This document shows, piece after piece, positions 1 to 64,000 of a stretch of 64,000 nucleotides of DNA. Within the stretch, counting starts at the first letter, position 1, and the number at the start of each line of letters is the position of its first letter. This stretch comes from Myxococcales bacterium (GTDB lineage Bacteria; Myxococcota_A; UBA9042; JABWCM01; BTVJ01). The stretch spans positions 102,155 through 166,154 of the forward strand of contig BTVJ01000009.1 in NCBI GenBank assembly GCA_045863395.1. The letters are read 5' to 3'. The notes under the pieces are model-generated. The model searched no databases, was not told the DNA's origin, and saw only the letters and a program-made list of their open reading frames with translations. The translations under genes and the position numbers were made by a program.

Positions 1-598
1 CCGGCGTGCAGGGGGCGGGCCCGCAGGTGCCGTGGGCCCCGCAGACGTCGGTGCCCGTACACTCGCCGCAGCTCCCGCCGCAGCCGTCGTCGCCGCAGTC
101 CTTGCCCGCGCATGACGGGTCACAGCCCCCGGTGCAGACCCCCGCGTCGCAGCTCCACCCGGTCGGGCAGCTCCCGCAGGAGCCCCCGCACCCGTCGTCG
201 CCGCAGGCCTTGCCAGCGCAGGCGGGGGCGCAGGTCGTGACGCAGAGCCCCGCCGCGGAGCACGCCTCGCCGGACTCGCAGTCCCCGCAGGACCCGCCGC
301 AGCCGTCGTCGCCACAGTCGCGCCCGACGCAGGCGGGGGTGCACGTGGCGACGCACTCGCCGTCCGCGGAGCACACGCCCTGGGCGCAGTCCCCGCAGGA
401 TCCGCCGCAGCCGTCGTCGCCGCAGACCCGCCCCTCGCACGAGGACACGCAGGCCGCCACGTCCTCCCCGGGGGTCGTCGCCACGTCACCGGCGCCGGCG
501 CCCCCTATGTCCACCATGGTGTTGCCGGTGGTCTCCTCTTCGCAAGCGGCGCCGCAGAGGGCAAGGGCGATGGTCAGAGCAAGGGAACGTGCGCGCAT
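1..598 (-). CDS. Cys-rich repeat lipoprotein (CGDDGCGGSCG repeats), truncated at the window edge
   Basis: Not in the ORF track because it has no stop in the window. Manual translation from ATG at 598: MRARSLALTIALALCGAAC (lipobox) followed by four C..CGDDGCGGSCG.C repeats; GGAGG RBS upstream. Confidence 0.8.
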   Translation of the reverse strand, partial: MRARSLALTIALALCGAACEEETTGNTMVDIGGAGAGDVATTPGEDVAACVSSCEGRVCGDDGCGGSCGDCAQGVCSADGECVATCTPACVGRDCGDDGCGGSCGDCESGEACSAAGLCVTTCAPACAGKACGDDGCGGSCGSCPTGWSCDAGVCTGGCDPSCAGKDCGDDGCGGSCGECTGTDVCGAHGTCGPAPCTP

Positions 599-808
599 GA
601 CGGGGACCTCCGGGTTCCAGGTTCGCGACTGGCGGGGGAAACCTCGCGCAATTCGGGGCTCGGCGCAAGAGCGATCCACCGGGCGATCCTTCCGTCCGAG
701 CCTCGACCGCGCGCCCCGTCGTATCCGTTCGCATCCGATTTCGCTTGTCGGCGCGGCCGCGCCGGACCACCCTCGGCCCGTGTCCCTGCTGCCCGAGAGG
801 AGGCGCCG

Positions 809-1264
809 ATGACCGAGTGGAGCTCCGTGGACGACATCCTGGCGTTCGCCATCGCCAACGAAGAGAAGGCCCACGCCTTCTTCCTGCAGCTCGCCGAGGC
901 CGTGGAGGCCGAGGCCATCAAGGCGACCCTGCTCGGCTTCGCCGCCGAGGAGCTCGGCCACAAGCGCCGGCTCGAGCAGCTCCGGGACGGCCACGTGGAG
1001 GCCCGGTGGGTCCAGCAGAAGGTCCAGGACCTGAAGATCGCTGACTACCTGGCCGACGTCGCCCCGAAGCCGGGCCTGAGCTTCCAGGAAGCGCTGATCG
1101 TGGCCATGAAGCAGGAGCTTGCGGCGATCAAGCTCTACGAGGCCCTCGCCAAGGCCGCTCCCGCGCCCCTGGACGACGTCTTCCGCGGCCTCGCCCAGGA
1201 GGAGGCGAAGCACAAGCTGCGCTTCGAGATCGTGTACGACGAGGGGATCCTCGCCGAGGGCTGA
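809..1264 (+). CDS. Ferritin-like/rubrerythrin family protein
   Basis: Two E..ExxH di-iron motifs (AIANEEKA..EELGHK; AMKQELAA..EEAKHK); AGGAGG RBS. Confidence 0.85.
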   Translation: MTEWSSVDDILAFAIANEEKAHAFFLQLAEAVEAEAIKATLLGFAAEELGHKRRLEQLRDGHVEARWVQQKVQDLKIADYLADVAPKPGLSFQEALIVAMKQELAAIKLYEALAKAAPAPLDDVFRGLAQEEAKHKLRFEIVYDEGILAEG

Positions 1265-1291
1265 CGGCCTGCGACCGCCAGTGCCGCCCGA

Positions 1292-1978
1292 TCACCCGTG
1301 GCGCTCCCACAGCACATCGAACTGCCCCACGTAGGCCGCCACCAGGCGCGGCTCGTCGGTCACGAGGAAGTTCTCGTCGTTGAAGTCGGCGGCGCTCCGG
1401 GTCCAGTTGTAGCTGCCGGTGAGCAGCAGCGCCCCGTCGATCACCGCGAACTTGTGGTGCATGTGGTGCTGGGTGCGGTCGTACCGGACGGCGACGCCCC
1501 GCGACGCCAGTTTGTCCACGTCCGAGCCCACGTCCAGGCTCTTCTCGTCGTCGGTCAGCAGCCGCACGGCCACGCCGCGCCGGTGGGCGGCGAGCACCGC
1601 GTCCGCCAGGCGGTCGTCCGTGATGGTGAAGACGCAGATGTCCACGGACCGCAGCGCCGTCCGCAGGAGCGCGACGATGCGCTCCGGGCAGTCGTCGTCC
1701 GGGCTGAACCAGGCCTCCGCGCGACCGCCCACCTTCTGCGGCGCCTCGGGCACGAGCGCCTTGACGACGTCCTCCAGCCACTCGACCACGGCAAGGGTGT
1801 CGCGCCCGAGGAGCGCCCCCTTGGCGACCTCGAAGGCGCGCTGGCGGAACAGGGCGTGGATGCGGGCGTCACCGCCCAGGTCCTGCACCACGTCCTTGAT
1901 GGCGCGCCGCTCCGTGCGCGTAAGCTGGCGGTCCGCGAGTGTGTCTGTGAGTACCTGGTCGATCTGCTCGGGTGTCAT
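1292..1978 (-). CDS. Phospholipase D-family (Nuc-like, single HKD) nuclease/phospholipase
   Basis: HMHHKFAVIDG..TGSYNWT..NDEN motif; start moved to MTPEQ at 1978 (GAGGAG RBS). Confidence 0.85.
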   Translation of the reverse strand: MTPEQIDQVLTDTLADRQLTRTERRAIKDVVQDLGGDARIHALFRQRAFEVAKGALLGRDTLAVVEWLEDVVKALVPEAPQKVGGRAEAWFSPDDDCPERIVALLRTALRSVDICVFTITDDRLADAVLAAHRRGVAVRLLTDDEKSLDVGSDVDKLASRGVAVRYDRTQHHMHHKFAVIDGALLLTGSYNWTRSAADFNDENFLVTDEPRLVAAYVGQFDVLWERHG

Positions 1979-2034
1979 GGGCTCCTCCGGTGAGTGCGCA
2001 GGGTAGCGCACCGGGAGCCGCGAGCCAACGAGCG

Positions 2035-3393
2035 TCAGGGGATCGCGAGCGCCGCCTCGATGAGGGACTCGCACAGGGCGCGGGCAGCCGGGTCCTCCAA
2101 CTGCTCCAGGGTACGGCGCAGCTTCGGCTCTGCGAACACCCCGAGGCCCTCGACGGAGGGCGCCGCCCCGAGCCCCTTCGCCGCCTGCTCCACGGTCCAG
2201 CGCAGGCTCGACTCCTCGTCGGGGGTCAGCACCTCGATGCGTCCGACCAGCGCGCGGACCACGGACTGCGGGGCCGGACTGACCGCGAGCGGCGCGACCT
2301 GCTCCACCCACTCCGCGGGCGCCAGATAGAGCAGACGCAGGCCCTGCGTGTGAAAGACGGACCAGGACCACGTCCCGACGAGCGCGCGGCTCTCAGAGGG
2401 CGTCAGCCCAGTGCCATCGAGCTCGACTGCGATGTCCTCGGCGGAGACGAGCGTATACTCGTCCAGGTTGATCTCCTTCGGAGTCGGGAGCTTGACCTTG
2501 GACTCCCCCGGCGCGAGCTCGCCGACCGACAGCTTCAAGCCACCGCCCGCGTGGACGTGCACCACCCAGGCGGCGGGGATCGTGACGGCCGAGTCGTTGG
2601 TCACGCGGAAGCTGCCATCCGGCAAGGGCTCCACCCGGAGCGGGAGCCCCAGGTGCGCCAGCCCTTGCGCGAACAGGAAGCGCTCACCGGAGGCGAGGGG
2701 CACGGCGTCGATGCCGCGGAGCGCACCCCACGGGCCGTCGCCCGGCGCTGGGGACGCGGCGCCGGGCTCGGGCGTCACGGTCCACGAGATGGCCCCGTCT
2801 GCGAGCGCCGCGCTCCCGCCCAGAGGGGGCGCGAGGGTCGCAGGCGCTGGCAGCCACCGGGACGGGATGCCGTCGGGCAGCCCCACCTCCACCGTGACGG
2901 GCGCCGACGCCTGCGTGTGCAGGGCGATGACCAGGGACTGGAGCTTGTGGGTGATCCCGTCCGGCAGCGCCTCCGCGGCGCCGGACCCGGGGGGCCCCAG
3001 GTCCCTGCCGACCACGAAGGCGGGCAGCTCCTCCTCGTCGTGCCAGGCGCCGGCCAGGTCCACTCCCAGCGAGCTCTGGACGCTGGTCAGCGTGCCGAAC
3101 ACGTGGACGGAGAGGGGGCCCGTGGCGACGTCGGTGCCGCCGCCGGCATCGCCCACGGCGTCGGAGCCAATGCCCGTGTCACCAGTGTCGCCCGTGTCGC
3201 CGGGGTTCCCCGCCCCTCCGTCCCCGACCGCGACGTCCCCGCCCGAGCCGGCCCCAACGTCCGCCCCGGCGTCAGCCCCCACCGCGACCCCGTCGCCGAC
3301 ATCGGCGGTGGCGTCGGCCGTGGCGTCGGCCGTGGCGTCGCAGCCCGTGCTCAGGGCTGCAAGGAGAGCGAGACCAGCAAACCGTCGCACCAT
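2035..3393 (-). CDS. Hypothetical lipoprotein, paralog of 3351..4838
   Basis: Lipobox LSTGC, low-complexity D/G/A linker, C-terminal RALVGRIEVLTP shared with the neighbouring gene. Confidence 0.7.
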   Translation of the reverse strand: MVRRFAGLALLAALSTGCDATADATADATADVGDGVAVGADAGADVGAGSGGDVAVGDGGAGNPGDTGDTGDTGIGSDAVGDAGGGTDVATGPLSVHVFGTLTSVQSSLGVDLAGAWHDEEELPAFVVGRDLGPPGSGAAEALPDGITHKLQSLVIALHTQASAPVTVEVGLPDGIPSRWLPAPATLAPPLGGSAALADGAISWTVTPEPGAASPAPGDGPWGALRGIDAVPLASGERFLFAQGLAHLGLPLRVEPLPDGSFRVTNDSAVTIPAAWVVHVHAGGGLKLSVGELAPGESKVKLPTPKEINLDEYTLVSAEDIAVELDGTGLTPSESRALVGTWSWSVFHTQGLRLLYLAPAEWVEQVAPLAVSPAPQSVVRALVGRIEVLTPDEESSLRWTVEQAAKGLGAAPSVEGLGVFAEPKLRRTLEQLEDPAARALCESLIEAALAIP

Positions 3394-4838
3394 TGCGTCA
3401 CCTTCTCATCTTGGATCAGCGCGCACGCCCGGCGGAGCCGAGGCTCGGCGAACCGGCCGAGCTGCGCGACCAGGAGGTCCCCTTTGCCCACCATGGACGA
3501 CACCTGCGCCACGAGGGACGCCTCCTCCGCGGGGGTCAGCACCTCGATGCGACCGACCAGGGTGCGGACGAGCGCGGTGGGCTCCGGCGTGATCTTGATG
3601 GGCAGGAGCGCGTCTGTCCAGGGGCGCGGCACCACGTAGAGCACCCGGAGCCCCGGCGTCTGGAAGTACGAGCGCGTCCAGGTGTCGACCATCGCCCACG
3701 CCTCGTCCTCGTAGAGGCCGCTCTTGACCAGCGCGTCCACGACCACGGGGCGGACACACGCGAGCCAGTCCGCGCAGGCCTCGCCGACCGTCGCCGCATG
3801 GCTCGTGCTCTGCCCCGCCCCGAGGGCGCCCAGGTCAGCGACGGCCCCGGTTGCTCCGTCGGTGCTGAGCAGGATCACCGAGGGGATCAGGTCCCCCGAT
3901 TCGTTGGTCACGGTCACCGTGCCGCCGGCATCGGAGGTCACGCGCACCGGCATGTCGAAGCGCCCGAGCCCTCTATAGAAGATGAAGCGCTCGTGCTGGG
4001 CGCCGTAGCGCAGGGGGGTCGCCGCCGTCGCCCGCGACGGAGCCCAGATGTCCTGCGGGTCGACCGGCGGGAACTTCCCGGCGTCGATGGCCGGGTCCAC
4101 GGTCACCTGCCAGGTCATGCTCCCGCCGCCGACCTCCTCCATGGCGCCCAGCGCGGGCCCCCAGGTGGTCGCGTCCGGGAACCACTGCCCGATGATCCCC
4201 TTCGGGAAGGCGACGTCCACGGTCACGTCCACCTTGGCGCCCGTATAGAAGTAGATGACCGGGGTCTCCAGCTTCTGGTCGACCCCCTCCGGGAGCTCCT
4301 CGATGCCCTTCTGCTGCATGAACAGGCCGCTCCGGCTGACCACGAAGTCGGGGAGCGGCTCCTCCTCGTGGTGCATCCCGAGGAGCGGCGCGCCATCCGA
4401 GCCCTGCATGGACGTGAAGGTGCCCCACTCGTGCGCGATGAGGCCCTCCGCGGGCTGACCGGGCTGCGTGGGCTCACCGGGCTCCGTGGGCTCACCGGGC
4501 TGCTTGGGCTCACCGGGCTGCGCAACATCACCAGGCTGCGTTTCCTCACCAGGCTTCCGGGCGCGCTCGCCCGGCTTCTCCGAGCCCTCTCCGGCACCCG
4601 GGGTCGGGCCTCCAATGCCACCCTCTCCCCCCTTCCCGTCGCCGACCGCTCCGCCCGTGGACGCCCCGCCAGACGCGCCCTCGGCCCCCTCCCCTTCAGG
4701 CTCCGCGCCTGACGCTCCTTGTTCGGTTCCCGCGCCCTTCACCACAATCTCGCCCGGGGGCGCCGTCGTCTCCCCGCCTGTACTGCAAGCCGCCAGCACC
4801 AGCGCCGCGGCCAGGACCCATCGTGTTCGCAACCTCAT
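3351..4838 (-). CDS. Hypothetical lipoprotein with HEWGTFTS..ETPVIYFY domain
   Basis: Lipobox LAAC, PGEP repeats, then a globular domain; AGGAGG RBS. Confidence 0.75.
   Translation of the reverse strand: MRLRTRWVLAAALVLAACSTGGETTAPPGEIVVKGAGTEQGASGAEPEGEGAEGASGGASTGGAVGDGKGGEGGIGGPTPGAGEGSEKPGERARKPGEETQPGDVAQPGEPKQPGEPTEPGEPTQPGQPAEGLIAHEWGTFTSMQGSDGAPLLGMHHEEEPLPDFVVSRSGLFMQQKGIEELPEGVDQKLETPVIYFYTGAKVDVTVDVAFPKGIIGQWFPDATTWGPALGAMEEVGGGSMTWQVTVDPAIDAGKFPPVDPQDIWAPSRATAATPLRYGAQHERFIFYRGLGRFDMPVRVTSDAGGTVTVTNESGDLIPSVILLSTDGATGAVADLGALGAGQSTSHAATVGEACADWLACVRPVVVDALVKSGLYEDEAWAMVDTWTRSYFQTPGLRVLYVVPRPWTDALLPIKITPEPTALVRTLVGRIEVLTPAEEASLVAQVSSMVGKGDLLVAQLGRFAEPRLRRACALIQDEKVTQWCDGLLVSLSLQP
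4455..4555 (-). repeat. 18-bp coding tandem repeat (QPGEPx)
   Basis: PGEETQ-PGDVAQ-PGEPKQ-PGEPTE-PGEPTQ-PGQP in the translation; gggctcaccgggct recurs in the DNA. Confidence 0.7.
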
Positions 4839-4890
4839 GGCTCACCTCCTGCCTGTCCCTCACGATGCGCCCCTTGACCAATTGAATCCA

Positions 4891-4908
4891 ATCATATGAA
4901 ATCATGAT
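4891..4908. promoter_or_regulatory. Putative LysR-type binding site (T-N11-A)
   Basis: ATCAT-N8-ATGAT dyad in the AT-rich spacer between the divergent LysR and lipoprotein genes. Confidence 0.55.
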
Positions 4909-4926
4909 CAACGATAACGAGGGATC

Positions 4927-5811
4927 ATGAACCTCGACCGCCTCGACCAGTTCGTCCGCATCGTCGACACCGGCTCCATGAGCGCCGCCGCCCGGGCCGT
5001 GCACCTGACCCAGCCGGCGCTCAGCCGGTCCCTCAAGCTGCTGGAAGAGGAGCTGGGCGCCCCGCTCTTCCTGCGTGAGGGGCGGCGCCTCGTGCCCACC
5101 GCCGCCGGCCGTGCCCTGCTCCCCCGCGCCCGCGCCGTGCTGGCGCAGGTGGCGGCGCTCGCCAAGGACGTGGAGCAGGCCGCCGAGCGCGACTACCACG
5201 ACCTGCGCATCGGGACCGTGGACAGCGTGGCCACCTGGCTCTTGCCGCGGGCGATCCCGGCGCTCCTCGACGCCTTCCCGGGGCTCCGCGTCAAGCTCCA
5301 CACGGCCCGCACGGCTGCGCTCCTCGAGCGCCTGGAGGCGGGCACGCTGGACGTGGCGCTCGTCGCCTGGTCGGGCCCCCCGCAACCCCGCGCCGCGGCC
5401 GTCGGCCCCTACCAGCTCCGGTTCTGGGGCCGCGCCGACCGCTTCGCGTCGCTGGCGGACGCGACCACCGAGGAGCAGGTCCAGGTCCACCCCATCGTGG
5501 AGATCGAGCCCCAGCCCGGCCAGCCCACCATGGTCCCGGAGCACGCGGAGACCTTCGCCCTCGCCAACAGCCTCGCGTCCGTCAAGGCGCTGGTCCTCGA
5601 GGGCTTCGGCGTCGGCGCCCTGCTGGACTTCATGCTTACGCCCGAGGAGCGCGCCCGCCTGGTCTGCGCCCCGATCGGCCACGACCCCGACTGCGCCCTG
5701 TGGGTGCTCCCGTCTCCGGCGTGGAGCGGCGACGCCCCCTCCCGCATCGAGGAGGCCCTCGCGTCATCCCTCCGCCGCGTGCTTGACACCCCGGCGGACC
5801 GGGGGCGATGA
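4927..5811 (+). CDS. LysR family transcriptional regulator
   Basis: MNLDRL..GSMSAAARAVHLTQPALSRSLKLLEEELGAPLFLR HTH signature. Confidence 0.95.
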   Translation: MNLDRLDQFVRIVDTGSMSAAARAVHLTQPALSRSLKLLEEELGAPLFLREGRRLVPTAAGRALLPRARAVLAQVAALAKDVEQAAERDYHDLRIGTVDSVATWLLPRAIPALLDAFPGLRVKLHTARTAALLERLEAGTLDVALVAWSGPPQPRAAAVGPYQLRFWGRADRFASLADATTEEQVQVHPIVEIEPQPGQPTMVPEHAETFALANSLASVKALVLEGFGVGALLDFMLTPEERARLVCAPIGHDPDCALWVLPSPAWSGDAPSRIEEALASSLRRVLDTPADRGR

Positions 5812-5847
5812 TCCTGCGCTGGAAGTGAAACCTGGCAGGAGGCACCG

Positions 5848-6828
5848 ATGCACTCGCACCCCGTCGCACGGGCCCTGGGAACCCTGGTCCTCTGGGCAGC
5901 CCTCGCGGCCCTCGCGGCGCCGGCCGCCGCGCAGCCGACCATCCAGATCCGGCCGAAGGGCCCCCTGGTCAACCCGGGCTGGCTGTACCTGGAGACCCAC
6001 CTCCCCGACAACAAGGCGGAGGCACGGGGGCTGGTCAGGCCCCTCCTCTACATCAACGAGGTCACCGACGAGCAGAAGACCGGCTCCCGCGTCGGCGGCG
6101 GCGGCTACACCCCCGGCGAGCCCGTCCCCCTGGCCGAGGGGTGGTACGACGTGGAGGTGGCCCACTTCCCCGACGTGGCGGCCTCCAACAAGCACCGCTA
6201 CTACGTCAAGGGCGGCCAGGTGACCATCGTCCAGACCGGGATGCTGTCGCTCCAGACGCTCCCCGAGGCCGAGCAGGCTTCCGACGTCTGCCGCTCCTGG
6301 AACGCGGCGATGACCGTCCTCGCCGCGGAGCCAGGCCCCGACGGGCAGCACGGCGTGGTCATGGCCGGCAACGGGGCCCACGTGAAGGACCACGGCCTGC
6401 TCCAGCTCCACCCGGGCGCCTACCTGGTGGAGTGGAACGGCCTCCGCGGCCAGGTCCAGGTGACCGCCGGGCAGATCACGCCCGTGATGACGGGCTTCGT
6501 CGGCCCGTTCCGTGGCAAGGAGAAGCCGCGGATCCACCAGCGGGAGGGTGAGACCCCGGACAACCCGGTCATCGCGGCCTGCGAGAAGCAGCCCACCCAG
6601 GTGCTGGTCGGCTCCTTCTGGCTCAGCTACCCGAAGCCCGAGGAGGCGAAGGACGACGAGGAGGGCGACACCGGCGTGGTGTCCATGGCGCGCGCCCCGA
6701 GGGTCTTCGAGCCCCTGGTCGTCGACCCCCACAAGCCCGGCAAGCCCGAGAAGCTCGGGGGCGACCGCCTCAAGGGCTACACCATCTACAAGGGCGAGGG
6801 CGCCACTCCCGATCACCACCTGCGCTGA
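5848..6828 (+). CDS. Hypothetical exported protein
   Basis: Signal peptide ending AAA-Q, AGGAGG RBS, GC3-rich codon pattern. Confidence 0.65.
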   Translation: MHSHPVARALGTLVLWAALAALAAPAAAQPTIQIRPKGPLVNPGWLYLETHLPDNKAEARGLVRPLLYINEVTDEQKTGSRVGGGGYTPGEPVPLAEGWYDVEVAHFPDVAASNKHRYYVKGGQVTIVQTGMLSLQTLPEAEQASDVCRSWNAAMTVLAAEPGPDGQHGVVMAGNGAHVKDHGLLQLHPGAYLVEWNGLRGQVQVTAGQITPVMTGFVGPFRGKEKPRIHQREGETPDNPVIAACEKQPTQVLVGSFWLSYPKPEEAKDDEEGDTGVVSMARAPRVFEPLVVDPHKPGKPEKLGGDRLKGYTIYKGEGATPDHHLR

Positions 6829-6855
6829 CCGTCCCCCGCCCAAGGAGCCCCCCGA

Positions 6856-8160
6856 ATGAAGGACATCCGCATCGCGCTCCTCGGCTGCGGGACGGTCGGC
6901 ACCGGCGTCATCAAGCTGCTGCTGCAGAACGAGGACGACATCCGCGCCCGCCTCGGCGCCTCGGTGACCGTGCGCCACGTGGTGGTGCGGGATCCGAGCC
7001 GCCTCCGAGACCCGGAGGTGGATCCAGCCCTGCTGTGCGTGGACACCGAAGCCGCCCTGGACGACCCGGACGTGGACGTGGTCGTGGAGCTCATCGGTGG
7101 CACGGACACGGCGCGCGCCCTGGTGCTGGCCGCCATCGCCCGGGGGAAGCACGTGGTGACGGCCAACAAGGCCCTGCTCGCTGCCCACGGGGACGAGGTC
7201 TTCGCCGCCGCAGAGCGCGCGGGCGTGGACGTGGCGTTCGAGGCGGCGGTGGCGGGGGGCATCCCCATCATCCGGTCCCTGCGGGAGGGCCTCGCCAGCG
7301 ACCGGGTGGAGCGCCTCTACGGCATCATCAACGGCACGAGCAACTTCCTCCTCTCCGAGATGGCCGGCCGCGGGCGCGAGTACGCAGACGTGCTCGCCGA
7401 GGCCCAGCGGCTGGGCTACGCGGAGTCCGACCCCTCCATGGACGTCGACGGCAAGGACGCGGCCCAGAAGCTGTCGATCCTCATCGCGCTGGCCTTCGGC
7501 GCGTCCATCCCGTGGGAGTCCATCCCCACCGAGGGGCTCTCCCGGCTCACGCCGGCGGACTTTGCCTTCGCACGGCGCTTCGGCTACGCGATCCGGCCCC
7601 TGGCCATCGCCAAGGTGGACGACGCCGGCCTGGAGGCGCGCGTCCACCCGGCCCTGGTCCCCGAGCGCCACCTGCTCGCGGCCATCGACGGAGTGTTCAA
7701 CGCGGTCGCCGTCCAGACGAGCGCGGTGGGGCCGCTCCTCTTCCACGGGCGGGGCGCCGGCATGATGCCCACGGCCGTCAGCGTGGTCAGCGACATCATC
7801 GAGGTGGGCCGCGCCGTGCTCCAGGGCACGAGCGGCCGCGTCCCCCACCTGGCGTGGCGGCACCCGGACCGGGCCCCCCGTCGCAAGCCGTTCGAGGACG
7901 TGGTCTGCGAGAGCTACCTGCGCTTCACGGTGGTGGATCGCCCCGGCGTGCTCGCCACCCTGGCGGGCGCCCTCGGGGAGCACGGCGTCAGCATCCGCCA
8001 GCTCATCCAGCCCGACGCGCAGGAGGGCGAGCCGGTGGCGGTGGTCGTCCTCACCCACCCGGCCCGGGAGGGCGACGTGGTCGCGGCCCTGGCCACCATC
8101 GACGCGCAGCACACCACGGCCTCCCCGACCCTGCGGCTGCGCATCGAGGACCCGGCCTGA
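6856..8160 (+). CDS. hom: Homoserine dehydrogenase with C-terminal ACT domain
   Basis: GCGTVG, VVTANKA, EAAVAGGIP, GIINGTSN, GRGAG..PTA motifs; ACT domain DRPGVLA. Confidence 0.95.
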   Translation: MKDIRIALLGCGTVGTGVIKLLLQNEDDIRARLGASVTVRHVVVRDPSRLRDPEVDPALLCVDTEAALDDPDVDVVVELIGGTDTARALVLAAIARGKHVVTANKALLAAHGDEVFAAAERAGVDVAFEAAVAGGIPIIRSLREGLASDRVERLYGIINGTSNFLLSEMAGRGREYADVLAEAQRLGYAESDPSMDVDGKDAAQKLSILIALAFGASIPWESIPTEGLSRLTPADFAFARRFGYAIRPLAIAKVDDAGLEARVHPALVPERHLLAAIDGVFNAVAVQTSAVGPLLFHGRGAGMMPTAVSVVSDIIEVGRAVLQGTSGRVPHLAWRHPDRAPRRKPFEDVVCESYLRFTVVDRPGVLATLAGALGEHGVSIRQLIQPDAQEGEPVAVVVLTHPAREGDVVAALATIDAQHTTASPTLRLRIEDPA

Positions 8161-8170
8161 CGCCCGAGGG

Positions 8171-9268
8171 TCAGGTCCGCCGGTAGACCTCGCTCTCGTG
8201 CCACGCCCGCAGGACCTCGGACATCAGCACCTTGAGGACCGCGGAGACCGGCACCGCCAGCAGGATGCCCACCACCCCGAAGAGCTGCCCGAAGACGAGG
8301 ATGGCGATGATCACCGTCAAGGGGGGCAGCCCCACCCGCTCGCCGACGATGTTCGGCGACAGGATGGACGTGTCGATGACCGGCACGATGGCGAAGAGCA
8401 GCACGACCCCGAGCATGGTGCCCCACCCCATGCCCTCCAGCAGCGCCATGAGCAGCGTGAGGACCATGCCGACCACCGGGCCCACCCACGGGATCACGTT
8501 GAGGAAGGCGCCTGCGATGCCCAGCAGGATGGCGAACGGGATGCCCATGATGCTCAGCGCCACGCTGTAGACCACCGCGAGGATGGCGATGACGATGAGC
8601 GTCCCGCGCACATAGGACGCGACCACCGCGTTGACCCGGGTCGCGACGGCAGACAGGCGTGCCCGGTGGCGCGGTGGCACCAGGTCGATGGCGGCGTCCC
8701 GGATGTGTGGGAAGTCCTTGAGCAGATAGACCGTGAAGAGCGGGATGAGCAGCAGGTTGCCCAGGGCGACGGCGAGGGCGAAGGCGCTGGTCAGGGCGGT
8801 CTCGACCAGGTTCGACCAGTCTCCGACCACCCGCTGCGTGAACTGGGAGAGCTCCACGCGGATCTGGTCCGGGTCCAGGTCCAACTGGAGCTCGAAGGTG
8901 CGCTCGATCCAGGGGCGCACGGTGCCCAGCGTGTCGGAGACCCAGTTGGGGAGGCGTGCGATGAGGGCCAGGACCTGCTCGACGACGCGGGGAATCAGAA
9001 ACACCATGAACAGGAAGGCGCCGGCGAGCACCAGCAGCACCATGACGATGGCGGTCAGCAGGCGGGGGACCCGGCGCCGCTCGAGGGTGTCCACGAAGGG
9101 CGACGTCACGTAGGCGAGCACCAGGGCCAGCAGGATGGGCGTCGTGACGGTGGACAGCTCGCGGAGCAGCAGCAGGGCGCCGGCGACGACCGTGCCGAAG
9201 AAGACGAGCTTGAAGAACAGGTAGAGGTACTTCTCGGAGCGCTCCCAGCGGCTGTCGGGCGAAGACAT
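8171..9268 (-). CDS. AI-2E (PerM) family transporter
   Basis: Multiple TM helices with LNVIPWVGP, LSPNIVG and FGVVGILLAVP; start set at MSSPD. Confidence 0.85.
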   Translation of the reverse strand: MSSPDSRWERSEKYLYLFFKLVFFGTVVAGALLLLRELSTVTTPILLALVLAYVTSPFVDTLERRRVPRLLTAIVMVLLVLAGAFLFMVFLIPRVVEQVLALIARLPNWVSDTLGTVRPWIERTFELQLDLDPDQIRVELSQFTQRVVGDWSNLVETALTSAFALAVALGNLLLIPLFTVYLLKDFPHIRDAAIDLVPPRHRARLSAVATRVNAVVASYVRGTLIVIAILAVVYSVALSIMGIPFAILLGIAGAFLNVIPWVGPVVGMVLTLLMALLEGMGWGTMLGVVLLFAIVPVIDTSILSPNIVGERVGLPPLTVIIAILVFGQLFGVVGILLAVPVSAVLKVLMSEVLRAWHESEVYRRT

Positions 9269-9452
9269 GGCAGGCTCCAGGCGGTGACCCACGAGGCGCG
9301 AGGGTGGCATGGTCTGCCCGGGACTTCAAGACGCGGCCGGGCCAGCCCCCCCCCTGACGAATCCGGTGCATGACGCAGCACGGTTTCAACTGGGGCATCC
9401 GTGATCGGTTACACCGGAGGCCGAGGCCCCTCCGTGCGCCGCCCTGCCCCTC

Positions 9453-9512
9453 TTGAAAGCGCGGGACGGGGTACCGTAGAGTTCAGCCCACTGGTGAATG
9501 GCGATTCATTCA
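9453..9512 (+). promoter_or_regulatory. Sigma70-like promoter plus TetR/FadR-like operator upstream of the acyl-CoA dehydrogenase
   Basis: TTGAAA(9453)-N18-TAGAGT(9477); dyad TGAATGGCGATTCATTCA at 9495..9512. Confidence 0.55.
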
Positions 9513-9547
9513 TGACGCGAGGCGTCACAGAGACCACGGAGGACCGG

Positions 9548-11368
9548 ATGAGCGCACCCAACGCAATGAAGCCCGGCGCGGGCAAGACCCCCGGAGGCGG
9601 CGCGTTCCTGGTCAACAAGTGCGGGGACCACGAGATCTTCACCCCCGAGAAGTTCGACAACGACACGCTGGAGATCGGCCGCACGGCCGAGCGCCTGCTG
9701 CTCGGCGAGGTCAAGCCCGCCGAGGAGCGCCTGGAGAAGCAGGAGCCGGGCCTGATGGTCTCGTTCCTCAAGAAGGCGGGGGAGCTCGGGCTGTTCATGA
9801 TCGACATCCCCGAGCAGTACGGCGGGCTCGACCTGCCGAAGTCGGTCAGCATGCTCGTGGCGGAGAAGGTGGCGTACAACGCGGACTTCTCGGTGACCTT
9901 CGGCGCGCACGCCGGCATCGGGACGCTGCCCATCGTCTTCTTCGGCACCGACGAGCAGAAGGCCCGCTATCTGCCGAAGCTGGCAACGGGCGAGCTGATC
10001 GGCGCCTACGCGCTGAGCGAGCCGGGCAGCGGCTCCGACGCCCTCGGGGCCCGCTGCAAGGCGATCTTGAACGAGGCGGGCACCCACTACCTGCTCAACG
10101 GCACGAAGCAGTGGATCACCAACGCCGCGTGGGCCGACGTCTTCGTCGTGTTCGCCCAGGTGGATGGCGACAAGTTCAGCGCGTTCATCGTCGAGAAGGA
10201 CACCCCCGGCTTCTCGCTCGGGCCCGAGGAGAACAAGCTCGGCATCAAGGGGAGCTCCACGAGGGCGCTGATCTTCGAGGACGCCCCGGTGCCCAAGGAG
10301 AACCTGCTCGGCGAGATCGGCAAGGGCCACAAGATCGCGTTCAACATCCTGAACGTCGGGCGCTTCAAGCTCGGTGTGGGCGTCACCGGCGGCGCGAAGC
10401 ACATCCAGACCGAGGGCGTGAAGTACGCCGCCGAGCGCAAGCAGTTCGGCACGCCGATCATCGAGCTCGGGGCGATCCGGCAGAAGATCGCGGACATGGC
10501 CATCCTGACCTACGCGATGGAGAGCCTGTGCTACCGCATCGCGGGGTACATGGACAACCTCTCCGAGGGCCTCGACCACGGCGCCCCGGACTACGCGAAG
10601 AAGCTGATGCACGTCATCGAGGAGTACGCCATCGAGAGCTCCATCGCGAAGGTGTACTGCTCGGAGGGGCTCGGGATGGTCATCGACGAGTCGCTCCAGA
10701 TCCACGGAGGCTACGGCTTCGTGAAGGAGTACCCGGTCGAGAAGCCCTACCGCGACTGCCGGGTCAACCGCATCTTCGAGGGCACCAACGAGATCAACCG
10801 GCTCCTGATCCCCGGCATGCTCCTCAAGCGCGCCATGGGCGGGAAGCTCCCGCTGCTCCAGCTCGTGCAGGGCATCGAGGGCGAGCTGAAGGAGGGCGCA
10901 CGGGCCGAGGTGCCGGCCCTCTCGGCCGACGCGCCGCTGGCCCGCGAGGTCTTCGCCGCCGACCAGATGAAGAAGGCCGCCGCGCTGATCATGGGCGCCA
11001 TGGCCCAGAAGTTCATGACCGCCATCGAGAAGGAGCAGGAGGTCCTGCTCGCCGTCGCCGACATGGTGATGGACGTCTACGCCGTGGACAGCACGGTGCA
11101 CCGCACGCTGCAGCGCATCCGCGACGAGGGCGCCGCGGCGCTGGGGGCCCAGATCGCCGCGACCCGCGCCCTGACCGTCGAGGCCACGGACCGGCTGCAC
11201 ATGCGGGCGCGGCGCCTGGCGGTGGACGTCTTCGGCGAGAAGGCCGGAAAGCTCCTGGACAAGATCGACCGACTCCTCCCCACCCTCCCGACGAGCGCCA
11301 TCGCTGAGAAGCGCCTCGTCGCGGATCACATCACCCGCGACCTCAAGTACAACCTCTCGCGCGTCTAG
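9548..11368 (+). CDS. Acyl-CoA dehydrogenase (long FadE/ACAD9-like form)
   Basis: YALSEPGSGSDA, NGTKQWITN, QIHGGYGF, RIFEGTNEIN motifs. Confidence 0.92.
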   Translation: MSAPNAMKPGAGKTPGGGAFLVNKCGDHEIFTPEKFDNDTLEIGRTAERLLLGEVKPAEERLEKQEPGLMVSFLKKAGELGLFMIDIPEQYGGLDLPKSVSMLVAEKVAYNADFSVTFGAHAGIGTLPIVFFGTDEQKARYLPKLATGELIGAYALSEPGSGSDALGARCKAILNEAGTHYLLNGTKQWITNAAWADVFVVFAQVDGDKFSAFIVEKDTPGFSLGPEENKLGIKGSSTRALIFEDAPVPKENLLGEIGKGHKIAFNILNVGRFKLGVGVTGGAKHIQTEGVKYAAERKQFGTPIIELGAIRQKIADMAILTYAMESLCYRIAGYMDNLSEGLDHGAPDYAKKLMHVIEEYAIESSIAKVYCSEGLGMVIDESLQIHGGYGFVKEYPVEKPYRDCRVNRIFEGTNEINRLLIPGMLLKRAMGGKLPLLQLVQGIEGELKEGARAEVPALSADAPLAREVFAADQMKKAAALIMGAMAQKFMTAIEKEQEVLLAVADMVMDVYAVDSTVHRTLQRIRDEGAAALGAQIAATRALTVEATDRLHMRARRLAVDVFGEKAGKLLDKIDRLLPTLPTSAIAEKRLVADHITRDLKYNLSRV

Positions 11369-11393
11369 CGCAACCACCCCTGCATGAACCACG

Positions 11394-11419
11394 GGGGGCC
11401 GGGTCCCTGCCCGGCCCCC
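11394..11419. terminator. GC-rich hairpin between convergent genes
   Basis: GGGGGCCGGG-TCCCTG-CCCGGCCCCC 10-bp stem; no U-tract. Confidence 0.45.
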
Positions 11420-11434
11420 TCCCTCACCCCCTCG

Positions 11435-12610
11435 TCAGACGGTCCGAGCGCCCGCGACCGACCGCAGCGTGATCAGCGGCAGCTCCGCCGGGCACGCGAT
11501 GCGGAACGGGAACCAGTGGCCCGCCCCGGCGCTGGTGTAGAGGCGGCTGTCTCCCCGCTCGTACACCCCGAGCAGGTAGTGGTCCGGGAACAGCGCCTCG
11601 CCGACGCTGCGGCCGCCGAGCGCCATCTGGAGGCCGTGGGTGTGGCCCGCCAGCGTCAGATCGGCGCCGAGGGCCGACGCCGGCACGAAGCCGTAGGGCC
11701 GGTGGGACAGGACGATGGACGCGGCGTCATCCGGCCGCCCAGCCAGGGCCGCGCCCACGGAGCGCGCCAGGCGCTCGTCGGGGCCCAGGGCGCGGTTGCT
11801 CGGGTCGTCGGCGCCCGCGATCCACAGCTTCGGGTGGACCAGCAGGCCCTCGCTGCGCAGGAGCCGCACGTCGCTCGCGTCGTGGAGCCGCAAGACCTCG
11901 GCGATGCCCCGGTGGTACTCGTGGTTCCCCGGCACGGCGAAGGCGCCCAGGCGGGGCCGGAGCGCGGCGATCATGCGCAGCGCGTCGGGCAGCCGCAGCA
12001 GGTCGTCTGCGATGTCGCCGGTCAGCAGCACCAGGTCCGGCGAGGGCACGCGGGCGAGCCCCGACTCCAGGTGGTCGAGCCCCGTGAAGGTGCCGATGTG
12101 CACGTCGGTGATCTGGAGCACCCGCAGCCCGTCGAGCTCGGGCGGGAGGTTGGGGAGCACGAGGTCGAAGGCGTTGACCCGCGGCCCCGGGAGCGCGGAG
12201 AGCACGCCGACCCCGCTGCTCGCCAGGGACAGCGCAGGGGCGGCGCCGATGGCCCCCTGCAGGAAGGCGCGCCGGGCGGGGCTGAGGGGGGCAGCGGGCG
12301 GCGCCTCCGTGCGGCGGCGGACGGCGGCGCGGATCAGCGCAGACAGGGGAACGGCGACGCACAGGGGCACCGCCACCACGGAGACGACGGCGGCCATGGA
12401 CGCGCCCGCGGTGGCCAGCCAGCGCACATGGATGATCGCCCCGAGCGACCACAGGGTCACGCCGAGGGCGCCCGCCACGAGGAGCCCCAGGAGGATGCGG
12501 CGCGTGCGCGGCGTCCACCACGGGCTCGTCACGCGGACCACGAGCATCAGGGCGAGCACGGGCAGGATGGTCATGGCGAGCACGATGGCGTAGGCGGCGA
12601 AGGATCTCAC
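11435..12610 (-). CDS. Membrane-anchored metallophosphoesterase (YkuE/YaeI-like)
   Basis: Three N-terminal TM helices, then DVH, GDIAD, GNHE, SH and GHTHG motifs; start estimated at GTG 12610. Confidence 0.85.
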   Translation of the reverse strand: MRSFAAYAIVLAMTILPVLALMLVVRVTSPWWTPRTRRILLGLLVAGALGVTLWSLGAIIHVRWLATAGASMAAVVSVVAVPLCVAVPLSALIRAAVRRRTEAPPAAPLSPARRAFLQGAIGAAPALSLASSGVGVLSALPGPRVNAFDLVLPNLPPELDGLRVLQITDVHIGTFTGLDHLESGLARVPSPDLVLLTGDIADDLLRLPDALRMIAALRPRLGAFAVPGNHEYHRGIAEVLRLHDASDVRLLRSEGLLVHPKLWIAGADDPSNRALGPDERLARSVGAALAGRPDDAASIVLSHRPYGFVPASALGADLTLAGHTHGLQMALGGRSVGEALFPDHYLLGVYERGDSRLYTSAGAGHWFPFRIACPAELPLITLRSVAGARTV

Positions 12611-12757
12611 GGTGGGCGCTCCCAAAGGCGAGGAGGAGTCGACAGGACCCGAACAAGCGTCGTTGCGACGGAATGCCCGGCCGCCGGGGATCCGGGCTTG
12701 CACCCTGTCGGCGCCCGCGGGTAGCATGCCCGTCCCGTGCAGCGCCAACGAGGTGAC

Positions 12758-13966
12758 ATGAGACGACTCGCACTTGCCGCGGCCATGCTGCTGGCCCTCG
12801 GCGCTGGCGCGGTCCTGGTCCACGGCCAGATCCCCGGCAACACCGCGTGGCCGTCGGTCCCGGAGCCGGACCAGATGCTGCTCACGTTTCCCGGCGACCC
12901 ACGCACCAGCATCGCGGTGTCCTGGCGGACGTCGCCCAGCATCGGCGAGGGGGCCGTGGAGGTGCGTGAGGCGGGCAAGGTCCGACGGGTGCCGGCCACC
13001 CTGGACGAGCTGGACTCGGCGCGCTGGCGGCCGGTGGTCAATGATCGCGTGATCCACCGCTTCTCGGCGAAGATCGAGGGGCTGAAGGCGGACACGGCCT
13101 GTGAGTACCGCATCGCGTGGCCTGGGCCCGACGGCGAGCGCACGACGGCGTGGCGCCCCTTCCGGACGGCGCCCGAGAGGGACGCCACCGTCACCTTCAT
13201 GTACCTGGGCGACCCGCAGAACGGGCTCCGGGAGTGGTCGAAGCGGTTCCAGGCGGCCATCGACCGGCACCCGGAGGTGCGCTTCGTGCTCATCGCGGGG
13301 GACCTGGTCGACGACGGGGAGGCGCGGACCCAGTGGGACGACCTCTTCGGGGGCGCCGGCGAGGCGTTCGCGCGCGTGCCGCTGGTGCCCGTACTCGGCA
13401 ACCACGACCACATCGGGAAGGGGGAGGAGCTGTTCACGCGGCTGTTCGTGCTCCCCGAGGACGGGCCGGTCGCGCCGGAGCACGTCTACGAGGTCACCTT
13501 CGGGCCGCTCCAGATCGCGGTCCTGGACTCGACGCGCCTCGACACCATGGCGGAGCAGGCGGCCTGGGCCGACGCGACGCTGGCGAAGGGGGACGTACCG
13601 TGGCGCATGGCGAGCTTCCACCACCCCATCTGGCCCTCGAGCGGCCAGCGTGACAACCCGCAGGTACGCGATGCGCTGATGCCGGTGCTCGAGGGGCGCG
13701 GGGCGGTCATGGTCCTGACGGGCCACGACCACGCCTACGTGCGCACGATGCCGCTTCGCAGCGGGAAGCCAACCGAGGGCGGCACGGTCTACACCATCGC
13801 CGTCAGCGGCTCCAAGATGTACCCGCAGAAGCCGCGGGACTTCTGGGCGGCGGGGTTCGAGAACACGGCGACCTACCAGCTCGTGACGGTGTCGCCCAAG
13901 ACATTCACCTACGTCGCACACACCTGGGACGGCAAGGAGGTGGACCGGTGGCAGACCGCGCGCTGA
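12758..13966 (+). CDS. Secreted purple acid phosphatase-like metallophosphoesterase
   Basis: Signal peptide, FN3-like N-domain, then GDPQ, GDLVD, GNHD, FHHP and GHDHAY motifs. Confidence 0.85.
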   Translation: MRRLALAAAMLLALGAGAVLVHGQIPGNTAWPSVPEPDQMLLTFPGDPRTSIAVSWRTSPSIGEGAVEVREAGKVRRVPATLDELDSARWRPVVNDRVIHRFSAKIEGLKADTACEYRIAWPGPDGERTTAWRPFRTAPERDATVTFMYLGDPQNGLREWSKRFQAAIDRHPEVRFVLIAGDLVDDGEARTQWDDLFGGAGEAFARVPLVPVLGNHDHIGKGEELFTRLFVLPEDGPVAPEHVYEVTFGPLQIAVLDSTRLDTMAEQAAWADATLAKGDVPWRMASFHHPIWPSSGQRDNPQVRDALMPVLEGRGAVMVLTGHDHAYVRTMPLRSGKPTEGGTVYTIAVSGSKMYPQKPRDFWAAGFENTATYQLVTVSPKTFTYVAHTWDGKEVDRWQTAR

Positions 13967-15120
13967 CCCAATGCGAAGGCCCGAGCGAGGAGTCCTGGCG
14001 TGCGCGCCTCGACGAGGACGCCCGCACCTGGCGCGAGGCGAGGGTGTCTCCGGACCTGGTCACCAAGTGGACCCGGCGGCTGCTCCACGAGTGGCGCACC
14101 ATCAACTGGAGCCGCACGCGCGGGGCCATGCGGCCGCCCCAGATCACGGTCAGCGGCGATCTCCGGCGCTGGGGGTCGTGGGACCCGGAGCTGCGCCTCC
14201 TGTCGATCAGCGAGCGCCAGATCGTGTGCTACACGTGGGACTCGGTGCTGGAGACGCTCAAGCACGAGATGGCCCACCAGTACGTGAACGAGATCCTCAA
14301 GATCATGGACGAGCCACCCCACGGGCCTGCGTTCCGACGCGCCTGCAAGCACCTCGGAGCCGACCCCGCCGCGCGGGCCAGCGGGGGCACCCCGCTCTCT
14401 GGAGGGACGCTGCCCGAGGAGCCGGCAGACCCGACCTTGCGCCGCGTCCGCAAGCTGCTCGCCCTCGCCGACCAGAACCCCAACGAGGCCGAGGCTCAGG
14501 CGGCCTACCGGCGCGCCAACTCCCTGCTGCTCAAGTACAACCTGTCCGTGGCGGACCTGGCGGAGGAGCGGGTCCACACCTGGCGACGACTGGGGGTCCC
14601 GTCGGGGCGCGTCTCCTCGGTGCATTACGGCATCGGCGGCATCCTGCGGGACTGGTTCTTCGTCGACGTGCTCTGGGTCCGCCACTATGTGGCGGCGGAG
14701 GACCGCGAGGGCCGCATCATGGAGGTCATGGGCACGCCCGCCAACGTGGACATGGCCGAGCACGTCCACGCCACCCTGTTGCGCGTCCTCGATGACCTGT
14801 GGGGCAAGTGGGCTCGGCGGAGCGGCGCGCGGGGAATCATGGCAAAGCGCGAGTACCAGGAGGGGGTGCTCGCGGGCTTCCAGGAGAGCCTGCGTGCGGG
14901 CCGGGAGGAGGACCGCAAGGAGGGCCTGGTCTGGGTGGGGGACCCGCGCCTCAAGCAGTGGGCCTCGGAGCGGTGGCCGATGCGCCGCACCGTCCAGCTC
15001 ACCGGCGTGATGCGCACGGACAACCACGCGGCGGGGATCGAGGATGGCAGGAACGTGCGCATCCACCGGCCCGTGGGCGGGAGCGCCGACCGCGGGCGGC
15101 TGCTCGGGGGAGCGGGGTGA
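13948..15120 (+). CDS. SprT-like zinc metalloprotease fused to a DUF2786-like domain
   Basis: TLKHEMAHQY (HExxH), PHGPAF, RVRKLLALA..NPNEAEA; start uncertain. Confidence 0.75.
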   Translation: MADRALTQCEGPSEESWRARLDEDARTWREARVSPDLVTKWTRRLLHEWRTINWSRTRGAMRPPQITVSGDLRRWGSWDPELRLLSISERQIVCYTWDSVLETLKHEMAHQYVNEILKIMDEPPHGPAFRRACKHLGADPAARASGGTPLSGGTLPEEPADPTLRRVRKLLALADQNPNEAEAQAAYRRANSLLLKYNLSVADLAEERVHTWRRLGVPSGRVSSVHYGIGGILRDWFFVDVLWVRHYVAAEDREGRIMEVMGTPANVDMAEHVHATLLRVLDDLWGKWARRSGARGIMAKREYQEGVLAGFQESLRAGREEDRKEGLVWVGDPRLKQWASERWPMRRTVQLTGVMRTDNHAAGIEDGRNVRIHRPVGGSADRGRLLGGAG

Positions 15121-15127
15121 GGGGGAA

Positions 15128-15201
<74 letters not shown>

Positions 15202-15212
15202 ACCGGAGCGGG

Positions 15213-15241
15213 ACTCTACGAGGGCGGTGGGGTCGCGTCAA
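15213..15241 (-). promoter_or_regulatory. Sigma70-like promoter of tRNA-Pro
   Basis: TTGACG-N17-TAGAGT on the minus strand just upstream of the tRNA. Confidence 0.6.
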
Positions 15242-15368
15242 GTCGAACGCGCAGGTGCGGCCGCGGTGAGTTGACCCTGCGCAGCTCGGCCCGCCTCCCC
15301 CTCTCGCTCCTCGTCTCCCTGAGATCACCGGCCGCGAACCCTCGCGACCCAAGGCCACCGAAGAACGG

Positions 15369-15418
15369 TTGCATTCTTGCGACGATCTGCCTACCATCCT
15401 TCGGCGACTTCGCCGAGG
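15369..15418 (+). promoter_or_regulatory. Sigma70-like promoter and dyad upstream of the Lrp regulator
   Basis: TTGCAT-N17-TACCAT followed by the TCGGCGA-CT-TCGCCGA inverted repeat. Confidence 0.45.
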
Positions 15419-15424
15419 TGACTA

Positions 15425-15949
15425 ATGAAATCAGGAAAAGGCGCGCACTCCCTGGATGACATCGACCGCCAGATCCTGGAGATCCTCCAGGAGGACTGCA
15501 CCACACCCCGCAACCGGGTCGCCGAGCTGGTCGGGCTCTCCGCGCCGTCCATCCACGAGCGCCTGCGCAAGCTGGAAGAGAGCGGGGTCGTGCAGGGCTA
15601 CCACGCCGTGCTGGACGCCCGCACCCTGGGCCTCGACGTGGCGGCCTTCATCGGCGTGTCCGTGCAGCACCCCTCCCAGATCGAGGCCTTCGAGGACGCG
15701 GTGGTGGCGCTCAAGGCCGTCCAGGAGTGCCACCACGTCACGGGTGACTTCACGCTGCTGCTCAAGGTGCGCACGGCCAACACCGCCACGCTCGAGGTGT
15801 TGATCAGCCGCATCCGGTCGCTGCCGGGGGTCGTCCGCACCGTGACCATGGTGGTCCTGTCCACCCAGACCGAGCGGGTTGCCATCGACCTGGCCACGCA
15901 GGAGGAGCCGGAGCACCGGCCCCGCCCGCACCGTTCGCGGTACCGCTGA
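15425..15949 (+). CDS. Lrp/AsnC family transcriptional regulator
   Basis: LDDIDRQILEILQED..VGLSAPSIHERLRKLEESGVV HTH; ECHHVTGDF RAM domain. Confidence 0.93.
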   Translation: MKSGKGAHSLDDIDRQILEILQEDCTTPRNRVAELVGLSAPSIHERLRKLEESGVVQGYHAVLDARTLGLDVAAFIGVSVQHPSQIEAFEDAVVALKAVQECHHVTGDFTLLLKVRTANTATLEVLISRIRSLPGVVRTVTMVVLSTQTERVAIDLATQEEPEHRPRPHRSRYR

Positions 15950-16020
15950 CGCGGTGACGGCCCCCAGACGTGAGAGGGGGCGCACCGGGGCGACCTTGGC
16001 GCCCACGGAAGGAGAGTCCG

Positions 16021-19000
16021 ATGAACCGAGAGCAGCTTGAGGCCTGGCGCGGTGCCTGGGATCGAGCCGAGGCGCTGGGCGCCTGGCACCCCGACCGGGA
16101 GCACGACGCGTGCGGCGTCGCCTTCGTGGCCCACATGCACGGCGCCAGCCACGACATCGTGCGGAAGGGCCTCGCCATCCTGGAGAGCCTGGCGCACCGA
16201 GGGGCCACGGGCGCGGACCCGCTGACCGGAGACGGCGCCGGCATCCTGCTCCAGATCCCCGACGCCCTGCTGCGCCGGGATCATGCGCTGCCCCCACGAG
16301 GAGCCTACGGGCTGGGGATGCTCTTCGTGCCGCTGGAGACCGGGGAGCGCGCACAGGCGACGGCGCTGGTCGAGCGCATCGTCGCCGAGGAGGGCCTGAC
16401 CCTCCTCGGGTGGCGGGAGGTCCCCACGGACGAGACCCAGTGCGGTGACCTGGCGCGGGCGAGTCTGCCTGCGGTGCGGCAGATCCTGGTGACGGCGGAC
16501 GACGACCAGGATCGCCTGGAGCGCCGCCTCTTCGTGACCCGCAAGCGCATCGGCCACGAGGCGGACGCGCTGGGGCTGCGGGTCTACGTGCCGTCCCTGT
16601 CCACGCGCACCGTGGTCTACAAGGGCCTGCTGATGGCCCACCAGGTGGCGGCGTTCTACCCGGACCTGCGGGACCCGCTGACGTCGTCGGCGCTGTGCAT
16701 CGTGCACCAGCGCTTCAGCACGAACACCATGCCGTCCTGGGAGCGCGCGCAGCCGTTCCGGATCCTGGCGCACAACGGCGAGATCAACACGCTGCGCGGC
16801 AACGTGAACTGGATGCTCGCGCGGGAGGGGCTCTTCGCGTCGGAGCTGTTCGGGGAGGACATCCGCAAGCTGCTCCCGGTCATCGTCACGAGCGGCAGCG
16901 ACTCCGCCATGCTGGACAACGCCCTGGAGGTGCTGCTCCAGACGGGCCGCTCGCTGCCCCACGCGCTGATGATGATGATCCCCGAGGCCTGGCAGAAGGC
17001 CACGGACATGAGCGACGCGCGCCACGCCTTCTACGAGTACCACGCGTGCCTGATGGAGCCCTGGGATGGCCCCGCGGCCGTCGCCTTCACGGACGGGCGC
17101 CACGTGGGGGCGCTGCTCGACAGAAACGGGCTGCGGCCGGCGCGCTGGCTCCGCACGAGAGACGGCCTCGTGGTGATGGCGTCTGAGACCGGCGTGCTGG
17201 AGATTCCACCAGAGGACATCGTCGAGCGGGAGCGGGTGAGGCCCGGGCGCATGATCCTCGTGGACACGGTGGAGGGTCGCCTGCTCCTCGACGACGAGAT
17301 CAAGGAGGCGGTCGCGGCGCGCAGGCCCTACCGCGCCTGGCTGGACGAGCACCTCGTGGAGCTGGATGACCTGCCCGGCGCGGAGGGCCCCCCGGCCCTG
17401 GACGCCGGCAGGCGTCAGTGCGCCCTGCGGGTGTTCGGATACACGAGGGAGGACGTCTCGCTCGTCGTCGCGCCCATGGCGGAGAGGGGGGAGGAGCCCA
17501 TCGGGTCCATGGGCAACGACACGCCGCCGGCGGCGCTGTCCGAGCGCTCGCCGCTGCTCTTCGACTACTTCCGCCAGCTCTTCGCCCAGGTGACGAACCC
17601 GCCCATCGACCCCCTCCGCGAGGAGCTGGTCATGTCGCTGCGGACGACGCTCGGGCCGCGCCGCAACCTGTTCGAGGAGACCCCGGAGCACTGCGCGCTG
17701 CTCGCCCTGCCCCACCCGCTCCTGACCGGCGCGGACCTGGCGCGCATCGAGGCGCGGGGGCAGGTCGTGCGGCTGGACACGGTGTTTGCGGTGGAGGGGA
17801 CGCTGGCCGAGGCGGTCTCGGGGCTGTGCGAGGCGGCGGCCGCGGCGGTGCGCGACGGGGCGACGCTGCTCGTCCTGACCGACCGGCGGCACGACGAGCT
17901 GCGGGCGCCCATGCCGAGCCTGTTGGCGACGGCGGCGGTCCACCACCATCTCATCCGCGAGGGCCTGCGGGGGCGCTGCGCGCTGGTCGTCGACTCGGGG
18001 GAGCCCCGGGAGGTCATGCACGTCTGCCTGCTGCTCGGCTATGGCGCGGGGGCCATCCACCCCTGGATGGCCTTCGAGGCCGTGCGGGGGCTCATCGCAG
18101 AGGGCACACTGGTAGGGGTGGGGCAGGAGCTCGCGGAGCAGCACGTCGTGAAGGCCCTGTGCAAGGGCATCAAGAAGGTGATGTCCAAGATGGGCATCTC
18201 CACCCTCGACAGCTACCGGGGCGCTCAGATCTTCGAGGCCATCGGGCTCCAGAGAGAGCTGGTCGATCAGTGGTTCACGCGGACGGCCACCCGGCTCGGC
18301 GGCGCGGGCATCGAGGACCTCGCCGGCGAGTGCAGGGCGCGCCACTCCGCCGCGTGGAGCGGGGACTTGGGGGACTTGGGGGACCTGGGGGACGGCGGGC
18401 GGTACCGTTGGCGGCGTGATGGCGAGCGGCACGCGTGGAACCCGGGCACCATCGGGCTCCTGCAGCACGCGGTGCGCAAGGGGAGCTACGCGCAGTTCAA
18501 GCGGTACACGGCGGCGGTGAACGCGGAGAGCGCGGCGGGGCTGACCCTGCGAGGGCTCCTGGAGCTGGTGCCCGCCGGGGACCCGGTGCCTCTCGCGGAG
18601 GTGGAGCCCGCGAGCGCCATCGTCAAGCGATTCAAGACGGGCGCCATGAGCCTCGGGGCCATCTCGCCCGAGGCCCACGAGGTCCTCGCCATCGCCATGA
18701 ACCGGCTGGGCGGGCAGTCCAACACCGGCGAGGGCGGAGAGGACCCGGCGCGCTTCGGGACGGACGCCAACGGTGACTCCCGGCGCAGCGCCATCAAGCA
18801 GGTCGCGAGCGGCCGCTTCGGGGTGACGAGCCACTACCTGGTCAACGCGGACGAGCTGCAGATCAAGATGGCGCAGGGGGCAAAGCCGGGGGAAGGCGGA
18901 CAGCTCCCGGGCCACAAGGTGGACGATCACATCGCCTGGCTGCGGCACTCGACCCCCGGCGTGGGGCTGATCTCTCCGCCACCCCACCACGACATCTACT

Positions 19001-20490
19001 CCATCGAGGACCTGGCGCAGCTCATCCACGACCTGAAGAACGCCAATGATCGCGCGCGCATCAGCGTGAAGCTGGTCGCCGAGGTGGGGGTGGGGACGGT
19101 CGCCGCCGGCGTGGCCAAGGCGGGGGCCGACGTCATCCTGGTGAGCGGCGACTCCGGTGGGACCGGGGCGGCGCCGCTGTCGTCCATCCGGCACGCCGGC
19201 GTCCCCTGGGAGCTCGGGCTCAGCGAGGCGCACCAGGTGCTCGTGCTCAACCGGCTCCGCGGGCGCGTCCGCCTGGAGACCGACGGGCAGCTCAAGACGG
19301 GCCGCGACGTCGCGGTGGCCGCCATGCTCGGCGCCGAAGAGTTCGGCTTCGCGACGGCGGCGCTGGTGGCGAGCGGGTGCATCCTCATGCGCGCCTGCCA
19401 CCTGAACACGTGCCCGGTGGGGGTGGCGACGCAGGATCCGCGCCTTCGGGCGCGCTTTGCGGGGAAGCCCGAGCACGTGACGAACATGATGACCTTCATC
19501 GCCGAGGAGCTGCGCGAGATCATGGCGTCCCTCGGCGTTCGCCGGGTGGACGACCTCGTGGGGCGGACGGACCTGCTGCGGCAGCGAGACTGCGGGGGGA
19601 AGGCGTCACGGCTGGACTTGAGCGGCCTGCTCCACCGGCCGGAGCTGGACACTCCCACCCGGTGGGTGGAGCCCCAGGACCACGGGCTCGACGAGGCGCT
19701 GGACCGCAGGCTGATCGTCGAGGCGCGCCCGGCGCTGGAGCGGCGGGCGGCGGTGCGCATCGAGGCACGGGTGACCAACGAGCACCGCACCGTGGGGACG
19801 CTGCTGTCTGCCGAGGTGTCGCGACGCTTCGGCCGGGAGGGGCTGCCGCCAGAGACCATCCGCCTCGACCTGCGCGGCACGGGAGGACAGAGCTTCGGGG
19901 CCTTCCTTGCGCCGGGGCTGGACGTGCACCTGGAGGGCGAGGCCAACGACTACTTCGGCAAGGGGATGAGCGGCGGGCGTCTGGTTGTGGTGCCGCCGGC
20001 GGCGGCGACCTTCGCGGCCGAAGACAACGTGATCGTGGGCAACGTGGCGCTGTACGGGGCCACCGCCGGGGAGGTGTTCATCCGTGGCATCGCGGGAGAG
20101 CGCTTCGCCGTGCGAAACAGCGGCGCGACCGCGGTCGTGGAGGCGCTCGGGGATCACGGCTGCGAGTACATGACCGGGGGGGCGGTGCTGGTGCTCGGCC
20201 CCATCGGGCGCAACTTCGCCGCGGGCATGAGCGGTGGGGTCGCGTGGCTGTATGACGGCGACGGGCAGTTCTGGTGCCGGGTCAACCACGAGATGGTGGA
20301 CCTCGAGCGGCCAGGAGAGGAAGACCTCGCGACGATCCGCGCCCTCATCCGGCGGCACGTGGATCTGACGGGGAGCGCGCTGGGATGGCGGCTCCTGTCG
20401 GGGTGGCGGACGGCGGCGCCGCGCTTCGTCAAGGTGATGCCCGTCGAGTATCGCAAGGCGCTGGAGCGGACGGCGCGCAGGGCGAGGTGA
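16021..20490 (+). CDS. gltB: Glutamate synthase large subunit
   Basis: HDACGV (Ntn Cys), [49 protein letters not shown] [3Fe-4S], GXGXG domain. Confidence 0.97.
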
Positions 20491-20493
20491 GGC

Positions 20494-21945
20494 GTGGGCA
20501 AGACGGGTGGATTCCTGAAGATCGGGCGCCAGGACTCGCCGAAGCGCCCCGTTGGGGAGCGGGTGAGGGACTTCCGCGAGGTGGAGCTCACGGCGCCCGA
20601 GCAGACACTCCGGGACCAGGGCGCCCGCTGCATGGGCTGCGGAGTCCCGTTCTGCCATGGCGGCTGCCCCCTCGGCAACGTGATCCCCGACTGGAATGAC
20701 CTGGTGTACCGGGGGCGGTGGCGCGAAGCGGCCGAGAGGCTCCACGCCACGAACAACTTCCCCGAGATCACGGGGAGAATCTGCCCTGCGCCCTGTGAAG
20801 AAGCCTGTGTATTGAATATCAACGACGACCCTGTGACCATTCGAGGGATCGAGCGAGCCGTCGCCGAACGGGCATTTGGTGATGGACTCGCGCCGGTGGT
20901 GGCCAAGAGGTCGACCGGCAAGCGGGTGGCGGTGGTGGGGTCTGGCCCCGCGGGAATGGCCGCCGCGCAGCAGCTCGCGCGGGCGGGCCACGTGGTCGTG
21001 CTCTTCGAGCGCAGCGACCGCATCGGGGGGCTCCTGCGTTACGGGATCCCGGACTTCAAGCTGGACAAGGGAGTCCTCGACCGGCGGCTCGACCAGATGC
21101 AGGCAGAGGGGGTGGAGCTGCGGGCGGGAGTCGACGTGGGGGTGGACGTCACGGCGGAGTCTCTGCGGCGCGACTTCGACGCGGTGGTGCTCAGCGGGGG
21201 AGCGACGAAGGCACGCGAGCTTCCGCTGCCGGGCCGGTCGTTGGACGGGGTCCACCTGGCCATGGACTTCCTCGTGGAGCAGAACCGGGTCGTGGCGGGC
21301 CTGTCGAGCGGCGGGATCAGCGCCGCGGGCAAGCGCGTGGTCGTGCTGGGGGGCGGCGACACGGGGGCAGACTGCGTGGGGACGGCTGCGCGACAAGGGG
21401 CAGCCTCGATTCAGCAGATCGAGCTGCTGCCGCGCCCACCGGAGGAGCGCACCGGAGACATGCCCTGGCCCTGGTGGCCCATGACGCTGCGGACCAGCAC
21501 GAGCCACGACGAGGGGGCGCAGCGGGAGTGGTCCATCCTGACGAAGGGATTTGCCGGGGAGAGCCGCGTCGTCGGGCTGGACGTGGTGCGGCTGGCCTGG
21601 GAGGTGGGGCCCGAGGGGCGGCGAATGCGCGAGGTGGAGGGCAGCGAGCACCGCATCGACGCTGACCTCGTGCTGCTGGCGCTGGGGTTCGTCGGACCGG
21701 AGAGGGGGCCGCTCCTCGAGAGGCTCGGGGTGGAGCTCGATGGCCGCGGTGCCGTGCGGGCTGATCGGCGCTACCGGACCAGCGCCGAGCGGGTGTACGC
21801 CTGCGGCGACATGCGCCGAGGCCAGTCCCTGGTCGTCTGGGCCATCTGGGAGGGCCGGGAGGCGGCCCGCTGCGTGGACGAGGATCTGATGGGGCGGACG
21901 TCTCTGCCGACGAGCCCGGGTCCGCTGGGGCCCGCGCCTGTCTGA
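20494..21945 (+). CDS. gltD: Glutamate synthase small subunit
   Basis: [50 protein letters not shown] motifs. Confidence 0.97.
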
Positions 21946-21967
21946 GCGGACGGCGGAGGGACGAGCC

Positions 21968-22666
21968 ATGGATTGGAGCCACATCGAGGCGCTGACCTTC
22001 GACTGCTACGGGACGCTCATCGACTGGGAGACTGGCATCCTGGAGGCGGTCCGACCCGTCATTGCGCGGTACGGCACCGTGCCCGACGACGACGCGCTCA
22101 TCGCCCTCTACGCCGACTGCGAGTCCGCGGCAGAGCGCCCCCCGTACAAGCCCTACCGAACGGTCCTGCGCTGGACCATGGAGCGCATGGCCCACGGGCT
22201 GGGCTTCGAGCTCGAGGAAGAGGACCGCGACGCGCTCGTGGAGTCCCTCGGGCGGTGGCCGGCCTGGCCGGACACGGCGGAGGCGTTGCGGGCCCTTGGC
22301 GGGAGGTGGCGCCTGGCCGTCCTGTCCAACGTGGACCGCGACCTCTTCGAGCTGACGCGGCCGCTTCTCGGGGTGGGTCTCGACGCCGTGGTCACCGCGG
22401 AGGACGTGGGTGGGTACAAGCCTGGCCGGGGGCACTTCGACAGGGGCCTCGAAGTGCTCGCCCTGCCGCCGGACCGGGTGCTCCACGTGGCACAGAGCGT
22501 GTGGCATGACGTAGCGCCGGCGTCAGCGCTGGGCTTCCGCACCGTGCACGTGGTCCGGCGCCGCAGCGGCCGCGGCTTCGGGGCATCCCTGCCGGCGAGC
22601 GCCGCGGCGGACGTGGTGGTGCCGGACCTGGCGACGCTGGCGCGGCTCGCCGGGTGTGCTGGCTGA
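21968..22666 (+). CDS. HAD-family hydrolase (haloacid dehalogenase type II-like)
   Basis: [28 protein letters not shown] motifs. Confidence 0.88.
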
Positions 22667-22716
22667 GTCAGAGACGAGGGGGCGCGAGCAGTCGGAGGCC
22701 CGCGCCCCGACTCACG

Positions 22717-25503
22717 CTACCATGTGCACTGCGGGAACTCGCAGACCTGGCAGACCGTGTCGCAGCAGTCGCCGTACGTGAAGCAAACCTCGTCACAGTA
22801 GCAGTTGGCGAACGGGTCATACCCACCGCACCTCCCCTCGCACGCGGTCCCCGACCAGCAGATGGGCTCATGGACGCAGTCTCCCCACGCCGCCTCTTCG
22901 CAGTAGTCCGCCGTGCACGGGTCTCCGTCGTCGCAGTCCGTGTAGACTCCGCCGGTGCACTCGACGCCCGCCGGCGACGCAGGAGACGCCTCGCAAATCT
23001 CCCCGTTGGTGCAGGCGTTGGAGTCGTCACACGGCGCCCCCACGGGCGAGACCACCCAGTCGCACCCGGTGACGGGGTCGCACAGGTCCTCGGTGCAGGG
23101 GTTGCCGTCGTAGCAGCCTCCGGGGAGGCTGACGCAGCCTCCTGCGTAGGCGTCGCACCAGTCCACGGTACACGGGTTCCCGTCATCACAGTCTGCGGGA
23201 GACCCGCCCGCACAGACGGCCCACCACTCGTACCAGGGCAGCGGGGTACACGCGTCGCCCGTCGTGCACGGGTCGCCGTCGTCGCAGGGCGTGCCAGTGG
23301 GCATCGGCGCGTACTGGCACCCGGCCTGCGGGCTGCAGATGTCGAGTGTACAGGGGTTGCCGTCGTCGCACACCGTCGGGACGTGGACGCAGGCACCCGT
23401 CGTCGAGTCGCACCAGTCCCACGTGCAGGAGTCTCCGTCGTCGCAGTCCTCCAGGTAGGCGCAGCCCGCCGTTGCAAAGCACACGTCCCTGGTGCACGGG
23501 ATCCCGTCGTCGCAGCGCACGGGGTTGCCACCCATGCACTCTCCCTTGGCGTTGCAGTGGCGGTTCTCCAGGCACAGGTTGCCGTCGCCGCAGGGTGTGC
23601 CGCCTGGCGCCAGGTCGCTCTGGCAGCCGAGCGCGGCGTCGCATCGGTCGGTCGTGCAGTCGTTTCCGTCGTTGCAGGCGGAGTGGATGGGGTCGTGGCG
23701 GCACTCCCCGTCGTCTCCGCAGGAGTCCGCCGTGCACGGGATCCCGTCGTCGCACGCCATGTAGTTCAGGTAGATGCAGTCTCCATCGACGGTGCAGATG
23801 CCTGTCTCCTGGCAGAACCACCACCAGTCACTTGCCCATGGGAGGCACACGTCGGTGGTGCAGGCATTGCCATCGTCACAGGAGACAGGGGCGGCCCCCA
23901 GACACTTGCCGGAAGGGTCACAGACACCCGTGGTCATGCAGGCCCCCCCCCCGCACGGAGCACCCTCGGGGAGGGCAGTGAAGACACAGCCTTGGGCCGG
24001 GTCGCAGGCGTCCGCCGTGCAGGCGTTGCCGTCGTCGCAGTTGACCGGGAAGTGCTGACACCACGAGGTCGGGTCACACGGGGGGCAGTCTGGCAGGTCC
24101 GGCGGACACGGAAGGCACGCAGGCGAGCAGGCGTCGATGGTGCAGGCGTCTCCGTCGTCGCAGTCGAGGGGCGTGCCGCCCGTACAGAAGGCATCTGCGT
24201 TGCACTGCTCGCCGGAGGTGCAGGCGTCCCAGTCATCGCAGGGCGCCCCCTCGGGGCTTGGGACGAAGCTGCACCATCCCGCCTCGGGATCGCAGGAGTC
24301 CACAGTGCACGGGTTGCCGTCATCGCACCCAGCGGGCCAGACCAGGCACTCGCCAGTCCACCAGTCGCACTTCTCCGCGGTGCAGGCGTTCCCGTCGTCG
24401 CACGCGTCCTGGTAGGTGCATCCCCAAGTCGGGTCACACAGGTCCACGGTGCAGGCCGACCCGTCGTCACAAGAGATCGGGGCGCCCTGACACTGCCCGG
24501 CCTCGTCGCAGACGGCGTCTCCTGCCATGCAGGGACCCCAGCAGGGCTCGCCGGGGAGGGCTTGGTGGGCGCAGCCGGCGCTCGGGTCGCAGGTGTCCCG
24601 GGTACAGGGGTTCCCGTCGTCGCAGCGCCAGTCCGCGGGGTAGGAGGTGCACCCACCCGCTTCGTCACAGGTCTCCTCTGTACAGTCCACTCCATCGTCC
24701 GGGCACCCGGCGCCCCACCAGGTCTCGCAGCCCCCCCAAGAATTGCAGAAGTTGGCCGTACAGGCGAGCCCGTCGTCGCAGTCGAGCTCTGCTCCTCCGG
24801 TGCACCAGCCGGCCTCGTCGCACGTCTCGCCGGTCGTGCAGAGGTTGCCGTCGTCGCAGGAGGCTCCAGCCGGGGCCGGGGTGCTCGAACACCAGCCCTG
24901 GTCGGGATCGCAGCCGTCGATGGTGCAGGGGTTGCCGTCGTCACACCACCACGGCCCGTTGTCGAAGTGCTGGCAGCCGTCGGACGGGTCGCACCAGTCC
25001 CACGTGCAGGCGTTTCCGTCGTCGCAGAAGTCCCAGGAGCTGCCCTCACACATGGCGCCGAAGGTCAGCCCCCGGCACGCATCGTCGAGAGTGCACGGGT
25101 TGCCGTCGTCGCAGGGCTTGTTGGGGATCAGCATGTGGACGCAGCCCGTCTCCTGGTTGCAGCTATCTGCGGTGCACGGGTCGCCGTCGTCGCACTTCTT
25201 CGTGCCGCCACCGGCACAGGCCCCGCCCTTGGTACACCGGTCATCGGCCGTGCAGGCGTTGCCGTCGTCGCAGGGTGCTCCGACGGCGGTCGTAAACTTG
25301 CACGCGCCGTTGACGCAGGTGTCCACGGTGCAAGCGTTCCCATCGTTACAGCTCGCGTCGCTGGCGCAGGCCTGCTTCTTCTGGGCTCCCTGCGCCACTC
25401 CCACCTGCTCCACCGACCCACCGCCGGGGTCGGACACGTCTTGGTCTGATCCACACCCGGACCACACCAGGACGATCGCGCTGAACCACCGAATCGAACC
25501 CAT
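22717..25503 (-). CDS. Cys-rich repeat lipoprotein (about 28 CDDGNxCTxDxC repeats) with a C-terminal somatomedin-B-like domain
   Basis: Start MGSIRWFSAIVLVWSGC with AGGAGG RBS; C-terminus CEGRCGG..CYCDEVCFTYGDCC. Confidence 0.8.
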   Translation of the reverse strand: MGSIRWFSAIVLVWSGCGSDQDVSDPGGGSVEQVGVAQGAQKKQACASDASCNDGNACTVDTCVNGACKFTTAVGAPCDDGNACTADDRCTKGGACAGGGTKKCDDGDPCTADSCNQETGCVHMLIPNKPCDDGNPCTLDDACRGLTFGAMCEGSSWDFCDDGNACTWDWCDPSDGCQHFDNGPWWCDDGNPCTIDGCDPDQGWCSSTPAPAGASCDDGNLCTTGETCDEAGWCTGGAELDCDDGLACTANFCNSWGGCETWWGAGCPDDGVDCTEETCDEAGGCTSYPADWRCDDGNPCTRDTCDPSAGCAHQALPGEPCWGPCMAGDAVCDEAGQCQGAPISCDDGSACTVDLCDPTWGCTYQDACDDGNACTAEKCDWWTGECLVWPAGCDDGNPCTVDSCDPEAGWCSFVPSPEGAPCDDWDACTSGEQCNADAFCTGGTPLDCDDGDACTIDACSPACLPCPPDLPDCPPCDPTSWCQHFPVNCDDGNACTADACDPAQGCVFTALPEGAPCGGGACMTTGVCDPSGKCLGAAPVSCDDGNACTTDVCLPWASDWWWFCQETGICTVDGDCIYLNYMACDDGIPCTADSCGDDGECRHDPIHSACNDGNDCTTDRCDAALGCQSDLAPGGTPCGDGNLCLENRHCNAKGECMGGNPVRCDDGIPCTRDVCFATAGCAYLEDCDDGDSCTWDWCDSTTGACVHVPTVCDDGNPCTLDICSPQAGCQYAPMPTGTPCDDGDPCTTGDACTPLPWYEWWAVCAGGSPADCDDGNPCTVDWCDAYAGGCVSLPGGCYDGNPCTEDLCDPVTGCDWVVSPVGAPCDDSNACTNGEICEASPASPAGVECTGGVYTDCDDGDPCTADYCEEAAWGDCVHEPICWSGTACEGRCGGYDPFANCYCDEVCFTYGDCCDTVCQVCEFPQCTW

Positions 25504-25859
25504 GGCAATCTCCTCCTTTGCTCCATCACCTGCGGTTCGCGACGACTGGCCCCGCACCTGTGACTGCAGGAGGGGGCGGATTTTGAAATCTGACGTTTAC
25601 GGTAGACAGCTACGAATAGAGTCAATAGGCGTAAATGCGCCAGGACTACATGGAACGTCACGCCCATGCTGACGAAACTCCACGTCTACCCGACAACGGG
25701 GGCAAACGCCTCGACGGTGGGCGGTCGCGGCGCAGGCAGCGGCGGGGAGGCTGCCCCCAAGCGGTGGCTCGTTGTGCCGGGCGACCGGATGGGCTACGGT
25801 ACGCCCACGCGCCGAGCGGCTCCCCGCTGCCCCTGGACGAACGGCGCGCGGAGGACCAC

Positions 25860-27584
25860 ATGGCACACGAGCATGAGCGCGCGCGCGGGGATCTCCTCGC
25901 CTGGCAGACAGCGCAGCCCTCGAACTTCTATATCGCGACACCTCAACTCCGGCGCCTGCTCCACCGGCTCATGGGAGCCGAGAGGCTCGGGGCAGCAGAG
26001 GAGCACCTCGCGCGCTTCGGTGCGGTGGTGGCCGGTCCGCTGGACGAGGCCGCGACGGTCAACAACCGGCCGTGGAACCTGCCACGCTTCGAGGGGTGGT
26101 CCCCGCTCGGTGAGCGGACCGACGCCATCGAGCACCACCCCAGCAACGACGCCTGTGGTCGCCACATCTACCATGACGGGAGGGTGATCGCCGTCTACGC
26201 GAACCCGCCAGCCAACCTGCACGCCCAGGCGCTCTTCTACCTGTCCAGCCACGCGGGCGAGGCGGGGCACAACTGCCCGGTCGCCTGCACCGCGGGCCTG
26301 GTCAAGTCGCTGCAGGCGGTCGCGTCGCCCGAACTGCGGGAGCGGTGGCTGCCCGGGGTCCTGAGCGACGCCTGGCCAGGGCGCCTCGACGGCGCCCAGT
26401 TCCTGACGGAGCTCCAGGGCGGGTCCGACGTGGGCGCCAACGCGGTCGTCGCGGTGGCGGATGGAGAGGAGTATGGCACGACCCGCTGGCGCCTCAGCGG
26501 CGAGAAGTGGTTCTGCTCCAACGCGGACGCAGACCTCTTCGTCATCACGGCCCGCGTAGACGGGGGCAGGCTTGGCACCGCGGGCCTGGGGCTCTTCCTC
26601 GTCCCCCGCCTGCTGAACGGCCGACCCAACGGCCACCGCCTCCGGCGCCTGAAGGACAAGCTCGGCACTCGCTCCATGCCGTCCGGGGAGATCGACTTCG
26701 ACGGAGCCGTGGGCTGGGCCCTCGGGGACGTCTGCGACGGCTTCAAGAACGTCATGACGCACGTCATCAACACGTCGCGCCTCTACAACACCGTCGGCTG
26801 CGCTGGCATCGCGCGGCGGGCTCACCTGGTCGCAGCGGGCTACGCGGCGGCACGGCGGGCTTTCGGCAGCCCCATCGCGGCCTACCCCATGGTCCAGGAG
26901 ATGCTCGCCTCGACGTTCGCCACGAGCGCGGCGGTGCTGGCCGGGTCGCTGGAGCTCGCCGCCCTGACGGACCGCGCCGAGTCCGGGGCCTTGAATCCCT
27001 CGGAGTCGGCGTTCCTTCGGGTGGCCACGAACCTCGCGAAGATGCGCTCGTGCCAGCACTCCCACCGCGTGGTGCTGACGGCCATCGAGGTGCTGGGCGG
27101 AAACGGCGCCATCGAGAGCTTCAGCATCCTGCCGCGTCTGCTGCGCGACAACGTGGTCTACGAGAACTGGGAGGGCACGCACAACACCCTGGTCGCCCAG
27201 ACCGTGCGCGACTTCCAGCGACACCGCATGCACGAGGGGCTGCTCGCGGGACTGAGGGAGCGGCTCTCGACGGATGGGCGGCTCGCCGGCGCGCTACAGC
27301 CTGCCGTGGAGTCCGTGGACCGGGCGGAGGACGCGATCCGTGAGGTCTTGGGGGTAGGAGACCACGGCGTCGCGGGGCTCATGCTGAAGCCGCACGCGGA
27401 GGCGCTGGCGGACGCGTTCTTCGCCGCTGCCTGGGCCGCAGACATCGCGTCCGAGACGTCTGAGAGCCGTCGAGACGCGGAGACCGAGGCCCTGCGCTTC
27501 TACTGCGAGCACACGCTCTCGCCAGTCAGGCCTCCTCGCACGGCGGCCTACGCAGCGGCAGTTGGGCGAGTCGCGACGCTCTGA
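25860..27584 (+). CDS. Acyl-CoA dehydrogenase family protein (AidB-like)
   Basis: GHNCPVACT, FLTELQGGSDVG, GEKWFCS, LKDKLGTRSMPSGEI, NWEGTHN; start MAHEH with GGAGG RBS. Confidence 0.85.
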   Translation: MAHEHERARGDLLAWQTAQPSNFYIATPQLRRLLHRLMGAERLGAAEEHLARFGAVVAGPLDEAATVNNRPWNLPRFEGWSPLGERTDAIEHHPSNDACGRHIYHDGRVIAVYANPPANLHAQALFYLSSHAGEAGHNCPVACTAGLVKSLQAVASPELRERWLPGVLSDAWPGRLDGAQFLTELQGGSDVGANAVVAVADGEEYGTTRWRLSGEKWFCSNADADLFVITARVDGGRLGTAGLGLFLVPRLLNGRPNGHRLRRLKDKLGTRSMPSGEIDFDGAVGWALGDVCDGFKNVMTHVINTSRLYNTVGCAGIARRAHLVAAGYAAARRAFGSPIAAYPMVQEMLASTFATSAAVLAGSLELAALTDRAESGALNPSESAFLRVATNLAKMRSCQHSHRVVLTAIEVLGGNGAIESFSILPRLLRDNVVYENWEGTHNTLVAQTVRDFQRHRMHEGLLAGLRERLSTDGRLAGALQPAVESVDRAEDAIREVLGVGDHGVAGLMLKPHAEALADAFFAAAWAADIASETSESRRDAETEALRFYCEHTLSPVRPPRTAAYAAAVGRVATL

Positions 27585-27646
27585 CAGCAGCTGCGGGACA
27601 GCCAGACACCTCCAACCCGTCAGACGCCACGCCAACGGAGGCAACC

Positions 27647-28156
27647 GTGACACATCCACTGGAAGACGTAATTCAGAGGGCCGAGGGCTTCGTGCTGATC
27701 GGAGACTCCTCGGAGGGGCGATTCCCGGCGTTCTCGTACCACGTCTACACGCAGGCGGCGAAGCGCTTCTACTGCCTCGACCTCGGGGGACTTCCCGCGT
27801 CTCGCGGCAAGACGAAGGGCGGCAAGGTGTACGGTGCCGTAGAGGACCTTCCCGCCGATCATGGAGACCTGGCCATCATCTGGATGAAGCCCCGCACGGC
27901 CGTCCGCGGCGTCGAGTCGGCGCACGCGGCGGGCTGCACCCGGGTCTGGTTCAGCTTCCAGACCGGACACCCTGCCGCGGTCGCCCGGGCTCGCGAGCTC
28001 GGCATGACGGTCGTGGAGATCGGCCGCTGTCCCGTCTACTACATGGACCAGCGACCCACCGAGTGCGCAGTGCACACGGCGCTCGTAAAGCTGACCGGCG
28101 CCTGGAGTCGACCTCCGCAGACCGACGCCACCGCGAAGCGACGCGAGCTGCTCTGA
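27647..28156 (+). CDS. CoA-binding domain protein (YccU-like)
   Basis: VYGAVEDLP..DLAII..RVWF..ARELGMTVV..RCP pattern; GGAGG RBS. Confidence 0.6.
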   Translation: MTHPLEDVIQRAEGFVLIGDSSEGRFPAFSYHVYTQAAKRFYCLDLGGLPASRGKTKGGKVYGAVEDLPADHGDLAIIWMKPRTAVRGVESAHAAGCTRVWFSFQTGHPAAVARARELGMTVVEIGRCPVYYMDQRPTECAVHTALVKLTGAWSRPPQTDATAKRRELL

Positions 28157-28465
28157 CCGACCCACACACAAGACAAGTTGAGAGAACTGAGTACTTACAA
28201 CTGCGTGGCTCTTGACCGACGTGAACCTGCCGCGGCGGGTGTGGCGCAGGCTCCGAGGCAGCCGGCGGAGTACCCCGGGACTCGGTGGGCGGCGGCGGAG
28301 CTCGTGCCGGAGGGTGCGCTCGGTCCGGGGACCACTGGATGGGTCGGTGCGGTCAATCGTCAGGAGCTGCAGGGGTGAGCCTCCAGGCCGGACCCCGTCG
28401 TTGTGGGAGCCGGCGCCCTCGAGCGTCGCGCGCTGGATGTGGGGTCGCCTCGTGGGGCGGAAGTC

Positions 28466-28897
28466 TCACGCGGCTCGGTCGAGGGTGCGGCGGAGCGCGG
28501 CGGTGATCAGCGCCTCGGCGCTCGCGCCCGCACCCACGTGGGTGCGAGCGGCGGCCAGCGCCTGGCGCGACTCGGTCTCGCTGAAGCCGAGGCCCCGCAG
28601 GGCGGCGAAGGCGTCGGAGCTGGCGTCCACGTCGGCGGGTCTCGGGGCCTCTCCGTAGGGGGTGCCGTCCGCGTGGGAGAAGCGGAGGGTGGCGTCGGCG
28701 CTGCCCTCGATGACGAGGAAGCCGCGGTGGAGGGCGTCGTGGTGGGCGGCACAGAAGACCGTGAGGCTGCCGTGGGCGTGGTTGCCGCCGTCGCTGCGCG
28801 GCCGGAGGTGGTGCACCTCCAGCCAGACGTGGTTCCTGCACCCCGTTATGTGGCGCGCCACATAACAGGGTGCCCGATGGCTTGTCTGCCGCGTCAT
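28466..28897 (-). pseudogene. Truncated HNH endonuclease with RuvA C-terminal-like domain
   Basis: GCRNHVWLEVHHLRPRSDGG..SLTVFCAAHHDALH and AFAALRGLGFSETESRQAL; N-terminal part missing and the HNH Asn replaced by Ser. Confidence 0.65.
28838..28873. repeat. 36-bp palindrome (perfect 22-bp core)
   Basis: GCACCCC-GTTATGTGGCGCGCCACATAAC-AGGGTGC. Confidence 0.85.
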
Positions 28898-29157
28898 GAT
28901 CACCTGCACACCCGCTCCCGCCGACCTCCGTGCTTTCGCCCAGTGCGCCCGTCGTGTCAAGGGCTCGGGAGGGCCCCAGGGCTCGATCATGGGTAGCGGT
29001 CCCGCGAGGCCCGGGCTCCCTCTGACCGTCAGGGGTTGGGTGGCGCGACTGGCTTGTACCGACACGGATCGAGACACCGCTCCGACCACGACGTGGCGCC
29101 CCTCGTCTCTGCCCAATCCGGGCATCCCTGCCGCGATCTCCCTGGTTGAGACGAACA

Positions 29158-31635
29158 TCACTCTCCCAGCAGCCCGCTGTACCGGAGCGCCCAGTAGGGG
29201 AGGAGCCAGGCCATGGGGCCAGAGAGCCCGTGACCCTCGCCCCCGTGCTGTTTGACGTGGAAGTTGCCGTTCCACCAAATGGTTCGAATCTCGTCGTAGG
29301 GAAAGACCTCCTGCCACTGGGGCTTGTCGAAGCGGTCCAGCGGCCAGTCGTTTGCGTCCTTGCGGTGGCTCGTGTCCACCCGCAGCTCGCGCCTGTCCAG
29401 CGGCATCTCACGGAGACTCTGGATCCCGTCCGCGACGTCCGCGCTGCCGGCGCCTGCCAGAAGCGCGACGAGTGCCACCCACAGCGGGTTCCGCTCGACG
29501 CGCTCGTGCTCGTACAGAAACAGCAGACTCTCTATCCACAGGGCGCGCCGCTCCGGATCCGGCTCGTAGCGGATCAGCGTGTGGTAGGAGAGCATGGCCA
29601 GCTCGTGGTCCGAGTGGTTCATGTGGGAGGGGTTGGTGATGGTGAACGTGTCCGCGTGGGGCATGGCCACCTCGCCGTACCCGTGGTCGCGCACCAGCTC
29701 GTCGTAGGCGTCGTAGAAGCGCTGCTCCCCCGTGATGTGCCACGCCGCCAGCAGGTGCCCCATGATCTCGATGGAGTTGAGCCACCCCTCACCATACCAG
29801 GACGCGATGCAGGCGGACGCGGCCTCGAAGGGCGTCGCCGACAGCGCCGCCGCCTCCAGGCAGGGCTCCACTCCCCCGGCCGCCGCTGCGATCTGCTCCG
29901 GGTGCCAGTGTCCAAAGGTGGTCTTCTCGCCGTCGAGGTCGATGAGCTTTAGGCCGTGGTCGACCAGATACCCCGCGACATCACTGATCAGGTCCGCAAT
30001 CTGCGCCTTCTCCTCGTCATCGGCGCAGAGATCGTAGTAAAGCGGCCACCCGAAGAAGTGTCCCGCATACTCATCGGACGAGGTGTCGTCCTTCCAGTAG
30101 TATTGACGACCCTCGTGCTCCACCAGATGCCACCGGTCGCTCTCCGCCTTGCCGGAGAATACCCAGCCCTCGTCGTCCCTCACGAGGGAGCGAGCCACGA
30201 AGCCGCGCCCCAGCCCCGCCAGCTCGAAGTCGTGCGCGGGGATTTCCACGAGCAGCCGCATCGTCTCTGCGGCCTTGCGGGCCTTCTGCTTGAACGCGAC
30301 GTCTCCCGTCGCCGCGTAGGCATAGCAGAAAGCCCCCACCTGCATCTGGGTCCAGAGGCCGTCGTTGTCCGAGTCAGAGAGCGCGAGGCCCGACGGGTCC
30401 CACGGATCGTCGAGCCACGCATCAGGCGCTACGAACCCGTCCATGCGCCAGAACTCCTCAATCTGCTCGTCGAATGCGGCCGCTATACCCCCCAGGGTCC
30501 GCTCCTCCCAACGGACGCGCGAGACTCCCGCCGCTGTGGCCACCCACACGTCCTCACCCGCCGCCACGGCGCGCACCTGGTCCGAGGGGAGCCACCGGAG
30601 ACCGCACCAGTGGTCCGTCGCCCCATCGCCCACACGAATGGCGGTCGCCCCTACGCCGTGTCCGATGATCAGCCGGTCGCCGTACACAGCGAGGGAGCGC
30701 ACGTCGTCCGCGGGCAGTCCTCCCTTCCCCGCGGGCAGGTGGGCCGGCGAATCGAGGCGCGAGACACCCGTCGCCGTGCCCGCCCACGTCCCCAGCACCG
30801 GGTCGCACACCACCGCGCGCACGTCGTCGTCGAGCAGGGCGCCGCCGGCGGCGTCGTACACCACCACCTGCTCCCCCGCCACCGCCCTGACCCCCTGCGC
30901 CGTGGCGACCCACGCGGTCCCACCGGCATCGACGGCCACGTCTCGCACAGGGATCGTCACTGGCGTGCCCTCGGCGATGTCCGTCACATGGAGCAATCCT
31001 GCGCTGCCCCCCACCCAGACGCCACCCTCGCCAGAGGCGACAGCGACCCACTCCCCGGAGGGGAGCGACACCACCGCTCCATCTGCCAGCTCCACGTCGC
31101 CCTCTCGCAGAACGACCACCGAGTCGCCCTGCGGTGCCAGGTCCACCACCGCCCCAGGCGCCTCGAGGACAAAGGTCTCGTCCAGACGGTAGAGTCCGGA
31201 CGGAGTGCCCACCCACACTCCCGCTCCCACGGTGACCGCCCGCGCGTCCAGATCCGGCAGCGCCGCGGTGGTCCGAAACTGGTGAGCGACGTCCGCGAGA
31301 TAGGGGGCGCTCGCCGAGTCCACCGGGGCGCTCTTCTCCACATGGACGAAGGACGGATCAGGATAGACCCTGGGCCCGGTGTCCCCACCGCCCGCTGAGC
31401 CTCCGTCTCCCGCGTCCGCAGCCCCCTCTCCGTCTGACAGGGCCGTCGCGTCCCCTGGGGCCTCGAAAACTCCCGAGTCACCCGTCGTACGACTGACCAC
31501 CGCGTCGGCCCCGCTGTCGGCTGCGTCCTGCGGGGCCACGTCTGCCCCGCCGTCCCCTCCGCCCAGGGCGCCGCCCGCCGCCCCACCGCCGCCACAGGCA
31601 GCGACCACCACCGATGCCACCATCCAAGCGCGCAT
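29158..31635 (-). CDS. Lipoprotein with beta-propeller repeats and a C-terminal helical (glycosidase-like) domain
   Basis: Lipobox VAAC; WVGT/WVAT..G propeller repeats; conserved-looking DNDGLWT and WKDDTSSDE motifs. Confidence 0.7.
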   Translation of the reverse strand: MRAWMVASVVVAACGGGGAAGGALGGGDGGADVAPQDAADSGADAVVSRTTGDSGVFEAPGDATALSDGEGAADAGDGGSAGGGDTGPRVYPDPSFVHVEKSAPVDSASAPYLADVAHQFRTTAALPDLDARAVTVGAGVWVGTPSGLYRLDETFVLEAPGAVVDLAPQGDSVVVLREGDVELADGAVVSLPSGEWVAVASGEGGVWVGGSAGLLHVTDIAEGTPVTIPVRDVAVDAGGTAWVATAQGVRAVAGEQVVVYDAAGGALLDDDVRAVVCDPVLGTWAGTATGVSRLDSPAHLPAGKGGLPADDVRSLAVYGDRLIIGHGVGATAIRVGDGATDHWCGLRWLPSDQVRAVAAGEDVWVATAAGVSRVRWEERTLGGIAAAFDEQIEEFWRMDGFVAPDAWLDDPWDPSGLALSDSDNDGLWTQMQVGAFCYAYAATGDVAFKQKARKAAETMRLLVEIPAHDFELAGLGRGFVARSLVRDDEGWVFSGKAESDRWHLVEHEGRQYYWKDDTSSDEYAGHFFGWPLYYDLCADDEEKAQIADLISDVAGYLVDHGLKLIDLDGEKTTFGHWHPEQIAAAAGGVEPCLEAAALSATPFEAASACIASWYGEGWLNSIEIMGHLLAAWHITGEQRFYDAYDELVRDHGYGEVAMPHADTFTITNPSHMNHSDHELAMLSYHTLIRYEPDPERRALWIESLLFLYEHERVERNPLWVALVALLAGAGSADVADGIQSLREMPLDRRELRVDTSHRKDANDWPLDRFDKPQWQEVFPYDEIRTIWWNGNFHVKQHGGEGHGLSGPMAWLLPYWALRYSGLLGE

Positions 31636-31743
31636 GTCCACCTCCTTCCACATCCTACCGCACATCGCCCCCCCAACGCTCCCCTGCGCTGCACCCCCGC
31701 CAACGGTTGTGTCCACCCGCCAGGATGGCTACGCTCTCTGCCC

Positions 31744-32745
31744 ATGCGCGCCCTCATCGCCATCTCCCTGCTCGCCGCCTGCGCTACTCCGAGCGACGCC
31801 CCCGTCGAGACGGTGGACACGCACCAGGGCGACTCCCGCGACGCCTCGACAGACGTCGAGCCCCCGGCGGACGCCCCCGCGAGCGACGGCCCTGCCGACA
31901 CCCCCGACGTCCCGGACACCGGCCCGGTCCCCCTCCCCTCCCCGCTGGATCTTGGCACCTGCGAGATCGTCGCCTCGGGCACCCTGCCGGACGACACGAA
32001 CGAGTCATCGAGCCTCGCGGCCGTCCCGGGCCTTCGCACGATGACGGACCAGGACCTGCTGGTGACGCACGGCGACAAGGGCCTCACCCTCGACTTCGTG
32101 GACGCGAGCGGCAAGCGGGATGGCCGCGTGGAGGTCCTCCCTGCCGGGGACTTCGAGGCCATCACGGTCCTCTCGGTCAGCGGCCCCCCCACCGCGGCCA
32201 CCATCGAGCTCGCGGCCCTGGAGTCGCCCGGCAACAACTGCACCCGCGGCGAGGGGGTCTGTACCGACGGCCACGTCGTGCGCTTCCGCGTCGCCGCCCA
32301 GCCTGGCACCTATGCGCTGCTCGCCCCACCTCAGCAGTGGACGCTCCCACCGAAGGAGCGCACCAACTCCGAGTGCCTGGAGTGGACCGGCGACCACCTC
32401 CTGCTCTTCGCGAAGAACACGGCCGACAAGTACCGCGTGCACTTCCAGGACGGCTCACCACAGCTCGTGCTCGAGCCCCTGGTGAAGCTCAAGAGCACCG
32501 AAGCGCAGGGCAAGCTGACCGATCTGACCCACGACCCGGCGACTGGACGGCTGCTGGCCACCTCAATCACCGACGGCGGCGCCATCCTGGTCGAGCTGGA
32601 CGCGGAGACCTTCGAGCCGCTCCACCTCAAGCCCATCCCACCGCCCCTCGCCTTCGAGAAGGTGGAGGGGATCGCGGTCCTCGCCGACCAGACCGTGGCC
32701 ATCACCACCGAGAAGGGGAGCATCCGGCAGTATCGCTGCCGCTGA
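31744..32745 (+). CDS. Hypothetical lipoprotein, probable beta-propeller
   Basis: Lipobox LAAC; ESSSLA, DFEAIT, NSECL and KVEGIA repeats. Confidence 0.65.
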   Translation: MRALIAISLLAACATPSDAPVETVDTHQGDSRDASTDVEPPADAPASDGPADTPDVPDTGPVPLPSPLDLGTCEIVASGTLPDDTNESSSLAAVPGLRTMTDQDLLVTHGDKGLTLDFVDASGKRDGRVEVLPAGDFEAITVLSVSGPPTAATIELAALESPGNNCTRGEGVCTDGHVVRFRVAAQPGTYALLAPPQQWTLPPKERTNSECLEWTGDHLLLFAKNTADKYRVHFQDGSPQLVLEPLVKLKSTEAQGKLTDLTHDPATGRLLATSITDGGAILVELDAETFEPLHLKPIPPPLAFEKVEGIAVLADQTVAITTEKGSIRQYRCR

Positions 32746-32802
32746 TCCCCCTCGCTGGCCCCGCCAGTCCACATCGGCTACCATCCCCCGCCGGAGGTGC
32801 CC

Positions 32803-33840
32803 ATGTGCCAGACCCACGAGTACGCCGATGCCTATGCCCTCGCCGAGCTGCCCTGGTTCACGCTGAAGGAGGGGCGCATCGTCCTCGAGGACTCCTCGGT
32901 GGAGCCCGCCGTCGACGTACACACCCACCTGGCCCTGGCCTACGGCCGCCCCATGCAGGTGGACCTGTGGCAGGAGCACCCGCAGACGGAGCACTACCTG
33001 CCCTTGGAGCGGCGGCTCGACATGGACACCTACGTCAACCGCAACTTCACGGACGATGACCTGACCCGCATGAAGCGGGACCTGACGCTGGGCAGCCTGG
33101 GCGCCGGGGGAATGCGGCGAACCCACACAGCGCCGAACCTGATGCGTGAGATGGCTGACATGGGTGTCGGCCTGTCCATCCTGCTCCCCATCGAGCTGCC
33201 CGGCATCTCCCGCAACGCCGAGACCTACCTCGACGTGGCAGAGCGGGCCCCAACCCTGCTCAGCATGGGGTCGGTCCACCCCTGGTCGAACGACGTGGCC
33301 GGGCGCCTGGCGACCCAGAAGACCCTGGGTGCCCTCGGCGTGAAGGTCCACCCGGCGGTCCAGATGGTGGCGCCGGACGACGAGCGCGCCATGGCACTCT
33401 ACCGGGTGTGCGCCGAGCTCGACCTGCCGGTGCTCTGGCACTGCGGTCCCGTGGGCATCGAGCCGCGGCTCGGGCGCTACCTGTCACACCTCAAGCACTA
33501 CTGGCCCGCCATCCACGCCAACCCGCGGACGACGTTCATCCTCGGGCACTCGGGGGCGCTGCAGATGGAGATGGCCCTCGACCTCTGCCGCGCCTACCCC
33601 AACGTGTGGATGGAGATGTCGAGCCAGTCGGCGACCAACGTGAAGCGCATCGTGCGGGAGGCCCCTCCAGAGAGGGTCCTCTTCGGGTCCGACTGGCCCT
33701 TCTATCACCAGGCGATCCCGCTGGCGAAGGTGCTGGAGGCCACGGAGGGGGACCCCGGCGCGCGGCGCCGTGTGCTCTGGGAGAACGCCGCCCGCCTGTT
33801 CGGGCTTACCCGTGAGCAGGTGTTCGCGTCCCGGTCGTGA
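32803..33840 (+). CDS. Amidohydrolase family 2 protein
   Basis: DVHTH, GVKVH, LWHCG, ILGHSG, LFGSDWP, ENAARL motifs. Confidence 0.85.
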   Translation: MCQTHEYADAYALAELPWFTLKEGRIVLEDSSVEPAVDVHTHLALAYGRPMQVDLWQEHPQTEHYLPLERRLDMDTYVNRNFTDDDLTRMKRDLTLGSLGAGGMRRTHTAPNLMREMADMGVGLSILLPIELPGISRNAETYLDVAERAPTLLSMGSVHPWSNDVAGRLATQKTLGALGVKVHPAVQMVAPDDERAMALYRVCAELDLPVLWHCGPVGIEPRLGRYLSHLKHYWPAIHANPRTTFILGHSGALQMEMALDLCRAYPNVWMEMSSQSATNVKRIVREAPPERVLFGSDWPFYHQAIPLAKVLEATEGDPGARRRVLWENAARLFGLTREQVFASRS

Positions 33841-33878
33841 GCCGCTGCTCCCGAGGCGACGCCCCCGCCGCCCGCCGA

Positions 33879-36482
33879 TCAGAAGCACCCGAAGGTCGTC
33901 GCGCTCAGCCCCTTGGCGCCCGGGTTGCCGGCGCTCCCGCCGCCCGCGCCCCCGAAGCCCGCCGTCAACTGGTTGCCCGAGAGCACCGGCGCAGCCCCTC
34001 CGCTGCACACCACCGCCACCGACGGACCGCCACCACCGCCACCGCCGGCCCCACCTGCGCCACCATTCCCACCGTCACCACCCTGCAGGCCGACGCCCTG
34101 GCTGTCCTGGTCGCCCTTGGCGCCGCCAGGACCGCCGGGCCCGCCGCTCCCGCCGAGCCCTCCCTGACCGCCAGCCCCGCCCGTGCCACCGGCGCCGGAC
34201 GCGATGGCGTTGCCGAGCAGCGCCGGCTTGCCCCCGTAGACGAGCACCCCAAAGGAGCCGCCGCCGCCGCCCCCTGCTCCGCCGGGAGTCCCTCCACAGC
34301 CGCCGCCACCACCGCCGCCGCCGCTCGAACCGTAGGTCTTGCACCAGCTCAAGGTGAAGCACCCGGCCTCGTCGCCCCCGCCACCACCGCCGCCACCGCC
34401 GCCGCTGCCCGCGCCGCCTGCGCCGCCCGGGGCGCCGCCTGCACCGAAATACCCCGTCGCGGTGAACTCTCCGAGCTCACCCCCTCCTGCCCCATGCTGG
34501 CCAGGCGCCCCGGGCCCTCCCTTGGTCCCCGCCGTCCCGTTCTGCGTCTTGGCGCCGCCTGGGCCCCCGGCCCCACCATTGAGGCCGCCCCCCTTCCCGC
34601 CATCGCCGCCCTTGCCCCCGCTGTCGCCCCCGTCGCCGCCCTTGCCTCCTGCCGCACCGCACGGGCTCGTGCCGGCGGCCCCTCCCACCGGCTTGGCGCA
34701 GGACCCGCAAATGCCGATGCACGCCGTTCCATTCTCACAGCCGCTCTGCCCGCCGGTCCCCGTCCCAGCCGTCGCGCCCTGGCTCCCGGGCGCACCCGCC
34801 GCGCCCGCACCTCCAGCCCCGGCCTCGATGGTGTTGTAGCGCAGCTCGACCCCGGTCGAACCGCTGATCAGCACGCCGATGCTGCTCGCGCCGCTGCCAC
34901 CGGTGTTGGCGCTCGTGATGGTGAACCCGTCCAGAATGGTCGGCACGCCGATGCCCTCCGCCCGGACGGCCACGGACCCGCCCTGGATCTGCGTCACGTA
35001 GGACTTGCTGCGCCCCCACCCGTTCTTGGCGCTGTAGCCGCCGAACAGGCTGATGCCCGCCTGCAGCTCGACGGTCTCCGCGTAGATGCCTTGCGAGACG
35101 TAGACATGGGGCCTCTGGGCCGCCTGCGCCGCGGCGATGCCCTGGGCGATGGTCTTGAGGGGCTCCTCCCGGGTGCCTGGGTTGCCAGCCTTCCCCCCGA
35201 CGCCGTCCACGAACACCCCGAGCGCCACGGTCCCATCCAGACCGTCGCAGTCCGAGTCCAGCCCCGACGGGTCGGGCTCGTCCTCCGCCTCCGCCCCCTC
35301 CATCGGGTCGCACGGCGCCAGCACCCCGCCGAGGCAGTTGGGGACCTGGTGCTCGCACACGCCGAGGCCACAGCTCGTCACCCCGAGGTCTGACGCCTCG
35401 TCCGTGTCCCCGTCGCAGTCGTTGTCCTGCCCGTCACACACCTCCGCATGCGCCGTGTCATCCCCCTCGCACACAAGCGTCCCGCCGTCGCTGGAGCACA
35501 CCCACCCCCCCTCGGCGCACAGGTCCGCGTCCGGACCGTCGCAGGGCGTGCCCTTGTCGGGCCACAGCTCGTCCGTCTCTCCGTCGCAGTCGTCGTCCTT
35601 GCCGTTGCACACCTCGGCCACGGCGCCCTCGAACGGGTTGCACGCCTGGGGCACCCCGCCCACGCACCCGGGCACCTGGTGCGCGCACACGCCGAGCCCA
35701 CAGGAGAGGGGCTCCACGTCCTCGTCCGTCGCGCCGTCGCAGTCGTCGTCCTTGCCGTTGCACGCCTCGACCGCAGGCACCGCCGCCGTGCAGGCCTCCC
35801 ACCCCTCGGGCCCGCAGGTGCGCTTCCCGCTACACGTTCCGGCATCCGATGTGTTCGAGCAGGTCGTCGACGTGTTCCAGAAGGCCTTGGGGCAAGGGCA
35901 GTCTCCCACCGTCGCCACGCACTGCTCCCCGTCGCACGTGTATCCCTCGGGGCAGGCGTCACCGCAAGGGATGCCGCAGAAGCTCCCGATCCCGCCGTAG
36001 GACACACAACGGTTGTCGGCGTTGCCCGTGCCCTCGGTGCACTCCGAGTCCTTGTCGCAGGGCTTGCAGAGCTGCGTCGAGACCTGGGCGCAGATGTAGG
36101 TGATGTCCGGTGGGGTGTTGACGATGGCCTGGCACGTCCAGCCCGCGGGGCAGTTCTCGATGCAGGTCTGGGTGCACACGAGGCCGTCCAGGGACGGCAC
36201 GCACCAGTTGCTGTCACACTCCTCGTTGACGTTGCAGGGGCAGCCGAAGCCGCCGGGGCAGTCGAGGGTCGCGTCGACCTCCCCCAGGTGGACGTCCCCG
36301 CCCCCGCCGGCGTCCCCTCCGAGCACGTCCTTGCCCACCGGGACGTCCCCGGCCCCGCTCCCGTCGGCACCCGCGCTGGTCTCCGGCCCACTGTCTGCTG
36401 CCCCCGCGTCGACGCCAGAGCCGCTGAGGCCCTCGTCACCGCAGGCCGCGAGGAGCAGTACGAGTAGGGCGCGTCGAGTCAT
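33879..36482 (-). CDS. Mosaic lipoprotein: Cys-rich domain, ECNGKDDDCDG metal-binding-type repeats, beta-helix-like segment and Gly-rich tail
   Basis: Start MTRRALLVLLLAAC; three to four E.C.G.D.DCDG..DE repeats; GNPGTREEPLKTI..GIY.E; PE-PGRS-like GGxGG tail. Confidence 0.78.
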   Translation of the reverse strand: MTRRALLVLLLAACGDEGLSGSGVDAGAADSGPETSAGADGSGAGDVPVGKDVLGGDAGGGGDVHLGEVDATLDCPGGFGCPCNVNEECDSNWCVPSLDGLVCTQTCIENCPAGWTCQAIVNTPPDITYICAQVSTQLCKPCDKDSECTEGTGNADNRCVSYGGIGSFCGIPCGDACPEGYTCDGEQCVATVGDCPCPKAFWNTSTTCSNTSDAGTCSGKRTCGPEGWEACTAAVPAVEACNGKDDDCDGATDEDVEPLSCGLGVCAHQVPGCVGGVPQACNPFEGAVAEVCNGKDDDCDGETDELWPDKGTPCDGPDADLCAEGGWVCSSDGGTLVCEGDDTAHAEVCDGQDNDCDGDTDEASDLGVTSCGLGVCEHQVPNCLGGVLAPCDPMEGAEAEDEPDPSGLDSDCDGLDGTVALGVFVDGVGGKAGNPGTREEPLKTIAQGIAAAQAAQRPHVYVSQGIYAETVELQAGISLFGGYSAKNGWGRSKSYVTQIQGGSVAVRAEGIGVPTILDGFTITSANTGGSGASSIGVLISGSTGVELRYNTIEAGAGGAGAAGAPGSQGATAGTGTGGQSGCENGTACIGICGSCAKPVGGAAGTSPCGAAGGKGGDGGDSGGKGGDGGKGGGLNGGAGGPGGAKTQNGTAGTKGGPGAPGQHGAGGGELGEFTATGYFGAGGAPGGAGGAGSGGGGGGGGGGDEAGCFTLSWCKTYGSSGGGGGGGGCGGTPGGAGGGGGGSFGVLVYGGKPALLGNAIASGAGGTGGAGGQGGLGGSGGPGGPGGAKGDQDSQGVGLQGGDGGNGGAGGAGGGGGGGPSVAVVCSGGAAPVLSGNQLTAGFGGAGGGSAGNPGAKGLSATTFGCF

Positions 36483-37935
36483 GGCGTGTCTCCGTGAGGG
36501 AGGTGGCTGTGCTCGGCGAAGTGTAGGGCATGGGAGCGCCCGTCGCCAGCGCCCACAGGGGGAAGGGCGACGGTCCGCGGCTTGCCTCGCCAGCCACCAG
36601 GACCAGCCACGCGGTGGGCGCCGCGCCGACACCCACCGTGAGATCGGGCGCGTCGTGGGACGCCACGGGCACTCCCCCGGCGCCCGCGGCACACTGGAGC
36701 CGCGCGACGGTCGCCAGCAGCTCCCGCGCCCCAGTCCCGTCCCCCGCGCGCAGCTTGGCCAGGGCCACTCCGAGGGTGCCCTCCGACCAGATGGAGGGCA
36801 GCAGGTCCCAGTCCACGCCGTGGTCTGCGGACACGCCCGCGTAGGCGCGGTGCCCCACGAGCACACCCCTGCGCAACCCGAAGCGCCGGTCGAGACGGTC
36901 CAGGACACCCGGGACCGCCTCGGCACGCCCCCGCGCCAGCAGCATGAGCGCCGTCCAGCTCCCGGCCGCGTCCAGCGCCTCGTCCAGGACCAGGCCATCC
37001 TCACGAGCGGCCGCCGCGAAGCGTCCTTCCTCGGCCAGCCACAGGCGCTGCTCGACGGCGTCTCCGAGCCAGGATGCCGCCTGACGCAGCTCTCCGTCCC
37101 CGGTGAGCGCAGAGAGCAGGTCCAGGAAGAACCACGCGTCCACCTGGTGCTCGGTGACCGCGGCATCCAGGACGAAGTCCGGGTGGAAGGTCTCCTGGTT
37201 CCGGTCCCAGCGCCCACTGCCCCCCAGCACCAGGCCGTCCCGGGGATCCCCCGGAGCGTCCACGCGCTGCCGCAGGAGCCAGGCCGCAGCCCGCAGCGCC
37301 GCCGCCCGAAAGGTGTGCTCCCCCGTGACCCGCTCGTACATGGCGAAGGCGTACCCGACCCAGGCGACGGTCCCAGCCCTCACGTAGCGGCGGTTGTAGA
37401 AGGTGTCCCCGATGGTGTTGAAGGAGAAGCCGATGGCCCCATCGTCGGCCTGGAGCGACTCCAGGGTGCGCAGGACCCCCGCCGCACGGCCCGGCTCACC
37501 CCGCTCCAAGAGCACGATGGCGACCAGCGCGTCGTCGTAAGCGAAAGAGCGCCCGACGGGCACGAACCACGGGTCGATGCGGTCGTCGCCGGTGGGCTCG
37601 GGGAAGGACAGCACCGCGAGGCGCTCCCCGGCCACCGGACGCAGGGCCTCGGTGTCGTCTCCGTCACGCTCGTAGGTGGCCTCGACCTCGTAGGGCACCA
37701 GCGTCAGCCAGCGGGCCGCCCGCTCCGCAGCGCCAGCCAGGTCCCCCGGCTCGAGGCCCACGTCGGCACACGGCGACAGCGGCCCGATGCGAATCTCGCG
37801 GGGTGTGGGGGCGCAGGCCATCGAGCCGAGGATCATGGCGAGGGCCAAGCCACCGACCGCACGCCAGCGCCGGGGTGCCACGCAGCGACGATGGGGCGGA
37901 CGAGGCGCCGGAGCGTCAGTTGCGCTCCATGCCAC
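36436..37935 (-). CDS. Exported putative (alpha/alpha)-barrel glycosidase-like protein
   Basis: Hydrophobic segment ending MAC; SFAYDDALVAI, VTEHQVDAW and IWSEGT motifs; last gene of the GT2 cluster; start uncertain. Confidence 0.55.
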   Translation of the reverse strand: MAWSATDAPAPRPPHRRCVAPRRWRAVGGLALAMILGSMACAPTPREIRIGPLSPCADVGLEPGDLAGAAERAARWLTLVPYEVEATYERDGDDTEALRPVAGERLAVLSFPEPTGDDRIDPWFVPVGRSFAYDDALVAIVLLERGEPGRAAGVLRTLESLQADDGAIGFSFNTIGDTFYNRRYVRAGTVAWVGYAFAMYERVTGEHTFRAAALRAAAWLLRQRVDAPGDPRDGLVLGGSGRWDRNQETFHPDFVLDAAVTEHQVDAWFFLDLLSALTGDGELRQAASWLGDAVEQRLWLAEEGRFAAAAREDGLVLDEALDAAGSWTALMLLARGRAEAVPGVLDRLDRRFGLRRGVLVGHRAYAGVSADHGVDWDLLPSIWSEGTLGVALAKLRAGDGTGARELLATVARLQCAAGAGGVPVASHDAPDLTVGVGAAPTAWLVLVAGEASRGPSPFPLWALATGAPMPYTSPSTATSLTETRHDSTRPTRTAPRGLR

Positions 37936-39103
37936 CGAGGACGTTCTCCATGAGCGGCAGGTAGTACTCCCAGAAGAACCACTCGTTGGTGGCGCTCTGG
38001 CGGTAGCGGGCGAAGTAGCGCTTGTAGGACGGATACCACGCGACTCCGTAGGGCTCGTCCTCGATGACCGTGTCGCCGAAGTCGCCGGCGAAGTACCAGG
38101 CCTGGTAGTCCCCCTTCCAGCTCGTGATGGCCGGGAAACGCGACGGGATGCCCCACTCGTCGAGCTTCTTCTGCCCCGCGGGCCGCACGTCGATCACGAA
38201 CTCCGAGTGGACCGTCGTGCCCTTCCCGGGCCTCACGATGTCGAACCAGTAGTTGTAGGGGACCGCGTCGGACACTCCGCGAAGCACCGGGTCGTTGTTG
38301 TCCACGTTGTAGATCTTGCACAGCTCGTCGCCGATGTCCTTGCCCACCTGGAGCACGACCAGGTTCTCCTTCGTGTCGAAGAAGATGAAGCCGGGGCCGC
38401 TGAAGTGCCACGAGGTGGCCCCGTGGGTCTTCTTCCACAGCTCGTAGACCCACCAGGGCAGGTCGAGCGGGTCCGACAGGTCCTCGACGAAGCGGCCAAT
38501 CCAGTGGCTCCAGTCCACGTGGAGCACCTTCTCCAGGCGCTGGCGCGGGCTGGTCTCCGTCGGCAGCGCGAAGGAGTTGAACTCCGCGATGATGTGCCCG
38601 CCACGCCCCACGTACCGCTCAATGGCACCCATCTCATCGTCCGTGAGACCACCGTAGACAGGAGGGTTGCGCACGCGGTGCTCCTCCTCCGTGTCGATGT
38701 GCTTCAGGTCCAGCTCGTAGGCCCCATACGTGTCTGCCAGATAGAGCACGTTGGTCCCGGCAAGCTCCCCGTCGTCGACCGAACGCCACGTGCTCCACCA
38801 GCGCGCCTCCGCCTCAGGCACCCCCTTGAGCTGCGCCATGACGTAGCGGAGCCCAGGGTAGTACCCGACGTGGTCCGTCGACAGCGCCCATGCGTCGTGC
38901 CCCTCCGGCGCCGGGTAGCGCAGATGATTGAGCACCCAGAACACGGAGCCGTGCTCCTTGTAGCTCACGAAGGGCACGGTCTTGGTGACCACCGTGATGC
39001 GCAGGTCTTTGGAGGGCCCCATGATCCAGGCGATGTAGGGCGACATGATGATCAGGCCGATCACCACCAGGAAGACGATGAGGAAGACCAGCCGCCGGAT
39101 CAT
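37916..39103 (-). CDS. Membrane-anchored hypothetical protein associated with the GT2
   Basis: N-terminal TM; KTVP..YKEH.S.FWVLNH, YLADTYG, YFAGDF; ATGA overlap with the GT2 stop. Confidence 0.7.
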   Translation of the reverse strand: MIRRLVFLIVFLVVIGLIIMSPYIAWIMGPSKDLRITVVTKTVPFVSYKEHGSVFWVLNHLRYPAPEGHDAWALSTDHVGYYPGLRYVMAQLKGVPEAEARWWSTWRSVDDGELAGTNVLYLADTYGAYELDLKHIDTEEEHRVRNPPVYGGLTDDEMGAIERYVGRGGHIIAEFNSFALPTETSPRQRLEKVLHVDWSHWIGRFVEDLSDPLDLPWWVYELWKKTHGATSWHFSGPGFIFFDTKENLVVLQVGKDIGDELCKIYNVDNNDPVLRGVSDAVPYNYWFDIVRPGKGTTVHSEFVIDVRPAGQKKLDEWGIPSRFPAITSWKGDYQAWYFAGDFGDTVIEDEPYGVAWYPSYKRYFARYRQSATNEWFFWEYYLPLMENVLGGMERN

Positions 39104-40518
39104 GCCGCCCTCCCCATGGCGCCGCGGAAGCCTCGCCGATCCATGCGGCCCCAGCCCTTGGCGCCGAAGAAGAACTTCACGATACCCTTGAGCCGCCAGA
39201 GCAAGGTGAGCTGGCGATACCCGAAGTTCTCCAGGACACCGAAGAGCGACAGCCAGAGCAAGCTGCTGTTCGAGCGGTAGAGCGCGAAGGAGATCTCCTC
39301 CAGCAGAACGGTCGCGATGGACAGGAACACGCCATAGAGGAGCGCCACGAGGAAGAACATGAAGAGGAACGGCAGGTCTACGATGCCGCCGGCGAAGCTG
39401 ATGATCACCATCGTGTATCCGAACAGCTCGATGAGCGGCCCGAGCATCTCGAACAGGATGTAGAACGGAAACGCCAGCAACCCGACCACGCCGTAGCGGG
39501 GGTTCAGGGTCAGCCCGCGGTGGGTTGCCAGGCTCTCCATGAGGCCGCGCTGCCAGCGGTCCCGCTGGCGGGACAGGGCGCCCAGGGACTCGGGCACCTC
39601 GGTGAAGCAGATGGGGTCGGGCACGAACACGATGCGGTATGGGATCTTGCGCTTCCGGTGGTAGCGGTGGAGCCGGATGACGAGCTCCATGTCTTCACCC
39701 ACCGTGTCCGTGTCGTAGCCTCCGATGGCCACGACCGAGTCTTTTCGGAACAACCCGAAGGCGCCGCTGATGATCAGGTTGCCGCCAAGCAGGTTCCAGC
39801 CGATGCGCCCGAACAGGAAGGCCCGCAGGTACTCGATGGTCTGGAACAGGGGCAGGAGGCGGTTGCCGAGCCCGATCTTGGTCACGACCCCGTCGTCCAC
39901 CTGGCAGCCGTTGGCCGTGCGGACCGTGCCGCCGGCGGCGATTGTACGGCGGGGGTCCTCCATGAAGGGCACGACCACCTTCAGCAGCGCGTCGCGGTTG
40001 ATGATGGTGTCCGCGTCGATGGAGCAGAAGAGCGGGTAGCGCGCCAGGTTGATTCCCGCGTTGAGGGCGTCCGACTTGCCCCCCTGCTCCTTGTCCACGA
40101 CGGTCAGGCGCGGAATGGCCGCGGAGCGATAGATTCCGCGCACGTCCTGGGTCTCGAGCTGCCGCTGGTAGACGGTCTGCACCAGCTCCAACTGGAAGGC
40201 GCGGGTCAGCTCCGCGAGGGTAGAGTCCGTGGACCCGTCGTTGACGACGATGACCTCGAACTCGCTGTACTTGAGGTTCAGGAGCGAGCGGACGCTGTCG
40301 ACGATGTTCGCCTCCTCGTTGTGCGCCGGCGCCACGATGCTGATGGGCAGCGCGAGGGGTGACTGGAGCAGAGAGTCCAGGTCCCAAGCGTCGGAGCGGC
40401 GCTTGTGGCGCACGATGTCGATGAAGGAGAAGACCAGCAGGACCGTGTAGCTCGTGTTCATCGCGATGAAGTACACGAGCACCAACAGGTTGAGCGCGAA
40501 GATGATATCGGAGAACAC
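39100..40518 (-). CDS. Processive family 2 glycosyltransferase (IcaA/PgaC-like)
   Basis: VNDGS, GGKSDALN, SIDAD, GEDME and QRDRW (QxxRW) motifs plus TM helices. Confidence 0.92.
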   Translation of the reverse strand: MFSDIIFALNLLVLVYFIAMNTSYTVLLVFSFIDIVRHKRRSDAWDLDSLLQSPLALPISIVAPAHNEEANIVDSVRSLLNLKYSEFEVIVVNDGSTDSTLAELTRAFQLELVQTVYQRQLETQDVRGIYRSAAIPRLTVVDKEQGGKSDALNAGINLARYPLFCSIDADTIINRDALLKVVVPFMEDPRRTIAAGGTVRTANGCQVDDGVVTKIGLGNRLLPLFQTIEYLRAFLFGRIGWNLLGGNLIISGAFGLFRKDSVVAIGGYDTDTVGEDMELVIRLHRYHRKRKIPYRIVFVPDPICFTEVPESLGALSRQRDRWQRGLMESLATHRGLTLNPRYGVVGLLAFPFYILFEMLGPLIELFGYTMVIISFAGGIVDLPFLFMFFLVALLYGVFLSIATVLLEEISFALYRSNSSLLWLSLFGVLENFGYRQLTLLWRLKGIVKFFFGAKGWGRMDRRGFRGAMGRAA

Positions 40519-40522
40519 GCGG

Positions 40523-41650
40523 CTACCCCCTCTCGTGCGCGATGGTCGTGGTTGCCGACGACGGGGTGGCCCCGTTGCGCATCACGTAGGTCGCGATGTC
40601 ACGAGCAAACGGGTCCGGTGACGTCCGGCTGACCTCGGTGAGGATGGACCTGCCGCGCTCCCCAAGACTCACCAACCCCTGCGCTGCGTTGAGCCGCACC
40701 CACCAGCTCTGGTCGCCCAGGGCCCAGCGGAGCGCCCGGAAGACCTGCTCGTCCGAGCCGAGCCGAGCCACCGCCTTGACGGCCTGGGCCTTGACCTCCC
40801 ACGCCTCGTCGTTGAGCAGGCGCAGGATGTCGGGCACCGTGTCCACCGCTCCCACCTCGGACAGGGTCTTGACGGCGCGGGCGCGCAGCTCCTTGTCTTC
40901 GGAGGCCAGCAGCGGCCGGACCACGTCGGCGCAGCCCATGTCGCGGGCGATGCGCAGGGCGTCGAGGGCCGTGGCGCGGACGGCGGGCCGCGGGTCGTCG
41001 GCGACCAGGCCGCGCACATAGGCGAGGCCCTCGGGGCCGACCTTCCGCGCGACCTCCGCGAAGAGCAGCGCCGCCCAGCGGCTCGGGTGCCGCACCATCT
41101 CGGCGAGCGCCTCCAGGCCCCGCACATCGCCGACGCAGCCGAGCGCCTTGGCCGCCTCGATGCCGACCAGCTCGTGCTTGTCGCGCAGCGTGCGAAGAAA
41201 GACCGGCCGGAATGCTTCGTTCTCCAGGCGCCCCAGCGCGCGGAGCGCGTTGGCCCGTCGCCACCACGCCCAACTATAGGTGCCGCGCACGTCGGCCTTG
41301 TCGAAGCCGAGCTGGATGTAGAGCTCCACCAGCCGCTCCCGGGCCCGCCCCGACGTCACCTCGAAGTGCTTGAGCAGGAGCCCCCGCAGCTCGGACTTGG
41401 GCAGCTTGCGGAGCGCGACGTTCATCCACGCCTCGTCGAGCTGGCCCTCCAGGTACTCCAACAGGCGCGGCTCGATGCGACGCCGCACCCGCGCCCGCCG
41501 GGTGTCCAGGGAGTTGCGCACGACGCGGAACAGCAGCACCGCGTTGAGCGTCGTCAGCACGAGGATCGTCTGGATGAGGACGATCTTCAGCACCAGGTCG
41601 TAGATGGGGTCCCGTGAGAGGACCCGGATTCCTTCGAAGATCCAGTCCAT
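40523..41650 (-). CDS. HEAT-repeat protein with N-terminal TM
   Basis: WWRRANALRALG, D..WEVKAQA.KA and D.SWWVRLNAAQGL repeats. Confidence 0.85.
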   Translation of the reverse strand: MDWIFEGIRVLSRDPIYDLVLKIVLIQTILVLTTLNAVLLFRVVRNSLDTRRARVRRRIEPRLLEYLEGQLDEAWMNVALRKLPKSELRGLLLKHFEVTSGRARERLVELYIQLGFDKADVRGTYSWAWWRRANALRALGRLENEAFRPVFLRTLRDKHELVGIEAAKALGCVGDVRGLEALAEMVRHPSRWAALLFAEVARKVGPEGLAYVRGLVADDPRPAVRATALDALRIARDMGCADVVRPLLASEDKELRARAVKTLSEVGAVDTVPDILRLLNDEAWEVKAQAVKAVARLGSDEQVFRALRWALGDQSWWVRLNAAQGLVSLGERGRSILTEVSRTSPDPFARDIATYVMRNGATPSSATTTIAHERG

Positions 41651-41659
41651 GGTCCCCTC

Positions 41660-43189
41660 CTAGAAGCGCACTGCATAGTGCAGGGTCAGCGAGTGCTGGA
41701 AGATGCCCACCACAGGCTGGTTGTCCCGATCCGGGTCGGTGGTCCAGTAGGCCCAGGTCAGGTCGATGCCGTGCTGCTCGTGGAAGTCCCACCCGATGCC
41801 GGCCAGGAACGACATGGAGTCCTGGATGATGGCGTCGATGTTGCCGGCGACCACCGCGCTCTCCTCGTAGAACACCTCCACGGCGCTCCCGTAGGAGGCC
41901 GCCCCGAACAGGCGCAGCACGTCGATGACCTGCCAGTCGATGCGCAGGCGGCCGAGGTGACCCGGATCGAGCGAGTCCTCGGAGTAGAGGTTGGCGCGAT
42001 AGCCGAGGTCGATGCTCACGGGGCCCGCGTGAAAGAGCAGGCCCGGGCCGACCTGGTGGATCCACAGGTCGCCGGTCTGATCGGCGTTGGCGTTGCGGTA
42101 GTCGCTGATGGCGTAGGTCGCGTAGATCTCGAGCCACTCTGCCACCCGGAAGTAGGGCTGTACGTGGGCGCGGAAGGCCGGCCGGAACGCGGGCTCGATG
42201 GTGAAGCCGAGATCGATGTCGAAGCGGAACCAGTCCGCGGGCTTGAAGGCCCCGAAGATCGAGAGGAAGGGATCCACCTCGGTCGACGGCAGGTCCTCGC
42301 GGATCATGATGTCCGCCGCAACACCCAACATCGCCGCCGGGCTGAAGGCGTAGCTCAGGGCGACGTTGACCCCGTGCCAGTCGGGGCGCTCCAGGTTCAG
42401 GAACAAGGTGTACGCGAGGTCCACGCGCCAGGGGTGCGCCGAGGCCTCGGGTTCGGGACCGCCCTCGATCATGCGCACGGTCTCCAGATCACCCGCATCG
42501 CGCAGGCCCGGAGCGTAGCGGGCCGCCCCCTCGTGGTCGCCCATGGCCATCAGGTTGCGAGCCGCGGCCCGCAGCGCGTGGGGGCTCTGGGGAGCCCGCA
42601 GGAGCGCCAGCTCGTACTGGACCCGCGCCTCGTCGTAGCGTCCCTGCCAGTACAGCATGTCGCCGAGCACGAGGTAGGGCTCCTCGGTGTCTACGCCCGC
42701 GGCCTTGGCCTGCTCGACCAGGGCCGCGGCCTTCTGGTAGTGGCCGCCCCAGGCGTGGACCCGCGCCTCCAGCAGCAGCGCGTCCTTGTTGCCCGGGTCC
42801 TCCTCCCGCAGGCGGTCGAGCCACCGGGCGGCGCGCTCGTGGTCCCCCGCGAAGGCAAGGGCGCGCGCCGCACGGAAGTGCACCGCGGGCGACGGCCCCC
42901 ACACGTCGGCGATCAGCTCATAGAGTTGGGCAGCGTCGCCCCACCTCTGCTGCTGCTCACGCTGCGCGGCCATGCTCTCGATGGCCGCCAGAGAGCGGGC
43001 GTCCCGGCGGGCGAGCAGGTCAAGGATCTGGCGGGACTCCTCCGTCGTGCCGGCCGGCATCGCCGGCTTCGCTGGCGCACCAGCCTCGACGGGACCGGAT
43101 GGACTCCGCGGCGCCTGCGCCAACGCCGCCCCTTGGGTGACGAAGAGCAGGACGGCGGCGGCGAACACGTGGCGGGGTAGCACGTTCAT
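41660..43189 (-). CDS. TPR protein with C-terminal outer-membrane beta-barrel (YaiO-like)
   Basis: Signal peptide, TPR helices, amphipathic strands, terminal YAVRF; ATGA overlap with the upstream gene. Confidence 0.78.
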   Translation of the reverse strand: MNVLPRHVFAAAVLLFVTQGAALAQAPRSPSGPVEAGAPAKPAMPAGTTEESRQILDLLARRDARSLAAIESMAAQREQQQRWGDAAQLYELIADVWGPSPAVHFRAARALAFAGDHERAARWLDRLREEDPGNKDALLLEARVHAWGGHYQKAAALVEQAKAAGVDTEEPYLVLGDMLYWQGRYDEARVQYELALLRAPQSPHALRAAARNLMAMGDHEGAARYAPGLRDAGDLETVRMIEGGPEPEASAHPWRVDLAYTLFLNLERPDWHGVNVALSYAFSPAAMLGVAADIMIREDLPSTEVDPFLSIFGAFKPADWFRFDIDLGFTIEPAFRPAFRAHVQPYFRVAEWLEIYATYAISDYRNANADQTGDLWIHQVGPGLLFHAGPVSIDLGYRANLYSEDSLDPGHLGRLRIDWQVIDVLRLFGAASYGSAVEVFYEESAVVAGNIDAIIQDSMSFLAGIGWDFHEQHGIDLTWAYWTTDPDRDNQPVVGIFQHSLTLHYAVRF

Positions 43190-43581
43190 TCGCAACGCTC
43201 GCACCTCAACAGGTTTCTGACCCGGGCACGCAAGATGTCGATGCTGTAGGGCTTGCCGACGAAGTCCATTGCCCCGGAGTCCAGGGCCCGGATGACGTCT
43301 TCCTCCCTGCTCTGCTGCGAAAGCATCAGCACTCGCAGCTTGGGACCGATGGCCTCCCGGATGTGACGCAGGACCTGGAACCCGTCCGCGAACCGAAGGT
43401 GCACGTCGAGGATCACCAAGTCCGGCAGCACGCCGGTCTCGACCCCCAGGTCGAGGAAGTCCATGGCCTGGCGACCGTCGGTCGCCACGCGCACGTTGTA
43501 GCCGTCCCTCCCGAGGAAGTGCTGCAGCAGGAGCACGCTCTGCCTGTCGTCATCGGCGACGAGTATCTCTTCCCCGGCCAT
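43186..43581 (-). CDS. Single-domain response regulator
   Basis: ILVADDD, LVILD (phospho-acceptor Asp), MLS, FVGKPY. Confidence 0.9.
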   Translation of the reverse strand: MAGEEILVADDDRQSVLLLQHFLGRDGYNVRVATDGRQAMDFLDLGVETGVLPDLVILDVHLRFADGFQVLRHIREAIGPKLRVLMLSQQSREEDVIRALDSGAMDFVGKPYSIDILRARVRNLLRCERCE

Positions 43582-43810
43582 GCATCTCTCTTCTCAGCGT
43601 CCCGCTGCGGGTGCGTGCAGCGCGAACCGCGGGGACCTCGGTAGCCGCCCACCTGCGCACTCTGCCGCACCTCCATGAAGTTCCGCGGGATACTAGCGCA
43701 AAGAGGCCATAGTGCCAACAGCTTTGGCTGCGGTTACAGAGAAGAATCGCCGGAAGTCCAATCCCTGCGGCCGCATGGAGGGGCGCCAGCGCGCGCATCC
43801 GGGAGCGGTA

Positions 43811-45859
43811 TCACTCCTCCAGGGCGGCCAGGCTCCCTCGAACGAGCCGCACTCGCCGGTTCCCGGCCACCGTCGTCCAGGTCTCCGTGGTGCCCGCGGC
43901 GTCGGGCCACCGCACGGTGACGTCCGCCTCGCAGGCATCGCCGAGCCCGAAGTGCAGGACCAGGTCGTTCTGCATGCCGACGTGGCCGTAGCCGCCCCCG
44001 ACCTCCTGGGTCTGGGTGCGGCCGCCGGCGGTCACCTGGACGCGCGCCCCGATGGCGGCGTGGTTTGCCCCAGCGCCGCCCTCGACGCGAACCTGGAGGT
44101 GGTTGCCGGCGTGCCCGAGGACGTTGCGGAAGTAGTGGACCTCCTGGGTCTCGTAGCAGGTCGGGTCGCCGTCGCAGCGGGCCGTCCCGTGGCCGACGAC
44201 CACGTCCAGGTCCCCGTCCCGGTCGAAGTCGGCCACCGCGAGGCCTTGGGAGCGCGCGTGGTCGATGCCAAGGCCTGGGGGGACCTCGACGAAGCGGCCG
44301 TCGTCCCCCTGGTGGAACAGGAAGCCGCGCGTGCCAGGGTAGTCGGAGGAGCCGACATACAGGTCCTTGCGCCCGTCGTTGTCGAAGTCGAAGACGGCCC
44401 CGACCATGTCCCCAGCATTCCACGCGAGGTCGTCCCAGGAGCGCGCGAGCCCCGTCGCGTCGTTGCCCGGGCGCGTGAAGGTCCCCGTGCCGTCATTCTG
44501 GAGCAGCTCCATGGGGTCCGAGCTGTCGCCCACGTCCCAGTGGACGATCTCGAAGTTGACCAGGTCCAGGTCGCCGTCGTCGTCCACGTCCGCGCAGGCC
44601 GTGCTGAAGGTGTTGCCGCCCAGTCGGAACGGGTGGCGGTCGAGGTCGTGGTTCCAGCGGAGCGCGCCGACCGTGGTGCAGGGGAAGTACGCGGGGGGCG
44701 CCGGCACGCCGCCGCAGTCCTCGGCGTCCGGGACGAGCTGGCAGTAGCACTGAGCGTTGAAGTTGGTGTGCCAGTCCACGCGCTGATCCATGCCGTAGCC
44801 GCTCTCGACGGAACGATCCGTGTACGCGGGGACCCCGCCGGCGAATCCCCCCTTCCAGAGCCCATTCCACAGGCGCCCGTAGGAGGCCGTGAGCAGGTCG
44901 GGCCATCCATCGCCGTCCACGTCGCAGACCGTCGTTCCCCAGGTGTTGCGGGTCGCCTTGCCGCTGTCGAGGACCTCCACGCTGCTCCAGCCCGGCGTCA
45001 CGAGGCCCGCCAGCTTCGTGATGTCCTTGAAGGACCCCGCCCCATCGCCCACGTAGAGGCGGTCCAGGTCCGGCTGGGTCACACCATTCCCATAGCCCAC
45101 GAACAGGTCGAGCAGGCCGTCGCGGTCAGCATCCACGAACGAGGCGCCACCCGCCGCGTAGCGCTTGTCCGGGTGCCGCAGGTCGCCTCCGGGGGCGAGG
45201 GTAAAGGTGCCGTCACCGGCGTTGAGCAGGATCTCGTTGCGGTCGCCGTTGTCGGGCGTGGAGGGGTCAGGGTTCACCGAGACGCCCGAAAACGCGTCCA
45301 GATCGCCGTCATTGTCCACGTCGCCGAAGACCACGATCTGGGAGGTGCGGCCCGTGCCGCCTTGGGGCAGGGCGAGGAAGCCGCTCTCCTCCGTGGCATC
45401 GACGAAGCGGCGGCCCCCACTCTCGGCGGGGCGGTTCATCAGGACCCACGCGAGGCGCGGGGCGCCCGGGTCGTGCGTGCTCAGCCCCACGTTGCGGACG
45501 ACGAGGTCCGGGTAGCCGTCGCCGTCCAGATCCGCCGCGCTCAGGCGGATGCCGGTCACGCCCACGAGGCCCACCTCGGCCGTCGCGTCCTCGAAGGCCG
45601 GCTGGCCGCTCCACACGGTCGGTGGGCGGCACGCGGGGGCATCGGGTGCGGCGTCGGGTGCGGCGTCGGGAGCTGGCGCCGACCCGTCCCCGGCCAGGTC
45701 GTCGCCGCGCTCCACGTTTGCGTCCGCGTCGCTCGGCGGTCCGGCGGAAACGTCGCTCATCGCGTCGTCCGAGTCGGCGCCTCCGTCGCCCGCGTGACCG
45801 GGCGCGCTGGACCCGCTGTCACAGGCGACGGCGAGCGCGAGCAGCCAGAACCTCTTCAT
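43811..45859 (-). CDS. CRTAC1-like lipoprotein (FG-GAP/VCBS repeats plus ASPIC/UnbV)
   Basis: Lipobox AVAC; repeated D.D.DG..D motifs; C-terminal AIGARV..LHFGLG..VRWP; GGAGG RBS. Confidence 0.88.
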   Translation of the reverse strand: MKRFWLLALAVACDSGSSAPGHAGDGGADSDDAMSDVSAGPPSDADANVERGDDLAGDGSAPAPDAAPDAAPDAPACRPPTVWSGQPAFEDATAEVGLVGVTGIRLSAADLDGDGYPDLVVRNVGLSTHDPGAPRLAWVLMNRPAESGGRRFVDATEESGFLALPQGGTGRTSQIVVFGDVDNDGDLDAFSGVSVNPDPSTPDNGDRNEILLNAGDGTFTLAPGGDLRHPDKRYAAGGASFVDADRDGLLDLFVGYGNGVTQPDLDRLYVGDGAGSFKDITKLAGLVTPGWSSVEVLDSGKATRNTWGTTVCDVDGDGWPDLLTASYGRLWNGLWKGGFAGGVPAYTDRSVESGYGMDQRVDWHTNFNAQCYCQLVPDAEDCGGVPAPPAYFPCTTVGALRWNHDLDRHPFRLGGNTFSTACADVDDDGDLDLVNFEIVHWDVGDSSDPMELLQNDGTGTFTRPGNDATGLARSWDDLAWNAGDMVGAVFDFDNDGRKDLYVGSSDYPGTRGFLFHQGDDGRFVEVPPGLGIDHARSQGLAVADFDRDGDLDVVVGHGTARCDGDPTCYETQEVHYFRNVLGHAGNHLQVRVEGGAGANHAAIGARVQVTAGGRTQTQEVGGGYGHVGMQNDLVLHFGLGDACEADVTVRWPDAAGTTETWTTVAGNRRVRLVRGSLAALEE

Positions 45860-45882
45860 CGTGCCTCCACTCCAGCGGGGGC

Positions 45883-46782
45883 TCAGCCCGGCGCGATGCC
45901 ATAGATGGGGACCCGGCGCCCGCCGAGCTGCTCCTTGAAGCGGCGGCCGGCAGCATCGTCGGGCGGCAGCATCCCCAGGTCCACGGTGCGGGCACCGGCG
46001 CTCAGCGCGTGGCGGACCGCCTCCCAGGTGACGAGCATGTGCGCCGCACCAAAGTACTGCGGAGGCAGCGCCGCCGTGTCCACGAGCGTGGCCCAGGCAC
46101 CCACGCGCACGACGAGGGCCGCGGCCACGGGGGCGCCGCCGGCGACGGCCACGGCGACGGAGGCGTCCTCCCCGAAGGCGTCGCGCAGGCGGTCCAGGTC
46201 GTGGCGCCCGAAGGGGGGGCCGCCCATGCGGGCGCTGCGCGTGACCTGGAGGCCCAGGTAGCGCATCAGCGTGGCGCCGTCCCGGCCGACGGTCACCTTG
46301 ACCCCGTCCCGCTCCGCCTTGCGGATGGCAGCCCGGGCGTCCTTGCTCACCAGCTCCCACGCGGCGTCGGGGGAGGCAGCCTCCAGGACGTGCGCCTCGT
46401 GCGTGCGGAAGCGCTCGAGACCGTGCGAGGGCAGCACGGACAGGCGCGACGGGTCCACGGGGGCCACGTTGACGCGGAAGGTGCCGCCGGCCAGGGATCG
46501 CAGCGCCTTGAGGAGCTCGTCCAGGTTCAATGTCGGGGCGCCCCGGCGCAGGAGCACGCCCACCATGCGGTCTGGAAGGGCCTCCAGCCGGCCATCCAGG
46601 TCGAGACCGACGACGTAGCCCACGATGGCGGCATCGGGGCGCGCGATGCGAAGGGTGATGGGGGTCGAGCCCCGGTAACGCTCACGGGTCAGGTCGCGCC
46701 AGGCCAGCACGAAGGCAGGCGGCGGTGCGGGCTCCGCCCCGGCGAGCACCTCACCGGGGTCGACGGGCTCGAGGGTCAGCAT
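45883..46782 (-). CDS. GNAT/FemAB-like (Acetyltransf_6-type) protein
   Basis: SKDARAAIRKAERDGV, HMLVTWEAVRHA, VDLG..RRFKEQLGG. Confidence 0.72.
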   Translation of the reverse strand: MLTLEPVDPGEVLAGAEPAPPPAFVLAWRDLTRERYRGSTPITLRIARPDAAIVGYVVGLDLDGRLEALPDRMVGVLLRRGAPTLNLDELLKALRSLAGGTFRVNVAPVDPSRLSVLPSHGLERFRTHEAHVLEAASPDAAWELVSKDARAAIRKAERDGVKVTVGRDGATLMRYLGLQVTRSARMGGPPFGRHDLDRLRDAFGEDASVAVAVAGGAPVAAALVVRVGAWATLVDTAALPPQYFGAAHMLVTWEAVRHALSAGARTVDLGMLPPDDAAGRRFKEQLGGRRVPIYGIAPG

Positions 46783-46802
46783 GGGACCTCGCGAAGAAGG
46801 CT

Positions 46803-48737
46803 CTAGTCGAGCGGTCGCAGGGAACCCGCGCGGGCATCGTCGAGCACCTCCCGGGGCACCCCGGGGCACCGCCCGCGCGCGGAGCACCCCGCGCAGGCCG
46901 CAGCGTAGCCCCGGCTGGTGCCTCCCGTCCAGGATGCGATCTGCTCGACGTAGGGCACCACGAGGAAGGGGGGGCTGGACATGGGCAGCGGGGCCGGAAG
47001 CCCAGGGAGCACGCACGGGGGGACGCCGTGGACCTCCAGGCGGAAGGGGAGCGCGGCGATGTCGTCGAGGAGCGGAAGCAGCGCCTCGCGCAGGTCGGCG
47101 AAGGACGGCGCCACGGAGGTCCATGAGCCGACCCCCACCTCGGAGAGGGGCTCCAGGTACGCGGCGTCGGGCGCCAGGGAACGCACGAGGTCGAGCCACA
47201 CGGGCAACACGGGGAGCAGCGAAGAGGTCAATGGCGCGTGGACGACCAGGCGCACGCCGCGAGCCCGAAACGCCTCGATTCCAGCCAGAGTCCGCCGGAA
47301 GCTGCCGCGGACGCCCGTGACCGCCTGGTGGATCGCCGGGGTCGGGCCGTGGATCGGCACGTCCACGGCGGTCAGCCCCGCGTCGACGAGGCGACCCGCG
47401 GCATCGCCCGGAATGGCTGCGTGCGTCTGGAGCTGGAGCGTCCGGTAGCCCAGATCCCGCCCGTAAGACAGGGCGGACGCGATCCACGGCACCGACGTCG
47501 GCTCGGCACCGCCGATGGAGACGGCGGCGCAGCGAGTACGCAGGGCGCGCATGGACGCGCGGACGCCGTGCAGCGTTGACCAACGGTGCTCACCAGCCGG
47601 AGCGACGCAGAAGGTGCAGGCCAGGTCGCAGGCTGGGGCGAGCAGCGTCAACAGCGCGGCGTCTGGGTAGCGCGGCACCATGTCGATGCGCGCCTCCTCC
47701 GGGGGGCGCCACCCGGCAGGGACGGCCGGGTCCCGAGGCACGATGAGCGGCACGCCGCGCACGCTCGGCACCGCGCCGGGGCGGGGGGCGTCGTGGGGCA
47801 CGGGGCGCAGGCCCTCCCACCCGAGCAGGCGCGCGGTCTCGACGAACACGCCGGGGCAGGAGGCGTAGAGCGCGCACCCGGAGCACGGGGGCGGCTTCAC
47901 CTTGTTGAAGTCGTCGATGTCGACCAGGGCGTCGTCCCAGACCTCGCTCATGACCAGCAGGCGGTTGGCCATGAGGTCGTCGTCCAGGTGGCGGTGCTCG
48001 CCCATGAGGCACAGGGGGAAGTTCTCGATGGCGAAGCGGGGCCCAGGGCCGTCGCCGATGCGCTCGCGGGCGTAGTCCAGGGCGTCCACGACGCTGGCGG
48101 CGGCGTCCGCCAGGGGCGGGACCACGGCCTCCTCGTGGCGCAGCGCGGCCCCTTTGGGCTCGCAGCACGAGAACTTGAGCATCACGTCCGGGTAGGGGAG
48201 CAGCAGGTCGACGAGGTCGCGGAGGGAGCGCCGGTTCTGCTCCACGACCACGCAGTTGACCGTCAGGTCGAGGCCACGCCCGGTCAGGTTCACGAGGCCC
48301 TGGAAGCTCTGCTGGAAGCTCCGGTCCCCGGTGCACTTGTTGTGGACCCGCTCCGTGCCGTGGATGGACAGGTGGACGTAGCGGAGGTTGTGGCGCAGGA
48401 GCTTCTCGACCAGCGTCCCGTAGGACATCATGCGCCCGTTCGTGATGAACCCGAGGAGCATGCCGCGCCGCGCCACGTGGCGGGTCAGCTCCAGCAGGTC
48501 CGGCCGCATGGTCGCCTCCCCGCCCGAGAAGACCACCATGTCGAAGCCGGCGGCGCGGGCCCGGTCCACCTTGGCCAGCAGGCTCGCCGTGTCCGCGTCG
48601 CCCGAGTGGCGGTAGTCGTCCGTGTGGCAGAAGACGCAGTGGTCGTTGCAGGAGTAGCCCACCTTGATCAGCGCGCGGCGCTGGCCGCGGCGGGCGCGGC
48701 GCTCCACGGGCTCGTCGTGGGTGCGGGCTTCGAGCAA
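46803..48737 (-). CDS. Tandem double radical SAM protein
   Basis: CNDHCVFC/SGGEAT plus CSGCALYASCPG; second CDLACTFC/GGAEPT plus CAGCSARGRCPG; GAGGAGG RBS. Confidence 0.88.
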   Translation of the reverse strand: MLEARTHDEPVERRARRGQRRALIKVGYSCNDHCVFCHTDDYRHSGDADTASLLAKVDRARAAGFDMVVFSGGEATMRPDLLELTRHVARRGMLLGFITNGRMMSYGTLVEKLLRHNLRYVHLSIHGTERVHNKCTGDRSFQQSFQGLVNLTGRGLDLTVNCVVVEQNRRSLRDLVDLLLPYPDVMLKFSCCEPKGAALRHEEAVVPPLADAAASVVDALDYARERIGDGPGPRFAIENFPLCLMGEHRHLDDDLMANRLLVMSEVWDDALVDIDDFNKVKPPPCSGCALYASCPGVFVETARLLGWEGLRPVPHDAPRPGAVPSVRGVPLIVPRDPAVPAGWRPPEEARIDMVPRYPDAALLTLLAPACDLACTFCVAPAGEHRWSTLHGVRASMRALRTRCAAVSIGGAEPTSVPWIASALSYGRDLGYRTLQLQTHAAIPGDAAGRLVDAGLTAVDVPIHGPTPAIHQAVTGVRGSFRRTLAGIEAFRARGVRLVVHAPLTSSLLPVLPVWLDLVRSLAPDAAYLEPLSEVGVGSWTSVAPSFADLREALLPLLDDIAALPFRLEVHGVPPCVLPGLPAPLPMSSPPFLVVPYVEQIASWTGGTSRGYAAACAGCSARGRCPGVPREVLDDARAGSLRPLD

Positions 48738-48898
48738 CGGGTGCCTCCTCGCGCAGGGTACGGGCGCCGGGGTCGCGCCTCAAGGCGACCGTGGCCTCTC
48801 GGGGGCGCCTTGGAAAGCAGACCAACATTGTCCGCGTTTTGCAAGGCGGCGTCGCCTCGGGCCTTGCGCTCACGGGTCCGACCCGTACAGTGCAGACC

Positions 48899-49921
48899 AT
48901 GGGAACGCAGGCAGCACGGGAGGGCGTGGTCGAGCGCATCGAGCAGCGCGACATGCGGGTCCACATCAACGTGGGGCCGCTCTGCAACAACAACTGCATC
49001 TTCTGCATGGAGGAGGACCGGGACATGCGCGCCGTGGTCAACGGCGCCCTGACCCCGGACAAGGTCCAGAGCCTGCTTGTCGCCAACCGCGGAGCCGAGG
49101 AGGTGTGCTTCACGTCCGGGGAGCCGACGTTGGTGGCAGAGCTGCCCCGCTATGCCAGGTGGGCGCGCCAGCTCGGGTATCCGCGCGTCAGCGTCATGAC
49201 CAACGGGCGGCGCCTGGCCCACATGCCGGTGCTGGAGCAGCTCCTGCGGGCGGGGATGAACTTCTTCTACGTGTCCATCCACGGCCACGAGGCGCGGCTT
49301 CACACGGGCTTGGTACGCGAGCCGGCGGCCTTCGACCAGACGGTCGCGGGAATCCGCAACATCGCGTCCGTGAAGAACCGCGGCGTGCAGCTCCACACGA
49401 GCACCGTGATCAACCGGCGCAACCTGCCCTATCTGGGTGAGATCTACGCGTTTCTCCGGGGTCTCGGGGTGGATCAGGTGGTGTTCAACGTCATGCAGGC
49501 CAACGGGCGGGCCAACACCTACTTCGATCAGCTCTTCCCCCGCTACACGGAGATCGCCGCCGCCTTCCGCACCTTCCTGGCGGCAGCCGACGAGCCGCAG
49601 CCCATGGCCTTCCTGGTGGACATCCCGCTCTGCACCACCGAGGGCATCCCCGACTTCAACCGGGGCTACGTGGAGTCCTACACCCACTTCGAGGTGGCGG
49701 GCTTCGAGGACGTCTCGCCGGAGCGCCTCGCGGTGACGCGCAGGGCCCGCCTCACGGAGGACGAGCGCTTCCTCGCCGTGACCCGGGAGGACCTGGACGC
49801 CGTCGAGCGCGACAAGCGCCCCGAGTGCGCGACCTGCCGCTACGACCGCGCCTGCGAGGGCGTCTGGCGCAACTACCTGAGGCGCAACGGCTGGGACGAG
49901 CTGGTGCCCGTTCAGGGCTGA
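48899..49921 (+). CDS. Radical SAM protein (HxsC-like, C-terminal CxxCxxxxxCxG)
   Basis: CNNNCIFC, TSGEPT, TNGR, DIPLC, CATCRYDRACEG. Confidence 0.88.
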   Translation: MGTQAAREGVVERIEQRDMRVHINVGPLCNNNCIFCMEEDRDMRAVVNGALTPDKVQSLLVANRGAEEVCFTSGEPTLVAELPRYARWARQLGYPRVSVMTNGRRLAHMPVLEQLLRAGMNFFYVSIHGHEARLHTGLVREPAAFDQTVAGIRNIASVKNRGVQLHTSTVINRRNLPYLGEIYAFLRGLGVDQVVFNVMQANGRANTYFDQLFPRYTEIAAAFRTFLAAADEPQPMAFLVDIPLCTTEGIPDFNRGYVESYTHFEVAGFEDVSPERLAVTRRARLTEDERFLAVTREDLDAVERDKRPECATCRYDRACEGVWRNYLRRNGWDELVPVQG

Positions 49922-49952
49922 GGGGCCGGGCTGCGCTGGGGACTCGGAGCGG

Positions 49953-51584
49953 TCAGAGCGGCCGGAGCGGCCCATACCCGTGTGCCCTCACCCAGTTGAT
50001 GTGGACCCCCGCGCAGGCGCCGTCGATGCGGCAGCCGGCGCAGCGGCGGCTCTTCGTGTGGAAGCCGTCGCGGATGAAGCGGTCGGTGAACCCCAGGGGG
50101 TCGAGGCGCCCGTCGGGCGTCAACGTGTGCAGGTCGAGGACGCGGGGCGACGGGCGCGGGGCGCGGCCTGAGAGGCACTGCGGGACCCCCTCGACGGGGA
50201 CGGGGTGGGGGAAGGCCGCGAAGAAGGCGGGCAGGTCTGCGTCGTGGGAGCGGGCTTCGGAGGCGCGCTCCCAGGTGCGGAGCGCCAGAGAGAGCCGCGG
50301 CGTGACGGAGCCCCAGCCTTGGGCGACCAGCCAAGCGGCCACGGGGCGCACCAGCCACGCCGTCACCTCGAAGTCGGCGTCGAGGGCCAGGAGCGCGGCA
50401 AGATCCTCGGGGGTTCCCGCAAAGGCGCGGGTGAGTCGCTTGGGGCCGAGCGGGGCGGGATCGAAGCCCTCCCACGAGTCCAGATCGAGCCACAGCTCCT
50501 CCCCGGGGAGAGACGCGGCGAGCGCGACGGCGTCGGCAGGGGTGGCCGCGCGGATCCAGGCCGCATGGACGGCACCGAGCAGCGGGGCCGCGGCGGGCAG
50601 GTGGGGCTCCTCGCGGGCGTCGGCGCGGACCATGGCGTAGTCCGGCGCGTCCGTCCGGGCGATGGCGTCCCCCACCCCGTCGCACAGGGGCTGGAGGTAG
50701 CACTTTTCGCAGCGGTCGGGCTTGCGGCAGAGCAGCGGCCAGCGGCGCCGGATCCACCACTCGTACTCGTCCAGGCGCCCCCGCACCTCGTCCAGCAGCT
50801 TGTGGGGGTCCTGGATCAGGTGCTCCCAGCCCTCGAGGAAGGGTGGCGGGAAGCGGTTGAACCAGATGTGGAGATCCGGCCGCAGGCTCAGCTCCAGGGC
50901 GTAGCGCAGCGGCTCCCAGGCCTCGTCGATGTCGTAGAAGAGCGTGTCCTTGCCCCAGCGGTAGGCGTCGCCGAAGGGGATGATGTGCAGCAGGTCGATC
51001 TCGCGCACCCCGAGGGCGACGAGCCCGTCGAGCAGCTCCCGCAGGTGCGGCACGTTGGCCCGGTTGAGGCACACGTCCACGTTGACCACCACCCGCCCGT
51101 CCGCCAGCGCGTTGCGGATGCCCGCGATGATCTGCACGTAGGCGCCCGGCACGCCGACCAGCGCGTCGTGCACCTTGGCGTTGTGCCCATGCACTGAGAA
51201 GGTGATCTCCTGGAGGCCCGCGTTGACGGCGCGCCGCAGGAACTCTGGGTACGCGAACATACGCCCGTTGGTCACGGTCTGGACGCGGCGGTAGCCGAGC
51301 CGGTGGCCCAGCGCGACGAAGTCCACGAACTCGGGGTGGATGGTGGGCTCGCCCCCGGACAGGATCAGCCGGGTGGCGCCGCCTTCACGACCTTGCGCGA
51401 TGAGCGCCCGCACCCCCTGCGGGTCGACGTAGGTGCCATCGTGGACCGCGGAGTCCAGGCAGAACACGCACTTGTTGTTGCACAGGTTGGTCAGCCGCAC
51501 CCACTGGCGCCGCTCGTGGGCCGCCTCCTCGTGGGTCGCCGCCTTGCCGAGCGCGGCCTGGAGATCATCGAAGCCCGTGGTCAC
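49953..51584 (-). CDS. Radical SAM protein with two auxiliary Cys clusters
   Basis: CNNKCVFC, SGGEPT, TNGR; CEKCYLQPLCDG and CAGCRIDGACAG; start moved to GTG 51584 (GGAGG RBS). Confidence 0.88.
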   Translation of the reverse strand: MTTGFDDLQAALGKAATHEEAAHERRQWVRLTNLCNNKCVFCLDSAVHDGTYVDPQGVRALIAQGREGGATRLILSGGEPTIHPEFVDFVALGHRLGYRRVQTVTNGRMFAYPEFLRRAVNAGLQEITFSVHGHNAKVHDALVGVPGAYVQIIAGIRNALADGRVVVNVDVCLNRANVPHLRELLDGLVALGVREIDLLHIIPFGDAYRWGKDTLFYDIDEAWEPLRYALELSLRPDLHIWFNRFPPPFLEGWEHLIQDPHKLLDEVRGRLDEYEWWIRRRWPLLCRKPDRCEKCYLQPLCDGVGDAIARTDAPDYAMVRADAREEPHLPAAAPLLGAVHAAWIRAATPADAVALAASLPGEELWLDLDSWEGFDPAPLGPKRLTRAFAGTPEDLAALLALDADFEVTAWLVRPVAAWLVAQGWGSVTPRLSLALRTWERASEARSHDADLPAFFAAFPHPVPVEGVPQCLSGRAPRPSPRVLDLHTLTPDGRLDPLGFTDRFIRDGFHTKSRRCAGCRIDGACAGVHINWVRAHGYGPLRPL

Positions 51585-51607
51585 CTGCTGCCTCCGGCGG
51601 TAGCGGA

Positions 51608-51679
51608 GGGGGGTCAAGTATACTCATATCTCATATTCTGGCCTGCCAGAATATGAGATATGAGTATACTTGACCCCCC
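51608..51679. repeat. Perfect 72-bp AT-rich inverted repeat (REP/MITE-like)
   Basis: GGGGGGTCAAGTATACTCATATCTCATATTCTGGC-CT-exact reverse complement; 35-bp arms. Confidence 0.92.
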
Positions 51680-51681
51680 AC

Positions 51682-53421
51682 CTACCGCAGCATCAACGCC
51701 TTGAACTCGTGGGGCGCCAGCCCCATGCAGCGCTCGTCCACCGGGTGGTAGCGCAGCCCCGAGACGTGGTCCAGGTTCAGGCGGTCACCGGCGAGGCGCG
51801 CCAGGGCCTCGCGGGTCCAGGCCCGCTTGTCGAGGGTGAGGCCCACGCTGGCGAAGAGCGCGCGCAGCGACGCGAACCACGTCCTCGTGCTGGCCAGGGT
51901 GATCGCCTCGCGGTCGAGGCCGATGAGGTCCTGGACGTACTCCACCTTGGCCTCGAAGCCGATGCGATCCGCCACGTGGAGCATGTGCCCGAAGTGGATG
52001 CTGAACTCCAGGTGGTCCAGGTGGTTCGAGGCTACCGGATACCGCACCAGATCGCCGTACTCGGTGATGAACGCCGCCCCTCCGGGGCGCAGCACCCGCC
52101 GCACGTGGCTCAGGAAGCGCAGCGCGCCCACGTTGAGGAAGAACTCGCTCGGCGCGTCGTCGAGCGGCAGATCCCAGCGGCGGATCAGGTCGCCCGCGTC
52201 GCCCAGGCGCTCCAGCAGGGCGTCGTCCCAGCGCGTCCAGGGGGCGTCCGGGGGGTTCGCGTCGTCCACCTCGATGCCCAACAGCTCGCGGGTCAGCTTC
52301 ACCGTCGTGAAGTCGCCGATGACCTCGTTGCACAACACCAGGTCCACGGAGGCGGGCCGCAAGGGCAGCGTCTCCGCGTTGCCGTGGACCCAGTGGACCC
52401 GGTCCGCCAGGCCGTCGCGGGCGAGGCGCTCCGCCTGAGCCTCCCGCAGCGCCGGTGACAGATCGAGGATCGTATAGGCCAGGCCGTCGAAGACATCCGG
52501 GCGCAAGCGGCGCAGCGTCCCGAGCACGCCGGCCGCCAGGTCACCGACGCCGGCGCCCACCTCCAGGACCTTGCGCGTGCCGGGGCCAATCATGTCCCGC
52601 TCCAGCAGCGCCTCTGTGACCCGCTCGGCGTAGGTGCCACCGTGGAGCAGCGGCGACGGCTCGCGGAGCAGGTGGCTCAGCGTCGTCTCCACGTCCTCGA
52701 ACTGGGAGACCGGGTCCTCGACGTCCGCCGCGTAGTACCCGTGGGGCGGGGCGATGGGCACGGCCAGCTCGGCGAACGGGTCGTGGGGCGCGGGACCGCG
52801 CGGGTCCCAGGGGGCGAACGGCATGCTCGATCGCAGGTAGCTCGGCCACTGGTGCTCGGGCCCGAAGCGCGACAGCGGGGCCTTGGAGAGGCGCAGGTAC
52901 TGCCGCTCGTGGTGGACCCAGCAGGCGACGGTGCGCTCGACGTCCTCCCGCGCAGGCGCCGGATCCAGCCGGCTGACCAGCTCCTCCAGCGTCGTCTCCC
53001 CGTCCATGCTCGCCCACAGCCGCGCCGCCCAGGCGGGCACCGACTCGGAGCTGGAGCGCCCCGCGCGGTCCGTTCGCCAGAACGTGAGGTGGTCCGCCGA
53101 AGGCTGGTGCGCGACCACCCACCGGGCCTTGACCGGGACCATGGACCAGAGCTGGTCCTCCTCGCGCGCCCCCGGGGCGACGAGGCACGAGAAGAGCTGG
53201 AGCACGGGCAGGAACTCGTCGAGCTGGCCCGCCTCGAAGCGGCCGGCGAAGGCGGCGTCCGCGTCGGCGCGGGAGCGGGGCGTGCCGCGGTGGTGCTCGA
53301 TGAGCTCGGCGACGTCCGGGCTCATGGCCAGCAGGTACCCGAACAGGTCGTGGTAGGCGTGCACCTGCCCGTGCTGCTGGAACCAGCTCACATGGGGGGA
53401 CGCGATCAGGCGGTCGGTCAC
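51682..53421 (-). CDS. Class I SAM-dependent methyltransferase with N-terminal PqqD/RRE-like region
   Basis: VLEVGAGVG, ILDLS, CNEVIGDF, LRPGG; N-region contains ARLWASMDGETTLEELVSRL. Confidence 0.8.
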   Translation of the reverse strand: MTDRLIASPHVSWFQQHGQVHAYHDLFGYLLAMSPDVAELIEHHRGTPRSRADADAAFAGRFEAGQLDEFLPVLQLFSCLVAPGAREEDQLWSMVPVKARWVVAHQPSADHLTFWRTDRAGRSSSESVPAWAARLWASMDGETTLEELVSRLDPAPAREDVERTVACWVHHERQYLRLSKAPLSRFGPEHQWPSYLRSSMPFAPWDPRGPAPHDPFAELAVPIAPPHGYYAADVEDPVSQFEDVETTLSHLLREPSPLLHGGTYAERVTEALLERDMIGPGTRKVLEVGAGVGDLAAGVLGTLRRLRPDVFDGLAYTILDLSPALREAQAERLARDGLADRVHWVHGNAETLPLRPASVDLVLCNEVIGDFTTVKLTRELLGIEVDDANPPDAPWTRWDDALLERLGDAGDLIRRWDLPLDDAPSEFFLNVGALRFLSHVRRVLRPGGAAFITEYGDLVRYPVASNHLDHLEFSIHFGHMLHVADRIGFEAKVEYVQDLIGLDREAITLASTRTWFASLRALFASVGLTLDKRAWTREALARLAGDRLNLDHVSGLRYHPVDERCMGLAPHEFKALMLR

Positions 53422-53514
53422 GGGGCACCTCGTCGCAGGGATGGATCACCATAGCAGAAGGGCCGTTGCGCGGCGAGGCGCCGCAGGGCACCATGGCCCC
53501 CTCGGAGGACCACC

Positions 53515-54276
53515 ATGCGAATCGTGACGTGGAACGTGAACTCGGTGCGGGTCAGGGAGGAGCGCCTGCTCCGGTGGCTCGCCGCCCACCAGCCCGACGC
53601 CCTGTGCCTGCAGGAGCTGAAGGTGCCGACCGACGGCTTCTGCCGCGGCGCGGTCGAGGCCGCCGGCTACCGGGCCGCCGTGCTCGGGCAGAAGACGTAC
53701 AACGGGGTCGCCATCCTGGCGCGGAGCGAGCCCGAGGCGGTCACGGTTGGGATGGACGGCTTCGAGGACCCGCAGGCGCGGCTCATCGCGGCGACCGTGG
53801 ATGGCGTGCGGGTGATCTCCGCCTACTTCCCGAACGGCTCGTCGCCCGACAGCGACAAGTACGTCTACAAGAAGGAGTGGCTGGAGCGGCTCTTCCGGGT
53901 GCTCGAGCGCCACAGCCCCGACGAGCCGCTCGCCCTCTGCGGGGACTTCAACATCGCCCCGACGGCCGCGGACGTCCGGGACCACGACGCCTGGTGGGGG
54001 TCCACCCTCTACAATGACGAGATGACGGCGGCCTTCCAGCGGCTGCTGGACTGGGGCCTGGTCGACGCGTTCCGGCTCGTACACCCGGAGGCGGGGCTCT
54101 ACTCGTGGTGGGACTACCGGCAGCTCGGCTTCCAGCGGAACGACGGCCTGCGCATCGATCACGTGCTGGTCACGCGCCCCCTCGCGGAGCGGGTCACCGG
54201 CGCCTGGATCGACCGGGACGAGCGCAAGGGCGACAAGCCCAGCGACCACGCCCCGGTGGTCGTGGACCTTCGGTAG
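53515..54276 (+). CDS. xth: Exodeoxyribonuclease III
   Basis: TWNVNS, LQELK, YNGVAIL, CGDFN, YSWWDYR, GLRIDH, PSDHAP. Confidence 0.95.
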   Translation: MRIVTWNVNSVRVREERLLRWLAAHQPDALCLQELKVPTDGFCRGAVEAAGYRAAVLGQKTYNGVAILARSEPEAVTVGMDGFEDPQARLIAATVDGVRVISAYFPNGSSPDSDKYVYKKEWLERLFRVLERHSPDEPLALCGDFNIAPTAADVRDHDAWWGSTLYNDEMTAAFQRLLDWGLVDAFRLVHPEAGLYSWWDYRQLGFQRNDGLRIDHVLVTRPLAERVTGAWIDRDERKGDKPSDHAPVVVDLR

Positions 54277-54279
54277 GGT

Positions 54280-57200
54280 CTACCCCTCCTTCGGGACGAC
54301 GGTGACCTTGGCGCCGGGGGTCCACGCCTTGTGCTCGTCGCCGTAGTAGAGGTAGGCGCGGCTGGCGGGGCCGGTGAAGGTGCCCGGGATCGCCGCCACC
54401 AGGCTGATGGGCAGGCGGACCGACTTGCCGGCGCCGAGATCCCGCCAGTACAGGACCACGTCGCGACCACGGACCTCATAGGCGGCGATGGTGCCCGCCT
54501 TGACGAGCTCCTTGAGCTGGTCGTGACGCGGCTCCAGGCCCCCCGGCACGCCGACGATGGCGATGGGCGTCGGGACCGCCTCGCTGCTCGTGTTGCGCAC
54601 CGTCACGTCCACCTCCGTGACCGCTCCTTCACGGACCTCGCCGTCATTGAGCTTCGTCTCCAGCGCGACCACGCACTCCTTGGACGAGGCCGGCGAGGCG
54701 TCTGACCAGGTGACCGCGCCGGTGAGCGGCATGGGGGAGCCGCCCTCCATCTCCACCGTGATGGTGTGGGCGCCGGGGGTGAGCGTCGCCGAGAAGTCGG
54801 GCAGCTCCAGGGCGCCCTTGGTCGTCGCGTCGAACGGGGCCGCGCCGATCAGCTTCCCGTCGACCAGCAGGCGCACGGTGCCCGGCGCTCTCGGGGCGGC
54901 GCGGGCCGCGTCGTAGGCTACGATGGCCTGGAGCGCGAGCACCGTCGACTGGGTGCTGCCGTAGCGCCCGCCCTTGCACACATCGGCGAGCCACGCGACG
55001 GCGCGCTCGACCTGGGCCTCGTGCGCGGGGCTCCGCAGCCACGCCAGCACCGCGAGCGCCGTCGTCTCGATGCGCAGCGCCTCGCCGCGGCTCCCCACGA
55101 TGCTGTTCACCCCGCCGTCCACGCCGCCGTCCGCCCCTTGCGCCTTGGCCAGCTTGTCGAGGAAGAGCTTCGCGGCGTCCGCCCGCCCGCCGAGCTGCAT
55201 GGCGTTGGCGGTCAGCGCGATGACGTAGCTGTCCTCGCTCCCGTGGGCGACATCCTCGACGGAGAGCAGCTCGTCTTCGAGGCCCTTGGGCCCGGCCGTC
55301 GAGACCAGCGCCCAGGTGATGTAGGCGTTGGACGCGGCGCGGTCCTCGACCCACGTGTGGAGCGCCCGGCGCTCGCGCTTGAAGCCGCCCTTGCCGTCGC
55401 GCTGCCCGAGGAGCCACTGGCGGGTCCGCCCGAGCATGTCCGCGTCCACCGCGCGCACCTTGGACATGGCCGTGAACTCCAGGAGCCCGTAGGCGGTCAG
55501 CGCCTCGTGCGCCGGGTCCTGCCCGAACCACTCGTAGCCCTGCTGCTTGCACTCGAAGCTGCGGAGCCGGTCGTGGCCCTTGTCGAGGAGCGCGGCGGAC
55601 CGCTCGATGATCGCCGCGTCCACGCCCTCGTGGGTCGTGAAGTACTGCTGTGCCATGACCAGCGGGTAGGTGGTGGAGCTGGTCTGCTCGAAGCAGCCGT
55701 AGGGCTCCTGGATCAGCCGCTCGAAGGCGCTGGTCAGGCTGGCGACCGGGCTCGGCTGGACGGAGAGCTTCGTGACGAGGCTCCCCGGGACCAGGCCCGG
55801 CGTGATGGTCACGGTGCGGGTCACGGACTTGCCGGGCGCCAGGAGCCCACCGAAGCCCACCTCCTGCGGGAAGCCGTTGGGCTCGACGACCAGCTCGCGG
55901 GTGGAGGTGTCGGTGTGGGCGCCAGCGGTTGCTGCCACCACCACCGCCATCTTGCCGGCCGGCCGCGTGATCTCCATGTCGACCAGGCGCCGCGCCCCGG
56001 AGCGCGGGTCGAGCGTGATGGCGGCCGTCTGGCTCACGGTGGCGCCGTCCGCGGTCACGGTGACGGCCGCTCCTTCGAGTGGGGCGTCCGTCCCGTTGGT
56101 CAGCGCGACCGGGAGCCGCACCAGGTCTCCCTGGGTCGCGAACAGCGGCAGCTTGGGCTCGGCGTGGAAGGGCTCCACCGACTCGATGAGGGCCGTGCCT
56201 GCCCCGAGGGCGCCGCCGGCAGAGAAGGCATCGGCGAGGACGCGGAAGCCCGTCACGCTGTCCGACGTGTCGAAGCGCACCTTCGCGACGCCCGCCTCGT
56301 CGGTCTTGATGGCCGCGGCCCAGTAGAGGGTCTCGGCGAAGTCCGTGCGCTCCCCGGGCTGACGCCCGGAGCGGGCGACGTGGGCATACTCGCGGACGAC
56401 GGCCCACTGGGCGTTGGGCTGGTCGATTCCGATGGCGTCGTCCATGTCGAGGAGCCCGCCGGCGCGACCCGCTGCGTGGACCTTGGCGGCCTGCGAGGCC
56501 GGCGCGTCGGCCGCGGGCTTCGCGATGCGAGCCACGATGACGGCGGGGCGCGGACCGGCAGCCGGCTTGGGCGCGACCGGCTTCGCTGGCACGTCACGGC
56601 GCGGCGGGTCCATGGGCTTCTTGCGCTTCTTGTCCGCGTCCATCTCCGCGACCTTGGGCCGCCCGTCCCGAGGCGCCGCGAATCCGTTGCGCCCCGTCGT
56701 GCTGCGGGTCTCCACGAGCCGCTGCGCGATGGCCGGGTCCACGAACGCCACGACGCGGCGCTCGGCGTCGCCCTTGGCCGCGAAGGCCACCGGGTCCACG
56801 AAGGCGAACCGCCGCCACCCCTGGGTCCCGAGCAGGCGGTCCAGCGCGACGGGCGCACGCGGGTCCGCCGGGTCGAGGTAGACGTGGGCGTCGGCGAGCT
56901 CGCGCACCTCCGGCTCCAGCAGGGCCATGACCGGCAGTCGGGGCGCCTGATCGCGCTTGTCGATGAGCTCCAGGACGCTGTCGTCGGTCACGGTGAGGCC
57001 GATGACCGCCGCCACGGGCTTGTCTCCCTCGCGGGTGGTCACCGTCAGCTCGACGGGCTGACCGGGCGATGTGCGCTGCGTGTCCGCGACGATGGAGACG
57101 CTGAGCTCGCGGCTCGGGCGCCGAAACACGAGGCGCTCGGCGAGGGGGGCGCCGTTCCCGTCCCAGACGGTGGCGATGAGGACCCCGTCGGCGTCCCGCA

Positions 57201-58371
57201 CGGGGACCGACACGGGGCGCACCTCACCGGCCCCGACCGTGACCGTCGCCCGCCCCACCTCCACCTCGCGCTTCGCCAGGGTCACCATCAGCTCCTCGCG
57301 GCGCGTCGACCCCACGGTGAGGCGCACGACCCCGCCCTTCGTGACGTCCTCGTCGGTGGCGATGGTGGCGCCGTCGCTCTTCGCTTGCGGCAGCTCCCAG
57401 GTGCGGGTGATGCCGCTCGGCCGCGTCACCTGGAGCGTGTAGGCCTCTCCCGGCGCCGGGGTCAGCGAGAAGCGGCCGCGGCCGTCGTGGTCGGAGGCGA
57501 AGCGCGACACCTCGCGCCCGGTGGAGTCCACCACCAGCCCCTCCATGTCCGCGGGCTTGCCGCTCGGCAGCCGCCCCTCGAAGTACACTCTGCACGGGAG
57601 CCCCACCACCAGGTCGCCGCCCTCCGGCGCCAGCATCAGGTCCACGGTCTGCGTCAGGATGGGGAGCGTCTTGGTCGCCGTCTCCACCACCCCACCGTCG
57701 CGCACCGTCATGGCGAGGGTGCCCTCCCCGCGCTCGATGGCCTTCGGGAGCCGGAACGTGGTCGTCGCGACGCCCCCACCGTCGATGGTGGCGCTCCCCC
57801 GGTACACCTCGGCGCCATCCACGCGGGCCGAGACGTCCACCGCCGCCCCCACCGGGGCTCCGCCTTCGGGGCGCTCGGCGCTCAGGGTGGCCCGCACCTC
57901 GTCGCCGGGACCGTAGCCGTCCTTCAGGAACACGATCTGCGTCTTGAGCCGGGGCGCCCGGTAGGCGCGCACGTCGAAGGTGCGCTCCGCCGGTGACCAG
58001 CCGTTGGCCGGCCAGGTGACCCGGATGGTATAGGTGCCGCCCGCTTGACCCTCCGGGACCGGCCACCCCAGGCCCGCGACCGAGTCCTGGGCGCTCGCCA
58101 TCAGCGTCGCCACGGTCTCCCCCTTGGGGCCGCGCACCTCGATGACCGGGTTTGCCCAGGTGCCGTCGGGCAGCGGCGTGCGGCGGCTCGCCTCGAGGAC
58201 CGTGGCCCGGATGTAGACGGTCTCCCCCTCCCGGTAGATGGGCTTGTCCGTGCTGATGTGGGTGAGCCAGCGGTCGGCGCCGCCGATGGCGTCCTGCGTG
58301 GGCTTCCCGGACTGGGCGAGGGCGACGCCCCCCACGACGAGCGCGGCGAGCAGGACTCTGCGAGCGATCAT
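54280..58371 (-). CDS. Alpha-2-macroglobulin family thioester protein
   Basis: TDKPIYREGE (MG2), RTDFAETLYW, PYGCFEQT thioester motif, GPASRAYLYY; start MIARR with AGGAGG RBS. Confidence 0.88.
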   Translation of the reverse strand: MIARRVLLAALVVGGVALAQSGKPTQDAIGGADRWLTHISTDKPIYREGETVYIRATVLEASRRTPLPDGTWANPVIEVRGPKGETVATLMASAQDSVAGLGWPVPEGQAGGTYTIRVTWPANGWSPAERTFDVRAYRAPRLKTQIVFLKDGYGPGDEVRATLSAERPEGGAPVGAAVDVSARVDGAEVYRGSATIDGGGVATTTFRLPKAIERGEGTLAMTVRDGGVVETATKTLPILTQTVDLMLAPEGGDLVVGLPCRVYFEGRLPSGKPADMEGLVVDSTGREVSRFASDHDGRGRFSLTPAPGEAYTLQVTRPSGITRTWELPQAKSDGATIATDEDVTKGGVVRLTVGSTRREELMVTLAKREVEVGRATVTVGAGEVRPVSVPVRDADGVLIATVWDGNGAPLAERLVFRRPSRELSVSIVADTQRTSPGQPVELTVTTREGDKPVAAVIGLTVTDDSVLELIDKRDQAPRLPVMALLEPEVRELADAHVYLDPADPRAPVALDRLLGTQGWRRFAFVDPVAFAAKGDAERRVVAFVDPAIAQRLVETRSTTGRNGFAAPRDGRPKVAEMDADKKRKKPMDPPRRDVPAKPVAPKPAAGPRPAVIVARIAKPAADAPASQAAKVHAAGRAGGLLDMDDAIGIDQPNAQWAVVREYAHVARSGRQPGERTDFAETLYWAAAIKTDEAGVAKVRFDTSDSVTGFRVLADAFSAGGALGAGTALIESVEPFHAEPKLPLFATQGDLVRLPVALTNGTDAPLEGAAVTVTADGATVSQTAAITLDPRSGARRLVDMEITRPAGKMAVVVAATAGAHTDTSTRELVVEPNGFPQEVGFGGLLAPGKSVTRTVTITPGLVPGSLVTKLSVQPSPVASLTSAFERLIQEPYGCFEQTSSTTYPLVMAQQYFTTHEGVDAAIIERSAALLDKGHDRLRSFECKQQGYEWFGQDPAHEALTAYGLLEFTAMSKVRAVDADMLGRTRQWLLGQRDGKGGFKRERRALHTWVEDRAASNAYITWALVSTAGPKGLEDELLSVEDVAHGSEDSYVIALTANAMQLGGRADAAKLFLDKLAKAQGADGGVDGGVNSIVGSRGEALRIETTALAVLAWLRSPAHEAQVERAVAWLADVCKGGRYGSTQSTVLALQAIVAYDAARAAPRAPGTVRLLVDGKLIGAAPFDATTKGALELPDFSATLTPGAHTITVEMEGGSPMPLTGAVTWSDASPASSKECVVALETKLNDGEVREGAVTEVDVTVRNTSSEAVPTPIAIVGVPGGLEPRHDQLKELVKAGTIAAYEVRGRDVVLYWRDLGAGKSVRLPISLVAAIPGTFTGPASRAYLYYGDEHKAWTPGAKVTVVPKEG

Positions 58372-58470
58372 GGACTCCTCCTTGGCGGTGGCCCCCGCGA
58401 CGTGGGGCGAGCAACGACGGCCCATCAACGCACATCCGGTGCCCCCGGGTCTACCCCGCACGGGCGGCGC

Positions 58471-58519
58471 CGATTGTGCTGTTTTCACGCACAATCGCGT
58501 CCATGAATGAGCGATTGTG
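58471..58519. promoter_or_regulatory. Triple CGATTGTG motif (putative operator) in the divergent spacer
   Basis: CGATTGTGC(58471)-N9-GCACAATCG(58489) and GCGATTGTG(58511). Confidence 0.55.
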
Positions 58520-58579
58520 TTGCTTCCGCGTTCAACGCATCCTTCAGGACAGCTCCCACCACACACACGGAGGTCCCTC

Positions 58580-60961
58580 ATGAAGGGTCGAATCCTGTTG
58601 CTCTGTGCCATGCTCGCGCTCCCCCACGCCGCCCGTGCGTCCGGGCTCGTCGGTGACGGCGCCCTCGTCCCGCTCTCGTCGCTCGCCGTGGAGGCGTCGA
58701 TCACCGACGACGGCGCCTCCCTGGTCGAGCGCCGGGGGTTCTTCGCCATCGCTGGCGACGTGGTCCTCTACCGCTCCCTCAGCCCGGGCGAGACGGTGAC
58801 CGCCGTGCTCTCCGGCGGGGAGCCCATCCCCTTCGAGGTGCTCACCGGCAGCGAGGGCGACGCCGAGCGAGTCGCCCTCACCACCGCGCTGGGCGACCCG
58901 GCGCCGCTGCGGGAGCTGGGGGCCCCGCTGCTGGTCGCGCACACCGTCGCCGCCGGGTCGTTCTGGGCCCCCGCGCTGGTCCTGGAGGTCCACACGCAGC
59001 AGCCGCTCTCCGCGCGCGGGACGATGCGGGGCGTCTCCATCCCCGTGGGGTGGCACCCGCAGCCGGTCGACTCGGTGGAGATCCAGGCGTCGATTGCGAC
59101 CCAGGACCCCCTGCGCGCCGTCTACTCCCCCTACCACCCGCTCCAGCTCACGCGGACCGGAGCCACGTCCGCCACAGCGACCTACGGCGGCTGGGAGCGG
59201 TGCTCGTCCTTCGACGTGACCCTGCTCATCTCTACCGGGTCCGAGCCGCTGCGCCTCGACCTGCTCCCCCACCGCGAGGGCGACGAGCCCGGGTCCTTCC
59301 TGGCGCTGCTCACCCCCGACGCCGAGCCGGCGGACATCCAGCCGCGGAGCCTCGCCCTCGTGGTGGACCGCTCCGGGAGCATGGGAGACTGGAAGATGGC
59401 GCAGGCGCGGCAGGCCGTCTCCGCGGTGCTGGGAGGGCTGCGCCCCACAGACAGCTTCTCCGTCGTCGCCTTCGACGGCGCCATCGAGGTCTTCGCCCCC
59501 ACGGCGCTCCCCGCGACCCCCGAGAATGTGGCGGCCGCGCTGGGATTCGTCGAGGGCATCCAGTCCGGCGGCGCCACGAACCTGTACGACGCGATCCAGG
59601 CGGGGCTCCAGTCCTTGCCGGCCACGGGGACGCACCCCCGCTACCTGGTGGTGCTGACAGACGGCGTCCCCACCGCCGGTGAGACCGACATCGACGCCAT
59701 CCTCGGGATGGTCCGCGCCCAGAACGAGGTGGGCGCCCGCGTGTTCTCCTTCGGCATCGGCTACGACGTCAACACGGTCCTGCTCGACACGATGGCCCTG
59801 GAGTCCGGCGGCGACTCAATCTACGTGACTGGCTCTGTCGAAGCGGCAGTCGCCGAGTTCTTCGCGCAGATCGCAGACCCGGTCGTCGCCAACCCGAGCC
59901 TCGACGTGAGCGGCATCGGCGGCGAGCTGCTGGAGCCGGCGGTGCTGCCCGATCTCTTCGCGGGCCAGACCCTCGTGGTCGCGGGGCGGTATGTCAAGGC
60001 AGGAACCGGCACAATCATCGTCAACGGCAGCACGACCCACGCCTTCGCGGTGACTCTCCCCGAGCGCGCCGTCGCCGAGGGCTATGTGCCCCGCGTGTGG
60101 GCGACCCGCCGCGTGGGGACTCTCCTCGAGCAGGTGAAGCTCGGCGGCGGAGACTCCTACGCGCAGGCCGCACTCGAGCTGGCACGCCGCTATGGCGTGG
60201 TCACCGCGTTCACGTACTTCCTGGTCGACGAGGGCGGAGACACGGTCATGACCTACTCTCCCGTCCCGGTGGCGGCGGTGGGTGAGTCCGCGGTGTCGAC
60301 GTCCAGCTCTCTCGACAGCTATCAGAAGGGGGGCTCGGCGGAGGCCATCGACAGCTTCGTCCGCTACCACCGGGACCGGACGTTCCCGACTCTCGGGGGC
60401 TCCTACACCGACACGTCGCTGGGCGCAGACGAGGCGTGGGTGGACGTCCGCTTCGGGAGCCCCCTCTACTGGAGTCTCGTGGAGCAGGAGAAGGGGCTGG
60501 GAATCGGCGGCTTCCTCGCCATCGGCGCCAACGTCCGCTTCGAGCTGCTCGGCCGCGCCTTCCGGGTGCGCGTCGACGGGACGGAGTCAGCGGAGATTCC
60601 GGACCCGGCAGCGCACGCGCCGGAGGGCGAGGCGACGGTGGCGTGCCTCGACGGGGAGCGCGTGGGGAGCGGCGTCACCTACGGGGAGGGTCCCACCGGG
60701 GTCGGCTACGGTGGTGGCTCGTCGCTGGGCGGAGCGGCCGGTGGCGAGCCCGCGGGGGCCCCGGTGGGCGAGGACGGGGTGGCGCCCTCCACCGAAGCGC
60801 CGACGGCCGGCCACCCCCTCGCGCACCCGGGCGGCACGGGTGGGGTCGCCCTGAGCGCCGCGACGGACTCCGGCTGCGCGGCGGCCCCGGTCACGGCGGC
60901 TCTGCCGCAGCTCCTGCTCCTGGCGCTGGGCGTGCTGACGCTGCGGGTGCGACGCAGGTGA
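58580..60961 (+). CDS. Secreted VIT-like/vWA protein with MYXO-CTERM-like sorting tail
   Basis: Signal peptide; MIDAS motifs DRSGSM, GGATN, LTDG; C-terminus SGCAAAP..LLLLALGVLTLRVRRR. Confidence 0.85.
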   Translation: MKGRILLLCAMLALPHAARASGLVGDGALVPLSSLAVEASITDDGASLVERRGFFAIAGDVVLYRSLSPGETVTAVLSGGEPIPFEVLTGSEGDAERVALTTALGDPAPLRELGAPLLVAHTVAAGSFWAPALVLEVHTQQPLSARGTMRGVSIPVGWHPQPVDSVEIQASIATQDPLRAVYSPYHPLQLTRTGATSATATYGGWERCSSFDVTLLISTGSEPLRLDLLPHREGDEPGSFLALLTPDAEPADIQPRSLALVVDRSGSMGDWKMAQARQAVSAVLGGLRPTDSFSVVAFDGAIEVFAPTALPATPENVAAALGFVEGIQSGGATNLYDAIQAGLQSLPATGTHPRYLVVLTDGVPTAGETDIDAILGMVRAQNEVGARVFSFGIGYDVNTVLLDTMALESGGDSIYVTGSVEAAVAEFFAQIADPVVANPSLDVSGIGGELLEPAVLPDLFAGQTLVVAGRYVKAGTGTIIVNGSTTHAFAVTLPERAVAEGYVPRVWATRRVGTLLEQVKLGGGDSYAQAALELARRYGVVTAFTYFLVDEGGDTVMTYSPVPVAAVGESAVSTSSSLDSYQKGGSAEAIDSFVRYHRDRTFPTLGGSYTDTSLGADEAWVDVRFGSPLYWSLVEQEKGLGIGGFLAIGANVRFELLGRAFRVRVDGTESAEIPDPAAHAPEGEATVACLDGERVGSGVTYGEGPTGVGYGGGSSLGGAAGGEPAGAPVGEDGVAPSTEAPTAGHPLAHPGGTGGVALSAATDSGCAAAPVTAALPQLLLLALGVLTLRVRRR

Positions 60962-60986
60962 AGCGGCGCCCCGGCCTGCGGTGCGA

Positions 60987-61396
60987 TCACGGCTCGACCA
61001 GGGTCACCCCGCAGCGCCGGGCCGCCTCGACCAGCCGCTGGTCGAGCGTAGCCAGCGGAAGGCCCTCGCGCATGGCCAGGTCGAGGTACGAGGCGTCGTA
61101 GACAGACAGGCCGTGCTGGCGTGCCAGGGCCAGAACCTCGGTCGTAATCCGGGGAGCGTGGTCCGCGACGACCTCGATGGGCAGGCAGAGGACATGGTCC
61201 CGGATGCGGGTCACCTCGGCCTCGCTCAACCGACCGCGCCGCTCCCCCACGAGCAGCGCGTTGGCGAACTCCAGGGGCCACACCGAAGGAACCAACGCCC
61301 GCGTGCTCGCAAGGCTTCCACACACCGCGTCGGCCTGGTCGGACTGCTCGTCGAGGGCCCACGCGACGAGCACCGAGCTGTCGAGCACGAACCGCA

Positions 61397-61397
<1 letters not shown>
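60987..61397 (-). CDS. vapC: VapC (PIN domain) toxin
   Basis: FVLDSS, LEFANAL, LSVYDASYL, LATLD.RL motifs. Confidence 0.9.
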
Positions 61398-61636
<239 letters not shown>

Positions 61637-61646
61637 TCAGACCTCC

Positions 61647-61665
61647 GACCAGTCGTTGACCAGTC
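61647..61665. promoter_or_regulatory. Putative antitoxin operator
   Basis: GACCAGTC repeated at 61647 and 61658 (11-bp period), next to the RBS. Confidence 0.55.
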
Positions 61666-61841
61666 TAGGTGCGCCTGCGTGGGGTGGCAAGGCCGGCGGA
61701 TCGTCGCCACAGCGACGACCTGGCGCTGTGCCGCGCTGCTCGCGCTCCCCGAGGCCGGGCGCGCCGAGGCTCGCCGGTGACTCGACGTGACCCTCGGCGC
61801 TGGCTACGCTGTGCCCACACCCGGGGGCCGCGGATGGGACC

Positions 61842-62678
61842 ATGAGCGATCATCGAGGCCGGGGGCTGTCCCGGGCAGCACGCTGTGCCATCCTGCTGCT
61901 CCTGGTCCTGCCGGGGTGCACCCTGTCCTGGCTCTACGAGCACGCGGACTGGCTGGTCACGCGCCAGATCGACGGCTGGGTGGACCTGACGGCGACGCAG
62001 CGCGAGTGGCTCCACGGGTCCTTCGGGCGGCACTGGCGCTGGCATCGGGAGCAGGCGCTCCCGCAGTGGGCGGGGGCGCTCCAGGGGGCACGAGACCGCT
62101 TGGCGGACGGCCTCGACGCGGCCGACCTGCGCTGGATCGAGGCGGCGGTCGTCAAGCACAGCAGGGCGCTGGCGCGGCGCGTCCTGCCGGACGTGGCCAG
62201 GCTGCTCGCCGATCTGGGCCCCGATCAGGTCGACCGGGTGGCGGCGAAGCTGGACGAGGGCGCGACGAAGGCCCGCGAAGAGCTGGCCAAGCCCGACGCG
62301 GAGCGCGTCCAGAGGCGGGCAGACGCCATGGTGGAGCTGCTGGAGGACCTGGTCGGCGACCTCGACGACGCCCAGGAGGCCCTGGCGCGGCGCCTGAGCA
62401 GCGCCCTGCCCCTGGAGGACCGGGACCGGGAGACCCGCATCGCCGAGCGCCGGGCCGCCCTCGTCGCGCTCCTGCGAGGCGACCGCGCGAAGCTCGCTGC
62501 GCGCCTGCGGACGTGGTTCATCGAGGACCCCGTCGGCCCCTCCGATGCGTGGCAGGAGGGCGCGCGCCGCATGGCCCTGGAGCTGGACGCGGCGCTGACT
62601 CCGAGGCAGCGCCTCACGGCCCTCGGCCGCCTCGACCGCCTGATCACCGACCTCAAGCAGCTCGCGGCCAGGCGCTGA
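61842..62678 (+). CDS. Helical lipoprotein (DUF6279-like)
   Basis: Lipobox LPGC; LYEHADWL..WVDLT..Q..WHR..LP and LTPRQR patterns. Confidence 0.7.
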   Translation: MSDHRGRGLSRAARCAILLLLVLPGCTLSWLYEHADWLVTRQIDGWVDLTATQREWLHGSFGRHWRWHREQALPQWAGALQGARDRLADGLDAADLRWIEAAVVKHSRALARRVLPDVARLLADLGPDQVDRVAAKLDEGATKAREELAKPDAERVQRRADAMVELLEDLVGDLDDAQEALARRLSSALPLEDRDRETRIAERRAALVALLRGDRAKLAARLRTWFIEDPVGPSDAWQEGARRMALELDAALTPRQRLTALGRLDRLITDLKQLAARR

Positions 62679-62870
62679 GACCCGCCCGATCGGCTAGCGC
62701 TCGTCCTCGGGCCGATGCGCGCCGGCCTGCGGCGCTGTCGCGTGCGCGTCCCGGTGCACCGTCGCGACGAACAGGCAGCCGTCCCGGTCATCGGTGAGGT
62801 CGATGCGAGGCCAGGCCTCCAGCGCGCGCTGCACTCCGGAGCCCAGCCCGCGGTGTGGCAGCCGGCGGGT

Positions 62871-63411
62871 CGCGGGCGGGGTTCGCTGCGGCCTCCCACG
62901 GCCCTCTCGGCCTGACGGAGTGAGATCTCGCCGGGGAGGAGCTTCGAGAGGGAGGGGCTACGCAGGCCCCCGTGTGCAGCGCGGTACGCGTCCGGGTCGT
63001 CGAGGCCCACCAGGCTGCCCGTCCTCCTCCCGCGCGTCGGTCTGCCTCGGCCCGCCCGCCGCGGTTCGACCCAGCCGGGCCACCCGGGCCCAGCCACGCT
63101 GACCCGGGCGAGGGCTCCACGCGCCACGGACCCCGAGGGGTTGGAGCCTTTCACCTGCCCGCCGCACATCTTCGAGCACCGCCCCCCTCCACCTGTCGGG
63201 CACTTCGGGTGTCTGTGCCTGGGGTGGAGGGGTGAGCACTCCCCACGTCCGGTCGGCAGCGAGGCAGTCGACGACCCGATCATGCGTCTCATCGAGGATC
63301 AGGTCATTTACTTGCTCTTGACACTGCAACCACCCCTGTGGCTCCATCGACGGGCCACACATGGTCTGGCCAACGGGGCGCGGGCGGAGTTCGCTGCGGC
63401 CTCCCACGGCC
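62871..63411. repeat. 33-bp direct repeat pair (62871..62903 and 63379..63411)
   Basis: CGCGGGCGG(G/A)GTTCGCTGCGGCCTCCCACGGCC, one mismatch. Confidence 0.85.
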
Positions 63412-63434
63412 GCGCACATCCCCAGGAGGGGCCC

Positions 63435-63857
63435 ATGCCCGAGATCAAGCAGGGAACCGTCACGATCATCATTCCCGATGCGCTCGCGTTGCCGCCCGAG
63501 GCCGGGACGCTGAGCGTGAAGGAGGTCCGCTCCATCGCCAAGACCCGGCGCGGCGTCGGAGCCGCGTGTGAGGCCACGGCCGACGCGCTGTCGAAGCTCG
63601 ATGGCCGGTTCGCCCCGCCCGCCGGCGTGACCGCCGACTCGCTCCGCGCGGCGGGCGCGCGCGCCGAGGGCATCGATCAGGTGATCTCCGACCTCGAGGT
63701 GCTGCTTCAGACCCTCAAGCAGGCGAACCTGCTGTTCGACGCCGACGCGGCCTCGCAGCTCCGCCGGGTCAACGACCAGGTGAGCGCGCAGGGGAAGCAC
63801 GACGCGGGGCTCGAGACGGCCTTCGCGGGCCTGCGAACCTGGATCGGGTACAAGTAG
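63435..63857 (+). CDS. Small helical hypothetical protein
   Basis: AGGAGG RBS, start MPEIKQG, GC3-rich codon pattern. Confidence 0.65.
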   Translation: MPEIKQGTVTIIIPDALALPPEAGTLSVKEVRSIAKTRRGVGAACEATADALSKLDGRFAPPAGVTADSLRAAGARAEGIDQVISDLEVLLQTLKQANLLFDADAASQLRRVNDQVSAQGKHDAGLETAFAGLRTWIGYK

Positions 63858-63890
63858 GGCTCCTCGCCAGCCTTCGGTGCGGGTCGCGCG

Positions 63891-64000
63891 AGCCCTTCGA
63901 GGTGGTCGGGCGATGCCTCCGCTGTGGTCTCGCAATGCCTCCGCGGTGGTCTCGCAGTGGCTCCGCGGTCTTCGGACGATGCCTCCGCGGTGGTCTCGCA
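63891..64000. repeat. 22-bp tandem repeat running off the window edge
   Basis: ATGCCTCCGCGGTGGTCTCGCA at 63935 and 63979, one mismatch at 63913, degenerate copies at 63891 and 63957. Confidence 0.85.

Follow-up and report, generated by a model that had tools for sequence, protein, structure and literature searches.

Genes and motifs of the locus

The DNA analyzed here, a stretch of 64,000 nucleotides referred to below as the window, harbors six adjacent genes in mixed orientation (Table 1), as an earlier note on this DNA had described; one of them, that of the HxsC4 enzyme, is alone on the forward strand. Three of the genes carry among them the four CxxxCxxC motifs of radical SAM (rSAM) enzymes that were reported there, and Pfam matches to Methyltransf_28, to Acetyltransf_6, and to FG-GAP_3 with UnbV_ASPIC agree with its description of the flanking genes as coding for a methyltransferase, a GNAT/FemAB-like protein and a CRTAC1-like lipoprotein.

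Table 1. Features of the locus, with positions in the window.
Feature	Positions	Strand	Family, motifs or fold
FG-GAP/ASPIC-UnbV (CRTAC1-like) lipoprotein, 682 aa	43811..45859	-	FG-GAP_3 + UnbV_ASPIC
FemX-like double-GNAT protein, 299 aa	45883..46782	-	PF13480 (Acetyltransf_6); predicted fold
Double radical SAM protein, 634-644 aa	46803..48737	-	two CxxxCxxC; N-domain + C-domain (C-domain ~46806-47747)
HxsC4 radical SAM enzyme, 340 aa	48899..49921	+	NF038332; CxxxCxxC + four-Cys auxiliary site C245, C310, C313, C319
HxsC-like radical SAM protein, 543-554 aa	49953..51617	-	one CxxxCxxC, two four-Cys auxiliary sites
REP-type palindrome, 78 bp	51605..51682	.	between methyltransferase gene and 554-aa rSAM gene
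Methyltransf_28 (COG1565/NDUFAF7-like) methyltransferase, 579 aa	51682..53421	-	Pfam; two predicted N-terminal PqqD-like winged-helix modules

Each rSAM motif was said to be followed by one short CxxCx5CxG auxiliary motif. Such motifs are indeed present and number five rather than four, two being in the 554-aa protein, and a fourth Cys is found further upstream of every one. In alignments of orthologues all of these Cys residues are invariant (HxsC4, 72-73 of 72-73 rows; 554-aa type, 9 of 9; N-domain of the double protein, 12 of 12), and the motifs are therefore not due to chance. That these sites do not form a full SPASM domain also stands: at an E-value of 0.01 Pfam recognizes Radical_SAM, but neither a SPASM nor a twitch family, and all the NCBIfam SPASM models are far below their cut-offs for the rSAM proteins of the window. 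The spacers between the genes, 20-161 bp in length, encode no precursor, in agreement with the note, and the six-frame translation of the window contains a single isolated HxSHxS match, at position 24359, and no precursor.

The REP-type palindrome, which the note does not mention, is one of 42 genomic sites and hence a genome-wide rather than a locus-specific element, and a gene of the Y1_Tnp (RAYT) type adjoins two REP copies on contig C117. Contigs assembled from RNA runs of three studies cover the region, but such contigs cannot reveal transcription, strand, or level; in three of the runs a contig ends at 48793-48820, near the divergent spacer, which is a weak hint at most.

Type-4 His-Xaa-Ser parts in the genome and its relatives

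His-Xaa-Ser (Hxs) systems were reportedly first described by Haft and Basu in 2011. The proposal that the rSAM genes code for HxsC-type maturases was well founded in the case of the central gene, whose product matches the HxsC4 model with 536.3 bits for a cut-off of 500, over positions 3-335 of 335. The model that had been suggested for a check, TIGR03977 (HxsC), gives at best 111.1 bits in the window for a cut-off of 267.9, and this cut-off is reached by none of the 12 matches in the genome. Further HxsC-like genes lie on contigs C3, C4, C9, C12, C15, and C23. The double protein (123.3 bits) and the 554-aa protein (115 bits) fall below the HxsC4 cut-off and represent paralogous subfamilies for which there are no separate models. 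The C-terminal half of the 554-aa protein has an HxsC4-like ending and no SAM-cluster motif, and the protein clusters with HxsC4-adjacent proteins of other Myxococcota (SH-aLRT 100) in a quick tree that has long outgroup branches and was used for this clade alone. As for the double protein, its gene contexts in relatives identify the N-domain as a common type-4 Hxs subfamily and the C-domain as a rare one that is tied to the GNAT gene.

The suggestion that the substrate is encoded elsewhere appears to be correct, since an HxsA4 precursor is found on contig C12 (8401-8709; 119.4 bits for a cut-off of 55). This His-Gly-Ser repeat peptide of 102 aa consists of a leader followed by repeats, with 15 His-x-Ser units. 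Contig C15 codes for an HxsD (58.7 bits, cut-off 50) and an HxsD-like protein (67 bits, cut-off 41), and two HxsB proteins above cut-off are encoded on contigs C121 and C89. All the named parts of the NCBIfam type-4 set, i.e., HxsC4 (NF038332), HxsA4 (NF038313), HxsD-like (NF038315), HxsB (TIGR03978), and HxsD (TIGR03976), are thus present in this genome, where curated cut-offs establish the membership of HxsC4, HxsA4, HxsB, and HxsD in their families. The parts are scattered over at least five contigs (C9, C12, C15, C89, and C121), and both flanking enzymes and the GNAT protein belong to subfamilies without models, two points on which the genome departs from the catalogued set. The earlier view of an orphan, uncharacterized pathway does not hold, given that the central gene belongs to a curated family and that the remaining catalogued parts are in the same genome; the locus is a variant of the catalogued type-4 system and not a new one. 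In the literature searched neither HxsA4 nor HxsC4 is mentioned, the type-4 set being known from annotation alone.

Gene order in relatives was surveyed at 80 HxsC4 loci, the class sample comprising 107 genomes. The HxsA4 peptide is encoded in 26 of these loci, in 19 of them directly upstream of HxsC4 and on the same strand. Orthologues of the 554-aa enzyme and of the N-domain lie beside HxsC4 in 14 and 13 loci, respectively, and both do so in 10, while in one genome (G020) the N-domain orthologue directly follows HxsA4. The neighborhood of the three rSAM enzymes with HxsC4, HxsA4, HxsB, and HxsD is thus conserved among relatives, as far as gene order tells, and HxsA4 is above cut-off in about four fifths of the class (83 of 107 genomes). 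Strains of Chondromyces and Polyangium are examples of cultured myxobacteria with hxsA4 or hxsC4. No other Hxs part is found at the cut-offs used in 38 of the 80 loci, and therefore neighborhood alone cannot assign each enzyme to the peptide.

The GNAT protein and the C-terminal radical SAM domain

An orthologue of the C-domain is present in six of the 106 other genomes of the class, and in five of these (G001, G002, G019, G030, and G068) a GNAT gene lies directly downstream of the C-domain gene; in the sixth, G065, the contig breaks off within that gene. A seventh non-self match, in G014 (E-value 3e-27), was left out, as it shares 56% identity with another paralogue. In G004, a GNAT gene is found at a contig end, within the same kind of rSAM cluster, and the clusters of G004, G019, and G030 also encode a fusion protein in which a related GNAT domain is joined to an rSAM domain of the HxsC-like type. 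The seven genomes that bear the pair, whole or in part, are kin, and the f4/f15 clusters represent one inherited block, so that they do not count as independent cases. The C-domain revealed no relative in a metagenome scan, and a search of 401 genomes of the phylum with the C-domain alignment, five candidates being scored per genome, returned only genomes already in the alignment. The GNAT gene is absent from all 80 HxsC4 loci and is therefore accessory. This absence had first suggested a bystander, a notion that was overturned by the conserved pairing with the C-domain. The association of the GNAT gene with the C-domain of the double enzyme, as these gene neighborhoods show it, is a new observation. 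Complex prediction for the C-domain and the GNAT protein gave a score of 0.00, which counts neither for nor against their association.

The structure model of the GNAT protein (pLDDT 94) retrieves Sba18, Sbb17, and FemX as Foldseek ranks 1-10, with E-values of 6e-15 to 2e-12 and a TM-score of about 0.6, and tandem-GNAT acetyltransferases match the fold at lower rank. For this fold, a basic helix that binds tRNA and one active-site Lys have been described (PMC12945691). In the family profile, the basic helix 147-158 of the GNAT protein is aligned to residues 169-181 of FemX, within the FemX region 169-241. There is a conserved C-terminal Phe-Lys, and K283 is present in 16 of 17 rows and would, judging by its position, correspond to Lys305 of FemX. 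The protein of the window is devoid of the NPNN motif of its family, its FemAB-like match is below cut-off, and it scores far below the cut-offs of the curated models for FemX and FemAB, with 49.8 bits for TIGR03019 (cut-off 260.35) and 19.7 bits for NF047883 (cut-off 500). On the basis of the model, it is predicted to be an aminoacyl-tRNA-dependent transferase and the partner of the C-terminal rSAM domain.

A proposed pathway and its relation to known systems

The reading that we favor, and consider rather likely, is that a detached type-4 rSAM trio modifies HxsA4 in trans, and that the FemX-like GNAT protein adds a tRNA-borne amino acid in a step coupled to the C-domain, with which its pairing is conserved in the genomes compared. 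By analogy with the HXS system of E. coli, HxsD-type proteins would present the HxsA4 leader, and in each rSAM domain a SAM-derived radical would abstract hydrogen from His-x-Ser units, with cross-links or a one-carbon bridge as the possible outcome. The aminoacyl transfer is a weaker point of the scheme, as is its acceptor, which might be the peptide after processing or a small product excised from HxsA4. More doubtful is the precise proposal that a FemX-type enzyme and a dedicated rSAM domain together deliver the amino acid of a charged tRNA to a radical-modified His-Gly-Ser repeat peptide or its cut product. The methyltransferase and the FG-GAP lipoprotein would have become neighbors through genome rearrangement.

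All six genes were initially taken as one cluster, and in its strongest form this idea would make them a self-contained pathway whose RRE-bearing methyltransferase recruits a substrate, perhaps the lipoprotein. The RRE-like nature of the methyltransferase N-terminus finds some support in predicted models: two winged-helix modules of three strands and three helices (pLDDT about 90) precede a catalytic domain that matches PF02636 and PDB 4f3n, and residues 88-182 resemble a predicted PqqD model with a TM-score of 0.74. This fold comes close to the PKMT winged-helix family as well, the PqqD model PF05402 gives 15.3 bits, below its gathering score of 23.4, and matches at an E-value of 1 only in 3 of 21 family members, and profile comparison finds no similarity of the two modules to each other or to the HxsB N-terminus (probability below 1%). 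The RRE call is based on predicted structures. Also in keeping with a single pathway, the genes of the double rSAM protein, the GNAT protein, and the lipoprotein share a strand and are 20-23 bp apart, and two genomes of one genus (g28) have a lipoprotein orthologue at a distance of 6-8 kb from an Hxs operon, with unrelated genes in between. However, the methyltransferase gene occurs in none of the 80 HxsC4 loci, none of its own 19 orthologue loci has an HxsC-type neighbor (one has an rSAM gene of the PA0069 type), and neither a precursor peptide nor a RiPP cluster is linked to its N-terminal domain in the neighborhood counts. It is present in 9 of 12 genomes without an HxsA4 match and in 14 of 19 without a 554/583-type enzyme, and in the window a REP element stands between it and the rSAM gene. 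Similarly, the lipoprotein is found in 81 of the 107 class genomes, none of its 24 orthologue loci has an Hxs neighbor within flanks of 1.5 kb, and in G001 it is on a different contig from the rSAM-GNAT pair. These neighborhood and distribution counts led us to reject both as pathway members and largely refute a six-gene pathway, which we regard as very improbable; the methyltransferase is probably outside the Hxs pathway and the lipoprotein probably a bystander. What stands of the one-cluster claim is the GNAT gene, which tracks the Hxs genes through one rSAM domain.

Alternatively, HxsC4 and the 554-aa enzyme might serve HxsA4, while the C-domain and the GNAT protein act on a small molecule or a cell-envelope acceptor from a larger tailoring cluster, which in relatives comprises a carbamoyltransferase, a short-chain reductase, and more rSAM enzymes. 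A carbamoyltransferase gene lies directly upstream of the C-domain and GNAT module in G068, the G019 cluster includes an SDR and a GNAT-rSAM fusion, and the closest solved folds, Sba18/Sbb17 and FemX, use non-peptide or cell-wall acceptors. Both genomes have the pair and no HxsA4 match, and G030 has a match below cut-off with an internal stop; the completeness of these genomes is 90-95%, and the repeat may have escaped assembly. We nevertheless hold a separate acceptor to be unlikely: in this genome and in G001 the C-domain forms one protein with a typical N-domain of type 4, the C-domain gene of G065 is on the HxsA4 contig at a distance of about 4 kb, and HxsA4 is above cut-off in G001, G002, G004, and G065. 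A further alternative concerns what the product does and does not conflict with the chemistry of the favored reading. In E. coli, the HXS system HxsD-HxsB-HxsC-HxsA blocks phage DNA entry (Li et al., Nat Commun 2026; PMC13128918), and the matured peptide might do the same here, as the homology to HxsB, HxsC, and HxsD and the shared His-x-Ser motif could suggest. Arguing against it, the 102-aa precursor is far below the HxsA cut-off (TIGR03979; 23.1 bits for 121.65), and no signal peptide or peptidoglycan-binding domain is visible in its sequence. HxsA4 is widespread in the class, and the genes are scattered, whereas the four-gene operon accounts for over 99% of HXS loci. We consider a phage defense role quite unlikely.

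The locus thereby sorts its neighbors, the three rSAM enzymes and the GNAT protein belonging together and the other two probably not, and it allows a two-gene accessory module (C-domain and GNAT) to be named, with predicted aminoacyl-tRNA chemistry and a defined 102-aa candidate substrate in the same genome. If the more precise proposal of aminoacyl transfer to the radical-modified peptide or its cut product is true, tRNA-dependent tailoring would take place inside an rSAM peptide pathway carried by most of a myxobacterial class, and the aminoacyl step would provide a handle on the product of the type-4 pathway.

Several known systems share features with these proteins. The methyltransferase has the catalytic domain of COG1565/NDUFAF7 (Methyltransf_28), and its N-terminal modules are similar in predicted fold to PqqD/RRE domains, from which they differ by a PqqD score below cut-off and by the lack of a linked precursor. 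The GNAT protein has in common with FemX, Sba18/Sbb17 (PDB 9wqy/9wqw), DhpH-C, and VlmA (PMC12945691) the predicted double-GNAT fold, and it may also share with them the basic helix, aligned to the FemX region 169-241, and the C-terminal Phe-Lys. In contrast with such enzymes, to which its identity is 16-18%, it is tied genetically to an rSAM domain of a peptide pathway, a pairing of which no case appears among the titles listed in the literature searched. As for E. coli HXS, in which the peptide change is +8 Da, i.e., +C/-4H (PMC13128918), its HxsA is an exported peptidoglycan-binding protein, whereas the precursor here is a short leader-plus-repeat peptide. The HxsD-HxsB-HxsC-HxsA operon has one HxsC, while this genome has about a dozen HxsC-like domains, none at the HxsC cut-off, and no four-gene operon. 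The two systems are alike in their His-x-Ser repeat substrate and in their HxsB, HxsD, and HxsC-related rSAM enzymes (PMC13128918).

Radical-SAM genes of a dispersed type-4 system

The three radical-SAM (rSAM) proteins of the window carry four CxxxCxxC motifs, as the earlier note had stated, but five CxxCx5CxG auxiliary motifs rather than the one per CxxxCxxC that it described. A fourth Cys lies upstream at every auxiliary motif, and none of these Cys varies across the sets of orthologues tested. The Pfam search of these proteins gave no SPASM or twitch family match, in keeping with the proposed lack of a full SPASM domain.

Genes of the cluster (window coordinates)
Gene	Position	Strand	Source
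FG-GAP/ASPIC lipoprotein	43811-45859	-	Pfam
Acetyltransf_6 GNAT	45883-46782	-	Pfam
Double radical-SAM protein	46803-48737	-	Pfam
340-aa radical-SAM protein	48899-49921	+	Pfam
554-aa radical-SAM protein	49953-51617	-	Pfam
Methyltransf_28 methyltransferase	51682-53421	-	Pfam

The 340-aa protein exceeds the cut-off of NCBIfam NF038332 (HxsC4; 536.3 bits for a cut-off of 500), and the best matches of the double and 554-aa proteins are HxsC4 and HxsC, both far below the cut-offs, which bears out the initial comparison with HxsC-type maturases. The proposal that the substrate might be encoded elsewhere is also probably right. Like the first inspection, a search of the spacers between the six genes found no precursor. 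When the whole genome (186 contigs) was scanned in six frames for His-x-Ser triplets, two matches came up: a fragment of low complexity and, on contig C12, a 102-aa peptide whose C-terminal end consists of 15 His-x-Ser units and a Trp. This peptide passes HxsA4 (NF038313; 119.4, cut-off 55). HxsD and an HxsD-like protein are encoded on C15, HxsB is above cut-off on C121 and C89, and additional HxsC-like genes are found on C3, C4, C9, C12, C15 and C23, the canonical HxsC cut-off being reached by none of the 12 matches in the genome. Since HxsC4 is in the window and HxsA4, HxsD, the HxsD-like protein and HxsB are on other contigs, the window holds one piece of a type-4 His-Xaa-Ser system that is dispersed over the genome.

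On C12 (1-10616, locus L001), HxsA4 has a double rSAM gene on either side; a UbiA-family gene and more rSAM genes follow downstream. The above-cut-off HxsB of C89 (7760-10713, L008) adjoins an HxsB paralogue of full length that lacks CxxxCxxC. On C15, HxsD and HxsD-like are followed downstream by a small protein with a TAT signal (L002:11814-12377), which has relatives in the Hxs clusters of genomes G004, G012, G019 and G033 and is a possible exported partner. Another HxsC-like gene (L003:4179-9238; 175 bits on HxsC4), some 13 kb before the window on C9, neighbors a MerR-TPR regulator, a chorismate mutase-DAHP synthase and a gene without NCBIfam match. Within the window, a minus-strand run at 36436-43581 looks like an exopolysaccharide synthesis operon; it encodes a response regulator, a TPR/barrel-like protein, a HEAT protein, a GT2 synthase and two proteins with no Pfam match.

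Distribution of HxsC4, its partners and the flanking genes

Neighborhoods were compared at HxsC4 loci labelled Myxococcota or delta proteobacteria, the best 80 of 236 relatives in the species-genome collection; 50 of them are at least 15 kb long, and two repeat genomes that the class searches also cover. Among these best 80 of 236, HxsA4 occurs in 26 (same strand and directly upstream in 19), HxsD in 16, an orthologue of the 554-aa enzyme in 14, one of the double protein's N-domain in 13, and both of these orthologues in 10. Scattering is common, since 38 of these 80 have no other Hxs part at the cut-offs used. A quick tree places the 554-aa protein with HxsC4-adjacent proteins (SH-aLRT 100), separate from its C15 paralogue. 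Across the class (107 genomes, own genome included), HxsA4 is above cut-off in 83 and the 554/583 family is present in 88; HxsC4 above cut-off is rarer (4/41).

The methyltransferase is probably outside the Hxs pathway. It is found in 50 of the 107 class genomes, in 9/12 of those without an HxsA4 match versus 41/95 with one, and in 14/19 of those without the 554/583 enzyme versus 36/88 with it; no HxsC-type neighbor was found within 1.5 kb flanks at 19 orthologue loci. It usually lies beside a large lipoprotein-like gene and frequently beside a gene that we take from its sequence to be RimO-like. The model predicts two N-terminal modules, each of three strands and three helices, and residues 88-182 match a predicted model of PqqD on superposition (TM 0.74); the earlier RRE-like call thus stands for the predicted fold, although the protein scores below the Pfam PqqD cut-off. 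This conserved Myxococcota family (L090-L108), in which two predicted PqqD-like modules accompany a COG1565/NDUFAF7-type catalytic domain, is a candidate for a methyltransferase that acts on proteins or peptides and has a substrate of its own.

The lipoprotein, found in 81/107 class genomes, is also probably outside the pathway: none of 24 loci examined has an Hxs neighbor, and in two genomes belonging to a single genus the distance to an Hxs operon is 6-8 kb, with unrelated genes between. An AT-rich REP palindrome at 51605-51682 belongs to a family of 62 arms at 42 sites in the genome, 40 of them intergenic (five shuffled arms gave no match). A Y1_Tnp gene adjoining two copies on C117 (9320-10192, L212) is probably the RAYT transposase of this family.

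The GNAT and its pairing with the C-domain

The GNAT belongs with the Hxs genes through the C-terminal domain of the double protein. Although absent from all of the best 80 of 236 HxsC4 loci, it directly follows a C-domain orthologue in G001, G002, G019, G030 and G068. Among 106 other class genomes, six have such an orthologue (E at most 2e-51); one further, weak match was left out as belonging to another paralogue. In the sixth genome, G065, the rSAM gene is cut off by the end of the contig. A GNAT search of 301 phylum genomes gave four non-self matches, three among genomes with a C-domain orthologue and the fourth (G004) at a contig end, inside a cluster of this type. All these genomes are kin and hence not independent. 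The double-domain fusion of the window recurs in G001, and the N-half is without CxxxCxxC in G019, G030, G065 and G068. The G004, G019 and G030 clusters also encode a related, FemX-like GNAT domain in fusion with an HxsC-like rSAM domain (L144:9175-10956 in G019; also L146, L147). The large cluster around it holds a 1232-aa ferredoxin/rSAM/HAD-like protein and an SDR, together with, in the case of G068, a carbamoyltransferase.

The ten best Foldseek matches of the GNAT model (17 sequences, pLDDT 94) are the aminoacyl-tRNA-dependent synthases Sba18/Sbb17 and FemX (TM about 0.6, 12-18% identity), with tandem-GNAT-fold acetyltransferases ranking lower. The family profile matches FemX (E 2e-4) by way of a basic helix. 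According to a review, the FemX-type group is marked by a basic helix that binds tRNA and by a single Lys in the active site (PMC12945691); K283, conserved in 16/17 rows, may be this Lys.

Proposed role and comparison with known systems

According to the work on E. coli HXS, HxsB and HxsC, both required, and an HxsC-HxsD complex mature HxsA, adding 8 Da (+C/-4H) in one His-x-Ser repeat (PMC13128918). From the family membership and gene linkage observed here, we infer the chemical steps by analogy: HxsD-type proteins would hold HxsA4, the rSAM enzymes of the window would most likely abstract hydrogen from its His-Gly-Ser units, and the GNAT, in concert with the C-domain, would most likely aminoacylate the product. 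The lack of an HxsA4 match in G019 and G068, and the weak match only in G030, count against action of the module on the peptide. A defence role like that of antiphage HXS is a possibility, a general role being the likelier one, because the system is present nearly class-wide, its genes are scattered, and the HxsA4 peptide appears from its sequence to carry no export signal.

The core of the system is already catalogued in NCBIfam. Within the library searched, the literature search found no paper on HxsA4, HxsC4 or His-Gly-Ser repeats, and for HxsC/HxsA only the HXS paper (PMC13128918) and passing mentions (e.g., PMC9062424). The one addition beyond this core is the FemX-like accessory module, whose GNAT is alike in predicted fold to the FemX-type transferases (TM about 0.6) though only 12-18% identical to them.
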